Of a stretch of 64,000 nucleotides of DNA, positions 1 through 64,000 are shown piece by piece. The translations under genes and the position numbers were made by a program. The DNA is taken from NCBI GenBank assembly GCA_051294375.1, contig CM119263.1, forward strand, positions 2,842,326 to 2,906,325, given 5' to 3'. The notes under the pieces were generated by a model. The model did not search any database. It was not told the origin of the DNA and was given only the letters and a program-made list of their open reading frames with translations. How positions within the stretch are numbered: the stretch's first letter is position 1; the number at the start of each line of letters is the position of its first letter. This DNA is from Paraspadella gotoi. Lineage: Eukaryota; Animalia; Chaetognatha.

Positions 1-978
1 TTTGGGAGAGCGAGGGGTTGTCGGCGACGGAAGCTTTGTGCCAAGCCCAACCTTGAAAAGTGAAAAGCGGTAAGCCGTCGTCCCTGGGCTTCGCATATAT
101 CTGAATCATAAATCATAAATCCCGAGTTGTATATTTAACGAGAGAAAAAAACCAGATTTTAAAAATACTTAGTAAGTTCTGACGGAATTATTGTTAAAAG
201 GATCTATATCTTTCGCAGTATTAAAAAGACCTGGGCGAAAGGATTTTTTTAAAAAAAAATCGAATCGGTATCGAGCGAATTTCGAGTTGCGTCGGTCACG
301 AAAACTGGAAACGGGATTTGCGTGACGTCTTCGCCCCGGTTCTCGGCCGCCGTCTCGACCAATCAGGCGTCGAGGCATCGTTTCCATCTTTCCGTCTTTG
401 ACCAATCGCCGTCCGGGGAATCGTCGGAGCGGGTTTGCCTCGCGACGTCAGCGATCGCGTTCTCATCGGGGGACGAAGCAAGAATATATTTACGGGCATC
501 AGAACGTCAAAAAGAAGAAAAATAGAATGAAATAGATAAAGAGTTTTTTTGATTTTTTTTCTTTAAATGCTACGACTATTTTTTTCTGCGCTAGTGATTT
601 TTTTTCGTAATGATTCTCGTCTATTTGAACGCGTCGAGACGCTGGAAAAAAAAATCCAAAACATGAAAAACAAAAACAAAAACAAAACAAAATGCGACTA
701 ATGAATTCCACTTCTACGTATTTCTAACACGATTTTTTTTCCTATTCTATTTTTATCCTCTGTGCTATTTCCTACTATTTATTTTCCGAGTTTTTCCAGC
801 TTATTTCGTTTTTTCGCATTCTTTAGCAATTTAATATTTTTCGTTGTATTTAACTTGTTAAACGCGGGAAAGGATGAAATGCCTGACTGCATCGTCGTTA
901 GCCTCGCATCGTCGCACTTTCTTTCCTCGACTGTTTCGAAACGAAAGGGGAAAAAGCGCCAGGGTCGTAAAATCGATT

Positions 979-1256
<278 letters not shown>

Positions 1257-1969
1257 AATAATCCCACAGAGAAAAAAAAAAGAAAAACGGAAATTTGGTC
1301 GAACGACGTGGAATCGTTAATGGAAATTCGTTCCGGCGTCTGCGGCGACGGCGTCCCTGTCGTCGGCGAGCGATCAATTGTCGAATCTTCTTTCCGCCCG
1401 CGTTTTATTTTCCGCCCGTGAAATTCGGGATTTTCATTTGTCGGGGAAAGAAAAAAAAAGGGAAACTGCCTTCGCATTAAGTATTCATGTTTTTTTTTAT
1501 CGCCGCAGTAGAAATAAAGATTCGGCTAAGAATTGTGAAATGTGAACAGTTAAGAGATAAACGATTAAGAGAATTTTGATTCAATCTCTCTTTTTTTTAA
1601 GTGCATTGTTCAATTTACATAAGAAGATTATATTTATAAACCTTGCAATAGACAAATCCCAGAAACTCGTTCGCCGTTTTGCTCATCCGCTTTCTCACTC
1701 AAAACCCACCCAGGGGGTCTCCAACCCAAGGTCTCGTTCGTTTGCCTTCGTCAAACATCTGTGTCGTTTGCCAGGTCTCTGCACCCGGTAGATGCAAAGC
1801 AAAGGCCTTTATTATTTTATAAAAGTTACTCGACTTGTCAAAAACCTGGCAGAGGCACGCAATTTAATAATGAGACGAAAACAACCACCCTTTCTTATGA
1901 GTCACCCCAGAGTTTCGAAAAGAAGCATGCAGCGCTTCGCCCGGAACACACCCTCTCGTCGCCGACGAA

Positions 1970-2020
1970 GGAACGAACAAAAACGAACGAACGAACGAAC
2001 GAACGAACGAACGAACGAAC
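1970..2020 (+). repeat. (GAAC)n tetranucleotide microsatellite
   Basis: Direct repeats of gaac/acga visible, with one interruption. Confidence 0.9.
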
Positions 2021-2794
2021 GAGGGACAAAAAAACTTAAGAAAATGGTTAGGATCACATTGTCGCCCACTGATAATTCGATGCAATGACTAAATGTTTTT
2101 TTTTTTACGATCGAAACTAAATTTCAGGTTTTTTTTTCCCCTCGGTTCAGCGGTGGCCGCCTATCGTCTTCCGAGGAGGGAGTCTGTTTTTTAAGTCGTG
2201 ACGAATGAAAAATCCCTTCCGCGATTTTGATTCGGGCCCAATTCCTTATTAACGAGATCGAGAGAGAGAAAAGAGTGAAAGACGAGACAAGAAAACAAGA
2301 AATTCTTTCAGTTTCGTCCAGAAGAAACAGAAAAGAGAGAAAAACAGGGACGACTTTTAAAACTCGCAACAAGGAAAGTCTTTTCTGTCTCTGTCTCTAT
2401 CTCTCTCTCGATCGAGAATTGAGGAAAGGTCATCGAAACGAGATTTTCCGATTCGAAATCTCGACGAATTTCGAGAATCTTCCGTTGGGATTCTCCCGTA
2501 AGCGTAAATTAATAAAAAAAAAAATGGATAGCATCAATTTGGTAAGTTGGAGTTTTGCGCCGTCCCGATCGGTGTCAAATAATCGTCTTTAATAATCATA
2601 ATACAAACAAAAAAATGTTTGTAACATCATATAATGTTTGTAACAAAATAATACAAACAAAGCAATGTCCGTTTTCCTTTTCCCAGAATTTTAGTTTTTA
2701 AAATCCATAAATTATTTACTAAAATTTCAATAAAAAAAAACATTTTCCCCTTTTATCGTCATCCTCCAGATAACGACTCGATCTGCCATCAACG

Positions 2795-5700
2795 ATGGCC
2801 AGCAATCCCACCTACGGCCAATTGCCGCCCATCGTGACGACGGCCGATGTCCACCATCCACTCTTCAAATTCTACAACCCCGCTGGATCCCCCAACGGAT
2901 TTCGTTCCGATGACTCTGGTTCGGAATTGGACACGCCCCGCGCTTTAGAACTCGACCCTCCGCGTCCCCACGCCCCCGATCCTCTCCGGGCGCGCCGCTA
3001 TCCTTTCGGCGCCGACGCCGCGCCCATCGTCGCCCCGGTGCCGCTTCCGCCCAAAACCGGTAGACCTTCGCTACGTTTCGACGAGAATCGAAATCCGAAT
3101 CGGGATCCAGCTGCGCTACTCGGCGATCCAGCGACGCCGCCCGACGACATGGAATTTTACTCGAACTCTCGCCTCTCTGCGGCGCCGACCCCCGATTCTG
3201 CAATGCTTACGCCGGACTCTTCGCCCGACGCCTTTCACGATGCCTTCAATCAACCGCCTCCGCTGCCGATCAGCCCGCCGCCTCTGGTTCCTCCAAAGAC
3301 TCTTCTCGCCTCGGAATCTCCTCTGACGCACCCGGAAGATCCCTTTAACTCGGCGAGAACCCCGACGCCCGTCAGCCCCTTCGTTTCCGCCGACCCATTC
3401 GGCTCCGTGATTCCTCCCGCGCGCGAGGATCCTTTCGGATCTTCGGGTCAAGTGACTCCGGTCAACTCCTTTGGCTCCGCAGGACCCGTCACCCCAGTGG
3501 ACCCCTTCGGATCTTCGAGCCACGTGACTCCAGTCAACGCCTTCGGAAATGCCAGACCGGTCACCCCAGTGGACCCCTTCGGATCTTTGAGCCACGTGAC
3601 TCCGGTCAATGCGTTCGGAAATGCCAGACCGGTCACCCCAGTGGACCCCTTCGGATCTTTGAGCCACGTGACTCCGGTCAATGCCTTTGGCTCCGCAGGA
3701 CCCATCACCCCCATTGACACCTTCGGATCATCGGGCCACGTGACTCCGGTCAACGCCTTCGAAAATGCCAGGCCGGTCACCCCAGTGGACAACTTTGGAT
3801 CTTCGGGCCACGTCACACCCGTTGGATCCGCAAGATCCGTGACCCCTGTCAACGCCTTTGGGTCAGCACGTCCCATCACCCCTCTGAATGCATTTGGAAC
3901 CGCCACCCCCGTCAACCACTCCGTCCCCGAGAGAACTCTCACCCCGGAAGTGTTCGAGGCAATGCAAGGGATCGCTCCGCCCAAGATCCCATTTAATAAT
4001 GGTGAGTTGGTTTTCGTTTTTTAGTTGCGCCGCGAGTGCGCGAGGAGCGACTCTATTTTAGTCACTATTCGGTCTGTCTGTCCTGCTCAAGTTTTAAATG
4101 CTCAGAAGTTTTAAGTTTAAGTTTTAAACGTTCAGAATAAGCATAATATTGTACATAATATAACGTGTTTCTCGTACATTACCACCAAAACATCACATGA
4201 CCAATAATAAATACCTATAATATATTTTCTATTTGGAAACCCTTAAATTATTTGAATTAATGTTAAACAGAAGTAAGTTATAATGAAAATGTTTTATACT
4301 GACCTTATACGTGACCTTGTACCTTGTATCGGTTATTTGTAAATATAAATAAACCAGAAAAGATTTATTACGTATTTGTTTTATACTTGTGGTATATTAT
4401 CATCCATAAATGCAATCATAAAAGACAATTACTGCGGCGCAACACCTTTTAACTCAACGGTTCGTGTTAGTTCAATAGAAAACAAAACTTTGTTAGTCGA
4501 AACTTTTTGGTATTTTTTTTTAAAGGAACGAGTTCAACAACAAATAAAGGTAGTTGTTTTCCAGAAAACATTGAGAAGTCTCCTGATGTTTTTGTTGTTT
4601 TGTCTTGGATCTTCAGACTAGTGGATCTCAGCTTATACGAGAAAATCAAAATGGGTAATTTTGCTAATTTTGGTTCCATTTTTCAACCTCATGGGTTAAC
4701 AATGGAAGCAAGTCTTGTATTAATCTATTCTATAACTAGTAGAACTACATTACAACAAAAAAGGTAGCACCATTTTTAACAAATGAATTCACAGCTTTAT
4801 TTCTTATTTGAATGTCTTCCAATCAATGTAGTTAAAAAAAAGGGATTTAAAAAAAACACGCAACACCCGAGCCTCGAATTTAATCTCAACCAGTGAACCA
4901 TTCTCTTCCAATTATCTCCCAACCCCCAAGGTTTCCACTCGCCCTCCCCCAACACCCTCCCTCATTCCCGCAGTCCCGACCCTTTCGCTCAACAACCCGG
5001 TCAAACGAAGCCGCCTATGCGGCCGCGATCCTTGAAGGCCTCTTCCGGCTCGAGCTTCCGGTCCCTGCCGCGTCGCTTCACGCCCGACACGCCCGACCTC
5101 TCTCGGTCCAGCTCCATGAGGAGCATCAAGGAAGACGTCATGGGCGCCATCTTGACGCATCTGCATCGCGAGGAGGGGTTGACGCGACCGAGGACGTCGA
5201 GTCGGCCCACGTCGATCAGGTTTGGAGCACGGCGGTGATTGTTCTATATTCATAAATAAAATTAAATATAAAATAATCATAATTTGATATCTTGATTGAA
5301 AAGAGTGGTTTTACCATATCTTTCGATTGATTGGATTGATCAGATTAGATAGACAAATCCTTTGTACACTTTGCTTTGTCCCTCTCTCCTTTAATTCTAA
5401 ATTAGAATTTAACTTTAAGAATGTAAGAGCGAGATTCCACCGGTTTTGGATAACAGAGTTAGAAGAATTTCATGAATTTTGTAACAATATTTTTCTTTTA
5501 GAATATTTATAATAATAATAATTTATTGATTTAATATCTCCTCCTCGCCTAAATCCTCTACCAGCTCCCGTCCGCGCTCGACGGCCCGTTCCGTCTCCAG
5601 CGACGAAGACTCCTTCTACACAGCCCGGCGAAGCCCCTTCCGCCCCCGCCACTCCAACGAGCAGAGGCGGGACGACCGGAGGAGCCTCTCCAGCATCGAG

Positions 5701-8700
5701 TCGGAGTCGCTGGGGAAGCCGCACCTCACACTCCCTGATGACGAGAACGTTTGGGTGAGACGAGAGCGAGAGAGAGAGAGCCAGCGAGAGAGCTAAAATA
5801 ATTTGATTCCTGTTTTTTTAAAAAAAGTATTAAAAATGTTTTCGTTCTCACTTCTACTGAAATGTGAAACTGAAATTGTGAAATTGGTGAAATTAGTGCG
5901 TAAATAAATTTGCATAAATTTACCTAAATCCGTTCTTCTATGAAATTGGTACAACCAATATAAAAATTATCCATTCATTTAATAAAATAAGCTATCTTGC
6001 CCCTGACTTTGGACAGGCTTTTTTTTCTCTCTCGAACGTTTCATTTTCTTTAATAAAATTTCTTTTCCTTGCAAAACGTTCATTCTCCTCGTTAATTTGG
6101 TTTTCCCCAGGCGAACCGCAAGCAAAGCCCCATGTACGCGTCTCAAGCATCCTTCGACGACGCCCTCAAACTGATGGTCAACGAGATGAACGCGCGTCAA
6201 TCGACCACCCGCCTCCCCGACGAAGAAGTCCAGCAGGAATCCGAGATGGAGAAGAGCCTCTGGCGCAACAGCGTCGCTTCGCCGGATCTCAGCCCCACCA
6301 GCGCCGCTTCCAGCGTCCAACTACCTCTCAACAACCTCGTCGACACGCCGGACAACCCCGTCTCCACGACGAATCTCTCCGGCGACGGAACCTTCATCGT
6401 GGACAAACCCGTCTTCACCTACGACGACGCCCGCGACGCCGGTCCTTCCACGGGCCTGCACGTCTACAGCGTCTCACAGTCGAACCTTCAGTCAAAGGGC
6501 AAATCTCGACCGTCTCGTCGGTCTCGATTTCCAGAACCGGAAAAGCTCGAGTCTGTGCCTTCAAAGTCGGAACCTGCGATGCTTCGATCACTGAATTCTC
6601 AGCCGCGTCTCGGCGATTCGACGCTGACCGATTTCGAGTCCGACGCGTCCGTCAACGTCCCGTGGACGCCGCAGTCGAACGACGAGCTCTCCGGGCGAGA
6701 TTCCTCTCTGCCGCGACCGAGGTCCAATTCGCTGAAGCTAATGCAGCCGCTGGACGACGACGAATTGGATCGAAGATCGAAATCGATGCCGCGAGATCCT
6801 TCGGAGCCTTTGACTCGAGACGAACCTCGCCGCTCATTCTTCAAACCTCGCAAGACGCCGAGGGGAGTCAAGAAAAAGTCCAAGAAGTCGAGTTTCTCTT
6901 GTCTCTCTTCTGCCGCCAAGGACATTGATGATTTCGACGAAGATCGAAAACCCTTCGGTCCTCCGCGGTCCAAGTCCGAACCCGTCTTTGCTGAAGTCAA
7001 GAGCGAGGAAAACCTCCACGAACCATTGGGAGCAACCTTTAAGGCCGCTTCAAATGAGGGCACTCTGTCTAGTCCCCGAGAGGAGGAGCCCCAACGACCC
7101 GAGATCCGACCCGAGACCAGACCCGAGACCCAACCCGAACCGAAGCCGATGGTCCGCGGCGGCTTCGGCCGATTTTCCAAGTCGAAGGAGTTCAAGAAGG
7201 CGAAGAGCGCGCTGAAGAAAGTCGCCAAGTCTCCCAGCGCCTCGTGCCTGCCGCGGAGCCGGAAAGAAGAGGATCGATACGAAAAGAAAGAGAAGGAGGA
7301 GGAAGAGGAAAAGCCTAAGGAATCGACTCCTGTTCGAAAAGAAGTCGACGATCGCGACGAAAGCTTTGAAACAATCCCCATTCCAAAACCAGAAATCTTC
7401 GTGTCTTCCGCGCCCGCGACGAACGCTTCCGACGAGGTACTCGAACTTCCAAAGACTCCGGAGGACAAACCCCTCGACGCGTTTCCCGCTCTCTCGGACT
7501 CGCTCGATTCGGGACCGCTCAGCCCAGCGGATTCGGACGGTCTTACGCACAGTTGGGACAATACGCCCTTGCAATACGTGGCCGAAGCCGGACTGAGCGA
7601 ACGGGAGGATGAAGAGAAGGCTGAAGAGGAATCCCCGTCGTTCACCGTCAACGAGAAGAACGGCTTTTTGGTCGTATTTTCGAAAGACACTCAGGACGTA
7701 TCGGGATTAAGCGATACGGAAAAATTAAACGAGAGCTCGGAACCGGAACTAAGTTTATATTTTCCGCCTCATGAGGGCGAAAACGAAAAACAAAAGACCA
7801 ACGGCGATGACCAACAATCGAAAGAAAATTTGCTTATTCCTGCAGAGAAGAATAATTATCCGGTGATTCAAGACGAGGAAACTTCGACAAACTTCACAAA
7901 GCCTCTTACGGACCAACTGGCTCTTTCACTTGCCGACGAAGAGGAAAATAGCCGTGATGCCGCGATTAAAGATTTTCTTGATCAATGCATTGAAGACAGC
8001 ATCGTTTTGCTCGAGTCAAAGAAAAAAGGAAGTTTGAATGAAGCCACGAAAATTAAGGAAAAAGAGATAAATATCGAAGATATTCCTCAGATAAGTTTCA
8101 GTAGTGATCAAGATGACGTCGCCGATGATTTAGTCAAACCGATATTTTCAAATGACGACGAACAATTATCTCGTTTACCTCAAGACAATCTCGAAGATGA
8201 ACGTCCGAAAAATCAGGAAGAAAATCTAATTTCGTTGAAAACCGAGTCAGAAAACCCTGTAATAAAGGACTTTCTCGAGGAATGCATGAGGGACTGCTTG
8301 GAAAAAGTAAAAGATAAAGAGAAGAAAGAAGAGGAACAAAAGAAATCAGACGAGGAATTACCACCAACTCCAGTGGTAGAGGACGAAAGGAAAGGTTTTG
8401 ATGAAGACGATTTGCTTTTCAGCAATTTGCCACAACCGAATTGGGAATTGTTGGGGAATAACATGGAGGAGGATCAAGGCACGACGGACGATCTGCTCTT
8501 TAACGAATCCCCGCCGCCGGACGCATTCAAGTCAGATATTGAAACCGAACCATCGTATCTGGTCGATCTTCCAACCGACGACATCTTCGCTCAATTCTCT
8601 CCCGAACTCGACAGGCTCGACACCATAGAGGAAGAGTCCGACGACAGCGGTGAATACGTTTTAAATCACGATGGCTACAATTATTACGGGGAACAATCGA

Positions 8701-11700
8701 GGCCGCATCGACCTCTGCTACAAATCGACGAAGACAAAGACGAAATTCTTTCCGATGAACCTGAAACGGCGGAAGACGAATCTGGAGTTAAATCGTTAAA
8801 ACAGTTGTCGAACAAAGCGTTGGATTGTTTGGTAGATCAAAAATCCGAGGAAATCGTTAAAAAAATCAAGAATGAATTCGATATCTTTTTAACCGAGCCT
8901 TTGTTATCTCAAATTGAAGAATCGGCTAAGGACAAACTGCAGGAGATTTTAGAGGAAGAAAAAGATACTATAAACTATCATTCTATAGAAAAGGGCTTCT
9001 TAGACAAACCGCAATATTCTGTAGACCCCCTTCTGGAAACAACTCCTGTTCAACTTGCCTCGGTTGTTCCTTTAAAAGAAGAAGAGAAATTGAGTCAGGA
9101 ACCCGTTTTAAATGAATCGGAAAAGGAAAACCTGCCATTGATGAAAGACAATAGCAACGCTCTTCCAGATGATAAATTTGCGAATTATCCATTTTTTAAT
9201 CCGACTCCGTTAAACGTTTTGGACGATCCCGTCGAATTAGCAAATATTGACGATCCTCGCAAATCGGAAGATACTACAAGTTTAAATAGTTCCAAACATC
9301 CGTTAGATTTGCCAGACATTGAAAATTTAGTTGGAGATTTAATTACAAACTCTTCTCGACCATTCACGGAAACTGAGGATCAACAGTCAACCAAAAAAAA
9401 TTCTAGAGAAACGGGAAATGATAAAGAGAAAGTTATCGGAGAATTAGATTTAAATTCGATTCAAGACAACACGTTTAAAAATATTGACGATGCCAGACCT
9501 TTAGGCATTGAAGAGACCCTTGAAGGACTAGATAAACCCAAGGAGGAAGAAAAGTTTTACGAAAATCGTGATCCAAATATCGATTTTGAGAAAAACGGAA
9601 CAGTAGCTGATGATAAGACGCAAGAAGATCCCTATCCAACTGAATTTCTTGCACCAAAAGGTTTTCCGAAGAACGAGGACGAGATGCTTGCAAAAACAAT
9701 TTCGGACGCAGAATTAAATTTTTGCCCTAGTTATAATTTAAATGAACCTTCATCCAAAAACGATGACGATCACGAGCCTAATCATTTTCGTTCGGAAGAG
9801 GAGAAGGAAGTTGTTAATGAAAAACTAAATTTACCGGATGTTAAAAATTTGGTTGACGAGTCGATTTTAAATTCCTCCCTGACAAAAGATGCCGACTTAT
9901 TAGCGAGCGAGCCATATCGAGAATCCACATTGGATTCAATCAATGAATTAAATTCCTCAGAAAACCTTCGGGCCTCAGAAGCCAATCAAAAATTCAAGTT
10001 TGACGAAATCCCGCAAGCAGAAGGGAATGATGAATTCAATGAAACCAATAATGTCCCACCCCTTGAAATACATGAAATCAGTGAACCCATTAAAATTCTA
10101 GCCATTGGGAAAAATGAAATCGGTGAACCCGATCAAATTGGAAAAGATGAAATCAGTGAACCCGATCAAATTGGAAAAGATGAAATCAGTGAACCCGATC
10201 AAATTGGAAAAGATGAAATCAGTGAACCCGATCAACTTGGAAAAGATGAAATCAGTGAACCCATTAAAATTCTAGCCATTGGGAAAAATGAAATCGGTGA
10301 ACCCGATCAACTTGGAAAAGATAAAATCAGTGAACCCGATCAAATTGGAAAAGATGAAATCAGTGAACCAGATCAAATTTTACCATCTGAAAAAAATTTA
10401 TTAACACCAGACAAAACTCCAAATCAAATCCCTAGCGCTGATAAAATGAAAGATGAAGTACCCAGCTCTGAAAACGATTTTAGTTCACCTGACGAATTAA
10501 CTCCCTCTGAAAAAGATGAAGTTATTGAACAAATTCCTAGCACAGAAATAAATATCAGCAAGCCTGATCGAATTATAGACTCAGATACGGAAAAGAAAAG
10601 TGAACCCGATCAAAAGCCAATCACTGAACACAAGATCAGTGCCCCTGAAAAAATGTTCAACTCTGAAAAAAATGACCTCAGTTCACCTGACGAAATACCT
10701 TGCTCTGAAAAAGACAATGTTAATGATCAAGACAATATCAGCACACCTGATCAAGTCATAGACCCAGATTCGGAAAAGAAATTTGCACCCGATCAAACAA
10801 CCCCTTCTGCAGACGATCCTTCAGAGGAGAAGCCCCCTAGAGCAGTCACTTTTGATTTGCCAGAAATCAAGGAACCACCTGCAAGAGATACCGAAAATGA
10901 TGACGTTGACAGTTCAGACGATTTGCCCTTTCTAAGCGCGGACGAAACCGAGGAACCTCCTTTTCCGATCGACCCGAAATACTTCGAAGACTTCCCCAGT
11001 CTCCGGACACTGTCTCAATCTCGTGTGAATTCGAACGTGGAGTTGATCGTCGACATGAGAGTCTCCCAAGTCGCCTCCAAACACGATCTCAACAACGTGA
11101 CGACCCGACGAATCAAGAACAACGTCAACAAGGGAATATTGCAGCATTTGGAGTCGGTGGTGGCGGGAAATCCCCAGGGCCTCGTCGAGCGATTCGAGAA
11201 GCAGCGGGAGGAGGAAAAACAGTCTCGTCGCTATCCGCCGCAGTCGGACAGCGCGCAGGAGACGCCGACAAACTCTCCGCGAGCCTCAGTGGTCGGCCTC
11301 CCTTTTTTCGACGATCCAGACAAAGATCCCTACTCGCCGGAAAATTTCTTGTCGATGCTGCAAAACGGCTCGTCGGGTCTCGACGACGTCGACAGTGACC
11401 TCATCTCCGACAGCGAGAGCGACTCCACGTTGGATTCAGACAATTGGGCGTCGGCCGCAATGTCCGATCTGGCAGACTCGGAGAACAGCGATTCTACGTT
11501 GACGGGGGCGCCCTCGGGACGGCGACGGGTGCCGACGACCACGAAAGAGCTCGACGCCATGTATAACAAGCTGCTGCAGAAGCACAAGGAGTTGGGCGTG
11601 TCGGAGACGAGCGAGAGCGAGGACTATCTCACGGCCGAAGAGGATTGGCTCAATGGCGATTGGTTTTCCGATGACGCTAATTCGGATCTAAAAAACAATT

Positions 11701-11771
11701 CGTATCTCGCTTATACGCAGAACCGGGCGAGGATCAAACTGCAGCAGGGACGATCCCCTAAACGAAATTAG
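2795..11771 (+). CDS. Large (~2448 aa) disordered Ser/Pro-rich then Asp/Glu-rich protein, uncharacterised, possibly an AKAP-like scaffold; exons 2795-4001, 4931-5219, 5565-5754, 6111-11771
   Basis: Four exons join in frame through GT-AG junctions (phases 1,2,0): ...PFNNG|FHSPSP...RPTSIS|SRPRSTAR...DDENVW|ANRKQSPMYAS. An in-frame TAA at 2771 precedes ATG 2795, and an upstream donor (2542) and acceptor (2768-2769) imply a 5' non-coding exon. The last exon is a 5.66-kb uninterrupted ORF. No recognisable globular domain. Confidence 0.8.
3448..3920 (+). repeat. Coding tandem repeat, 36-bp unit with 72-bp higher order, encoding (x-V/I-T-P-V-D/N-P/A-F-G-S/N-x-x)n, about 13 units
   Basis: Translation shows PVTPVDPFGSLSHVTPVNAFGNAR repeated, with near-identical DNA units. 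Confidence 0.95.
10074..10378 (+). repeat. Coding 33-bp tandem repeat encoding (DEISEPDQIGK)n with two interspersed EISEPIKILAIGKN variants
   Basis: gatgaaatcagtgaacccgatcaaattggaaaa repeated almost exactly inside the large exon. Confidence 0.95.
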
Positions 11772-12368
11772 ATTATATCCACTCGCTTGGTGTTTTGTTT
11801 ATGTAAACAATTATTTTAAACTGTTCTCCGCGATTGGTAAAAAGTATTGTTGTGTTGTATATTGCGCAGTCAACGGCATGAAAATAACGACTGTAGTTTG
11901 TTTTCGATAAACTATACCATTTTACAATATATCCGAAAGAGGATCGTTTTAAAAATTTAATTTAATATGTCAGTAAACTGGTTTGTTTTTAAAAGAAATT
12001 ACCTCAGTGAAAAGGTACATAAAAGAAGAAAATTGCGACAGCCGTTAGCAAAAAGGTTTTAAACTTTTTTGCTTTTCTAGAAAGTTTTTCCAATTTTGCT
12101 AATTGTATTACAATTTGAGGCGGTACAGATATATAATCGAACAATGGAATAACATTGCCGTCGTCGAGTAGCTAGCTGGGGACGAAGACCCGCTAGACTC
12201 TCTACCGAAATCGTCACTAATCATCACGAGTTTTACAACATAACTACATTAGTTTTACTGCTTGAAGCAAATATCACATATAGAAATGTCGAGAATTTCT
12301 AGGCCGACAGAAAGAGGAGAGAGAGGGAAGAGAGAGAGAAGAGAGGAGAAGAAAGAAAAGGTGGAGCG

Positions 12369-15300
12369 TTAGGCTACGTATTGATAGGAATTGGCGTTGG
12401 ACGCGTCTCGCTCCATGTAGTCGCGATCGATGAGCGATTCGATGCGTTTCTTCAAATCCGCCGGTTTCACGGGAAACTTGAGCTGTTCGTACAGTTCCGT
12501 GATGAGGAGATTGTGCGTCAGCGTTTTCCGCATTTTCATGATGCGCACGATGGCCGCATCGATCTGGTATTGACGATCCTGCGCGCGAAGTTGGGGGAAT
12601 TGAAAAATATCATAAAAATAATTAAATTTGTCAAACAAATCAAATTCTATGACTGGTTTATTATAATCATAGAAAATCGTTATGGTTGGGAACTTGGGAC
12701 GGGGCGTGTTTTAAAGCAATTTGAAAATCAACTTAACAGTGACTGAAAAGTAATTTATTACCTGGAAAACCCGTTCGGTGGTATTGACGTTTTCTTCCTG
12801 CGTTTCCTTCAATTGGATCTGGTTGATCTTGATTCGGTAGAGTTTGTGTTTGAAGGCTATAACAAAACCAAGTAAATTTAATATTTACATTTATTTTAAG
12901 TCCCAGGTAACGAGCAACAAGGTTTTGTACCGGCGTTAAACAGAAAAGAGTCGGTCTTCTCGACGTCTTTGGACGCGGGCTTTTTGCTGATGACCCGCGC
13001 CTTGCCGCAAGCCAACGACTGCAGCGTTCTCTTCAGTTCCTCCTCCTCAATCCCCGTCGACTGCTTGAGCTCCTCGAACGCCAATTCCTCCTTCTCGTTG
13101 AAGTTAAGAAGGACGAGCGTTTGGAAGAGAGACACCTGGAGGCGAGAATTCGTTGTTATGGTCACCTCACTCTCTTTCTCTCGTTTTTTTATTATTTGTT
13201 ACATTTTTTTTTAATTCATATAATTTAAAGTTCATAACATCTATGTACATTTTTATACAGCACATCCAAAATTTTATTTTTTGATTGTAAATTTGATTAA
13301 ACACTAATAAGCTTAATTAATCTATCTCTTTCTCTCTTCTCTTCTCATCTATGTATAATAAAGTGGAGCACTCAGAACAAAAAATTTATTTGAATGATTG
13401 AACAAGAATATTTAGATGTGAGATTGTATGATTAACTAGTATGAAAAATATTTTGTTCATATCGTCTCGGGAACAATAGTAAAATATAATATATTTGTAG
13501 TAATATTCTTATAAATACTAAATTTTAAAAATATTTTTTTAAAACTTTTAATAAAGATTCAGATTCTTCATAAAAAGTTTTAATCAAAAATATAATACAT
13601 GTTATCAAATATTCTGTCGTTTAAAACGGGAAAAAAGGTAAAAATTCATAACTTTTTTATTCTCTGTAGTAAAAACTTTAATATGTTAAAATGTTTTAGT
13701 CATTTTTTGCGATCCAAACATTAAAATATTGTATAACATATCTTATAAAAGTTTTTTACTTTTTTACGGCGAATACAAATCTGTTCTTAAAAATTAAAAA
13801 ACATTATTTTGAAATTTAACGATTTTATTTGGATATTACTATATAAATAATTGAATTTACTATACTGTTATACTAAAAAAATTTTTAAAGGATTTAAAAT
13901 TCATTAATTACATAACCATAGGCAGCAAAAAAATAATGTTCAATCGCTCAATCTTTTCATCACACCACCCTAATTTATAATAACCGGAAAAAATTTAAAC
14001 CTATGTAGTAGGCATTCGTCACCTGCAATTCTTTTTTGCCAGCAGAAAAATCCGCTTTCAAAACGCAATGTCCGAGCGATGGCTGCCACTGCAACTTTCT
14101 CCCACTGTATTTTGAAAGGTAGAACTTCTTAAACACTTCCTGGTATTTAACCATTTCGGGTGGCATGTGTACTTCCATGGGAGTGTAAGTTGGCCAATGA
14201 CCCTGAATATTTGCGAAACATGTTAAAAAGATAACAAAAGAGATTGACAAATTCAAACTGGAATATACCATTGTTAAGATATTGACGGTTAAATCAATAT
14301 TCGAAGAAGAATCCACTGTAGTCAAGTGTTGCTTAAAATTCAACATGAAGTCCTTGGACAACTCCATGTCTTTAAACATTCCTTCAAGCTTCGAAGTAAA
14401 TCCTCCGCCGCATTCCTGTTAAGTGTTAGTGTTGGAGTGTTAGTGAATTTTGTCAGTCGAAAAACATTATCACGTCAAGATGTTTAGAGAAAACGGAAAT
14501 GTTAAATCCACAAGAGAAACCTGTTTAAGCTTAGACAGCATTGATTTCTCCGCGTCGACGCTCGCACTTTTCCCGACCAGCAATCTTTTCGCGAGATCTT
14601 TTTTGTAGAAGGCTTCGAACACGTCTTTCCCGTGAATGAAACGAAACAGGACCATAATCTTATCTAGCAGTCGTTCAAGTTCCTGTCGTGTATCGATATA
14701 AATAATTAACATCAGTAAAAATAAATAATTAATAAATAAAATAAAAACAGCAAAATACGGAGGCAATGCAGAATGACCTCTTCTGTTGCCTCCTTGTTGC
14801 CGGCGCGCAGTTTCGTATCAACGAATTTGGCAATAAGTTCTGCAGGTTTATTTATTCTTGCATTGATGCAACTTTCGAAACTTTCTTTCATTCCATTGAC
14901 GAATTTTTCGTTGGATTGAAAGCAGTTAAGTATGATTTGATCCAGTTTATCCTAGCAAGAAAGTTTATAAACGTTAAATTTCATCATATAATATACATTA
15001 TACAGTAAGGCGGGCCAAAATTGAACACTTTTTATAACTTTTAGTTCTCTCAAAATTTTTTTTCCCTTCTATTACTAAATCGATTTTCAATGCAACTTTT
15101 TGAATTAGTTCATTGGGTTGTTGTACTGAAGCTTTTAAATATTTATTAATATATAACAAATTCCTATTGAACTTGACAAGTTAAATGAAAGTAAGTACTA
15201 CAATTTTTTAAAATTTTGACAATAAATTGGTTAAAAATAGAAAAAACCTTTATCATCATCATCATTTTATAGTTTTTTAAAATTTTTATCAATAAAACAA

Positions 15301-17653
15301 AAATTTTTAAAAAAATTGGATTAATAACCTTTATCTAACTTTTAAAGCTCTATTAGAATCTATTAATTTTTTTTTTAAATTTAAAAAAATTTAAAACTAT
15401 ATATAGTAATAAAATAATCTTTAACTGCTTCTGTGCGCTTATCAATAAGATAAATTATAAAAATTATTTTAATTTTCATACTCTTTAACAGTCACTTAAC
15501 CATTATTTATTTGAGAGAACTTCTAGTCTTTAACCTGTTCCGGCCTAATATGTATACAGCTATTACAGCTAATGCTTTCATACGTACAATATTATTGTCA
15601 ATAAGTAATATCAAGTATTCTTTTTTAAATCCTTTTTAGTAAAAAAACGTTTGAAAAACATTTTTATAACAATGTATTGACAACTTATTAAATAATTGAA
15701 ACGAACCTTTAAATCTAGAAGTTCTTGTACCATCACCGGATCTTTTTCAGGGTTGACGACTATGCACCTTCCAGTCAGTTTTATGTACTTAGCGAAATAG
15801 GAGCAAAGTTGAGTGAGGCCGTCTTTGACGCGAGAAAGGAGGCTGTAGATAAGAGTGAGGTCCTGCGTTCGATTTTGCTCCAGCAATTGATCCAAACCCT
15901 AAAAAAAAAGTAATTTCGTTAAAACAGTAATTAAACTAAATTTACAATATGCAGTGAGATTGAACGATAAAATGAAGAATTCAAAATTTTGCCGAAAACT
16001 AATAACTGTCATCACTCAAAATTTAATGTGGTTAGTTCAGGAATATACTAAGTGACGATGAGAATAACATTGATACCAAAGTCAAAGGTATAATACAAGA
16101 AAATCATTAACTTTTTAATCCTATACACAAAAGTAATTTCCACCGAAGAAAACGAATTTTTTTAATAAAATCAATTCTGATTTCCTCCAAACTTGACTCA
16201 CCTTCTCAAGTAATTGTACGACATGCTCTTGGAGAAGTTGTTTCTCGACGCAGCCGATGAGCGGTTTACGGGTGCTAGGATCGAGGTAGTGAAGAAGCCT
16301 TTCGTTTTCCTCGCTCAAGCGCTTGTCAACGTGGGCGAGGTATTCCGGGACGTCCCGTTCCTGCATGAGTCGTTGACCTTCCAAAGCGTAAAGCCTGTCC
16401 GTCGCCTGCGGATTCGGGGGATTCACAATTCGGTCCAACGAAAGACCTTTGGTGTTTTTGACGTTCCAACCTGCAAGAACTTGGCTTCGAAGGCTTCCTG
16501 GTAAATCTGAAGATCGGAGAGCATTCGAAGGAGACTCTTCAATAGTGATCGATCCACGGTGTCTCCGTGTCGCTCTTTCTCAATGAGCAAGAGCAGGCCG
16601 TCGACGGTCCTCGTCTGGACGAGAGGGTGAGAGATGATGTGCAGACGGAAGAGGTCGAGGCCCATGTCCCAGATGGAGAGAATCGACGAGGTCTGCATAC
16701 AAAAGGTGTTTGGACATGATGTTGTTCTTGGGTCATTGCTGCATGTAAACCCAAAATCATTTCACCTGCAAGACGTAGGTTCTATCCAGGAACAAAAAGA
16801 TTGATCTAATCATGATCATTTGTCGGCAGTGAGCCTGCCAACAATGATCGATATCTTTCAAAAATAAAACACTTTCGGTCATATCTCCTATGAACTGATT
16901 CAGTCTCGTTTTCACGTGGTCTTCGCATTGGTTCTTCAGATTGTCGTACAAGGTGACGGACATTTTGTGCGAGCACATGTTTTCCACAGCTTGGTACAGT
17001 TCCTCCAAAGAATAGCGAATGGCGGTGCTGTTGTGGATGGCCTCGACGGATTCCTTTAGCTTTTTCCAGGTTTCCTCTTGGTAGTTTTCAGGAAGTTTGG
17101 GTTTCTCCTTGAAGTTTTTAATCACCAGTTTCTTAGCAACGCCGGGTTTGTTTCCGATGTTTGAATATCGGGTGATCCCGTTCGTGTTGGAGAGAGCGGA
17201 AAAACCCGCTGGGCGTTTAAGCTGCTCACCCATTCCGCTCCCCTTTGATCGCTTAGTCGGCGGTGAAGTTCCAGAAAATTCGGCTGAAGGTAAGAAACAA
17301 TAAGAATTTATGACAATAAAAATGAAAATATTGTGATGAAATGGTAAAATATTAAATCTAGTAAATAAATAAGAGAAGTAATAATAATAGTAATAATAAT
17401 AATAATAAATAGATAAGAAAAAAGAAATTTTAAGATCACATTATACAATAATAAAAGAAGCAACGGTTATGTAATTAAAGGACGTCTTTAGTTTAACTAA
17501 AAGTTATATCATAACAACAAATAATATTACATTTTATATTAATATTTCCTATTAAATGATAAATAATTTACCCGAGGCTCTTCGTTTCTTTGTGACAGAG
17601 TTTTCTGAACGACTTTCAATACCGTCCTCTTTGATTATTTTTGATAGTGGCAT
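12369..17653 (-). CDS. CUL4: Cullin-4 (CUL4A/B-like), ~796 aa, 12 coding exons: 17653-17572, 17283-16766, 16692-16471, 16405-16202, 15898-15707, 14951-14778, 14682-14521, 14415-14269, 14202-14023, 13135-12931, 12856-12762, 12578-12369
   Basis: Hallmark CUL4 peptides: [75 protein letters not shown], and C-terminal [20 protein letters not shown] (neddylation motif) ...[10 protein letters not shown]...YQYVA. Exon lengths sum to 2391 nt (797 codons) with GT-AG introns. The start codon is slightly uncertain because the frame stays open upstream of 17653. Confidence 0.96.
15009..15545. mobile_element. AT-rich non-autonomous DNA transposon (MITE, PIF/Harbinger Tourist-like), copy 1, in a CUL4 intron
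   Basis: Diverged reverse-complement copy of 34528-35166. Termini GGCGG...CGGCC with TAA on both sides (15006-08, 15546-48). Confidence 0.7.
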
Positions 17654-17819
17654 CAAGGTCCGCTTTTCAAAAGCTTTAACGCAAGGCTCTGGAAATTTAA
17701 ACGATAGTAAAATATATTACGCAAATAGTAGAATTATGCGAAGATATTATAAACACAAATTTAATACCCATATAAGTAAATAAAATAACCACTTAAAATA
17801 CTTATTAAAAAATTACTTA

Positions 17820-17935
17820 AATTACCCTAACCCTAAACCCTCTTTACCCTAACCACCACTAACCCTAAACCACCCCTAAACCATCCTTAACCCTACCACC
17901 TCCCTAACCCCGGTCGGCGAATGTTAAATTAACAC
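17820..17935. repeat. Degenerate CCCTAA (telomere-like) tract ending in ccccggtcggcgaa-tgttaaattaacac; partial copy of the element at 24152-24575
   Basis: Shares its terminal ~30 nt and the CCCTAA-like run with 24460-24578. Confidence 0.75.
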
Positions 17936-18939
17936 CAGTAATAAATAATCTAGAATAACCATAGCAAATTTATGAATACAAATCCAACTCTAATCCAAGA
18001 TTCCGAGGAATTACGTAACCCTCCCCGCGCCATGAGTCCATGACAAAAACCAACGTCCGTAAAAATACGTACGTGTCTAAAGCACGGGCGGTAGACTATC
18101 GACGGGGCACGTTCTCCGTAAAGGGTCGCGGTTACGGTTGCGCGGATGGAGCAGGGATTGGACGGGGATCGGAGAGACGAAGAGGGTTCATTTCGTAGAC
18201 GAGTTCGATGAATGAATGGAGAGAAGGAGACGAAAACGACGACAGAGACGGAGATGGTGCCGGTCACGTGGTCTCCGTCGATGAAGACAAATGAACAGTC
18301 GAGTCTAGACTCAAGACAGTCAATCAGTCAGGATTCAGTCCAGACAGAAGAGATCAGATTATGTTAATAACTTAATTGGTTACGCAATCAAGTCCATTCT
18401 TGTCTTGTGAAAATAAAAAATCTGATATTACTTTAGATTTATTTAACTTTTATATTTTTAGTTCTGAAAATCATCGGAATTGACATTTATATGAAAATTT
18501 TCTTTTATTTTGCTTTTATATATTTTTTTTCAGCGAAAAAAATATTTAATTTTTGATGATTAAACGTGTACACAATTTTCTTTATTGGTAATTCTGTAGA
18601 AAAAACAATAACTCAATGACTAGTTTTCCCGAGAAGCCGAGGATATTTTCGTAATCAAATCTGGGATTTTCTCTCCGTCTCCTTCGCGAGCAACGGAGAT
18701 TCTTGACGCGTAATCCCGCCGTCGCCGACGTCTGCCATCTGCCGTCCCAGCCAAACTGACCTTGGACGAAGGAAAGATATCTCTTCAAATTCCGGCAAGA
18801 AAAGCCGGAAATCTCGCCGTTTTTGACTCAAAAACTTGTCTGTTATATGTTTTAGATGTCGGATAATTTTCTTTCCTAATATTTTGTATTATCTTCCGTC
18901 ACCTGATCGTTTTTCACGTTGGTCACGTTTTCGTTACAG

Positions 18940-21751
18940 ATGCTCGCCATCCTTCCGACCATCCGAGGCGTCGGCCGATTTGGCGTCGCGGCCCACGCCT
19001 TGAGGAGGGCGAGGCATTTAGAAGCGTTGAACAATAAACTCTCCGTCAATTGCGCTAATTCTGTTCGGTATTATAATAAGGACTTGGACCATCACCGCCA
19101 ACTAACTCAACGGGAAGAAGACGAATACCATCGAAACACCTACGATTACCTTCCGGAGCCGAGGGGGTCTTGGGAGGAAGGGAATCGGCAACGTCAGAAG
19201 AAGTACAACACAATTCTCGCTGCCGGCGCCGCCACGTTTCTCGGCACTTTTCTCGCCGGTTTCGCGGTTCTCGGCAAAGATGCTTACTGGAACAACCCCC
19301 CTCATGAAGCGATCGGAGTCAATCCACCCGTCTTCACCCTCAAAGAAATGGAGGCCGAAGCTTTGGCGGCGGTAGGGGAAGAGGGCGCGGAGGAGGCGGA
19401 CGTGAATAATAGCAACGTCGCCTCCGTCGAAGAAAAGGCGGAGCCCGCGGCGGAGATCTCTACGGAAATGTCGGCGTCCGCCTCCGCCTCCGCCGAAGCA
19501 GAAATCCCCGTCGATGAGGCCGAAGACGCGGGGCCAGTTGTGGAGGAAGCGTCGCCCGAAGAGAAACCGGCCGACGTCCAGGCCGAGAAGGCGGTCGAGG
19601 CGCAAGAGACGCCGCCAGCTGCCCCAGCGACTCCGCCTCCCGTCCAGTCGACTCAAGTGGTGACGTCCCCAGGTACGATCGTGGTTATGACCCCTGGAGA
19701 TCCGTCGGCAGCAGCAGGTTCTGCGTCCCACTTGTTCAGATATCGTGACAATAGCAAGCAGAGTTGAACCAATCGCGAACGAAATTGCCTTCGTCTTGGT
19801 TTTAACATTTGGAATGTCTTTTTGACTACAAGATAATCAACAGTTCAACGCCGAATCATGCTAAAAACTGTTTTGATCTGTACTACTGTTCAAAATTTGC
19901 TAATTGTATTTATATAATAAAAAAATTGGTTTTCGATGATCAGCGGTTGATTGGTATAATTTTTACTAAACAATTTTCTCTAACTAATTTTTATTAAACT
20001 TGAGGAACCCGTTTTCTTTTTATACTTGCTGAATTAGTGGGATCAGAACTTGCAGTGCTGCCGCTACAGTTTCTCGAAATAAACTTCTCGTCTTCTTGCA
20101 CCAACTTTAAAAAACTGTTTCCGTCTTTCCTCAGAGGAAAAGACTTCCCTTCAAGATGCGATTCCCGATATTCCGTCCCACGTGCCTTACTTGCTTATTG
20201 GTGCAGGAACCGCTTCCTTCGCGGCATACAGGTACTCATAGAATATTGTTAATCTAAATGTTTTATTTACTTATAAAATTCACTCCTTCAGAGCGATCCG
20301 ATCCCGCGATCCCAAGGCGAAGGTGCTTCTCGTCGGCGAGGAGGATGTCCTGCCCTACATGCGCCCTCCCCTTTCCAAGGAATTGTGGTTCGGCGAAGAA
20401 GAGCCGGCGGATGACTCTCTCACCTTTAAGCAGTGGAATGGAAAGCGCCGGAGTCTCCTCTTCGAACCCGGCGCCTTTTATTGTAAACCTGGCGAACTTC
20501 CGGCCAAAGAAAATGGGGGCGTGGCCGTGTTGGCGGGAAAAAAGGTCATCAAGCTGGATCCCTCGACTCAGAAAGCCACGCTGGATGACGGGTCCCAGAT
20601 CCATTATGAAAAATGTTTGATCGCCACGGGTGGAACTCCGAGGTGAGTTGGTGACGGAGTTAAAAACTTGTGAACAAAATCTAACTTTTTACGATGATTT
20701 TTTTTTTCATTTCAGGAACGTCCCTGCTTTAGAAAACGGGGACAAAGGCTTCGAAGACCGCGTGACTCTCTTTAGAAAGGTCGAGGACTTTCACCGCCTT
20801 TACTCTATCGCCAAATCCAGCGGCCACATTGCGGTGATCGGCGGCGGATTCCTGGGCTCTGAACTCGCCTGCGCCCTGGGTCACGTGGCCAAGAAACGGC
20901 AGGGCGATCTGCGGGTGACTCAGCTCTTTCCAGAATCCGGGAACATGGCAAAGGTTCTCCCCGAGTATCTCTGCAAATGGACGACAAAGAAGGTTAAAGC
21001 TGAGGGCGTGGAAGTGGTGCCCAACGCCCACGTGACCAGCGCTGCCATCGAAGACCACAAAGTCAAACTCGTTCTCAACAACGGAGAGACTCTTCGCGTG
21101 GACCACGTCGTCTCCGCCGTCGGCATCGAACCCAACGTGGATCTGGCCAAGTCCGCCGGACTCGAAGTGGACGAGCATCTTGGCGGATTCGTCGTAAACG
21201 CGGAGCTCCAGGCCCGCGGCAACATCTGGGTCGCCGGCGACGCTTCCTGCTTCTACGACATCAAGCTTGGACGGCGCCGCGTGGAACATCACGACCACGC
21301 CGTTGTCAGTGGTCGGCTCGCCGGCGAAAACATGACGGGCGCCGCTAAACCATACTGGCATCAGTCCATGTTCTGGAGTGACTTGGGACCCGAAGTCGGC
21401 TACGAAGCCATTGGGATCGTCGACAGCCGATTGCCGACGGTCGGCGTCTTCGCCAAAGCGACAGAGCGCGACACACCCAAGGCCGTTGTCGAGGAGACGG
21501 GCGAAGGCTTACGGAGCGAGTCGGAAGCCGTCGCCGTCGCCAACGTCTCCGCTAACGCGGACGTCCCGGCCGTCGAAAAAGATGATTTCGGGAAGGGAAT
21601 CATTTTTTACATGAAACAGAAAACAATCGTGGGAATTGTCCTGTGGAACGTCTTCAACCGGATGCCCATCGCAAGGAAGATTCTCAAAGATGCCGAGGAG
21701 CATGAGGACATGAACGAAGTGGCTAAGTTGTTTAAAATCCACGAGTCATGA
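18940..21751 (+). CDS. AIFM1: Apoptosis-inducing factor 1, mitochondrial (FAD/NADH oxidoreductase), ~738 aa; exons 18940-19672, 20135-20231, 20292-20642, 20716-21751; N-terminal Deltameth_res/COX7B-like segment
   Basis: [18 protein letters not shown] (FAD binding), [37 protein letters not shown] (NADH binding), [53 protein letters not shown]. Exons sum to 2217 nt in frame. Basic presequence-like N-terminus. Confidence 0.96.
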
Positions 21752-22157
21752 ACCGGCCGTTCAGAATACGATTAAATAACGCGCGTTATCTAAGCATATA
21801 TTTTTTTTAGTTTAGAAAGGTGTCAGTTTTCATACATATCCGTGAAAGTCTAAGCAAGTTAATTCTTTATATATAATTTATAGCTCAATATTAATATTTT
21901 AGTAATAATTCGCATTATACTAGTTTAATTTTGATACTGTGATAAGGTGATCTCGTCATCAGATCTAAGAGGTAGCAATTCCAAAATCTGAGAATTCTTT
22001 TTTTTTTAAATCGAATCCCATGTTTTGCGCTATGAAATCTCCTCATCGACGTTGGCTGTTCATGAGCATTGTTTCACTTGTTGATTACTAATTAGGTATT
22101 TCGTGCAGGTCTTTTGACTTTTTTTCGTCGACGGCACATTTTTTGTAAAGCAGAATA

Positions 22158-23495
22158 ATGGCCGTTCCGCCTAGTTATTCGGACCTTGGCAAGGCCTCGA
22201 AAGATCTGTTAAACAAAGGCTACAATTATGGTAGCGCAAAGTTGGAGGTTAAAACGAAAACGTCCAACGGATTGGCGTTCACCGCCGGCGGTAGCTCAAA
22301 CCTCGCCTCTGGAAAAATCTCTGGCAACTTGGAGAGCAAATGGGGTTGCAAACAACACGGCGTGACAAGTAACACAAGTTAAAGTGATCTGTTCGTGAAC
22401 ATGGTTAATTAATAATTTTTTTGGGTCACAGTTACTAAAAAATGGAACACTGACAACGTCATTTCCTCGGAAGTTTCCGTCGAGGACAAGTTGGTTCAAG
22501 GGTTGAAGCTGACCTTGGAATCCTCCTTGTCGGCGCAGACCTGCGCCAAATCGGGCATGTTCAAAGCCGCCTTTAAGCGCGACTATCTCAACGTTGCCGC
22601 CGACGTCAACTTGACATCCGCTCCCGTTATTAACGGATCTTCAGTTTTTGGGTACCAGGGTAAGCCTCGTTTTATGTAATTACTATTACTGTATTTTAAA
22701 TAATTTTCTTATTTACTTTTAACTTTCTGGTGATTATGAAAAAAAAAGCTTTTCAACTTACACTTGTGGGCTTTTAGGTATCCTCGCCGGTTACCAGATG
22801 GCGTTTGACACGGGAAGCAACAAACTGACCAAAAGTAATTTCGCATTGGGCTACTGCGCGGGAGATCTTCAGATCCATTCTTGCGTCAACAACTGTTCCG
22901 AATTTTCTGGATCTCTCCATCAAAAAGTCAACCAGAATCTGGAAACTGCCCTGAACGTTTCTTACGTCAGGTACCCCGCAATTAATCATCGTTCTCTCAG
23001 TCCCAACCCGGTCCCTCCCCTCAGGGGGAAGCGTGAGACGGCCGGAATCGGCCTGGGGGGCGTAGCAACCCCCCAAGGCTAATTCCAAGCGGATTAAAGA
23101 AGTTACGAATAGTATTTAGCAGCCCACTAAGCTCCTTATCCACAGTCGTTTTAATATCCTAATCATTGGCCTTCACTCTCAGCGGTGCGACGCCAGCTTT
23201 CGCGCTCGCCGCCAAAATGGCCATCGATAAAGATGCCACCCTCCAGGCCAAAGTGAACAACGCCTGCCAAGTCGGAATTGCTTACGCGCAGGTGGGTTTG
23301 TTTTGCTTTAATTGGTTCCGCTCCGGCGAAGCTAATTGGTTCGTTTTTCATCCCAGGTTGTCAAAGCCCGGAGTTAAGCTTACCCTCTCTTCGATGGTCG
23401 ACGGAAAAAATTTCAACGCCGGCGGACATCAGATGGGAATCGGTTTGGATTTCACAAAAATTGGAAGTCGATGTGAAAAAAAAAATCGACGGTGA
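22158..23495 (+). CDS. VDAC: Voltage-dependent anion channel (porin), divergent; exons 22158-22368, 22432-22659, 22778-22970, 23183-23291, last exon from 23357 (+1 frame problem) or 23367
   Basis: MAVPPSYSDLGKASKDLLNKGY, KWNTDN, LAGYQMAFD, SNFALGY, AKVNN, KPGVKLTLSSMVDGKNFNAGGHQMGIGLDF. The first four exons splice in frame; the last junction needs one base fewer or an alternative acceptor. Confidence 0.92.
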
Positions 23496-24151
23496 AACTG
23501 TGCTGCTGTATAGCGAAATATCGTTGGTGAAGGCACGGTTGGTTGACGCGCTGGTTTTGTCAAACTACTTTTCGAACTCTGTGCATCCGAACTCTTTATT
23601 GTTTTTGAAATGCGCGTTAAACGATAGCGGTGAAAAACGTTAAAGAAACTTGTCAATGGTTACTAAAAATAGGAAACGTTTACCTTACTATTTTGTTTTA
23701 ACTCATAAGATTCCTTATAATATTTCGATGATTAAAATGCTTCATTACGTATTTTGTTCACATTTGAAATTTAATTTGACTTTATCAATGATAATATTCG
23801 TTTGTAAAGCAAAAAATACATGTTCTTGTGAAAGTTATTTTACCCCTATTTCCTTTCGATAGATTGATATATAGACTTAGTATACTATTTAAGTTTCATC
23901 TTTAGTTTTGTATCAGAAGTTTTGTTTTTATTCATTTCATGTCCTAAAGCAAAATATTATCTACTAAGTTACGATTGTTTTTTTTTACCGAGATGCAAAT
24001 GTACGCAAGGCTGATTAAGAATCCCATTTACGTACGTCATTGGCTATTTATTCATTTGATTAATCAGTATGTAATTGAGAGGGAACGGTTTATTTACGAA
24101 TGAATGGAGATCGTATGATTCTACATTTTTAATTTTACAAGAAAAAAAAGC

Positions 24152-24575
24152 TAAATTTTACTTTCGCCCACCGGGGATTTAGCGTATTTTAGAAAAATTA
24201 TTCATTGTATTATTCCTTTCTTTTTCGTTGAGTTTAGAGATTTAGAAAAAGTTTGAAAATTTGTTTCTTTGTTGTACATTACACAATGTATTATTTTGTC
24301 TCCTTTTCTCTCTCTCTCTCTCTCTCTCTTTCACCAATTGACCATTTCACTTCTTTTCACAACTGATCTGTCTTCCCCTTAAAAACTGTCCTCACCTTTT
24401 AACCACTATCTGTGTTGGAAACTTTTGCAATCTCTCTATTTCTAAAAAAAATATTACTTAATTACCTTAACTCTAAATTCTCTTAACCTTAATTACCTCT
24501 AACAATAAACCACCCTAAAACCACCTTTAACCCTAACCCTTAACCTCTAACCCCGGTCGGCGAAAGTAAAATTAA
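24152..24575. mobile_element. MITE-like element (~420 bp) with ~25-bp terminal inverted repeats and an internal degenerate CCCTAA array
   Basis: Left taaattttactttcgcccaccgggg is the near-perfect reverse complement of right ccccggtcggcgaaagtaaaattaa. The right end recurs at 17908-17935. Confidence 0.7.
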
Positions 24576-24986
24576 CACAAAAATGAAGCCATGAGAAACA
24601 AGCAGTGTGGGTGAGATAAGTTAAAGACTAAAAACAATGGGATTTTTGATTGAGACAGTTTAGCTTTTGGGTCAAGTAACGAGTATTTTTATTAGCCTAC
24701 AGAGGAGAAGAAAAACAATTCACAGCGATAGACACAGCTATTAATGATAGACTTTGTTAAGTTTAAAAAATCAGTTATAAATGTCAAATCTTTTCCGAAC
24801 GACTGATTAGTTGCAGTGCTGTTGACAAATAACACTAAATTGACTAATTAAATTAGGACAATATCGTAGAACCCTTCTTGAATATTATTTTGGCAATAAT
24901 TCTTATTATGTAAATCTTAACCAATTTATACAAAATGCATTAAATTAGGGCGAAAACATGTTCATCAGGTAAATTTTTTTTTTAAT

Positions 24987-25579
24987 TTAAGGATGATCAA
25001 GCGTGTAGTTCTCCATATTTCTTTTCATAACTTCAATACAAGGGCCAAGAAGTCTTTCAAAGCATTCTTTTTTAAGAAAAGCAACTTTACAAGGGCCAAC
25101 GGCATAAGCGTTTGCTGAGCGAGGCTTGTTTTCCACGAGCGCTAGTTCGCCTGTCAAACAAATTTTGATAAAATAAAACGTTTGCCATTTTCTTATTAGA
25201 TCTCTGGTATAAATCATTCGCTACGTGGCGTTAGAGAATTCGAAAGAATTTCCCACGAACGTACCTTTTGTTTTCAAAAATATCTGAACGATTTTCATTT
25301 CATTTTCAAATACTGTAATGAAAATAAATTTTATAGTTATACTCATTATACTCCCTGTCCTTGTGATGACGTTTAAACATCTGAACTATTTATATTTTGA
25401 TTTAATTTTTTTTGTTATGATTCTTTCTTTTCGTTGTGTTTGTAAATTAGGAAAAACAGTTTTTAAGGTCAACAACGATTTATTATTGGATATAAGTCGG
25501 ACAAGTTTCAACTCTTTATTAAGAGTCTTCTTCAGCGATTTTTAATAATCAACAATTTTCTCTCTTTAACATTAGCTTT

Positions 25580-25623
<44 letters not shown>

Positions 25624-27389
25624 TTTCCAACAAGAATTTAGAAGGATAGTGGTCAGATGTGAGGACAGGTGAAGGTAAGGACAGGGAAGAAGATAAGATT
25701 GGTTTGAAACTTGAAAGGTGAAAAAATTGAGAGAGAGAGAGAGAGAGAGAAGCAACAGAGGCAGAGAAAATAATTACATTTAGCACATGTACAACAGAAT
25801 AATAAATGGAAAACTTAATACTAAACTAGTAATAACAAAAAGAAATTAATAATTTAGTTAACTATTAAGAATGAAATGTGAAAGGGAAAATAAGTTGTTA
25901 GGATAGATAAGTGAAGGTGTTAGTGAAAGTAAGATAAAGAAAGAGCTCAAAAAAGAGCTGGCCCCCCCCGGCCTGGCAAATGTAGGACGTGAGCGATGTG
26001 ATCGGGTCATTGGCTTGTCATAGACTGGAAGTGTATTGTAGTAGGCTGGGGTATGATTCCCAAGGCCGTTCTAATATCCCTCTGGCCTGATAAGCCTGCC
26101 GACGGCCCTCCTCTCGCCTGACGACGAGGCGGGTGATTATCTGTTCTGGCCTGCTTAAATGCAGGGATACAGATTCCTCTCCTTCTTCCTGCAGCCGTCG
26201 TTTTGGGCGACGCTCGGTGCGAGGAGAGTCACACCAAGTTGCTGCAAGTTTGGGAGAGGCATCGGGCGTCCATTGCCTGCTGAGAGGCCTCCGCCTGACC
26301 CGTTGAGTAGGGACGGGGAATCACCGTGCGGTTGGGGTGGCGTTGGGCGTTCCACCTCCATTTTGATAAGCGAATCATAGCTTGGAGGGAGGTCGAATCG
26401 TCCTCCATCACGGTTCAGAGAGGGCTCGAGGGCTTTGATGTAAATTGCCTCTCTAATACCTCTAGTGAACCAGTTTTTGGTCATGGGACAGCACGAGACA
26501 GTCCGTCTCTCTAAACAGATGGCCAGAAGATGCTGAATGCTCGGCAATAGCCGACAGAAAGTGACCACGGGCGTCACGATAGGGCTTTATGTGCTGTTTG
26601 AACCGATTCGACCTCCCTCCAAGCTATGATTCGCTTATCAAATGGAGGTGGAACGCCCAAGCCACCCAACCGCACGGTGATTCCCCTGTCCCTACTCAAC
26701 GGTCAGGCGGAGGCCTCTCAGCAGGCAATGGACGCCCGATGCCTCTCCCAAACTTGCAGCAACTTGGTGTGACTCTCCTCGCACCGAGCGTCGCCCAAAA
26801 CGACGGCTTGCAGGAAGAAGGAGAGGAATCTGTATCCCCTGCATTTAAGCAGGCCAGAACAGATAATCACCCGCCTCGTCGTCAGGCGAGAGGAGGGCCG
26901 TCGGCAGGCTTATCAGGCCAGAGGGATATTAGAACGGCCTTGGAATCATACCCCAGCCTACTACAATACACTTCCAGTCTATGACAAGCCAATGACCCGA
27001 TCACATCGCTCACGTCCTACATTTGCCAGGCCGGGGGGGGCCAGCTCTTTTTTGAGCTCTTTTCTTTATCTTACTTTCACTAACACCTTCACTTATCTAT
27101 CCCTAACAACTTATTTTCCCTTTCACATTTCATTCTTAATAGTTAACTAAATTATTAATTTCTTTTTGTTATTACTAGTTTTAGTATTAAGTTTTCCATT
27201 TTATTATTCTGTTGTATCATTGCTAAATGTAATTATTTTCTCTGCCTCTGTTGCTTCTCTCTCTCTCTCTCTCTCTCAATTTTTTTCACCTTTCCAAGTT
27301 TCAACCAATCTTATCTTCTTCCCTGTCCTTACCTTCACCTGTCCTCACATCTGACCACTATCCTTTCTAAATTCTTTGTTGGAATCTCC

Positions 27390-27441
<52 letters not shown>

Positions 27442-29912
27442 ACTCTCAAAGCTAATGTTAAAGAGAGAAAATTGTTGATTATTAAAAATCGCTGAAGAAG
27501 ACTCTTAATAAAGAGTTGAAACTTGTCCGACTTATATCCAATAATAAATCGTTGTTGACCCTTAAAAACTGTTTTTCCTGATTTAATTTTTTTATTGGCC
27601 ACTGTTATCTTTTATTCATATACTCATTTTATACAATATATTACTGTTTAATATAAAAAATGTTCTATAAATTTACTGGATTACGCACCGAGATAGGATC
27701 CCGTTTTACAGACGGAGATTTCCCTTTCCGAGGCGTCGGACTCTGTCAGCGTGATGTTGACCGAACCCGATTCGATGAAAAACATTCCGTCAGCCTGGTC
27801 GCCCTGTGGACATGAGGGGAAGGGAAGTTGAGATCACCGGCGTCAAATCAAATCTTCAGTCTTTCTTATCGCGCGTAAAACATTGCGCTACTATTCTATC
27901 TGGATGATGGATTGATTTTGACAGTTAATATTCCGGTGGAAAAAGAAGTCATTGCTGTATTTTGAATTTTCTGGACATTAACTGTATTAAAACATGTCGT
28001 ACAATGAAGCTAACGTCAGCGAGGAAGTCATTGGTAGTAGGAGTGATGATATTATTTGATATTATTTAAAATTCATTAAAAAACAAACAAAAAAAACTAG
28101 GGTCCGGAAAACCTTTTAATTACCTGGATGGATTGACTAAAACCCTCGAAGCTAAAGAGGCGAGTTGAAAAAATAAAGAAATTAATAAACAAAAGGTTGA
28201 TATTTTTCTTGGTCGTTTTAAAACCCTAGGATGGAAATACCGAACCGGAAGCGATGGGGGATGCGGGTGACGGACCGACACAAGAACCGACGGCTCCAGG
28301 TTGATTCCGTTCATTCTTCAACTGTCACAAATCCCTGAGCATTGAGTGAGCCATCAGTGTGCGAAGATAATTAACCGATGAGCTCTTTTCCACCATCCAA
28401 GCGCTATCGCCGACACCGGAAACGCTGTATCGCGGCCCCGAACGAGGATTTCAGGCGCCCCGTGGCGATGTTCGTCACGACCATCGCGGTTTTAGAGATA
28501 GATGCTTATTTTCCAACCGCGCCGCTCGCAGTCAACCGGAAATTCGAGCGCCGGCGTCGTCCGTCGACGCTTCTCTCGACCACAAAGCGGATAACGAGGG
28601 TGAGACCCGGCGGGAGTGGGGATCGCCACGCCCAACTGGAAAGTGGAATGTAGCTCTCGACGAATTCGGTTCCGAGTCTGATTTGAACTGCTTTGAATGC
28701 TCTAGATCGTAGATACAATTTTGGTGGAAAATTCTTTATTTTCCTCTTAAAATTCCATTAAAAATATGAAATGAGACTCGTTTCGATGAAAATAAATAAT
28801 GGTCAAAGAAATAATAACAACAGAGATACAAGAAGTTCGGTTTTCCCTTTTTTAGATTTTGCCGGATTCCGATGTCGTTATTTTCCTAAGACTCAGTATC
28901 TCTCAGGAATCGGCCTGGATCACAGCTCCGAACGTTTCGAATTGTCAAACGACTCAAAAACTGACTCGATCGCGAAGAAAAATCAGGTCTGATTGTGTCA
29001 AGTGTGATTCGGCTATTGATTGATATTGTTTTAAAAAAATAATTGTGTCTCCGCGATTCAGGCGGAGACGTCTTTCGTCCAACGCGTGTCGTCTGATTCA
29101 CGGAGTCACTGCGCCGATTTGAGAAACATGGAACGGAATCTGCAAAGACGCCCCAACAAGAAAACAGAAAGGTGTCCTTTTAACTGAGGCTGTATTAGTA
29201 TTAGTATTTTAAAGTAATAAACAATTTTGCCCGGCGGCGTCTCTTTTTACTTCGATTTAGCTAAATGACCTTTTTTTTTTCACCGAGACTTAACAGCCAC
29301 TCTCACAATGAAGATAAACGGAATAAGCTCGTAAAATGAAAAGCACATTGGTCCCCCGAGCGCTCTCTCTTCTCTCTCCCCCTCCTCCCTCCCCCCTCCC
29401 ATCCAACTCATCTCTGTTTCTCTCTCGTTGTCTCTCCACTACAAACTGTAGTTTATTACCTCGCTGTACTCAATGACGTCAACCCGCCGAGATTATGTAA
29501 ACAAAAGGGCATTTCATGCGACGGTAAAGCAGAGGGTGGGGGGTAAGGACTACGAAAAGGGGGCAGAGGGCAAAGGTAGGGTTGTTTTCTCGCGGTCGGA
29601 TTCAAGGTTGGCGTCTGCCCAAAATCTCTTTCCATCTGAGGCATAAACGCTTCTCAGGGCCGAGGAGGTTAATCGGCAACGAGATTTTGTCTCGAAGCGA
29701 ATATGGGCAAATCGTAAACAAGAAAGAAAAAAAAAGGGAAAGAAAAAGTCGTTTGCTCATTTCTTCTTTTTTCCCCTTTTTTTTTAAGGCTGAGAAAGAA
29801 AGAAGGCGGGAAGGAAGAGACGGAGAATTTGTCCAACATTCTCAAATCTGTCTACCAACGAAATTCTCACAGGAACGCCGATGACGTCATTCTGGCGCTA
29901 AAAGCCGAGCAG

Positions 29913-29957
<45 letters not shown>

Positions 29958-32900
29958 GAATAAAGGCCCCCGCGGGCCTGAGGGGAACAGTTTCCGGTTT
30001 TAGTCGAATCGTCATGGGAATAAGAAAGGGGGAGAAAGAGGTTTTGGCACGATTACGATATTCGTCGCTAGATGGCGCGTCGCGACGTCGTTCGCGTCTT
30101 CCCGCGCCATTTCCTTTCCTCCAACGCCGCGCTCTCTTTTCCCCTTTCGACAAGGCGACGCCGGCGATGATTTCTTGGAAACGCGGTCGTCGCGAAATCG
30201 CGGAAATGAGCGCCGGGTTTAGAAAGGTGGCGCCGCCCAAGAATTCGAGCCTCTCCAAAGACGGCGTCAATCTTTACAACAACAACAACAAAGTGGACCA
30301 CGACGAAGAGGAAAGGGGGAAAAGAGGAGAACCCGGAGGAAGAGTGAGCTGCAACGATGTCATGGAGGAATTGAGGCAACAACCGATGGTTTTGAGGGAG
30401 AAAGAGGAATTAAGGTGAGTAGGAAAGGAAAGGAGGAAGGAAGAAAGAAAGAAACAAGGAAATAAAGAAAGGAAAGGAAAGAAAGAAACTATTAACCCGC
30501 CTCCCCAAAAAATATTTTTTTTGCTAATGGGAATCCGGAGAACACTAAAAAGGAAATTGAAAAAAAATAATTTCCCGAAGAAGATTTTAGCTTCGAAGTT
30601 TTTTTGAAAAAGAGGATTTGGTTTTAACGTTTTCCATTTTCCCTTCATTTTTTAAAATCTGTGTTTTGTTATTTTTTTGTTTTTTTCTTGGACTTTTCTT
30701 CTTTTCTGCGAAGTCGGTCACGACCCCTGGTTGGGATGAACTCCCACGGGGTTGTGAGTTTGTGACGAAGAGAAAATGTTGTGAAGTGAGTGGGCGAGAT
30801 CAGAGAAAAAGGCGGATTTGTGAATGGAAAAAAGAAAAGATTTTATATCTTGATTGTTTTTCTTTTTTTATCCTATATTTATATAAATAACGATTTTTAA
30901 CCAGGAGCGCCGTTCTGACTTCGGCGTCTCGTCGATCCGGACCGGCGACGTTCGATCGACGCCGTCACGTGGACGAAATGCGACGCCAGATGATGGCGCG
31001 GCGCCGACGAGAGCCGGGCGGCGTCAGATCATTTTTCGCGGCACTGCAGAAGGAATTCGGTCATCCGATAACCTCGTGAGAGAAAGAAAGAAAGAAAGAA
31101 AGAAAGAAAAGATAAGATTTTCCCTATCTTTCCAGATATTTCGACTTTCTCCTCTGGCTCATCCTTCTCAACCTTTGCATCGCCGTCATCGTCGCACTCT
31201 TTCTCGTTGTCCCTCGTTACCTCCCCTGGCCGAGCGTCATTATCGGCGACAACGGCGCCGGGAACGCCAAGGCCAACTTGACGAGCCGCTTGAAGGGGGA
31301 GATTCCGATCGGCGTCGCGCGAAGACTCGCTGTCCCAGCGGAGACGCAGTCCGGATCCGGCGGCGGAAACTCGAGCGAAATTGATGGATCAAACGTTGAT
31401 GGCGGTGAGTTTTTTTAATGTTCATTGTTCGATGCGGACTTAATGTTGTGAAATCGGGTTCGTTTGAAAGATTCTTTCTCCTTCTAGAAACGACAACGAC
31501 GACGACGACCCCGAGTCGCTCGTGCCCCGCCTCCTCGACCCTCGAATCCTCCGTCGCCGCCTTCATATCCGGCTCCAGATTCATGACCTCCGACGTCCCG
31601 CTCTTCTTCGGCTTCTTCGACAACTACGTGGAGTTGAGTGTCCGCATCACGTCTTACATCCGGATGGAGTACATCACGGGGATCGCATACGTGGTGTCGC
31701 TGACGGCGTGTTTGTATCTCGCCGTCTTCCTCGTCATATTTAAGGTCATAGGATGGTTCATAGGTTTGGGTGGTCACTTATACGAAAATGATGGGTCAAA
31801 GAATAAGGTGGTGGCAGTCGGAAGACGATGGTGCACTTGGTGACAAGATTTGGGTTAATGGGAGAGTTTGTAGGACGGGGGCCGAAACATTTAGGATGCT
31901 GAAATGAGCGATCAGATTGAATCGAATGTTTTTATAGATTTATCCAGAACTATAGTCTGAATTGAATAGAGCCGACTTCCTCTTCCAGATGCTCCCCTAT
32001 CTCCAAGAGTCTCTCGCCCACAAGTTGGACAGGGTCGATCGGGGATTCTCGCTGATGCTCTTCACGACCTTCGACTTTGGCGCCTCCGACGAAACGACCG
32101 TCATCCTCAATCAGGTCCTCGATTCCTCAGAGACTTCGACCCGTTGCTCTTTTGTTGATTTTTATCTCGATCTCCTTTAGATCGTTTTGACGGACGAGCT
32201 TCTCTCCAAACTCGATGCCGTCGACGAGACGATCGGGCGACGGCGGCGCCGGGTCCGCCGCTGCTGCGACGTCGTGCTGCGCTGCATCGTGGCTATTTTG
32301 CTGTCGGCCGTCTTCCTGCTCTGCGTGTGGCTCGTCAAACTGGCCGTCGACGTGAGACCCGCGACGGAGGTGTCGGCGGGCCAGTGGTGCGCCTGGTCGT
32401 TGCTGCTGGATTATTTGGCGCCTCTCACGCTCTTCGCCGTCGTGAAACTCTTCAGTCTCTTTTCGACGGCCATGTCGAATGTGGAGAATTGGAAACCGGC
32501 GACCAAGCAGAAGATCAATCAGGTTATTCTTGAATTTATTTATTCAATTGCTTTATTTCTTTCTAGTTTTTATTTATTTATTTAGGCTCGCATTGTGACC
32601 ACCATGATCGCTCTCACTCTTTGCTACATGTACTGGTTGCGAGCGGGCGGACCGGACGTCGACTGCGAAAGAGATCGATGCTATTTTGTTCGCGAGTCGA
32701 GCGGCGTCGGCGTTTGCCGCGTGGATCCGCGAGACAGCGCCTCCCGCGGCGGCTGCGGCTGCTGGCCCGTCACCATCGGACAGCACTTTTACCGCCTCTC
32801 GACGATCGACTTCGCCTGGACCTTTCTCTCGGTCGTGTTGGTTCAATTTCCGAGGAAGTTCCTCTTCTCTCAACTCTGTCTTCATCGCTCTTGCGGCAGA

Positions 32901-35196
32901 TTCTCCATTCAGCCGTTCAGCATCACGAGGTAGTTCGACGAGGGGGGGGGTGGAGTTGATAAAGAGAACCGTTGTTCCGTCTTGTTCCTGCGTGAGTCCT
33001 TCCACCACCCTATTCTCTTTTTCTCAGACGCATGACCGACCTGATCTTCGCTCAAATGATCTGCCTGCTGGGCCTGTTCTACGCGCCTGGTCTATCTCTT
33101 CTAACCTCCGTCAAGTTCCTCGTCTTCTTCTACCTGATGCGCCTGACCGTCCACTGCAACTGCATTCCCAAAGGACGTCTCTTTCAGTCCACGGACGGCG
33201 TCGTCTTTTCTTACTCTCTCCTTCTGGCCGGCGCCGTCCTGGCGACCTTTCCCTTTCACCTCGTCGTCATGCAGGGATTTCCGGCGCCGTGCGGTCCTTA
33301 CCGCGGGATGGAGAGGTTCAGTCAGTTGTTTCGGATGGTGAGGCGAAGCGGTGTGGGGGGGAGGTGAGAAGAGAGAGGGTGGGGATTCGTTTTGGACGGT
33401 AAGAGGCTTTCAAAAGAAATTGTCAACAAGAAGTTATGAATTTTCTGATATCTTGAATTTTTAACCCTTTTGTTTCGGGAACGACCGTGTTTTAGAGATT
33501 TCGTTCGACTATTTAGAAATTTGATTTTTCTTTTATTGTTGATTCTAATAGCTTAACGATCCGTTCATGCGAATGTCCTCTAGAATATAAAAAGGATGGG
33601 GAAATATAAAAAAAAAGTAAAAAGGAAAATAAAATCCCTCTTTTTCTCGGGTGACTGACGGCGACCCTCAGGACGTCCTCCGTCACTACCTTCCGTCGAG
33701 GATGGGCAACGCCCTCGTCATCTTCCTCGACTCTCCCTTGACTCCTCTCCTCCTCTTCGTCTTCATCACGAGCATCATCATCTTCGTCATCTGCGGCGTC
33801 GTCAATGGGGTTGAGAAGAGGAAGCTATATCAGATGCAGGTGGGATGGGGTCGGGAAGAGGAAGCTTTACCAGATGCAACCAGTTGCAATCTAATGACCA
33901 AAATTCTAAATCTAAACCAAACACGAATCAACGGTAACCATAGGAACCATTTTAATTTTAGATAAAAATTTTCGCGCCTTTAGAACGAATGCCACATCGA
34001 ACGTCGCGATCGCAGTTTCTTACTTCGCCGCTTAGCCGCGTCGCGCCCCGCGCCGGAGCAGCAACAACAGCAGACGCCGCCGCCAGAGCCGCAGCAGTGA
34101 ACGCCGACGGGAAAAATCGAAGGCAAACATAAGAACACAAAAGACAAATAAAGCCCGGAGATTTTTTTTTCTCCCGCACAATTTGAATCCCTTTGGATCC
34201 GTGAAGATTAAGACGGATGGTTCTGCTACTAGGTTAAAGACTGTGAAAGTTGTCTTTTTTAAATGTTTATTGAGAATATACATCGGGAGTTTTGATTACT
34301 ATTATTCGGGTTTTTTTTCCTTCGAGAAAATTAAGAAATTATTTTCTGTCTCTCTCCTTTTTTTTCTTTTCTTTTCTTCTCTGTTCCTCTCTATCTCTGT
34401 TTTTCTCACAACCAAGCAGTGCTAGCACGCTATGTCTTTTCCTCTTAATGATTTCTCTTTCGTCCACCATCTGGCAATGTTTCTCTCTCCCTCTTTACGG
34501 ATATCGAACGTCAAGATTGGTTTATTAGGCCGGGAACAGTTAAAACTAGAAGTTTCTCTCAATAAATAAGTGATAAAGTGACTGTTTAGGAAATTATGAA
34601 AATAAAAATAATTTTAAAAAATTATCTTATTAATAAGCGCACGGAAGATTTATGATTATTTTATTACTATAATAAAAGTTAAAAATTTTTTTTGGAATTT
34701 TTCAAACTTTTTTTTAAATGGATTCTGATAGAGCTTTTAAAAGTTAGATAAAGGTTATTAATACACAAATTTTTAAAAATTTTTTTGTTTATTGATAAAA
34801 ATTTTAAAAAACTATAAAATTCATTCAAATGATGATGATGATGATGATTTTTTTAAACGTTTTTTTCTGTTTTTTAACCAATTCTTGTCAAAAATTTTTA
34901 AAAATATGTAGTAACTAACTTTCATTTAAACTTTTCAAGCTCTATAGGAATCCGTTCTTTAAAACAATTTTTTTCTATAAAAAAATTTTTGTCATTTGTT
35001 TATATACTATAATTATTTTAATTATAAATATTTAAAAGCTTCAGTGCAAACAACCAATGAACTATTCAAAAAGTTGCATTGAAAAATCGATTGAGTAATG
35101 ACAGGAAAAAAAGGATTTTTTTGAAGAGAATTAAAAGTTGTAAAAAGTGGTTCAATTTTGGCCGCCTTATTGTTTAATCCCGCTCTCTGCTCTCTA

Positions 35197-35246
<50 letters not shown>

Positions 35247-35272
35247 CTTTCTTCTCTCTCCCTCTTTTTCCT

Positions 35273-35308
<36 letters not shown>

Positions 35309-35310
35309 CT

Positions 35311-35354
<44 letters not shown>

Positions 35355-35472
35355 CGTCACGTGATGAGTGGCTTCCATAAAACTTCGATCCATTTTTTTT
35401 CTCCTCCTCAGTTCTCTACGAGGTGTTGAGAGTGGGCGTGAGAAAACAAACAAAACTCACTCACTCTCTCTC

Positions 35473-35551
<79 letters not shown>

Positions 35552-35783
35552 GCGACCCGTGACTTCGCTATGACCGCGCGGCGTTTGTATCCATCGACTA
35601 ACGTCGAGAGTTCGTATTCCCCGTTTCTACCCGAACTGAATAATTCGTTTGCTGTTCTCTCCTTCTTTCCTCCTCCTCCTCCTCCTCCTCCTCCAGTGCC
35701 TCACCCTCTTCGTGACCCTTTCGTCCTCGGCGCTCCGAACATCGCGTGCCGATTACACGACGCTCTTTGACCGACTTTCGTGG

Positions 35784-35860
<77 letters not shown>

Positions 35861-38800
35861 GAGAGAAAGAGAGACAGACGTTCTCTTGAAAAAAAAAGTT
35901 ATCGATTGAGTAATCTTCTTTGTTGAGGTCGTCGTTTGAACAGAATTGATCATAACCACTCGTAACTTCGCTATACAAAATTACCAATAATTTTCAAAGA
36001 CTGTGGATCAGCCTTCAATCACCCTCAAAACTGATTCCAGGTGCAGGACGACTTGATAATGTCGTTTGGTCGAATTAACTTAAAAAAAATTACTTCCCCA
36101 TCTTTGATTGCTTGATAATGACCTCTCCATCACTGAAATTATTAATAATGACCTTCCCATCACTGACCGTCCTGATATTGACCTTCCCATCACTGACATT
36201 CTTAATAATGACCTCCCCATCACTGACCTGCTTGATTATGACCTTCCCATCACTGACATTCTTAATAATGACCCTCCCATCAGTGATATTCTTGATAATG
36301 ACCTCGCCATCACTGACCTGCTTGATTATGACCTCCCCGTCGCTGTAGTACTGCGGCACGAGTGCGTCGCAAACGTTCATCCTCTCGTCGTCGTCGAGCC
36401 ACTTGAGGATTGGGACGCTCTCGAGGAACTTCTCGTAGGTCTTGCGACGCATCGCTTCTCTCTTGATGACCACGCGGCGGAAGCTGGGTTTTCAATGCGG
36501 ATTGTTCAATGTAATTTGTGCGATTGGCATATAAAATAATGATAAGTTTAAGTTTAATTCGCTTATAAGTTGCAGCGATGGAGGAATTACTATCTGAAGC
36601 CTTGAAGTTTGGATCAGTGGAGTATTGACTTCAGTTCTAAAGCTTTCACGAAATCTAAAAGACATAATCTTCAAAGGTTTCATGAATGTGAAACAAAAAC
36701 CCAAGCATTTAAAATTGTCTTATATCTCATGTCATCAAAAGAAAAGCAACAATCATCCTTTAGATTACTTGAAAGTTTTTTCCCTTTTAGGCTTTTTCAA
36801 ATTTTTTCGTTATTTTGCTCGGTTTTTTTTTTAAACCTCAAAGTTTTGAATTTAATCTTGAGTGAAGTGGATGAACAATGAACGCCATTTTTACTTTCGT
36901 CGCCGTCGTCGACGCGATGGTCGCTGTTGACCACGCCAAAGGTTAGAACAAGAATAACCGGGTGTAGTTTATCTCAATCGGCAGACGCTGAACTCATGCG
37001 TTGGTTGTATTGTATGCAAGGGAGTATTGTATTCTATTGAAATCAGTAGCCACTTGGTCTTTAGGATCGAGAACTTTCCCAGGATAAAGGGCGAAATTTT
37101 GACAGATGTTATTCAGTGTTCATCCCTCACATTTTCAATTAAAGGCTCGCACATGGGTAGGTTAAGCGAGGCTCAGGGCGGCGGATGGAGATCTGTGAGC
37201 GTCTTCAACAAACACGTGAAAGAAGCATACGCCTTTGCAAGTGACGTAATGTGGAAGGAATCTCAGTTGGTTGCTCGTGGCTTTGTTGCAGCCCAGGAGC
37301 AGGTGAGGAATTGAAATCGGTCACGACAGAGGATTGAGGAATGGTGAAAATTGGTGAAACTAAGGATCAGTGAGATAAAATGAGGTGAGTTGACAAAGTT
37401 TGTGGATGGCAATTCGACAGAATCGGTTAGAGATGAGTTAGAGATGGAATTGCTGATATATGGGTATGGTTATGGTAATGGGTAGTGTTAAGAAAGGATT
37501 TATGTAATTTATATATGGACATGTTAGCGATTACCGTGATTTATCCATTAGATTGAGATCCCAGATGTTTCCCACTCCTCACAGGTGGTGTCTGGCTGGA
37601 ACTACCGACTTTATATGACCTTCCTCTTCGAATTCCGTGTCTGCCGAGTTGGCGTCTGGTGGGAGAACCGCAATATGTTCCAGAAGACTTCCTTTGTAAA
37701 TGCGATTGGTACTTAGACTCAGAGAATTAGAAAGGTAAAAAAAAGCAAATGGCGGTGAAAACGAAAAAATCCGGAAGAAAAAAAAAACACGGATGACATA
37801 GTTATGTTTTGTTTAATAAAATAATCGGTATTTTAGATTTCACGAAACGTTTGTTGTATTTAAATTTTAATATATGTATGTATGTTTCTTTTCCAATCTC
37901 TCCGTGAAATTCTCACTCTATGCCTTGACAACGGTTTTTTTTTTTGGCGGCGCCTCGTTTCTTGGCAACGGTTCCATTAAATTCCCGCCAGGCCCAAAAA
38001 TACTTTGTGGTCAGTTTTGGTGACCCTTGTGGTCACCTGTGCTGATCCATCGTCCAAAGGACCCCGTCTGTCTTAGCGATGACCGTCGCCGACCGAGGCT
38101 TGTTGTACATGAGAGCCAATTCGCCGAAATAGCCTGCGGTCGCCGAGTAGTGGACCATGAGGTAGGGTAGGGTGTTCCAGGGAGGGAAGGGGTCAAAAGA
38201 AAAAAATGTGTCAACGTCGTTTCATTTTCAATAAATAAAAATAAATATTTAAAGTTAACTATATGTCAACGGTCGAATATATTTATGATTTTATCTCAAA
38301 ACAATTAAATTTATTTTTTATTTTTTTGATTCGTTGAAATTGGTAAAAAAGTCCAATTCAAGAACAGCTGCTTTGAAATCAATTGACTTGTCAATCGCTG
38401 AAAAGTTTAAAATTTACAGAGAAATCGTCCCTTGTTAATCCCCGCGTAACAGAATTTCAGTTCTAAAATTAAATCGAAAATCCGGGACGAGGATTTAATT
38501 TTCAAACTTGATGTCCCCTCTGCCGCCTCGTTAAAAAGTCCTCCCGCGAAAGTCCGCCCACTCTCCCACTCACCGCAGTTGGTGTGAGTGGCCACGAGGC
38601 GTTGCTGTCCGTTCTCGCTGTCCTTGACGAAAATGTCGAAAACTCCAGAATCGATGACGTAAAAGTTGTCGCCGTCCTCCCCCTGGCGGATTATCTCCTC
38701 GCCTGGAAATCGGGGGTTGGGGTGGCGTGGGTGGGTTTAAATGAGCGGGGAGGATGGATGGAGGTGGGGAAACTGGATCAGATTTGAGTTTTTTTGGGGG

Positions 38801-40072
38801 GGGGAGAAGGAAGTTAAAGGAGGACGGGAAGAAAGGTTGGTTTGCGATAAGCACAATGACACTCTGTTCCGTTGCGTCTGAAAAGGGCCAACTGAAATGC
38901 GGTAGAATGTTTAAATGTAAATGTCAACTGACATGGAAAGAAAGGAAGAGCTGAATGAATGGATGGAACCATTTACCGAAATGTGGATGATTGACTCAAC
39001 TGACAATTTTTATCGTCAGTGTTTCGAAATGGATGAGCTAATTAAAACGGAGTTAAACTTGGAATTGGTTTCGGCCATATTTTCCTGAAGATCCCTATTT
39101 TAGGTTAAATTTAGTTTTTTCAAAGGTTATGGGTTAATAATCGGGATTTGTATTAGGTTTTAAAGAAAATTTTAAGTAGGGATTATGTTTAATGATTAGA
39201 GTTTGGGATTAAAGATTAAAAATAGATATCAGGCCCTAACTTAAAGTTAAGGATTAGGATAGGGTTAAGGGATTAGGAATGTAAATGGGGCACTTTCGGA
39301 AAATAGCGGTATTTAAAGATCATTCGAGTAAATACAAAAGAAGAAAATAAGAACCGAGGAAGCAAAGTGAAAGAATCGCGAAAGTGTAAAAAAAAAACTG
39401 CCTCTCGTCCATCAGGAGGACGAAAGCGAGGGGCTTCGAGACGATAAGAGATTTGACGCTGACGACATCCAGTGACAAAATGATGGGAGTTTTAAGCGGA
39501 GACAAGGAAGCCAGAATCAGAGGAGGAGAGAGAGGGGGGGGGGCTGAAAAAGGGGGGGGGTAAAGAAATAGACTAATAAATAACGAGGGAATGAACAAAT
39601 GGGAGAAAGAGCGAATGAATGATCTACCGAATCAAAGAAACAATGACAGAGCAAATGAATGAATGAAAGAGCGAATAAACAATTGAACGAAAAAAAAGAA
39701 AATAAAAAATAGATAAATAAATGAAGGTATACACGGATTTACCCTTCGAACGAACCAACGAACGAAGCGTTAAAAATTTAAAAGGTGACGCGACAGCAGG
39801 AAATGAAGTCGACTGTTAACAACTCGACTTTATCGGGCAAACCCGGAGAACAGAATTGCGCATGGGCAAATTTGAGAGGCGAAAGATGGCGCTGGAGTTT
39901 GGAGATTGAGGAGAATGAGAAGAGACAACGTGGAAAAAAGGGTGGTGGGGTGCACGGGGGATGGTTGAGGCGTGGCGACTGGCGAGGGAATGACGCGTCG
40001 AAACTGCAGATAAAACTCGACGGGTTTATCTGGATCCTCTTTCGTCGAATCGCCGGGAAAATTAGGCAGGCG

Positions 40073-40124
<52 letters not shown>

Positions 40125-40835
40125 AGCTTCCGGTATAAAGTGAATAATTTATTTTCCGGTCTCGATTCTCCCGATGAGAACGGATCTATTTCCACTTAAT
40201 TCGCCCTCGGCGTCGGTTGGCTCTGGTCGGTCCGTCCGTCTCACGCAATGAGCCAAAGACTGAGATTTCATTGATTATATTGATTATATTGATTCGGTTA
40301 GTGTTATATTATGGTTCAACGACGACAACAACAACAACAACGACAACGCCTCATTCGTTAATTCCTTCGTTTCGTCTTTGTTTTTTGTTTTGCTCCCCGT
40401 GTTTTCTTCTCCTTTCTTCTTTTGTTATTGTCTCCTAGGACGAAACGCAAAGGTTGTTAGACTTTCCTCAACCACCCTATTTTCCAAACCAATTTAGAAT
40501 TTACGCCAAACCGTTTCCATCAGCTAAACAAGCCCCAAATTCCCACGACCAACGGTACTCGCTAAACGATCAACGTAATTTTTTTTTAGTCTAATTAACT
40601 AAATTAGATTAAATGTTTATTCGTATATTTTTCAGAGATTGTAAAATTTATAATTGTAACGAAGAAACGTTTTTTTCCTCGTTTCTTGAATCAAGAAAAG
40701 AAGATTCCTTTGTCGAGAGATATTTTTTCCCCAAATCGTTCAATCATGAAACTCGTGAAAAGAAGCGGAACTTTGCACATCAATTCTCATCTTTCGTGGC
40801 AGCAGCGAACGCGCGACCTTTCAAGTTCATCGAGA

Positions 40836-40906
<71 letters not shown>

Positions 40907-42826
40907 AATGTCTTTACGGCTTTGTACGCTCATCATAACATGTGTACATTGTGTAGTATTGTAGTATTGCCTTTGTAATCTTTGAAAGAATAAACCATAC
41001 TCCGATTAAACCTTGCGTCGTCGACATCTCCTCCCCACGCCTTACCCACACCCTACCCACCCACACCCCTGACACTCACCAGCGAGGACCTTCCGCTCGA
41101 ACATGACGTTGAGGACGTCGCCTCTCGCTTCCCGGTCGAGATTCTTGAAGACGAAGACATTCTTGACGGCTTCGGCGAGACGTTGGCGTTGCTCCTCCGT
41201 CTTGGCCGCGATGGGCGTGGCGGGTGGGTCGAGATCCTCGTCTCGTCCCGGGGTATGATGGGCTCGTTGGCAGACCGCCTTGGGCGAGAGGGGGTGGAGA
41301 GGGGGTTGGATGAGGGAGACTGGGGTCGTTCGTTGATCACTCTCTCGTAATATCGTGAGTATTCCCGCCTCTTTCTTCTTTTTTTTTTTAAATGACTGCC
41401 GTCGGCAACATCAAAGCACCGGAAGACCGTAAAGGAATCACCATTAATAAAGTGAAATGGATCGTAAATTTTGATGAGGGAAGAGAAAGGAAGATGGAGG
41501 AAGAATGGATGGAGTAAGAGTGATGGAGAAGGGAGTGAGGATGATATTGATGGAGAAAGGATGAAGAAAAAGGAAGATGGAGGAAAAATGAATGGAGTTA
41601 GAGTGATGGAGAAGGGAGTGAGGATGATAGTGATGGAGAAAGGATGGAGGAAAGGAAGATGAAGGAAGGATTGATGGAGTTAGAGTGATGGAGGAGGAAG
41701 TGAGGCATGGTGGATTAAGAGGCTGACTGGTGTCTGAAAACTTTTGAGATAGAAAGTTAGAAACAGACTTTATTTATTCGCGCCAAAAAAAAAAAAAGAT
41801 ATTTTTTCCCCTCGGATATTGGATTTTTAAATCTAGTAAGACACAATTCAACCCCGAAACAATTTTTTTTTGCCGATCGACCGAATCCCTTCCAAAAAAA
41901 AAATGGCGGGTTCTTTCTTCGAGGGGAAAAATGGAATTTTCTTCCACAAAGATTGAAATAGAAAAAAGAAAATCAGTTTCCCCCAAAATCTGTCATCTCA
42001 CGTTATTGAGTCCGTAACCGACGTTCGCTGTATCGTGAAAACAAAGGGAAAAAATGAAAAACCCTTTTTTTGTCAAAAATGTTAAACAGTTTTTGGCACG
42101 AACGAAATGAAAATCTCTACTGATCCGGAGAATAGTCTAATTATTTTCCGGGTCTCCATTCTCCCGATGAGAACGGATCTATTCCACTTAATCGCCCTCG
42201 GCGTCGTTGGCTCTGGTCGTCCGTCCGTCTCACGCAATGAGCCAAAGACGAGATTTCATTGATTATATTGATTTATATTGATTCGGTTAGTGTTATATTA
42301 TGGTTCAACGACACGAACAACAACAACAACGACAACGCCTCATTCGTTAATTCCTTCGTTTCGTCTTTGTTTTGTTTTGCTCCCCGTGTTTTCTTCTCCT
42401 TTCTTCTTTGTTATTGTCTCCTAGACGAAACGCAAAGGTTGTTAGACTTTCCTCAACCACCCTATTTTCCAAACCAATTGAGAATTTACGCCAAACCGCT
42501 TTCCATCAGCTAAACACGCCCCAATTCCCACGACCAACGGTACTCGCTAAACGATCAACGTAATTTTTTTTAGGCTTAATTAACTAAATTAGATTAAATG
42601 TTTATCTGTATATTTTTCAGAGATTGTAAATTATAATTGTAAAAGAAGAAACGTTTTTTTCCTCGTTTCTTGAATCAAGAAAAGAAATTCCTTTGTTGAG
42701 AGATATTTTTTCCCCAAATCGTTCAATCATGAAAACTCGTGAAAAGAAGCGGAAACTTTGCACATCAATTCTCATCTTTCGTGGCAGCAGCGAACGCGCG
42801 ACCATTTCAAGTCATCGAGAAAATTC

Positions 42827-42907
<81 letters not shown>

Positions 42908-45841
42908 CTCCAAATGCTTTACGGCTTTGTACGCTCATCATAACATGTGTACATTGTGTAGTATTGTAGTATTGCCTTTGTAATCTTTTGAAAAGAATAA
43001 ACCATACTCCGATTAAACCTTGCGTCGTCGACATCTCCTTCCCACGCCTTACCCACACCCTACCCACCCACACCCCTGAACACTCACCAGCGAGGACCTT
43101 CCGCCTCGAACATGACGTTGAGGACGTCGCCTCTCGCTTCCCGGTCGAGATTCTTGAAGACGAAGACATTTCTTGACGCTTCGGCGAGACGTTGCGTTGC
43201 TCCTCCGTCTTGGCCGCGATGGGCGTGGCGGGTGGGTCGAGATCCTCGTCGTCGTCCGGGTTGATGGGCTCGTTGGAGACCGCCTTGGGCGAGAGGGGGT
43301 GGAGAGGGGGTTGGATGGAGGGAGACATGGGGTCGTTCGTTGATCACTCTCTCGTAATATCGTGAGTATTCCCGCCTCTTTCTTTTTTTTTTTAAATGAC
43401 TGCCGTCGGCAACATCTAAAGCACCGGAAAGACCGTAAAGGAATCACCATTACATAATGAAATGGATCGTAAATTTTGATGAGGAAGAGAGAAAGGAAGA
43501 TGGAGAGAAGAATGATGGAGATAAGAGTGTATGGAGTAAGGGAGTGGGAGGATGATAGTGATGGAGAAAGGATGGAGGAAGGAAGATGAAGGAAGGATTG
43601 ATGGAGTTAGAGTGATGGAGGAGGAAGTGAGGCATGTGGATTAAGAGCTGACTGGTGTCTGAAAACTTTTTGAGATAGAAGTTTAGAAACAGACTTTATT
43701 TATTCGCCGCCAAAAAAAAAAAAAAAGATATTTTTTCCCCTCGGCAATATTGGATTTCTAAAATCTAGTAGACACAATTCAACCCCGAAACAATTTTTTT
43801 TTTGCCGATCGACCGAATTCCCTTCCAAAAAAAAATGGCGGGTTCTTTCTTCGAGGGGAAAAATGGAATTTTTTCCACCAAAGATTGAAATAGAAAAAAG
43901 AAAATCAGTTTCCCCAAAATCTGTCATCTCACGTTATTGAGTCCGTAACCAACGTTCGCTGTATCGTGAAAACAAAGGGAAAAATGAAAAACCCTTTTTT
44001 TTTGTCAAAAATGTAAAACAGTTTTTGGCACGAACGAAAATGAAAATCTCTACTGATCCGGAGAATAGTCTCTCGCTTAGTCAAGCGAGAATATTTTTTT
44101 ATTAATACNNNNNNNNNNNNNNNNNNNNNNNNNTACTTTATGAGCTTTTCCTCTGGTCTTGCGAGCGAGACGGCTTTTTTATCATATTTTTTTTCCCGAA
44201 GCAACCTTGCCAAAGTGCATTTGGTGGAGCATGCGGACGAGCCTTTCAGTTAAATGCCTCTTGAATCACTTGAGTGCATGCGGACGAGCCTTTCCACGTT
44301 AAAACGCTCCCTCGTATCTCACCTTTCTCCTGAAGCACTTTGACCCCCTGGCGGAGTAGCGTTGCGGACGAGCTGTCTTCGACCTCTGCAGAAGAGTGTC
44401 CCCGTTCCTTCGTATCCTTGGAATCCATGCGAGAGCGATTCCGAACTCGCGCCTCAGAGCGGCACTTCGCGAGGCTAGAAAATTAAGACAAAAAGGCAAG
44501 GGATAAAATGTACTTTGTATTATTACCTGTATTTTCTGCGGTAGTATTTCATACCCCGCTACTCAATTGTATTAGTTAAATTAGTTATTTCATGCTTAAG
44601 GTTTTGGCTGCTTATATTAAAAATAATTCAAATTTAAAATTAACGAATGAGTTAAGCCTTATGTTTGCTTCCTTGAATTTAAAATAGGTTTTTTAAGAAC
44701 CGCGCTCGATCGTCGGTGCCATTGCCTCCATTGGTTCCATTACATCGATTCCATTGCGCACGGAACTTAAATCCGATTCTAAAACCGATAAAACTAATGG
44801 CGGTGAAAAAATTCTTTTTTTTCTTGTTTCACTCACCGAATCTGAGGAATCACGTGATCTCGATGCATCTGTGATGTGAACTTGAAACTCGGCAAGATCT
44901 GTGAAATGGATGAGAGAATTTGTGAACAAGAAATTCAATGATAAAAGTTATATTAATAATAAAAAGATTTAAATACTTATTGAAAAAAATATTGCAAACA
45001 AAATCTATTAAATATCTGCTACTCAAATTGAATTGAATGACAAAAAAATCCGTGCGAGAATCCGCCGACGACGCGAATAGGAAAACAAGTCAATGAACTT
45101 CCATTTTTTTATAAAGTCACCCAATCGAAAAATCTGTAAAATCCCAATTTTATCTCTCGAAATTTTTCACAACGAAACCGCGCGAAAGAACAATAGCTCC
45201 TTATATTTCCAATCCAATATTCACAATCGAAGTCGAAGTAAGGAAAAATCGTGATTTGAGTTTCGCACCTGCGTTTGACTCAAAAGTCACGTGATTTCTT
45301 GCGATGAGTTTCACTCTTTTCAGTTCACAGTGAAGGATGAGTGCTAATGCGAGAGCTCATCGAGAAAGAGAGAGAGAGTAATTCTTATATCACTGATTAA
45401 ATTTAATTATTACTATAATGTAGGGTATAATTAGGTGATCTTGTGCAATCTTTGAAATGTGGTCACGTGATCAGAAAGTCAACTCAAAGTTTTAGGCGGA
45501 GCTGGTTGACTATTTTTCAAACACTTAATAAAAATAATTATAAAAAAATGATATAAATTATGTTTATGAGAAAAAGATTTGTAATCTTGAACATAAAAAT
45601 GAATATTTTTGCCGACATGTTTTAGAATGTTTAAACACAAACATTTTTTTAAAAAAGCCAAAGGGCTAAACAAGTTACCGCAACATGCAAATGAGAATAA
45701 GGATAAGAAACGGGATTATTTACCTGGCCCGTTCCTGCGGCGACTGAAAAACTGAAGGGCGAAGGAGGCGACGTCTTCGGGTTGAGCGTCAACGAGGTCG
45801 ACAATGAAGTCGCGCAAGACTTCGCCGACGCCGGAAGGAAC
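24987..45841 (-). CDS. PRKAR2: cAMP-dependent protein kinase regulatory subunit, type II-like and divergent; exons 45841-45724 (D/D domain), possible 44898-44837, 44474-44323, 43283-43088 (duplicated at 41278-41080), 38702-38574, 38133-38037, 36483-36318, 27803-27689, 25150-24987; start exon not resolved
   Basis: RIIa-type [36 protein letters not shown]; linker FRRK|AV(S/C)NEPINPDDD; [24 protein letters not shown]; [17 protein letters not shown]; [21 protein letters not shown]; [21 protein letters not shown]; C-terminal [19 protein letters not shown]. Splice phases are compatible. Both copies of the duplicated exon contain indels. Confidence 0.9.
25494..25541 (-). ncRNA. Minimal type I hammerhead ribozyme motif (PLE-type), mirror copy
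   Basis: Reverse complement reads aaatcg-CTGAAGA-a-gactctt-aata-aagagtt-GAAA-cttg-TC-cgactt, identical to 27486-27533. Confidence 0.75.
27486..27533 (+). ncRNA. Minimal type I hammerhead ribozyme motif (PLE-type)
   Basis: Core CUGAAGA (27492-98) plus an extra A, 7-bp stem II GACUCUU/AAGAGUU with AAUA loop, GAAA (27518-21), vestigial stem III AC-UU-GU, GUC cleavage triplet (27525-27), and short stem I aaatcg/cgactt with one mismatch. Confidence 0.75.
29954..34132 (+). CDS. Transmembrane channel-like (TMC family) protein, divergent, nested antisense in a PKA-R intron; exons (start uncertain)-30414, 30905-31075, 31136-31404, 31488-31744, 31989-32114, 32181-32522, 32586-32929, 33028-33337, 33672-33839, 33962-34132
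   Basis: TMC motifs: [100 protein letters not shown]. All ten exons splice in frame with GT-AG. Several candidate ATGs (29954, 30013, 30168, 30206). Confidence 0.88.
34528..35166. mobile_element. AT-rich MITE (PIF/Harbinger Tourist-like), copy 2
   Basis: Reverse-complement homolog of 15009-15545. Termini GGCCGG...GCCGCC with TTA on both sides (34525-27, 35167-69). Confidence 0.7.
36095..36345 (-). repeat. 30-bp minisatellite (~8 units) derived from the 3' end and donor site of a PKA-R exon; reads ([11 protein letters not shown])n in frame
   Basis: Units such as gtcagtgatggggaggtcattattaagaat repeat with exact 30-nt period. The first unit is the exon end SDGEVIIKQ|GTCAGT. Confidence 0.93.
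36878..37716 (+). CDS. Cystatin-like small protein (~117 aa), nested antisense in a PKA-R intron; exons 36878-36941, 37145-37302, 37585-37716
   Basis: Spliced product [21 protein letters not shown]|[53 protein letters not shown]|[43 protein letters not shown]. Has an N-terminal GGW, helix VKEAYAFA, and QVVSGxNY split by a phase-0 intron. Total 354 nt in frame. Confidence 0.78.
39074..39310. mobile_element. Short element with imperfect terminal inverted repeats and internal degenerate TTAGGG-like repeats; related sequence at ~54025-54230
   Basis: Left gccatattttcctgaagatccctatttta resembles the reverse complement of right taaatggggcactttcggaaaatagcgg. 54025 begins ggcctattttcccagaacgccccatttta followed by a similar ttaggg/ttagga tract. 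Confidence 0.5.
40143..44070. repeat. ~2-kb direct tandem duplication (about 40143-42137 and 42138-44070) including one PKA-R exon
   Basis: The two copies are collinear end to end and differ mainly by single-base indels. A 25-N gap follows at 44109-44133. Confidence 0.9.
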
Positions 45842-46254
45842 CTGAAGAGGGCGCGAGTAGTTTGATCGAGGGGGAAAAACAAAATGGCGGCGGATTTGAA
45901 AACAATCGGGGACAAATGTTTTAAAGATCCTTAGATGACTGCGATATTTTTTTTTATGTTAAAAACCAGCAAGTTTTTTTTTATTTTACGTATACTAGTA
46001 TATATCCATTTTAATATGTTCAACTGTAGAATGAATCCGCAACACGTAGTTAATTTAAAATCTTTGAAATAAAATTAATAGTTAACGAAAAAGTCTCGTG
46101 AAACGATAAGATAAATCCTCTCTTTCTCTCTCTCTCGTAGTGAATATTTGATGAAGAAATGGTTTTTGCCGTCAATACGAATAAGCTAAGGGATTCCATC
46201 GAAAAATCCGCGAAATATTCATGAGAAAAAGGAAAGATTCTCCAGTGCCATCCG

Positions 46255-46288
<34 letters not shown>

Positions 46289-46379
46289 NNNNNNNNNNNN
46301 NNNNNNNNNNNNNGCTCTCTCTCTGTCCTTTCTCTATCGTCTCTCTCTTTTTTTCTTTCTCCGTCTCTTTCTCTCCTAG

Positions 46380-46910
46380 TGATCAATATTTTCATGCCCG
46401 ATATTTCTTCCTCCTTTTTTTTTTCTCTTTGTTTTCGCCAATTTTTCTCTCCCTTCCCTTTTTTATTTTCTCGTTTCCTTCCTCATATTTTTTTTTTTTT
46501 TTCGCTGCCGGGGGGTTTTTTTTCGCTTTTTTCCCATTAATTCCGCCATTTGCGGTCGTCGTTAAAACGGAGACAAAATAGCAACGGCGATGTTGTTTTT
46601 TCTCTCAGAAGAGTCGTCCAGGGTTTTTCGAGCGAAAAAAAAAAAACAGCAGGTTGTTAGCTAAAGAGTGTTCAAATTCAATTTCATCGGCAATTCATCA
46701 AATCGCAAACTACGTATAGTCCGTATCTATTATTCAATTATTCAGTGTCTTGACGATAGAGTTTGACGGGTAAAACTAACAGAATGTTACCAGAGTTTAA
46801 TTAGGTTTCTAAAACTTGTCGCCATTCCAAACTTGCTAAATGTTCTCTTAATCAGTTAATGTAATTTGATGCGTCAATATCTCTCCTTCATTGTTCCTCT
46901 TCCATATTTT

Positions 46911-46959
<49 letters not shown>

Positions 46960-47122
46960 TCTCTCTCTCTCTCTGCTCAATGCTCTACCCCGCGGCTTTG
47001 TCTGGAAAAAGAAACGTTTTCGTGACACAAATTATTTTAATTACTCACCACGGCGGTCGACCAAGGCTAATAATTATATTTTTTTTGTTTTTTCTCTCTT
47101 CTCTCTTTCTTTCTGCTCCTCT

Positions 47123-47163
<41 letters not shown>

Positions 47164-47185
47164 CGTCTCTCTCCTCTCTCAGTCT

Positions 47186-47221
<36 letters not shown>

Positions 47222-47680
47222 TATGGAAGAGGAAACAATGAAGGAGAGATATGACGCAATCAAAATTACATTAACTGATTAAGAGAAATAGCAAGTTTGG
47301 AATGGCACAAGTTTTAGAAAATATAAAATGTAACATTGTTAGTTTTACCGTCAAACTCTATCGTCAGACACTGAATATTGAATAATAGATACGACTATCG
47401 TAGTTTGCGATGAAATTGAATTTGAACACTCTTTAGTAACAACCTGCTGTTTTTTTTTTTCGTCGAAACCCTGGACGACTCCTGTCGGGAGAGAAAAACA
47501 ACATCGCGTTGCTATTTTGTTCGTTTAACGACGACGCAAATGGCGGAATTATGGAAAAAAGGAAAAAACCCCGGGCGAAAAAAAAAATGAGGAAAGAAAC
47601 GAGAAATAAAAAAGGGAAGGGAGAGAAAATTGGCGAAACAAGAGAAAAAAAAAGGAGGAAGAAATATCGGCTGAAATATT
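46380..47680. repeat. Inverted duplication (~46380-46960 versus ~47190-47680) between N gaps; further noisy copy at ~49790-50260
   Basis: E.g. gcaggttgttagctaaagagtgttcaaattcaatttcatc (46649-) is the reverse complement of gatgaaattgaatttgaacactctttagtaacaacctgc (47409-). Confidence 0.8.
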
Positions 47681-48194
47681 GNNNNNNNNNNNNNNNNNNN
47701 NNNNNNNNNNNNNNNNNNNNNNNNNNNNNNNNNNNNNNNNNNNNNNNNNNNNNNNNNNNNNNNNNNNNNNNNNNNNNNNNNNNNNNNNNNNNNNNNNNNN
47801 NNNNNNNNNNNNNNNNNNNNNNNNNNNNNNNNNNNNNNNNNNNNNNNNNNNNNNNNNNNNNNNNNNNNNNNNNNNNNNNNNNNNNNNNNNNNNNGAGAGA
47901 GAGAGAGAGAGAGTCTTCTCTATGACAACGCAAGATTTTTGAACAGGTGAAGACGCAAAAAAACGCAAATGTGGTGAAGATGAATCGAGAACGAATGTAC
48001 TGACGGTTGGAACAAAGACGACGTCTGGAACAACGATGACGAAGACGACGATGACGACGACGATGATGACGAAAAAGACGACGAAGATGACGACGACGAA
48101 GACGAGCCTTAACGAGACGAAGAGACCCGACCAACGATAAGAGTTCACAGAACGGCGGTGAAAAACACGGAGGACGCTTTTCACCGGGAGTCGG

Positions 48195-48255
<61 letters not shown>
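48195..48255 (+). repeat. (GAC)n trinucleotide microsatellite
   Basis: About 20 perfect gac units. Confidence 0.95.
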
Positions 48256-48259
<4 letters not shown>

Positions 48260-51200
48260 TCTCACTGTGAAAAGAAAAGGGAAAAACGTGATAATGAAGG
48301 ACGAATCAGCATAAAGAGGACGAGGCGAGTGAATGGGAGAAGAGGGTGAGAGGGTGAGAGGGGTTANNNNNNNNNNNNNNNNNNNNNNNNNNNNNNNNNN
48401 NNNNNNNNNNNNNNNNNNNNNNNNNNNNNNNNNNNNNNNNNNNNNNNNNNNNNNNNNNNNNNNNNNNNNNNNNNNNNNNNNNNNNNNNNNNNNNNNNNNN
48501 NNNNNNNNNNNNNNNNNNNNNNNNNNNNNNNNNNNNNNNNNNNNNNNNNNNNNNNNNNNNNNNNNNNNNNNNNNNNNNATCAGGATATCACGGTGAGAGA
48601 CAACAACAACAACAACAAATAATGCAAGAAATCGAGCAAATCGGCCAATCACTTCTTCTGAGTTTTTGCAAAAGACGAAAAAGTATTTTTTCGTTTTGAA
48701 AAGAAAATATAATAATTATTAATAATATTAATAANNNNNNNNNNNNNNNNNNNNNNNNNNNNNNNNNNNNNNNNNNNNNNNNNNNNNNNNNNNNNNNNNN
48801 NNNNNNNNNNNNNNNNNNNNNNNNNNNNNNNNNNNNNNNNNNNNNNNNNNNNNNNNNNNNNNNNNNNNNNNNNNNNNNNNNNNNNNNNNNNNNNNNNNNN
48901 NNNNNNNNNNNNNNNNNNNNNNNNNNNNNNNNNNNNNNNNNNNNNNNNNNNNNNNNNNNNNNNNNNNNNNNNNNNNNNNNNNNNNNNNNNNNNNNNNNNN
49001 NNNNNNNNNNNNNNNNNNNNNNNNNNNNNNNNNNNNNNNNNNNNNNNNNNNNNNNNNNNNNNNNNNNNNNNNNNNNNNNNNNNNNNNNNNNNNNNNNNNN
49101 NNNNNNNNNNNNNNNNNNNNNNNNNNNNNNNNNNNNNNNNNNNNNNNNNNNNNNNNNNNNNNNNNNNNNNNNNNNNNNNNNNNNNNNNNNNNNNNNNNNN
49201 NNNNNNNNNNNNNNNNNNNNNNNNNNNNNNNNNNNNNNNNNNNNNNNNNNNNNNNNNNNNNNNNNNNNNNNNNNNNNNNNNNNNNNNNNNNNNNNNNNNN
49301 NTGTAAGACACAAATAATGAAAGTATCTAAAGCTTCTTTGAGGATTGAGGAAACCAACGATAGATATCGCGCGGGTATAAAAAAAAGAGAAATTTCACAA
49401 GGACGGCACTGTGGAATGTGTCTCTAGCGGAACAACGCCTCAAGATGGCGGCGACGCATAGATTCTCTTTGTTGGCGCCGCAATAATGACGCCGCGCAGA
49501 ACTCGGTCTTCGGCGCCGGCGTCATAGTCTTTGTCTTTGTCGGCGCCGCCATCGTGCGGGAGTCGAACCACGGCTCAACGAATCCTGTTTATTTAGTTGA
49601 GCTTTTTTATCCTCGCTTCTTACGAGAGTGATCGGTAGAGTGTGTAATTGTCAAGGATTGTCCGAGTCTTTTGCAAACCGAGATCGACGCCCGCGTAAAA
49701 GCTGGTCAAAAAGCGACAAGTGCGAGCGAGAGAGAGAGGACCCGGAGGAGAGAAGAAAAATATAGGTGGTCTGAAGAGTGCCGAGAGCCCGCCCGAACAA
49801 TGAAGGAGAAGATTATGACGCAATCAACAATTACAATTAACCTTCGATTTAATAGAGATAATAGTGCATAAAGGGGTTGTGGGAATGGCACCAAGTTTAG
49901 GAAAATATAAAATTGTAACATTGTTAGTTTTACCGTTTCAAACCTCTATTTCGTCAGAGCACTGAATACTTGAATAAATTAGGATACGACTATTCCGTTA
50001 GTTTGCGAATGAAATTGAATTTGAACACTCTTTTTCAGTAACAACCTGCTTTTTTTTTTTCGCTCGAAAAACCCTGGGACGACTGCCTCGTTTCGTCGAT
50101 GACACGCAAACCAATCACTCCGCAACCAACTTCCTGCGTTCGCGTTAAACTTTTGTTCGTCTTAACGACGCATCGGGCATGTATTCTTTGCCGGCCGGAA
50201 TTATGGAAAAAGGAAAAAAACCCGGCGAAAAAAAAAAAAAATGAGGAAAAGAAACGAGGATAGGAAATGACCGCATTAGGGCGCGACCAAGAAAAGGGCA
50301 CAGGAGATCGGCAGGAAAATTGTCCGCTCTCCGCTGGAACGGATTCATTTCCCTAGGTGGAGAAAACATCAAGAGGACCAGAGGAGGAAGAGGAGAATGC
50401 ACCGAATCTTTTATTCATTCGCGGGCTTGAAATATGATCCAACTAGGAGAGAAAGGAGTACGGAGAAATGAAAAAAGAGAAGAGATAGATTAATGAATAC
50501 GGATGCGGAGAGTAGAAGCGAGAGGAGATGAAGGGTGAGAGAAGATAGAGACGAGAGACCGTGGAGATGGGATGCATTGATCGAGCAGCAGAGAGACTAG
50601 CAAAAGGGACGTATCAGAGAGGAGAGCACGTTCTTCTCTATGACAACGCAAGACTTATGTTGCACGTAGTGAAGAACAGCAAACAGAAATAACAACGAAC
50701 TGTGCGCAATTGTTATGTGTTACGTATGGTAAGTGGGATGAAATCTTCGAGACCATCGGAATTTCTTTCTGTACTGGAACGCGTTATGCAAGATGCAAGA
50801 GACGAGCGTTCTAGTAAACTCTCAAACGATGACGAAGACTCTCCTCATTACGGACGGACTCGAGTGATTTGACCTCTCTGGCACAAAACCGACGAAGGGT
50901 GAGTGAATATCTCATACTGAATTATTTATGTGATATCTCAGCCTTAGCAGACGGACAATGATCTCGGACATGCCATTAGCTTTGAACAGATGTCGTTATA
51001 TTGCGACCGGATTATCTCTATACCGATAAGACTCTCACCAATCGTCTCGAGCTGTGTGTGACATTGATATCCTTATCGGTTGGTAAGTGCCATCCGCTTT
51101 TCACCGGCTCTTAAGTCGTGTGAACTCGACGGAGAGCGACAGCAATGACTCGTCGACGACGACACGACTCAGGACGGAGCGCCACTCCGATACGAGCGAA

Positions 51201-53106
51201 CTGTACTCGGATCTGACGCGCACGACGAACTCGACGCGACGAGGCATGAGTGAATCTTCACTGTGAAAAGAAAAGCGTGGCGTGGAGGACCTAAACTCCT
51301 CTTCACCCACGTTTTGCGGTTCATCCACTGGAAGGGGCCGACGAATCAGCACTCTACCAACGACTGGGACAGAGCGGCGACCGTGTGGAATGGGGAGAAA
51401 GATGGGTGAGAGGGTGAGAGGGCGGGGTTATGGGGGGGAGAGAATGGAAATGACCCGACGAATCCTTATGAGAAAAATTTAACATGAAAGTTCTTTGATC
51501 AGATATCACGGTGGAGAGACAACAACAACAATCAAACCAACAACAAATAATGCAAGAAATCGAAGCTTTAATCGGCCAATTCATTCGCTTCTGAGTTTTA
51601 GACAAAAGACGAGAAGTATTTTTTCGTTTTTCGAAAAAAAAATATAATATAATATTAATAATATTAAATAATTATTATATGATATTATTTAATCTTAATT
51701 AATATAATTAATATATTTATCTAAAATGTTTTTCCTACATCAACGACCCCTATTTCTTCAAAGTTTACCTATAAGATTTCTTGGTTTTCAAGACTCAATA
51801 GAGGACGGAAGACTCATTTTCAGAAAGAATAAATTTATTGACACTTGAAGAAGCATTCCAGTGACTCCTCCTCCACCCCGCTCCCTTTCGGTGTCTAAAT
51901 CGTGCCTTATTCATTCCCAAAATCGATCAAGATGGCGCGCCTTTCGTCTCTCTTCCTTCGCCAGATGATGGAGGGACTGTTTTATATTATATAGCTCGTA
52001 CAACTTATAGTTAACAACTACTCTCGACTCTAATTCTTCTACTCATTTACGTGTTACGAGCGACTATTAACTGAAAAGACAACATGACGGAGGAAAAACG
52101 TAAATACACGACTAATGCAGTTTTATATCTCTATTATCGCACTCGCTCTCTGCGACGCGTTCTCTTTTTTTTATTGTTTTCTCAACCGGCGTCGGTTTTA
52201 TACTGCTTCTGGCGTCTCTCTTTTATGCACACTTAGTAAAAACACTACGGCGTATGGTCGGAGAGATGAGGCGCGATGTAATCGGGCGCCGGAAACGATA
52301 TCTACACCTGGTGTCATAGATTACTCTCCACAGTGCGAGCGTGTGTCATACTGCTGACTTGATGATTTTGTTCTATTTTAAATCCTTTTGTGATATATCT
52401 CTCCTAGTCGTTTTCTCTCATCTGCTGTTCATATTATTCGGTTTCCGCTATGTCGGTCTTTATTCGATCTTTCGGTCGGGTTTTTCTGTCGGTCTGCTTT
52501 TGTCTGCCGCCGATCTAATTCGATTTCAGAGTCGTCCTCACCATAGCGGAGTCAGGATCGCCTATTTCTCAACGTGAGTTTATAACGAGAACCCTTTATG
52601 TGATTTCATACGAATGCACAATAATAACTCGCGGAACATCTATGTACTCCTAAAGCTTACTGTCTTGGAATTGATTCAGGAAACAACGAATAGATATACA
52701 GTGGGAGCTGTAATTTCGTTCTTATATACAAAACAATACATGCGAAGAAACAAAAAATATTTCCCAAAGTGACGCACTGTGGTAATTGCCTCTACCCTCT
52801 AGCACGGAACAATGCAGCCTTCAAGATGGCTGTCGAGACTGCTCAGTGATATGATTCGTGCTTGTTGGCGCCGCAATAATGACGCCCGCGAACAGAACTC
52901 GAGTGCGTGCGAGCGCCCTGCCTGTCTCATAGTTCTCTTGAGCTCTCTTTGTACTGGCTGGCCGCACTGATCCTACGGTTGCGGAGGTAGTTTCGAAGCC
53001 ACGCCTTCAATCTCTGAATGTTCTCCCTCATATATAGCGCTTGAGCTATTTTATATCCTCGCGTATCTTTGCCGACTCGCTCTCGATGCTCTCTCTTCCT
53101 GTGCTT

Positions 53107-53185
<79 letters not shown>

Positions 53186-55530
53186 ATCTGCTCTCTCGGT
53201 CTTCCTAACTTAATGATGGAGGCTTTTTTATTATAGTTGGTTTTGCTGGATTCGAAATTTTTTTCGCATCACGCTTGCCAAGGCATTGCATTTTGTGAAA
53301 AAAAAATTTTTTCATTTACTTACCTTGAGTTTCCAGGTCGACCTCGATATTTNNNNNNNNNNNNNNNNNNNNNNNNNCTCTCTCTCTCTCTCTCTTTCTC
53401 TCTCTTCCTCTCGCGTCCTAGAGACCAGACGTCAGAGTGCAAGAGCCTCTCCCCGGATCCGGAGAGAAATAATTAAGGCTTTCCTCAATAAAAAAAATCA
53501 TTATCATAAAAATAAAATAATAAGAATAAGATGAAAATTTAAGAAATAAAAGAATAAATATGTTTAAATATAAGAATACAATTAAAAAATTATAAAATTA
53601 TAAACTTAGAAATAATAAATTCTCTTCATAAAATGAACGTTTTTAGTAATGAATTTTTTTTAATTACAAAATTGTAGATATAGATATTTAGATATATATA
53701 CTATAGATTCTATAGGTTAGTCAAATTTAGAAAAAGACGCTCGCCACCGCCGATACATTTGGNNNNNNNNNNCCCCACCGCGGCAGAGTTTCCGCGGTCG
53801 GGATCCATTCATCATGAGTCGGAAACGTCGGTTGTGGTGCTCGTCTCGGGTCTGGAACCGGAAGTTAAAGACAAGGATGTTGAAGCATCGACCCGTGGGG
53901 CGCATGAGATAGGGCATTTCTTGGCCTCGAAGCTAGGGGGCGGGAAAGACATGGCTCTCAACGCTTCAGGAGAAGGAGTGCGTCTTACATGCCTCATTGC
54001 CTCATCCCGTCTTGAGGAAATCGTGGCCTATTTTCCCAGAACGCCCCATTTTAATCTTAAACTCAAAATCAGGTTAATTTTTAAAGATAAAGATTAGATT
54101 AGAGGTTATGGTTATGGATTTGGTTATGGATTAGATGAGTAATTTAGGCTAGGGACCTGGTTTGGGATTAGGGTTAGATATTCGGATTATGGTCTAGTGT
54201 TTAGGGTAAAAGATTAAGATTAAAAATCGGAAAAAAGATGAAAATCTGAGAACACGACTTTTCACAGTTTTCACAACTCTAAAGTTTACTCTTGTCTCAA
54301 TCCATTGGGTGAGGCAACTGACCAAAACTCTTCGATTAGCACAGCACAGATCTATTCTAGTAATACATCCACCCGCCAAGTCTCTTAATTTTCAGTTAGT
54401 CAGATATGTGAAACTATTAAACTAAAAACTCCGAGTAGCCTTAGTAACTGGAAAAAAAAAAAAACCCATCCATATTTCCTAAATCTTTTCGATTCTCTCT
54501 CTCTTCTTTAGTTTCAGCCTCAGGAAAGGTTTTTTCTTCTTACTCCCACTCATTGGGTGATATAATCACTGATGTGAAGTTCACAGCTTAAAAGTACCCC
54601 TTTGATCCTAAGGCTGACCCCGATACTTTCCCCTCTGGCACTCTCACCGCTCAGTCCGGAGATATACCACTCCAATTTCACTGCGAGGGACTTTTTTTTC
54701 CTTTTCCTTTCGTCGCCATCTGATGTCAGCTTCGTTTGCTTTGTCGGCGTCCGTTTATCAGCACATCGGATCTTTTTGTCGGCATCATTGTTCAGCTTTC
54801 ATTTGCTTTGGGTCGGCATCATTATCAGCTACGGATCCTTTTGTCGGCGGTCGTTGTCAAGCTTCCTTTGCTTCTGGTACGGCTCATTATCAGTATCTCG
54901 GATCCTTTGGTCGGCGTCATTAATCAGCATCGGAATCCTTTGTCGGACGTCGTTTGTCAGCTTCGTTTGCATTGTCGGCGTAGTTTATCACCCTTGGACA
55001 TCTTTTTGTCGGCGTGATTGTCAAGCTCATTTGCTTTGTTCGGCATTCATTATCAGCCTCAGAGATCCTTTGTCGTCGGCGTCGTTGTTGTCGCTTCCTT
55101 TTGCTTTGTCGGCATCATTATCACCTCGGATCTTTGTCAGCCGTCATAATTATCAGCTCGTATCCTTTGTCGGTGTCGTTGTCCAGTTTCGTTTGCATTG
55201 TCGGCCGTCGTTGTCCAGCTTCATAATTGTTTTTTTTTTCGGAGTCTTTTGTCAGCCTTTCGGGATCCTTTATATGTATCGTACGGCGTCAATGGTGTTG
55301 TTTTCGAACTTTACTTATGTCTGTTCAGCCCGTCGTTATCCGGGTCTTGATTCCTCAGGGTCTTAATCTCAGCTTTGACTTAGAGAATCCAAATGTACTA
55401 CACATTTTTTTTTTTTTTACGGTTCCTCGACTCTCTCTTGCATTTCCAGTGAGGAGAGAGAGGAGAGAGAAGAGAGGGAGAGGAGAGAAAGAGAGAGGAG
55501 AGAGAGAAAGAAAGAGAGAGAAAGGACGAG

Positions 55531-55571
<41 letters not shown>

Positions 55572-56815
55572 AAGGGACAGAGCATCAGCGACGACCCATT
55601 CCGAGAAATCTGAACTCGTCACCCTGAAACAGTGGACATCGAACTGAATTAACCCCCAGTAGTTGACAAATCCTGGATTTTATGCCATATTGTTATTCGC
55701 CATTCCACTATAGCGAATCAAAGATTATCGATGCGGATTTATGCGTTATTAATCTAATATTTAATAAAATTCAATTAATATCAAAACCATATGACGCTTT
55801 TAGATAAAAGCAATTACAATTTTTTCTGCAAGTTTTAGTAAAAATCTACATACATAGTTTACTCCCAGTAGTATTTTTGTAGAAATTACAGGAAAAATTC
55901 AAATTCATCTAAACTTTCCAAAATAAATTCGTTTTTAAATCAAATCGCGCGTCAGTGTTGACTTCACCCAAACCTTGCCTCTTTTCCTCTTTTTCACAAG
56001 AACAACCACAATCCAACGACGAAACTATTGTTCCGCCGCCCTATGTATATATCATTCGCCATAGGCCGTACGACCCGCTCGGCTGGCCTCTGGTCTCTCC
56101 AGGGAGGACATTGCCATTTCCTTCTTAGAAAGAGGCATGGGCTTTGCCTTTCCGGTCACTGTCCTCACGTCGTTATGTCCATGCAAACNNNNNNNNNNNN
56201 NNNNNNNNNNNNNTAGAAAATCTACATACATAGTATCCAGTAGTTTTAGATTACGAATTCAAATTGCCATCTAAACTTTCCAAAATAAATTCAGTTTTTA
56301 AATCAAAATCGGGTCATTGACTTCACCCAACGCAGGAGAGATTCTTTCCTTTTTCACAGATCACAACAACGCTATTGTCGCCGCACCTANNNNNNNNNNN
56401 NNNNNNNNNNNNNNNNNNNNNNNNNNNNNNNNNNNNNNNNNNNNNNNNNNNNNNNNNNNNNNNNNNNNNNNNNNNNNNNNNNNNNNNNNNNNNNNNNNNN
56501 NNNNNNNNNNNNNNGTATATCATCATCAGGCCGACGACCCGTCGCTGCCCTTGGCCTCTCCAGGGGGGAATTGCCTTTCTTTCTTAGAAAGAGGCATGGG
56601 CTTGCTTTAGTCACTGTCCTCACGTGTTATGTCCATGCACTTTACCCCATTGTCTCCTTTATCAATGTTATTCCAGAGAAAGAGAGAGAGAGAGAGAGAT
56701 AGATAGATAGAGAGTGTGTGTGTTTCCTTTCTCCCCATCGCTTAAGATGATTATGGTTGGAAGGAAAAGTTCCAAGAGTCCCATCTGTTGATGGCAGAGC
56801 GGAAATTTGAGAGAG

Positions 56816-56856
<41 letters not shown>

Positions 56857-56995
56857 AGGAGATGATAAATTAATCGTCGAGTATAGCGAAATAGAGACTT
56901 TCTTTAATCTCTATGGATTAAATGATACATACTCGGAACATTATTTAATTCGCATCTCTGCAAACATTTAGAGAGAAGGAAAGGATGCATATCAA

Positions 56996-57609
56996 TAAGG
57001 CGTAGTAAAATTTCTAATTTAACTTTCTCTAAATTCCTAAAAGTGAGGAACAACACATTATACTAATGACATATATAATAAAAAAATTTTAGATATTTTA
57101 CAATTTACGCAGTAAGGGCCAATATTTTATACTAGTACTAATCCATAAATGTTAAATTTCAAAACAGTTTTTTTAAGTTTTTTTTTGGCAGATTTGGATT
57201 CGTCATAAAAGTTGATAAAAAGAAATATACTTTTTGAAAAATTCCTTATTAAGTGAGGTCAAAATTAAAAACATATTTTTAAGCTGAAATTAACTTTTAT
57301 TTAAATTTATAATTTATAATTTTTTATACATTAAATATTTTTTTTAATTTTTAACCCACTTAATGAAAGATTTTTAAAAATGATTTATATTTCTTTATCA
57401 ACTTTTGACGAGGAATTCAAATCTGCAATCAAAGTTAAGAAAGTATTTGAATTTTTTCGATTTTATAGGATAGTACTATATATAAATATAGCATACTGCG
57501 AAAATTAAGAAACACATAAATGATTTTTTTCACCAATTAATGTTACTGAGGTATGTTGTTCATAATTTACTTTTAGAATTTCCATACGTAATTCTTACTG
57601 ACGCCTTAA
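56996..57609. mobile_element. AT-rich fold-back element with long imperfect inverted arms
   Basis: Termini taaggcgtagtaa / ttactgacgcctta. Inner matches such as gcagatttggattcgtcataaaagttgataaaaagaaatata versus atatttctttatcaacttttgacgaggaattcaaatctgc. Confidence 0.6.
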
Positions 57610-57626
57610 TATCAATTATGTTTCAT

Positions 57627-57661
<35 letters not shown>

Positions 57662-57943
57662 CTCTATCTTTTTTAGTAAGATGATTATCGCTCTTAGGGA
57701 AAAGTTATTCGATCCAGTCCCATCNNNNNNNNNNTTTCTTCAGTTCAGCCTCAGGAAACGTTTTTTTTCTTACTCCCACTTCATTGGGTGATTAGTATCA
57801 CTGATGTGAAGTTCACAGCTTAAGTACCTTTGATCCTAAGCTGACCCCGATACTTTCCCTCTCTGCACTCCTCACCTCGTCCGAGATATACCCACCCAAT
57901 TTCACTGCGAGGGACTTTTTTTCTTTTCCTTCGGTCGCCATCG

Positions 57944-58280
57944 ATGTCAGCTTCGTTTGCTTTGTCGGCGTCGTTATCAGCCTCGGATCTTTTGTCGGCA
58001 TCATTGTCAGCTTCATTTGCTTTGTCGGCATCATTATCAGCCTCGGATCCTTTGTCGGCGTCGTTGTCAGCTTCCTTTGCTTTGTCGGCATCATTATCAG
58101 CCTCGGATCCTATGTCAGCGTCATTATCAGCCTCGTGTCCTTTGTCGGCGTCGTTGTCAGCTTCGTTTGCATTGTCGGCGTCGTTGTCAGCTTCATTTGT
58201 TTTTTCGGCGTCTTTGTCAGCCTCGGATCCTTTATCGGCGTCAATTTCGAACTTAATGTCTGTGTCAGCGTCGTTATCGG
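57944..58280 (-). repeat. 30-bp tandem repeat with 60-bp higher order; minus strand reads (EADNDADK-x-x)n; noisy second copy at ~54720-55345
   Basis: tttgtcggcgtcgttgtcagcttcgtttgc alternates with tttgtcggcatcattatcagcctcggatcc. The minus frame is stop-free from 58290 to ~57822. Confidence 0.85.
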
Positions 58281-58542
58281 TCTTGATTCCTCAGGGTCTT
58301 AATCTCAGCTTTGACTTAGAATCAAATGTACTACACATTTTTACGTTCTCCATTTCCAGTGANNNNNNNNNNNNNNNNNNNNNNNNNNNNNNNNNNNNNN
58401 NNNNNNNNNNNNNNNNNNNNNNNNNNNNNNNNNNNNNNNNNNNNNNNNNNNNNNNNNNNNNNNNNNNNNNNNNNNNNNNNNNNNNNNNNNNNNNNNNNNN
58501 NNNNNNNNNNNNNNNNNNNNNNNNNNNNNNNNNNNNNNNNNN

Positions 58543-58576
<34 letters not shown>

Positions 58577-59319
58577 GACCAAGTCATTCAGCCGCGCCCT
58601 TCCGAGAAATTAACTCGTCACCCTGAGTGACATCGAACTGATTAACCCAGAGTTGACAANNNNNNNNNNNNNNNNNNNNNNNNNGAGAGAAGAAGATAAT
58701 AAAGGAAGAAAGAGTTCATACGCCTTCAGTTATCCTTACCAGAACTGAATAATTCAGTTTTCGGCACTCTGTTCTCTCACACATTCTATTCCTCCTACTA
58801 CCTTCCCTCCATCCCTTACAGTGCGCAACAACCTACTACCGTGATACCAAATAGCGTTTCGATCCACTCCGCGCTCTGAGAACAATCGCGAGCGATTGAG
58901 CAATGTACGACGACGCGTCTTTGACCGAACTTGATCGATGAACAACTTTCCAGCCTCATGAGTAGAGGAGAGGAAGGGAGATAGAGAGAGAGAGAGGAAG
59001 GATGAGTATAATGCCGTCATTATGTATTATTTCCATAGAGGATGAGTATGAATAATGATGATGGAGCGGAGAGCAAGTGTTCTCCAAGTGAAAAAGTAAA
59101 GCGTTAATAGAGATAAAATAAAATACACTATTAGTGTAATGAGGTCGGTTTAACCCAGATATATCATAAACAGCTCACGTTAAACAGTTTCGGCCAATAG
59201 CAAATAAACAAAGCTAACACAAATACCTATTTTCAAGACTCGTGATCAACCTTTCAAATCACCAAGACGAAACATGATTCACCCAAGGGCAGACATGAGA
59301 GTTCGCTTGTCAAAATAAT

Positions 59320-62300
59320 CTTAAAAAAAAGAACTAATCGCGCCGAGATTCGATCATGTGCGTTGAGAATGGACCTCCCATCACTCTGAAATTATTTAAT
59401 AAACTTGCTATACCACATAAGCACTTGCGACCGTCACTGAGATAACAAAGTACCTGAGCAGGCCACAGACACTCATAATAACACACGACCCCTCCCCCCG
59501 CACCCATCAAGAGCCCTGAAGGCACAGGTAGAAACTGGATATAGACCTTGCCTCCTCATACACTTCGACATTCTTTAAAGTAATGACTCCTACATCGCAG
59601 CCAATCATGCAATTCAATGAAAGACCCTTCGCCATCACTGACCTCATTGATTAAATAGACCATCGCCGGTCGCTGATTATCCTGCCGGCAGACGATGCGT
59701 CGCAAACGTCATCTCTTCAGTCGTCCGTCGAGCCACTTGATGGATTGGACGCCTCGTTAGAGAACTCGTCGGATCAGCTCTGCCGACGCATCGCTCTCTA
59801 CTTGATGACACCGCGCGGAAGCTGGCTTTCAATGCAGATTGTTCTATACTTAAATTGCTGACGATGGCATAATAAATTATATCATAAGTTTAAGTTTAAT
59901 TCGCTTACATATACAATTGCAGCGAATGGAGAATACTATCATGAAGCCTCTGAATTGGTACTCCAGGGAGTATGACATTCAGTCCTAAACGCCCATCACG
60001 AAATCAAAAGACATAATCTTCAAAGGTTCATGAAGTGTGAAACAAAAACCAAGCATTAAAATATGTCTTATATCCATTCAAATCAAAAGTGCAATCGAGC
60101 AACAATCATCACTTATAGATTACTTGAAAAGTTTTTCCGCTTTTAAGTCTCAAAATTTTTCGTTATTTGCTCGCGGTTTTTATTTTTTAAACTCAAAGTT
60201 TTAATTTAATCTGAGTGAAGTAGGATGAACAATAGAACGCCAATTATTACTTTTCGTCGCACGTCGTCGACGCGATGTCGCTGTTGACCCACTGCCAGGT
60301 TTACGATACAAGCAATAACCGGTGTAGTTTATTTATCAACCGACAGAGACGCTGAACTCATACAGGCCGCTGTTCGCTATTCCCGCCCCCACCCGAGTAT
60401 TGATTCTATTGAAAACAGTAGCCACTTGTCTTTAGGATCGAGAACTTTCCCATTGATATAAACGGTCTCCGCTCGAAATTTTGAAACAGATGTTATTCAG
60501 TGTATCATCCCTCAATTCCAATAAAGGCTCGCCACATGGGTAGGTAAGAGCGAGGCTACAGGCGGCGAATGGAATTTGAGCCTCTCCAACACACTTCAAG
60601 AAGCATAGCGCCTTATGAACGTGACGTTAGACTGTCAGAAGGAATCATTCAATTGTTGCTCGTCCCGTGCTCTCTGTTGCAGCCCAGGAACAGGTGAGGA
60701 AATGAAATTCGTCACCGAACCTGAGATCTGAGAATCTTAGGATTAATGATAGTGAGTAATACTAAAAAGGATCAGCTGAGATAAATAGGAGGTTGACAAA
60801 GTGTTAATGTGAGGAAATACAGAACAGAAGGTATGCTGGTTAGAGAAATCGCAGTTAGAGAGAACCAATTAGAATGCAAACTAGAATAAAATTGCGTGTG
60901 ATCGGTTATGACCGGACCCCCGCTACACTGGCGTAAGATGTAGAGAAGAATTATAGATACCATTATATAATGTAAGAACATGTATCGCGATTACCGTAGA
61001 TTGAGTCCACATTATTTATTAGATGAAATCCCCCAAATCCAGCTCTCAAAACCCACCGAATGCGAATACGAACACACACACGTGGCTGGCCCGGAATACC
61101 ATTGTAGACCAGACTAGTCTTATAGGGACCTTACAATCTCTCAGAAATTCCGTGATCCGACCGATGTGCGTTCATGTATATGGAGAGAAATACGCCGAGC
61201 ATATATGTATGCGAAGAGGAAGACAATATATCCATGTAAATGAGCGATGGTAGCTATAACACTCAGAGAATTATGAAAGACAGAGTGAAAAAAAAGTATG
61301 CAAAATCGCGGATTGAAACAACGAAATACAAATCGGAAAGAGAGAAAAATAAATCACGGAAGAGAGAGATGAAACAGTATGTTTGTAATAACACATAAAT
61401 AACGTATAATATGTTAGATTCACAGCAAACTCTGTTTTTGTGCGATCTACATTAATATAAATGTGATAGCGAGATATTTTAGAGTATGTATTCAGAGTGT
61501 CACAACACGCTCTACAGTAACATGTCACACCTATACAGTTACCTTGACACACTTGGAGTCTATGTTCATGTGCGGAGATTTCTGCACTTAAAGAATCCGG
61601 TCACGTCTATGCAAACGGTTCCATTAAATCCGCAGCCCAAGAAATATTTGTGGTCAGTTTGGATGCGACCCTGTGGGTCCACCGCATGTTGCTGAGTATC
61701 CTATTACCGTCGCTATAGCGTGACACACCCCTGCTGTCCTTAGAGCTGAATGAAACCTGTCACGCCGAGAGAACCCAGAGACTTGGTGATACCAGAGAGC
61801 CAATTTCGCTCGAAATAGCCTCAGTCGCGCCGATATGGTAGCCAGTGAGGAGTGTAGGTTGAGGATCTTACAGGTATGCAGGGAAAGCCGGGTCAGACGC
61901 AGTAGCAAGAACAGAAATTCAGAGCCAGTCGTTTCATCTCCAATAAATAAAATAATAATTAAAGTTCCACTATATTCAACGGTCGAGAAAATATCTTAAT
62001 CGAACTTAATCTTTTTCCCCACTCTTCTCTCAAACCATTATTAAAAATGTAAGTCTATTATTAATATTTATTTCGATTTCGGTTGACTATACTAATGGAA
62101 AAAAGACTATAGCGACACATGCAGAGATAGCAAGAGCAGCTATGAAGATCAATTAGACTGTCCAATACGCTGCAAAAGTTGTAAAAAAATGATAAAGGAG
62201 AAATGCGTACCCGTTGATGAATCACCGAGCGTAACAGAAAGTTTCAATTCAGAAATTAAAAGTCGAGAGAAGAATCCGAGGAGCGGAGATAAAATTAGTC

Positions 62301-62900
62301 ACGAAACATTGATAAACCCCTCTAACCCGAGCCACCTATTCGTTAAAAGATTCCTCGCCGCAAACGTCCCTGACCCTCACCTCCACTCCACACTCGCAGT
62401 TGGCTGTGCGTGGCCCACGCACCCGTTGTGTCTCGTTTCTCGCTTGTACCTCTCTTCTCAATCTGACGTAAAAAATCTCGGAAAAACTCCACACACCCGA
62501 TGACGTAAAAGTTCGCCGTTCCTCCCCTGGCGATGGTTGGTTTTGCAGAGAGGAGACTAGTCTCCCGCCTGAAATGGCGGGAGGAGTGTTTTGCGAAGAA
62601 GCGTAGATTTTGTAGGTTTAAAATGAGCGTGTGATTCCTGCACGAACAGGGGGATAAAATGACAGGCGAATCGATTTTTGTAATGTTTAATTTTGGCGGG
62701 GCGGCGGAGAAGTAAAATAGAAAAATGTCATGAAAAGAAAGGCAAGAATACGTGGCGTTTTCACTTGAGCGAATACCAGTCATCCAAAGGCGACACTCCC
62801 AGTCCGTTGCGTCTGAAAAAAGCGTGCCAAACACTGACCATCAGGCCTATATGAAAAAGTTTCTCTAAAATTCTTAGTAAAAGTCCCAACTACTGACCAA
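59320..62900. other. Highly indel-rich copy of ~36080-38950 (three PKA-R exons and the nested cystatin); most likely an uncorrected long read inserted in the assembly
   Basis: Collinear with 36080-38950 (e.g. taagtttaagtttaattcgctta, gtcgtcgacgcgatg, caggtgaggaa, gatgacgtaaaagt) but with dense short insertions in exons and introns alike. Confidence 0.8.
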
Positions 62901-64000
62901 ATATGGATACAGAACAACGGAAAGCTTCAAGTAACTGGCATGAACATTTTTAACCCTCAGTAAAGTGATTAACAATCCACCTGAACAATTTTTAATATAT
63001 AAATATCTCCGAGCTTTCTTCCTCTCTCCCTCCAATTCTCCTTAGTGATTCGAAAATTCTCTCCCACCCATCAAATCAGTAGGGATCTATGGAACTGTTT
63101 CCTATCCAACCAGGGTAATCGATCTAAGCGGAGCGGGGAAGAACAGAAACAGCACACCATCCCACCCCCCCAGATCACCACTCTCTATCTAATTTCATCA
63201 TCTGCTCGATCCGGAGTATGGGAAGCGTAGAGGAAGAATGCAGTCATGTCTCGCTCAGTGCTCTCATTCCTCATGGAATCAGACATACATACAGATGACA
63301 CACATAAAGGAGAAGAACAAAATCGAGGGGTAGACAGTCGCATGTGAGAAACCACTAACACGTGAGGTGACAGTGACTAGAAGCAAGACCCCAGTGGGTA
63401 GCATTTAGCTTACGAATCTAAAGTATATAAGGAGAACACATGCGCCCCTGACGAGGCAAAGGCGCAGCAGAATACCAAGAGGTACGTTCGCACATGATGA
63501 TGATATAGCAAGGGTCGGCGCGACAATAGGGTTCGTTGTTGTGGATCTTGTAGGATCGAACCAAAAGGACAAAGCCAGAAAAGTGCGTTGCGGTGAGAGT
63601 CCAATGCCCCGAATTTGAATATTGACTATGGTAATTTATTTTGCGCACGCCTTTTAGATCGGCAATTTGAATTACGCTATCCTAAAAGTACTTGATACTA
63701 GGTATGTATATTTTCTACACTGTGGAACAGAATACTTATTTTTTGGTCCATTTTAATCTAAACGTGCTACTGGTTTATGAATATTAATGGAATCAGCTGA
63801 TAGAACTAATTAAATATTGATAAAATCCCATACTAAAAATCCCAATGCGATAATTCTGTCTGATTGTATAGTAAATGGGGAAATCAACTGCAATCTAAAA
63901 TGCGCAGTGAGTTAGAAAATCTACATACATAGTATCCAGTAGTTTTAGATTAAGAATTCAAATTGCCATCTAAACTTTCCAAAATAAATTCCGTTTTTAA

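Follow-up and report, generated by a model that had tools for sequence, protein, structure and literature searches.

A Deltameth_res/COX7B-like module fused to the N-terminus of AIF: a further transcript-supported example and its possible bearing on complex IV

The role of AIF in the respiratory chain is still debated, and where nature has joined two genes into one, there is strong reason to think that their products cooperate. The AIF gene in the 64-kb window (the whole stretch of DNA analysed here) raises the question of whether the enzyme is anchored in the membrane by a relative of a cytochrome c oxidase (COX) subunit and, if so, what such an anchor might do. A first-pass annotation of this DNA had proposed that the gene encodes, between its presequence and an Ala/Glu/Pro-rich linker, a Deltameth_res module akin to COX7B, which would tether the oxidoreductase to complex IV. 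The features of the locus are collected in Table 1.

Table 1. Features of the AIF locus, in positions of the 64-kb window
Feature	Position	Strand	Details
Non-coding 5'UTR exon, 3' end	18764..18794	+	Loose end of the X1 contig before 18939 matches 18764-18793 exactly
GC..AG intron after the 5'UTR exon	18795-18939	+	Donor G/GCAAG; acceptor AG at 18938-18939
AIF gene	18940-21751	+	Four coding exons; 738-residue product
Coding exon 1	18940..19672	+	ATG at 18940; 244 codons plus 1 base; donor CAG/GTACGA
Predicted mitochondrial presequence	18940..19074	+	Residues 1-45; Arg-rich; net +6, 7 Arg/Lys
Deltameth_res/COX7B-like module	19138..19302	+	Residues 67-121; PF16020 match
Predicted transmembrane helix	19213..19269	+	Residues 92-110; the only one predicted in the protein
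Post-membrane motif NPPxF[ST][LM]xE..A..LA	19321..19374	+	Residues 128-145; predicted short helix, intermembrane-space side
Ala/Glu/Pro/Val-rich acidic spacer	19375..19672	+	Predicted disordered; continues into exon 2
Intron 1	19673..20134	+	462 nt, GT..AG; skipped in the X1 contig
Exon 2	20135..20231	+	Spacer end; FAD-binding GAGTAS motif (20200-20217)
Intron 2	between exons 2 and 3	+	60 nt; skipped in the X1 contig
Exon 3	20292..20642	+	N-terminal part of Pyr_redox_2 (PF07992, 45.4 bits)
Intron 3	between exons 3 and 4	+	73 nt; skipped in the X1 contig
Exon 4	20716..21751	+	Remaining Pyr_redox_2 (PF07992, 94.6 bits); GGGFLG motif (20840-20857); AIF_C (about 21320-21691); TGA at 21749-21751

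The spliced coding sequence of 2217 nt is open through to its stop, and no in-frame ATG lies upstream of the first codon as far back as the stop at 18711-18713. Transcript evidence comes from assembled contigs, the RNA nature of the run being a guess. The principal contig, X1 (2105 letters, 0 mismatches), connects exon 1 with the three exons of the oxidoreductase, skipping GT..AG introns, in the blocks 19076-19669, 20132-20228, 20289-20640 and 20714-21775, and contains the 19672/20135 junction at which the annotation had placed the splice. A second contig, X2, from another study, spans the junction of exons 2 and 3 and includes only 28 letters of exon 1; this falls short of the overlap rule of 31 letters and lends weak support to the first junction. 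Among the X3/X4 contigs, from other organisms of the same study and compared at 80% likeness, there is one AIF contig, which starts only 113 letters before the FAD motif and is too short to show whether that species has the fusion. Retention of intron 1 would lead to a stop at 19765-19767 and a 275-residue stand-alone product (ORF 18907-19767); no X1 contigs lie on 19736-20047, within this intron, which leaves room for rare isoforms. An independent start for AIF was not found, exon 2 by itself containing neither a start codon nor a presequence or hydrophobic segment. The Deltameth_res module thus precedes AIF in a single reading frame and on a single mRNA. Two further loose ends of X1, at 19497 and 20691, have no match anywhere in the window.

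The enzyme part combines Pyr_redox_2 with a following AIF_C domain (PF14721, 190.5 bits), and carries the FAD-binding GAGTAS (GxGxxG) at residue 267 and the NADH-binding GGGFLGSE at residue 436. With this domain order and both dinucleotide-binding glycine motifs it is, as far as its sequence goes, an AIFM1-type AIF, and the product of exon 4 is 65-73% identical to the AIF of other animals.

Besides the presequence and the COX7B-like module, exon 1 codes for a conserved helix and the acidic spacer, and the module region translates exactly into the 55-residue peptide that the annotation had quoted. This peptide matches the Pfam family Deltameth_res (PF16020) at 48.0 bits (E 1.1e-12; gathering cut-off 27 bits); with the whole 244-residue exon-1 product the score is 43.7 bits, and the match pairs residues 71-108 with profile positions 3-40 of 52. 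Both the profile match and the splicing, on which the annotation had staked its proposal, are therefore found. No other Pfam family, COX7B included, was detected on exon 1 at E <= 10, and scanning all six frames of the 64-kb window for the motif yielded no second copy of the module. In an alignment of 24 Deltameth_res family sequences (A1), the invariant P17, W21 and N33 and the near-invariant G19, Q29 and L36 (A1 numbering) are all present in the AIF module, as is the conserved core P-x-G-x-W ... Q-x3-N-x2-L, with one transmembrane helix immediately after it. The free small-protein form typical of the family is not seen here, the module being part of a 738-residue protein; these residues and the profile match identify it as a domain-level member of Deltameth_res and not as a free subunit.

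Sequence alone ties Deltameth_res only weakly to COX7B. A profile built from A1 gave four matches at E <= 10 among 177,635 PDB sequences, of which the three ranked first are COX7B at weak E-values (0.52, 0.84 and 1.5), and an HHpred link at E 0.24-0.46 has been published (PMC9346487). Structure searches are little informative because a single helix does not discriminate: Foldseek against the PDB returned no match at E <= 0.001, and VIA-align wide returned generic long helices only (Z <= 4.5). The nearest ESM Atlas clusters, all below 0.9, are NDUFB8, a Deltameth_res cluster (0.87), ESSS, SDH7 and COX6A, which are leads only. In agreement with the annotation, the Deltameth_res protein CG7630 was shown to be the Drosophila COX7B homologue (Brischigliaro et al. 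2022, EMBO Rep, PMC9346487), and it is reported there to co-purify with COX and to be required for COX in Drosophila; its Anopheles orthologue is described as grouping with complex IV in complexome data (PMC10434966).

Similar fused proteins occur in other organisms. Both P0157 (1121 aa, environmental) and P0060 (624 aa, chiton) carry PF16020, Pyr_redox_2 and AIF_C in the same order as the gene studied here, and the truncated P0137 (285 residues) runs from the module through a spacer into the first part of AIF. Alignment of P0157 with the exon-1 product begins at residue 1 and reaches 39% identity (E 4e-29). The invariant P, W and N are kept in all four fused modules, as is the near-invariant G, and the near-invariant Q and L have one exception each, both in P0060; the residues kept take in the matrix-side P-x-G-x-W, for which a mere anchor would have no use. 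A word-index search for longer proteins with the module region or A1 came back blank, which is weak evidence. An exhaustive phmmer search with the 68-residue module gave 22 matches at E <= 0.001, all of 56-285 residues and with no full-length fused AIF among them, and no relative was found in metagenome loci. Five proteins (P0122-P0125 and P0148) consist only of a presequence, the module, the helix and a short acidic tail. Such proteins, all from contigs about 1 kb long, may represent fragments of genes, and P0144 reads on beyond the end of its cluster-mate P0122.

Outside the Deltameth_res core, the first acidic residue of the N-terminus is at position 28, and residues 1-25 align with the N-terminus of P0157; the Arg-rich stretch would probably direct mitochondrial import and be cleaved off. 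The best 19-residue Kyte-Doolittle window scores 1.93 at the predicted transmembrane helix, and no other in the 738 residues exceeds 1.6; the helix is flanked by charges of +2 on its N-side and -1 on its C-side. In an AlphaFold2 model residues 78-111 form one continuous helix (block-mean pLDDT 93-98 over model positions 21-50, protein 78-107), and a further helix lies at 77-87 of the model in the post-membrane motif. In the six closest sequences (alignment A2) N71, P72, P73, F75, L85 and A86 of this motif are invariant, and it is missing from most other members of the family in A1. From the end of the transmembrane helix to the FAD motif there are 149 residues, with a net charge of -27 and an A+E+P+V content of 58%, in line with the composition that the annotation had given for the linker. 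The same region has 499 residues in P0157 (net charge -132), 189 in P0137 and 42 in the chiton P0060, in which it is basic; it is thus acidic in three of the four fused forms and very variable in length. The spacer probably acts as a flexible tether; its variability suits a loose leash and does not demand a defined interface between AIF and COX.

The annotation had also held that vertebrate AIF has a different N-terminal anchor, and this stands. Against the module profile, no AIF from vertebrates or Holothuria scores above 1.9 bits, and hhalign against 36 vertebrate anchors gives a probability of 1.3% and a score of 15.5, below the 20.0 of a reversed-sequence control. PF16020 is absent from the three vertebrate/echinoderm AIFs tested, and AIF-MLS (PF14962), which gives 40.3 bits on shark AIF, has no match on exon 1 at E <= 10. 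The vertebrate anchors hence display no detectable homology to the COX7B-like module. The idea that all bilaterian AIF anchors descend from such a module was considered and rejected on the profile scores and the hhalign result.

What might the fusion do? We lean, with modest confidence, towards the module docking at the COX7B position and tethering the NADH/FAD oxidoreductase of AIF to complex IV. Exon 1 would supply AIF with a presequence-like N-terminus, a single-pass module and an acidic spacer; the module is predicted to cross the inner mitochondrial membrane in N-in/C-out orientation, with its basic N-flank on the matrix side, which would place the enzyme in the intermembrane space, as in the known topology of AIF and COX7B. 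We infer that the module sits in complex IV because of its membership in Deltameth_res, and by analogy it may still assemble there as CG7630 does in Drosophila.

The module might instead serve as no more than a convenient N-in/C-out stop-transfer segment, with AIF free in the inner membrane and a separate COX7B-like protein serving complex IV. We regard this as conceivable if rather doubtful. Vertebrate and echinoderm AIFs use an unrelated anchor, and therefore AIF function does not need a COX7B-like module; spacers of 42-499 residues would also suit such a role. Furthermore, two COX7B-family proteins are entered for Octopus bimaculoides in Dataset EV1 of PMC9346487, and a free copy may thus exist beside a fused one; if a free COX7B-like gene is present, the fused copy need not enter complex IV. 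However, one would expect the sequence of a relaxed anchor to drift, which has happened in vertebrates, whereas the module here lies well above the Pfam cut-off, and in the fused modules from four sources the invariant matrix-side and helix residues persist, the two P0060 exceptions being at near-invariant positions. Cleavage of a precursor within the acidic spacer, which would release a free COX7B-like subunit and a soluble intermembrane-space AIF and make the fusion a device for co-expression or co-import only, strikes us as unlikely. The spacer is long, rich in Pro, Glu and Ala, and predicted to be unstructured, therefore likely to be accessible to proteases; mammalian AIF loses its anchor through a cut immediately beyond the helix (Otera 2005, cited in PMC9346487; also PMC8488679), and the five short module proteins have the form that such a subunit would take. 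Against this, neither a cleavage site nor a processed product is known, the short proteins may be mere gene fragments, as the longer reading of P0144 illustrates, and the chiton spacer is short and basic.

Nor does the fusion itself appear to be an artefact, in which a neighbouring COX7B-like gene and AIF were joined by occasional read-through splicing or by contig mis-assembly. It is true that the junction of exons 1 and 2 comes from one contig of one run and the 28-letter overlap in a second, and that all four runs consist of assembled contigs of guessed RNA nature. Yet exons 2-4 contain neither a start codon nor a presequence or membrane segment, intron 1 is devoid of contigs, P0157, P0060 and P0137 from other organisms share the same order in one reading frame, and the fusion has been reported in three further taxa (PMC9346487), so that we find this explanation scarcely credible.

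Returning to the tethering of AIF at complex IV, a bolder version of it can be formulated. In this lineage the AIF-linked module might be the only COX7B-like subunit, in which case every complex IV monomer would bear a covalently tethered NADH-oxidising flavoprotein, with the acidic tether holding the basic cytochrome c near its oxidase. An acidic hinge protein is thought to hold cytochrome c similarly at complex III. We put this forward as a quite improbable speculation; were it true, AIF would be a genuine subunit of complex IV and not an occasional partner.

The architecture has not gone unremarked, as the annotation had thought it might have: CG7630-AIF fusions in barnacle, Octopus and Daphnia, and their Rosetta-stone link to the mammalian AIFM1-COX complex, are noted in PMC9346487. 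The fusion reported here is thus a further example and not a discovery, the same architecture having been in print since 2022; literature searches for later work on COX7B-like proteins, and for AIF together with deltamethrin resistance, yielded that paper alone. New here are a further transcript-supported example, the chiton, the 1121-residue environmental and the truncated 285-residue relatives, the retention in fused modules of residues conserved in free complex IV subunits, the acidity and variable length of the tether, and a clear negative for homology with the vertebrate anchor. By linking AIF to cytochrome c oxidase, the fusion supports the cross-linked AIFM1-COX complex of bovine heart, an argument already made in PMC9346487, and an organism with the fused gene offers a convenient test system for AIF as a built-in complex IV subunit.

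Finally, the protein can be set beside the systems it resembles. The barnacle, Octopus and Daphnia fusions share its domain order, its predicted topology with AIF on the intermembrane-space side, and its Rosetta-stone meaning; unlike the gene studied here, they come, in the parts of PMC9346487 that treat them, without transcript evidence or conservation analysis. With stand-alone Deltameth_res/prag01 proteins, CG7630 included, it shares the Pfam family and the P-x-G-x-W ... K-Y-N ... L core with a single transmembrane helix behind it, but these are free proteins, of 56-159 residues among the matches, whereas here the module forms the N-terminal tenth of a 738-residue flavoprotein and is followed by the NPPxF[ST][LM]xE helix, an extra common to the closest relatives only. 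Mammalian COX7B (PDB 5Z62 chain K, 7O37 chain k) is likewise a single-pass subunit, and its K-Y-(G)-N-A-I-L-A-G-G...F aligns with the K-Y-N-x-x-L-A-x-G...F at the start of the module helix, but according to PMC9346487 it lacks the roughly 20-residue matrix-side motif of the module. Vertebrate AIFM1 has the same overall plan of presequence, one helix, linker and enzyme, the FAD and NADH motifs, and oxidoreductase and AIF_C domains with 65-68% identity over the last 344 residues; its anchor is unrelated and matches Pfam AIF-MLS, as the gene here does not. AIFM1 does associate with cytochrome c oxidase, as the annotation had stated: in the bovine system about 10% of monomeric COX is bound to AIFM1 dimers, and the mammalian cross-link model places the AIFM1 transmembrane helix by MT-CO2, NDUFA4 and COX6B1 and not at the COX7B position (PMC8488679). 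The fusion is therefore not a simple counterpart of the contact seen in mammals.

The stretch at 19138-19302 (+) translates to exactly the peptide quoted in the first-pass annotation, and its assignment there to the Deltameth_res family is confirmed far outside chance: the peptide matches the Pfam profile PF16020 (Deltameth_res) at 48.0 bits (E 1.1e-12; curated cut-off 27), and the whole 244-residue exon product scores 43.7 bits. Besides Deltameth_res, no Pfam match to exon 1 was recovered at E <= 10, and a six-frame motif scan found no second module copy in the 64-kb window. The host AIF gene has four coding exons separated by introns of 462, 60 and 73 nt, all GT..AG, and its spliced CDS of 2217 nt is open up to a TGA stop, giving a 738-residue product. 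Pyr_redox_2 (45.4 and 94.6 bits) and AIF_C (190.5 bits) match exons 3 and 4 (Pfam), the FAD motif GAGTAS and the NADH motif GGGFLGSE are both found, and the C-terminal 344 residues are 65-73% identical to other animals' AIF proteins among the matches listed. A non-coding 5' exon ending at 18794 is spliced to 18940 over a GC..AG intron, and contains no in-frame ATG back to the stop at 18711-18713. Exons 2-4 bring neither a start codon nor a targeting signal nor a hydrophobic segment; import and anchoring of this gene's AIF depend on exon 1.

Features of the AIF gene, its product and the surrounding window
Feature	Position	Strand	Remarks
AIF exon 1	18940-19672	+	carries the module
AIF exon 2	20135-20231	+	
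AIF exon 3	20292-20642	+	
AIF exon 4	20716-21751	+	
AIF 5'UTR intron	18795-18939	+	donor GC (G/GCAAG), not GT
Presequence-like region	residues 1-45		Arg-rich, net +6; first 27 residues without acidic residue
Deltameth_res module	residues 67-121		
Continuous single helix	residues 78-111		AlphaFold2 model
Hydrophobic window	residues 92-110		sole one of protein; Kyte-Doolittle 1.93; flanks N-side +2, C-side -1
Spacer, helix to FAD motif	residues 111-259		149 residues; net charge -27; Ala/Glu/Pro/Val 58%
NPPxF[ST][LM]xE...LA helix	residues 128-145		conserved, common to closest relatives only
Open frame	6096-11768	+	1891 codons, uninterrupted; Glu, Ser, Asp, Pro rich
Cullin gene	12899-17440	-	multi-exon
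VDAC / eukaryotic porin gene	22158 to ~23500	+	PF01459 on two exon pieces
Exon-sized ORF	38410-38736	-	cyclic-nucleotide-binding domain (PF00027, 28.8 bits)
Assembly gaps	44109-58684		last third; twelve N runs, 1442 bases in total

The AIF gene lies head-to-head with the Cullin gene, seven ORF pieces of which match PF00888 in order (profile positions 1-618). Some 400 nt past the AIF stop codon begins the VDAC gene, and thus two mitochondrial membrane/intermembrane-space proteins stand in tandem. The 1891-codon frame, which has no Pfam match at E <= 1e-5, is likely an exon of a large disordered acidic protein.

Transcript evidence comes from two sequence runs stored as assembled contigs, X1 and X2, whose RNA nature is in both cases a guess. 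X1 contains 71% of the words sampled from 18800-21900, approximately what exons alone would give. A 2105-letter contig of this run matches 19076-19669, 20132-20228, 20289-20640 and 20714-21775 with 0 mismatches and 0 gaps, and therefore spans from 5' of the module to past the stop codon; each of the three introns is missing, cut out at GT..AG. The claim that the module exon is spliced to the oxidoreductase exons is thereby upheld at the 19672/20135 junction. An X2 contig, from a second study, crosses the exon 2-3 junction; since its overlap with exon 1 is 28 letters, short of the 31-letter minimum, it lends weak support to the first junction. We found no X1 contigs on intron 1, and rare alternative isoforms beside the fusion transcript are possible. 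Contig record 1 of X1 (1786 letters) continues from the AIF 5'UTR upstream towards the Cullin gene. Two X1 contigs leave the gene at 19497 (+), within the GCC-repeat part of the spacer, and at 20691 (+), within intron 3, into sequence absent from the window; alleles, paralogues or assembly joins are the candidates.

The modeled helix has a block-mean pLDDT of 93-98 at residues 78-107; the mean of the 88-residue model is 76.6. The charge distribution, together with known AIF and COX7B, suggests that the protein sits N-in/C-out and places its enzyme part in the intermembrane space.

An exhaustive phmmer search of 1.84 billion representatives with the 68-residue module returned 22 matches of 56-285 residues at E <= 0.001. 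Our 24-row alignment, A1, comprises 20 of these 22, the window's module and module parts typed in from P0157 and P0060, with P0137, already among the 20, entered also as a typed part; the repeat protein P0126 was left out and P0123 swapped for its cluster-mate P0148. P17, W21 and N33 are invariant and G19, Q29 and L36 nearly so, and the window's module keeps all six. The same architecture, PF16020 + Pyr_redox_2 + AIF_C, occurs in P0157, an environmental record of 1121 residues that aligns with exon 1 of the window starting at residue 1 (39% identity) and whose cluster-mate P0003 shares 73% identity across the AIF part, and in P0060 from the chiton Liolophura sinensis (624 residues). The P0137 record (285 residues) has module and spacer and breaks off within the first residues of AIF. 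Their spacers measure 499 (net charge -132), 42 (+5) and 189 residues (-31), respectively. Among the best 120 AIF proteins of at least 603 residues the module occurs in one, P0060, by both the precomputed Pfam column and a profile search, though vertebrates dominate this list, which is therefore not a fair survey. The short records P0122-P0125 and P0148 resemble exon 1 alone, but come from contigs of ~1 kb and may be fragments; they do not demonstrate a free form. Two different exon-1-like relatives, P0123 and P0149, share an identical translated leader, LSSFNLFK, before their start methionines; the gene caller may here have translated through a trans-spliced leader.

Against 177,635 distinct PDB sequences the A1 profile had four matches at E <= 10, three of them COX7B (7o37_k, E 0.52; 8pw5_x, E 0.84; 5z62_K, E 1.5), not significant alone, and one ribosome modulation factor (E 1); no Deltameth_res protein was among the solved structures. 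The COX7B alignments cover the helix start, K-Y-N...L-A-G-G...F, and independently repeat the weak link that Brischigliaro et al., 2022 (PMC9346487) obtained with HHpred (E 0.24-0.46). There the case is built on biochemistry: Drosophila CG7630, as first-pass annotation had it, is stated to be the COX7B homologue, co-precipitating with COX subunits. PMC10434966 groups the Anopheles orthologue with complex IV in complexome data. The association of mammalian AIFM1 with cytochrome c oxidase is likewise documented: in bovine material, Hevler et al., 2021 (PMC8488679) found AIFM1 dimers on ~10% of monomeric COX.

The suggestion that the architecture had gone unremarked does not stand. PMC9346487 itself reports fusion of CG7630 homologues to AIF in several protostomes, naming barnacle, Octopus and Daphnia entries, places the fusion point at the module's C-terminus on the intermembrane-space side, and ties it to the AIFM1-COX finding of Hevler et al.; the original reading is therefore the already published one. 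The fusion in the window is real, was correctly interpreted, and is a further case of the kind described in 2022. Dataset EV1 of PMC9346487 lists two COX7B-family proteins of Octopus bimaculoides without saying which, if either, is fused, a hint that one species can carry free copies beside fused ones. Follow-up literature searches on COX7BL/COX7B-like, or AIF with deltamethrin resistance, yielded nothing beyond this paper.

Given a Deltameth_res module with a single helix, joined to AIF in a spliced mRNA here and in like architecture elsewhere, we lean towards the module tethering AIF to complex IV: the exon 1 product would be imported into mitochondria and the module would dock into the complex. 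The best argument, drawn from alignment, is the family-invariant matrix-side motif, which fused modules from four sources keep and which speaks against a generic anchor. The generic anchor, to which we give somewhat less than half as much credence as to tethering, draws on vertebrate AIF, which had been held to carry a different anchor and indeed does. That the vertebrate anchor is a diverged copy of the module is rejected by HMMER (scores <= 1.9 bits) and by hhalign against 36 vertebrate anchors (probability 1.3%, below the reversed control); the vertebrate N-terminus instead matches Pfam AIF-MLS, whereas the window's exon 1 has no AIF-MLS match at E <= 10. An anchor unrelated to the module thus suffices for AIF to function. 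That the product is a polyprotein, subsequently cleaved, is rather improbable, and a read-through artefact behind the fusion highly so.

If the module does tether AIF, its geometry would differ from that of mammals. Hevler et al. (PMC8488679), whose model is driven by cross-links, place the helix of AIFM1 alongside MT-CO2, NDUFA4 and COX6B1, with COX7B contacting nothing but the second protomer's C-terminal loop; PMC9346487 places COX7B opposite the dimer interface. As the AIFM1 helix is away from COX7B, a module at the COX7B site would hold AIF from a different side than in mammals. Even so, a spacer of 42-499 residues could span the oxidase surface.
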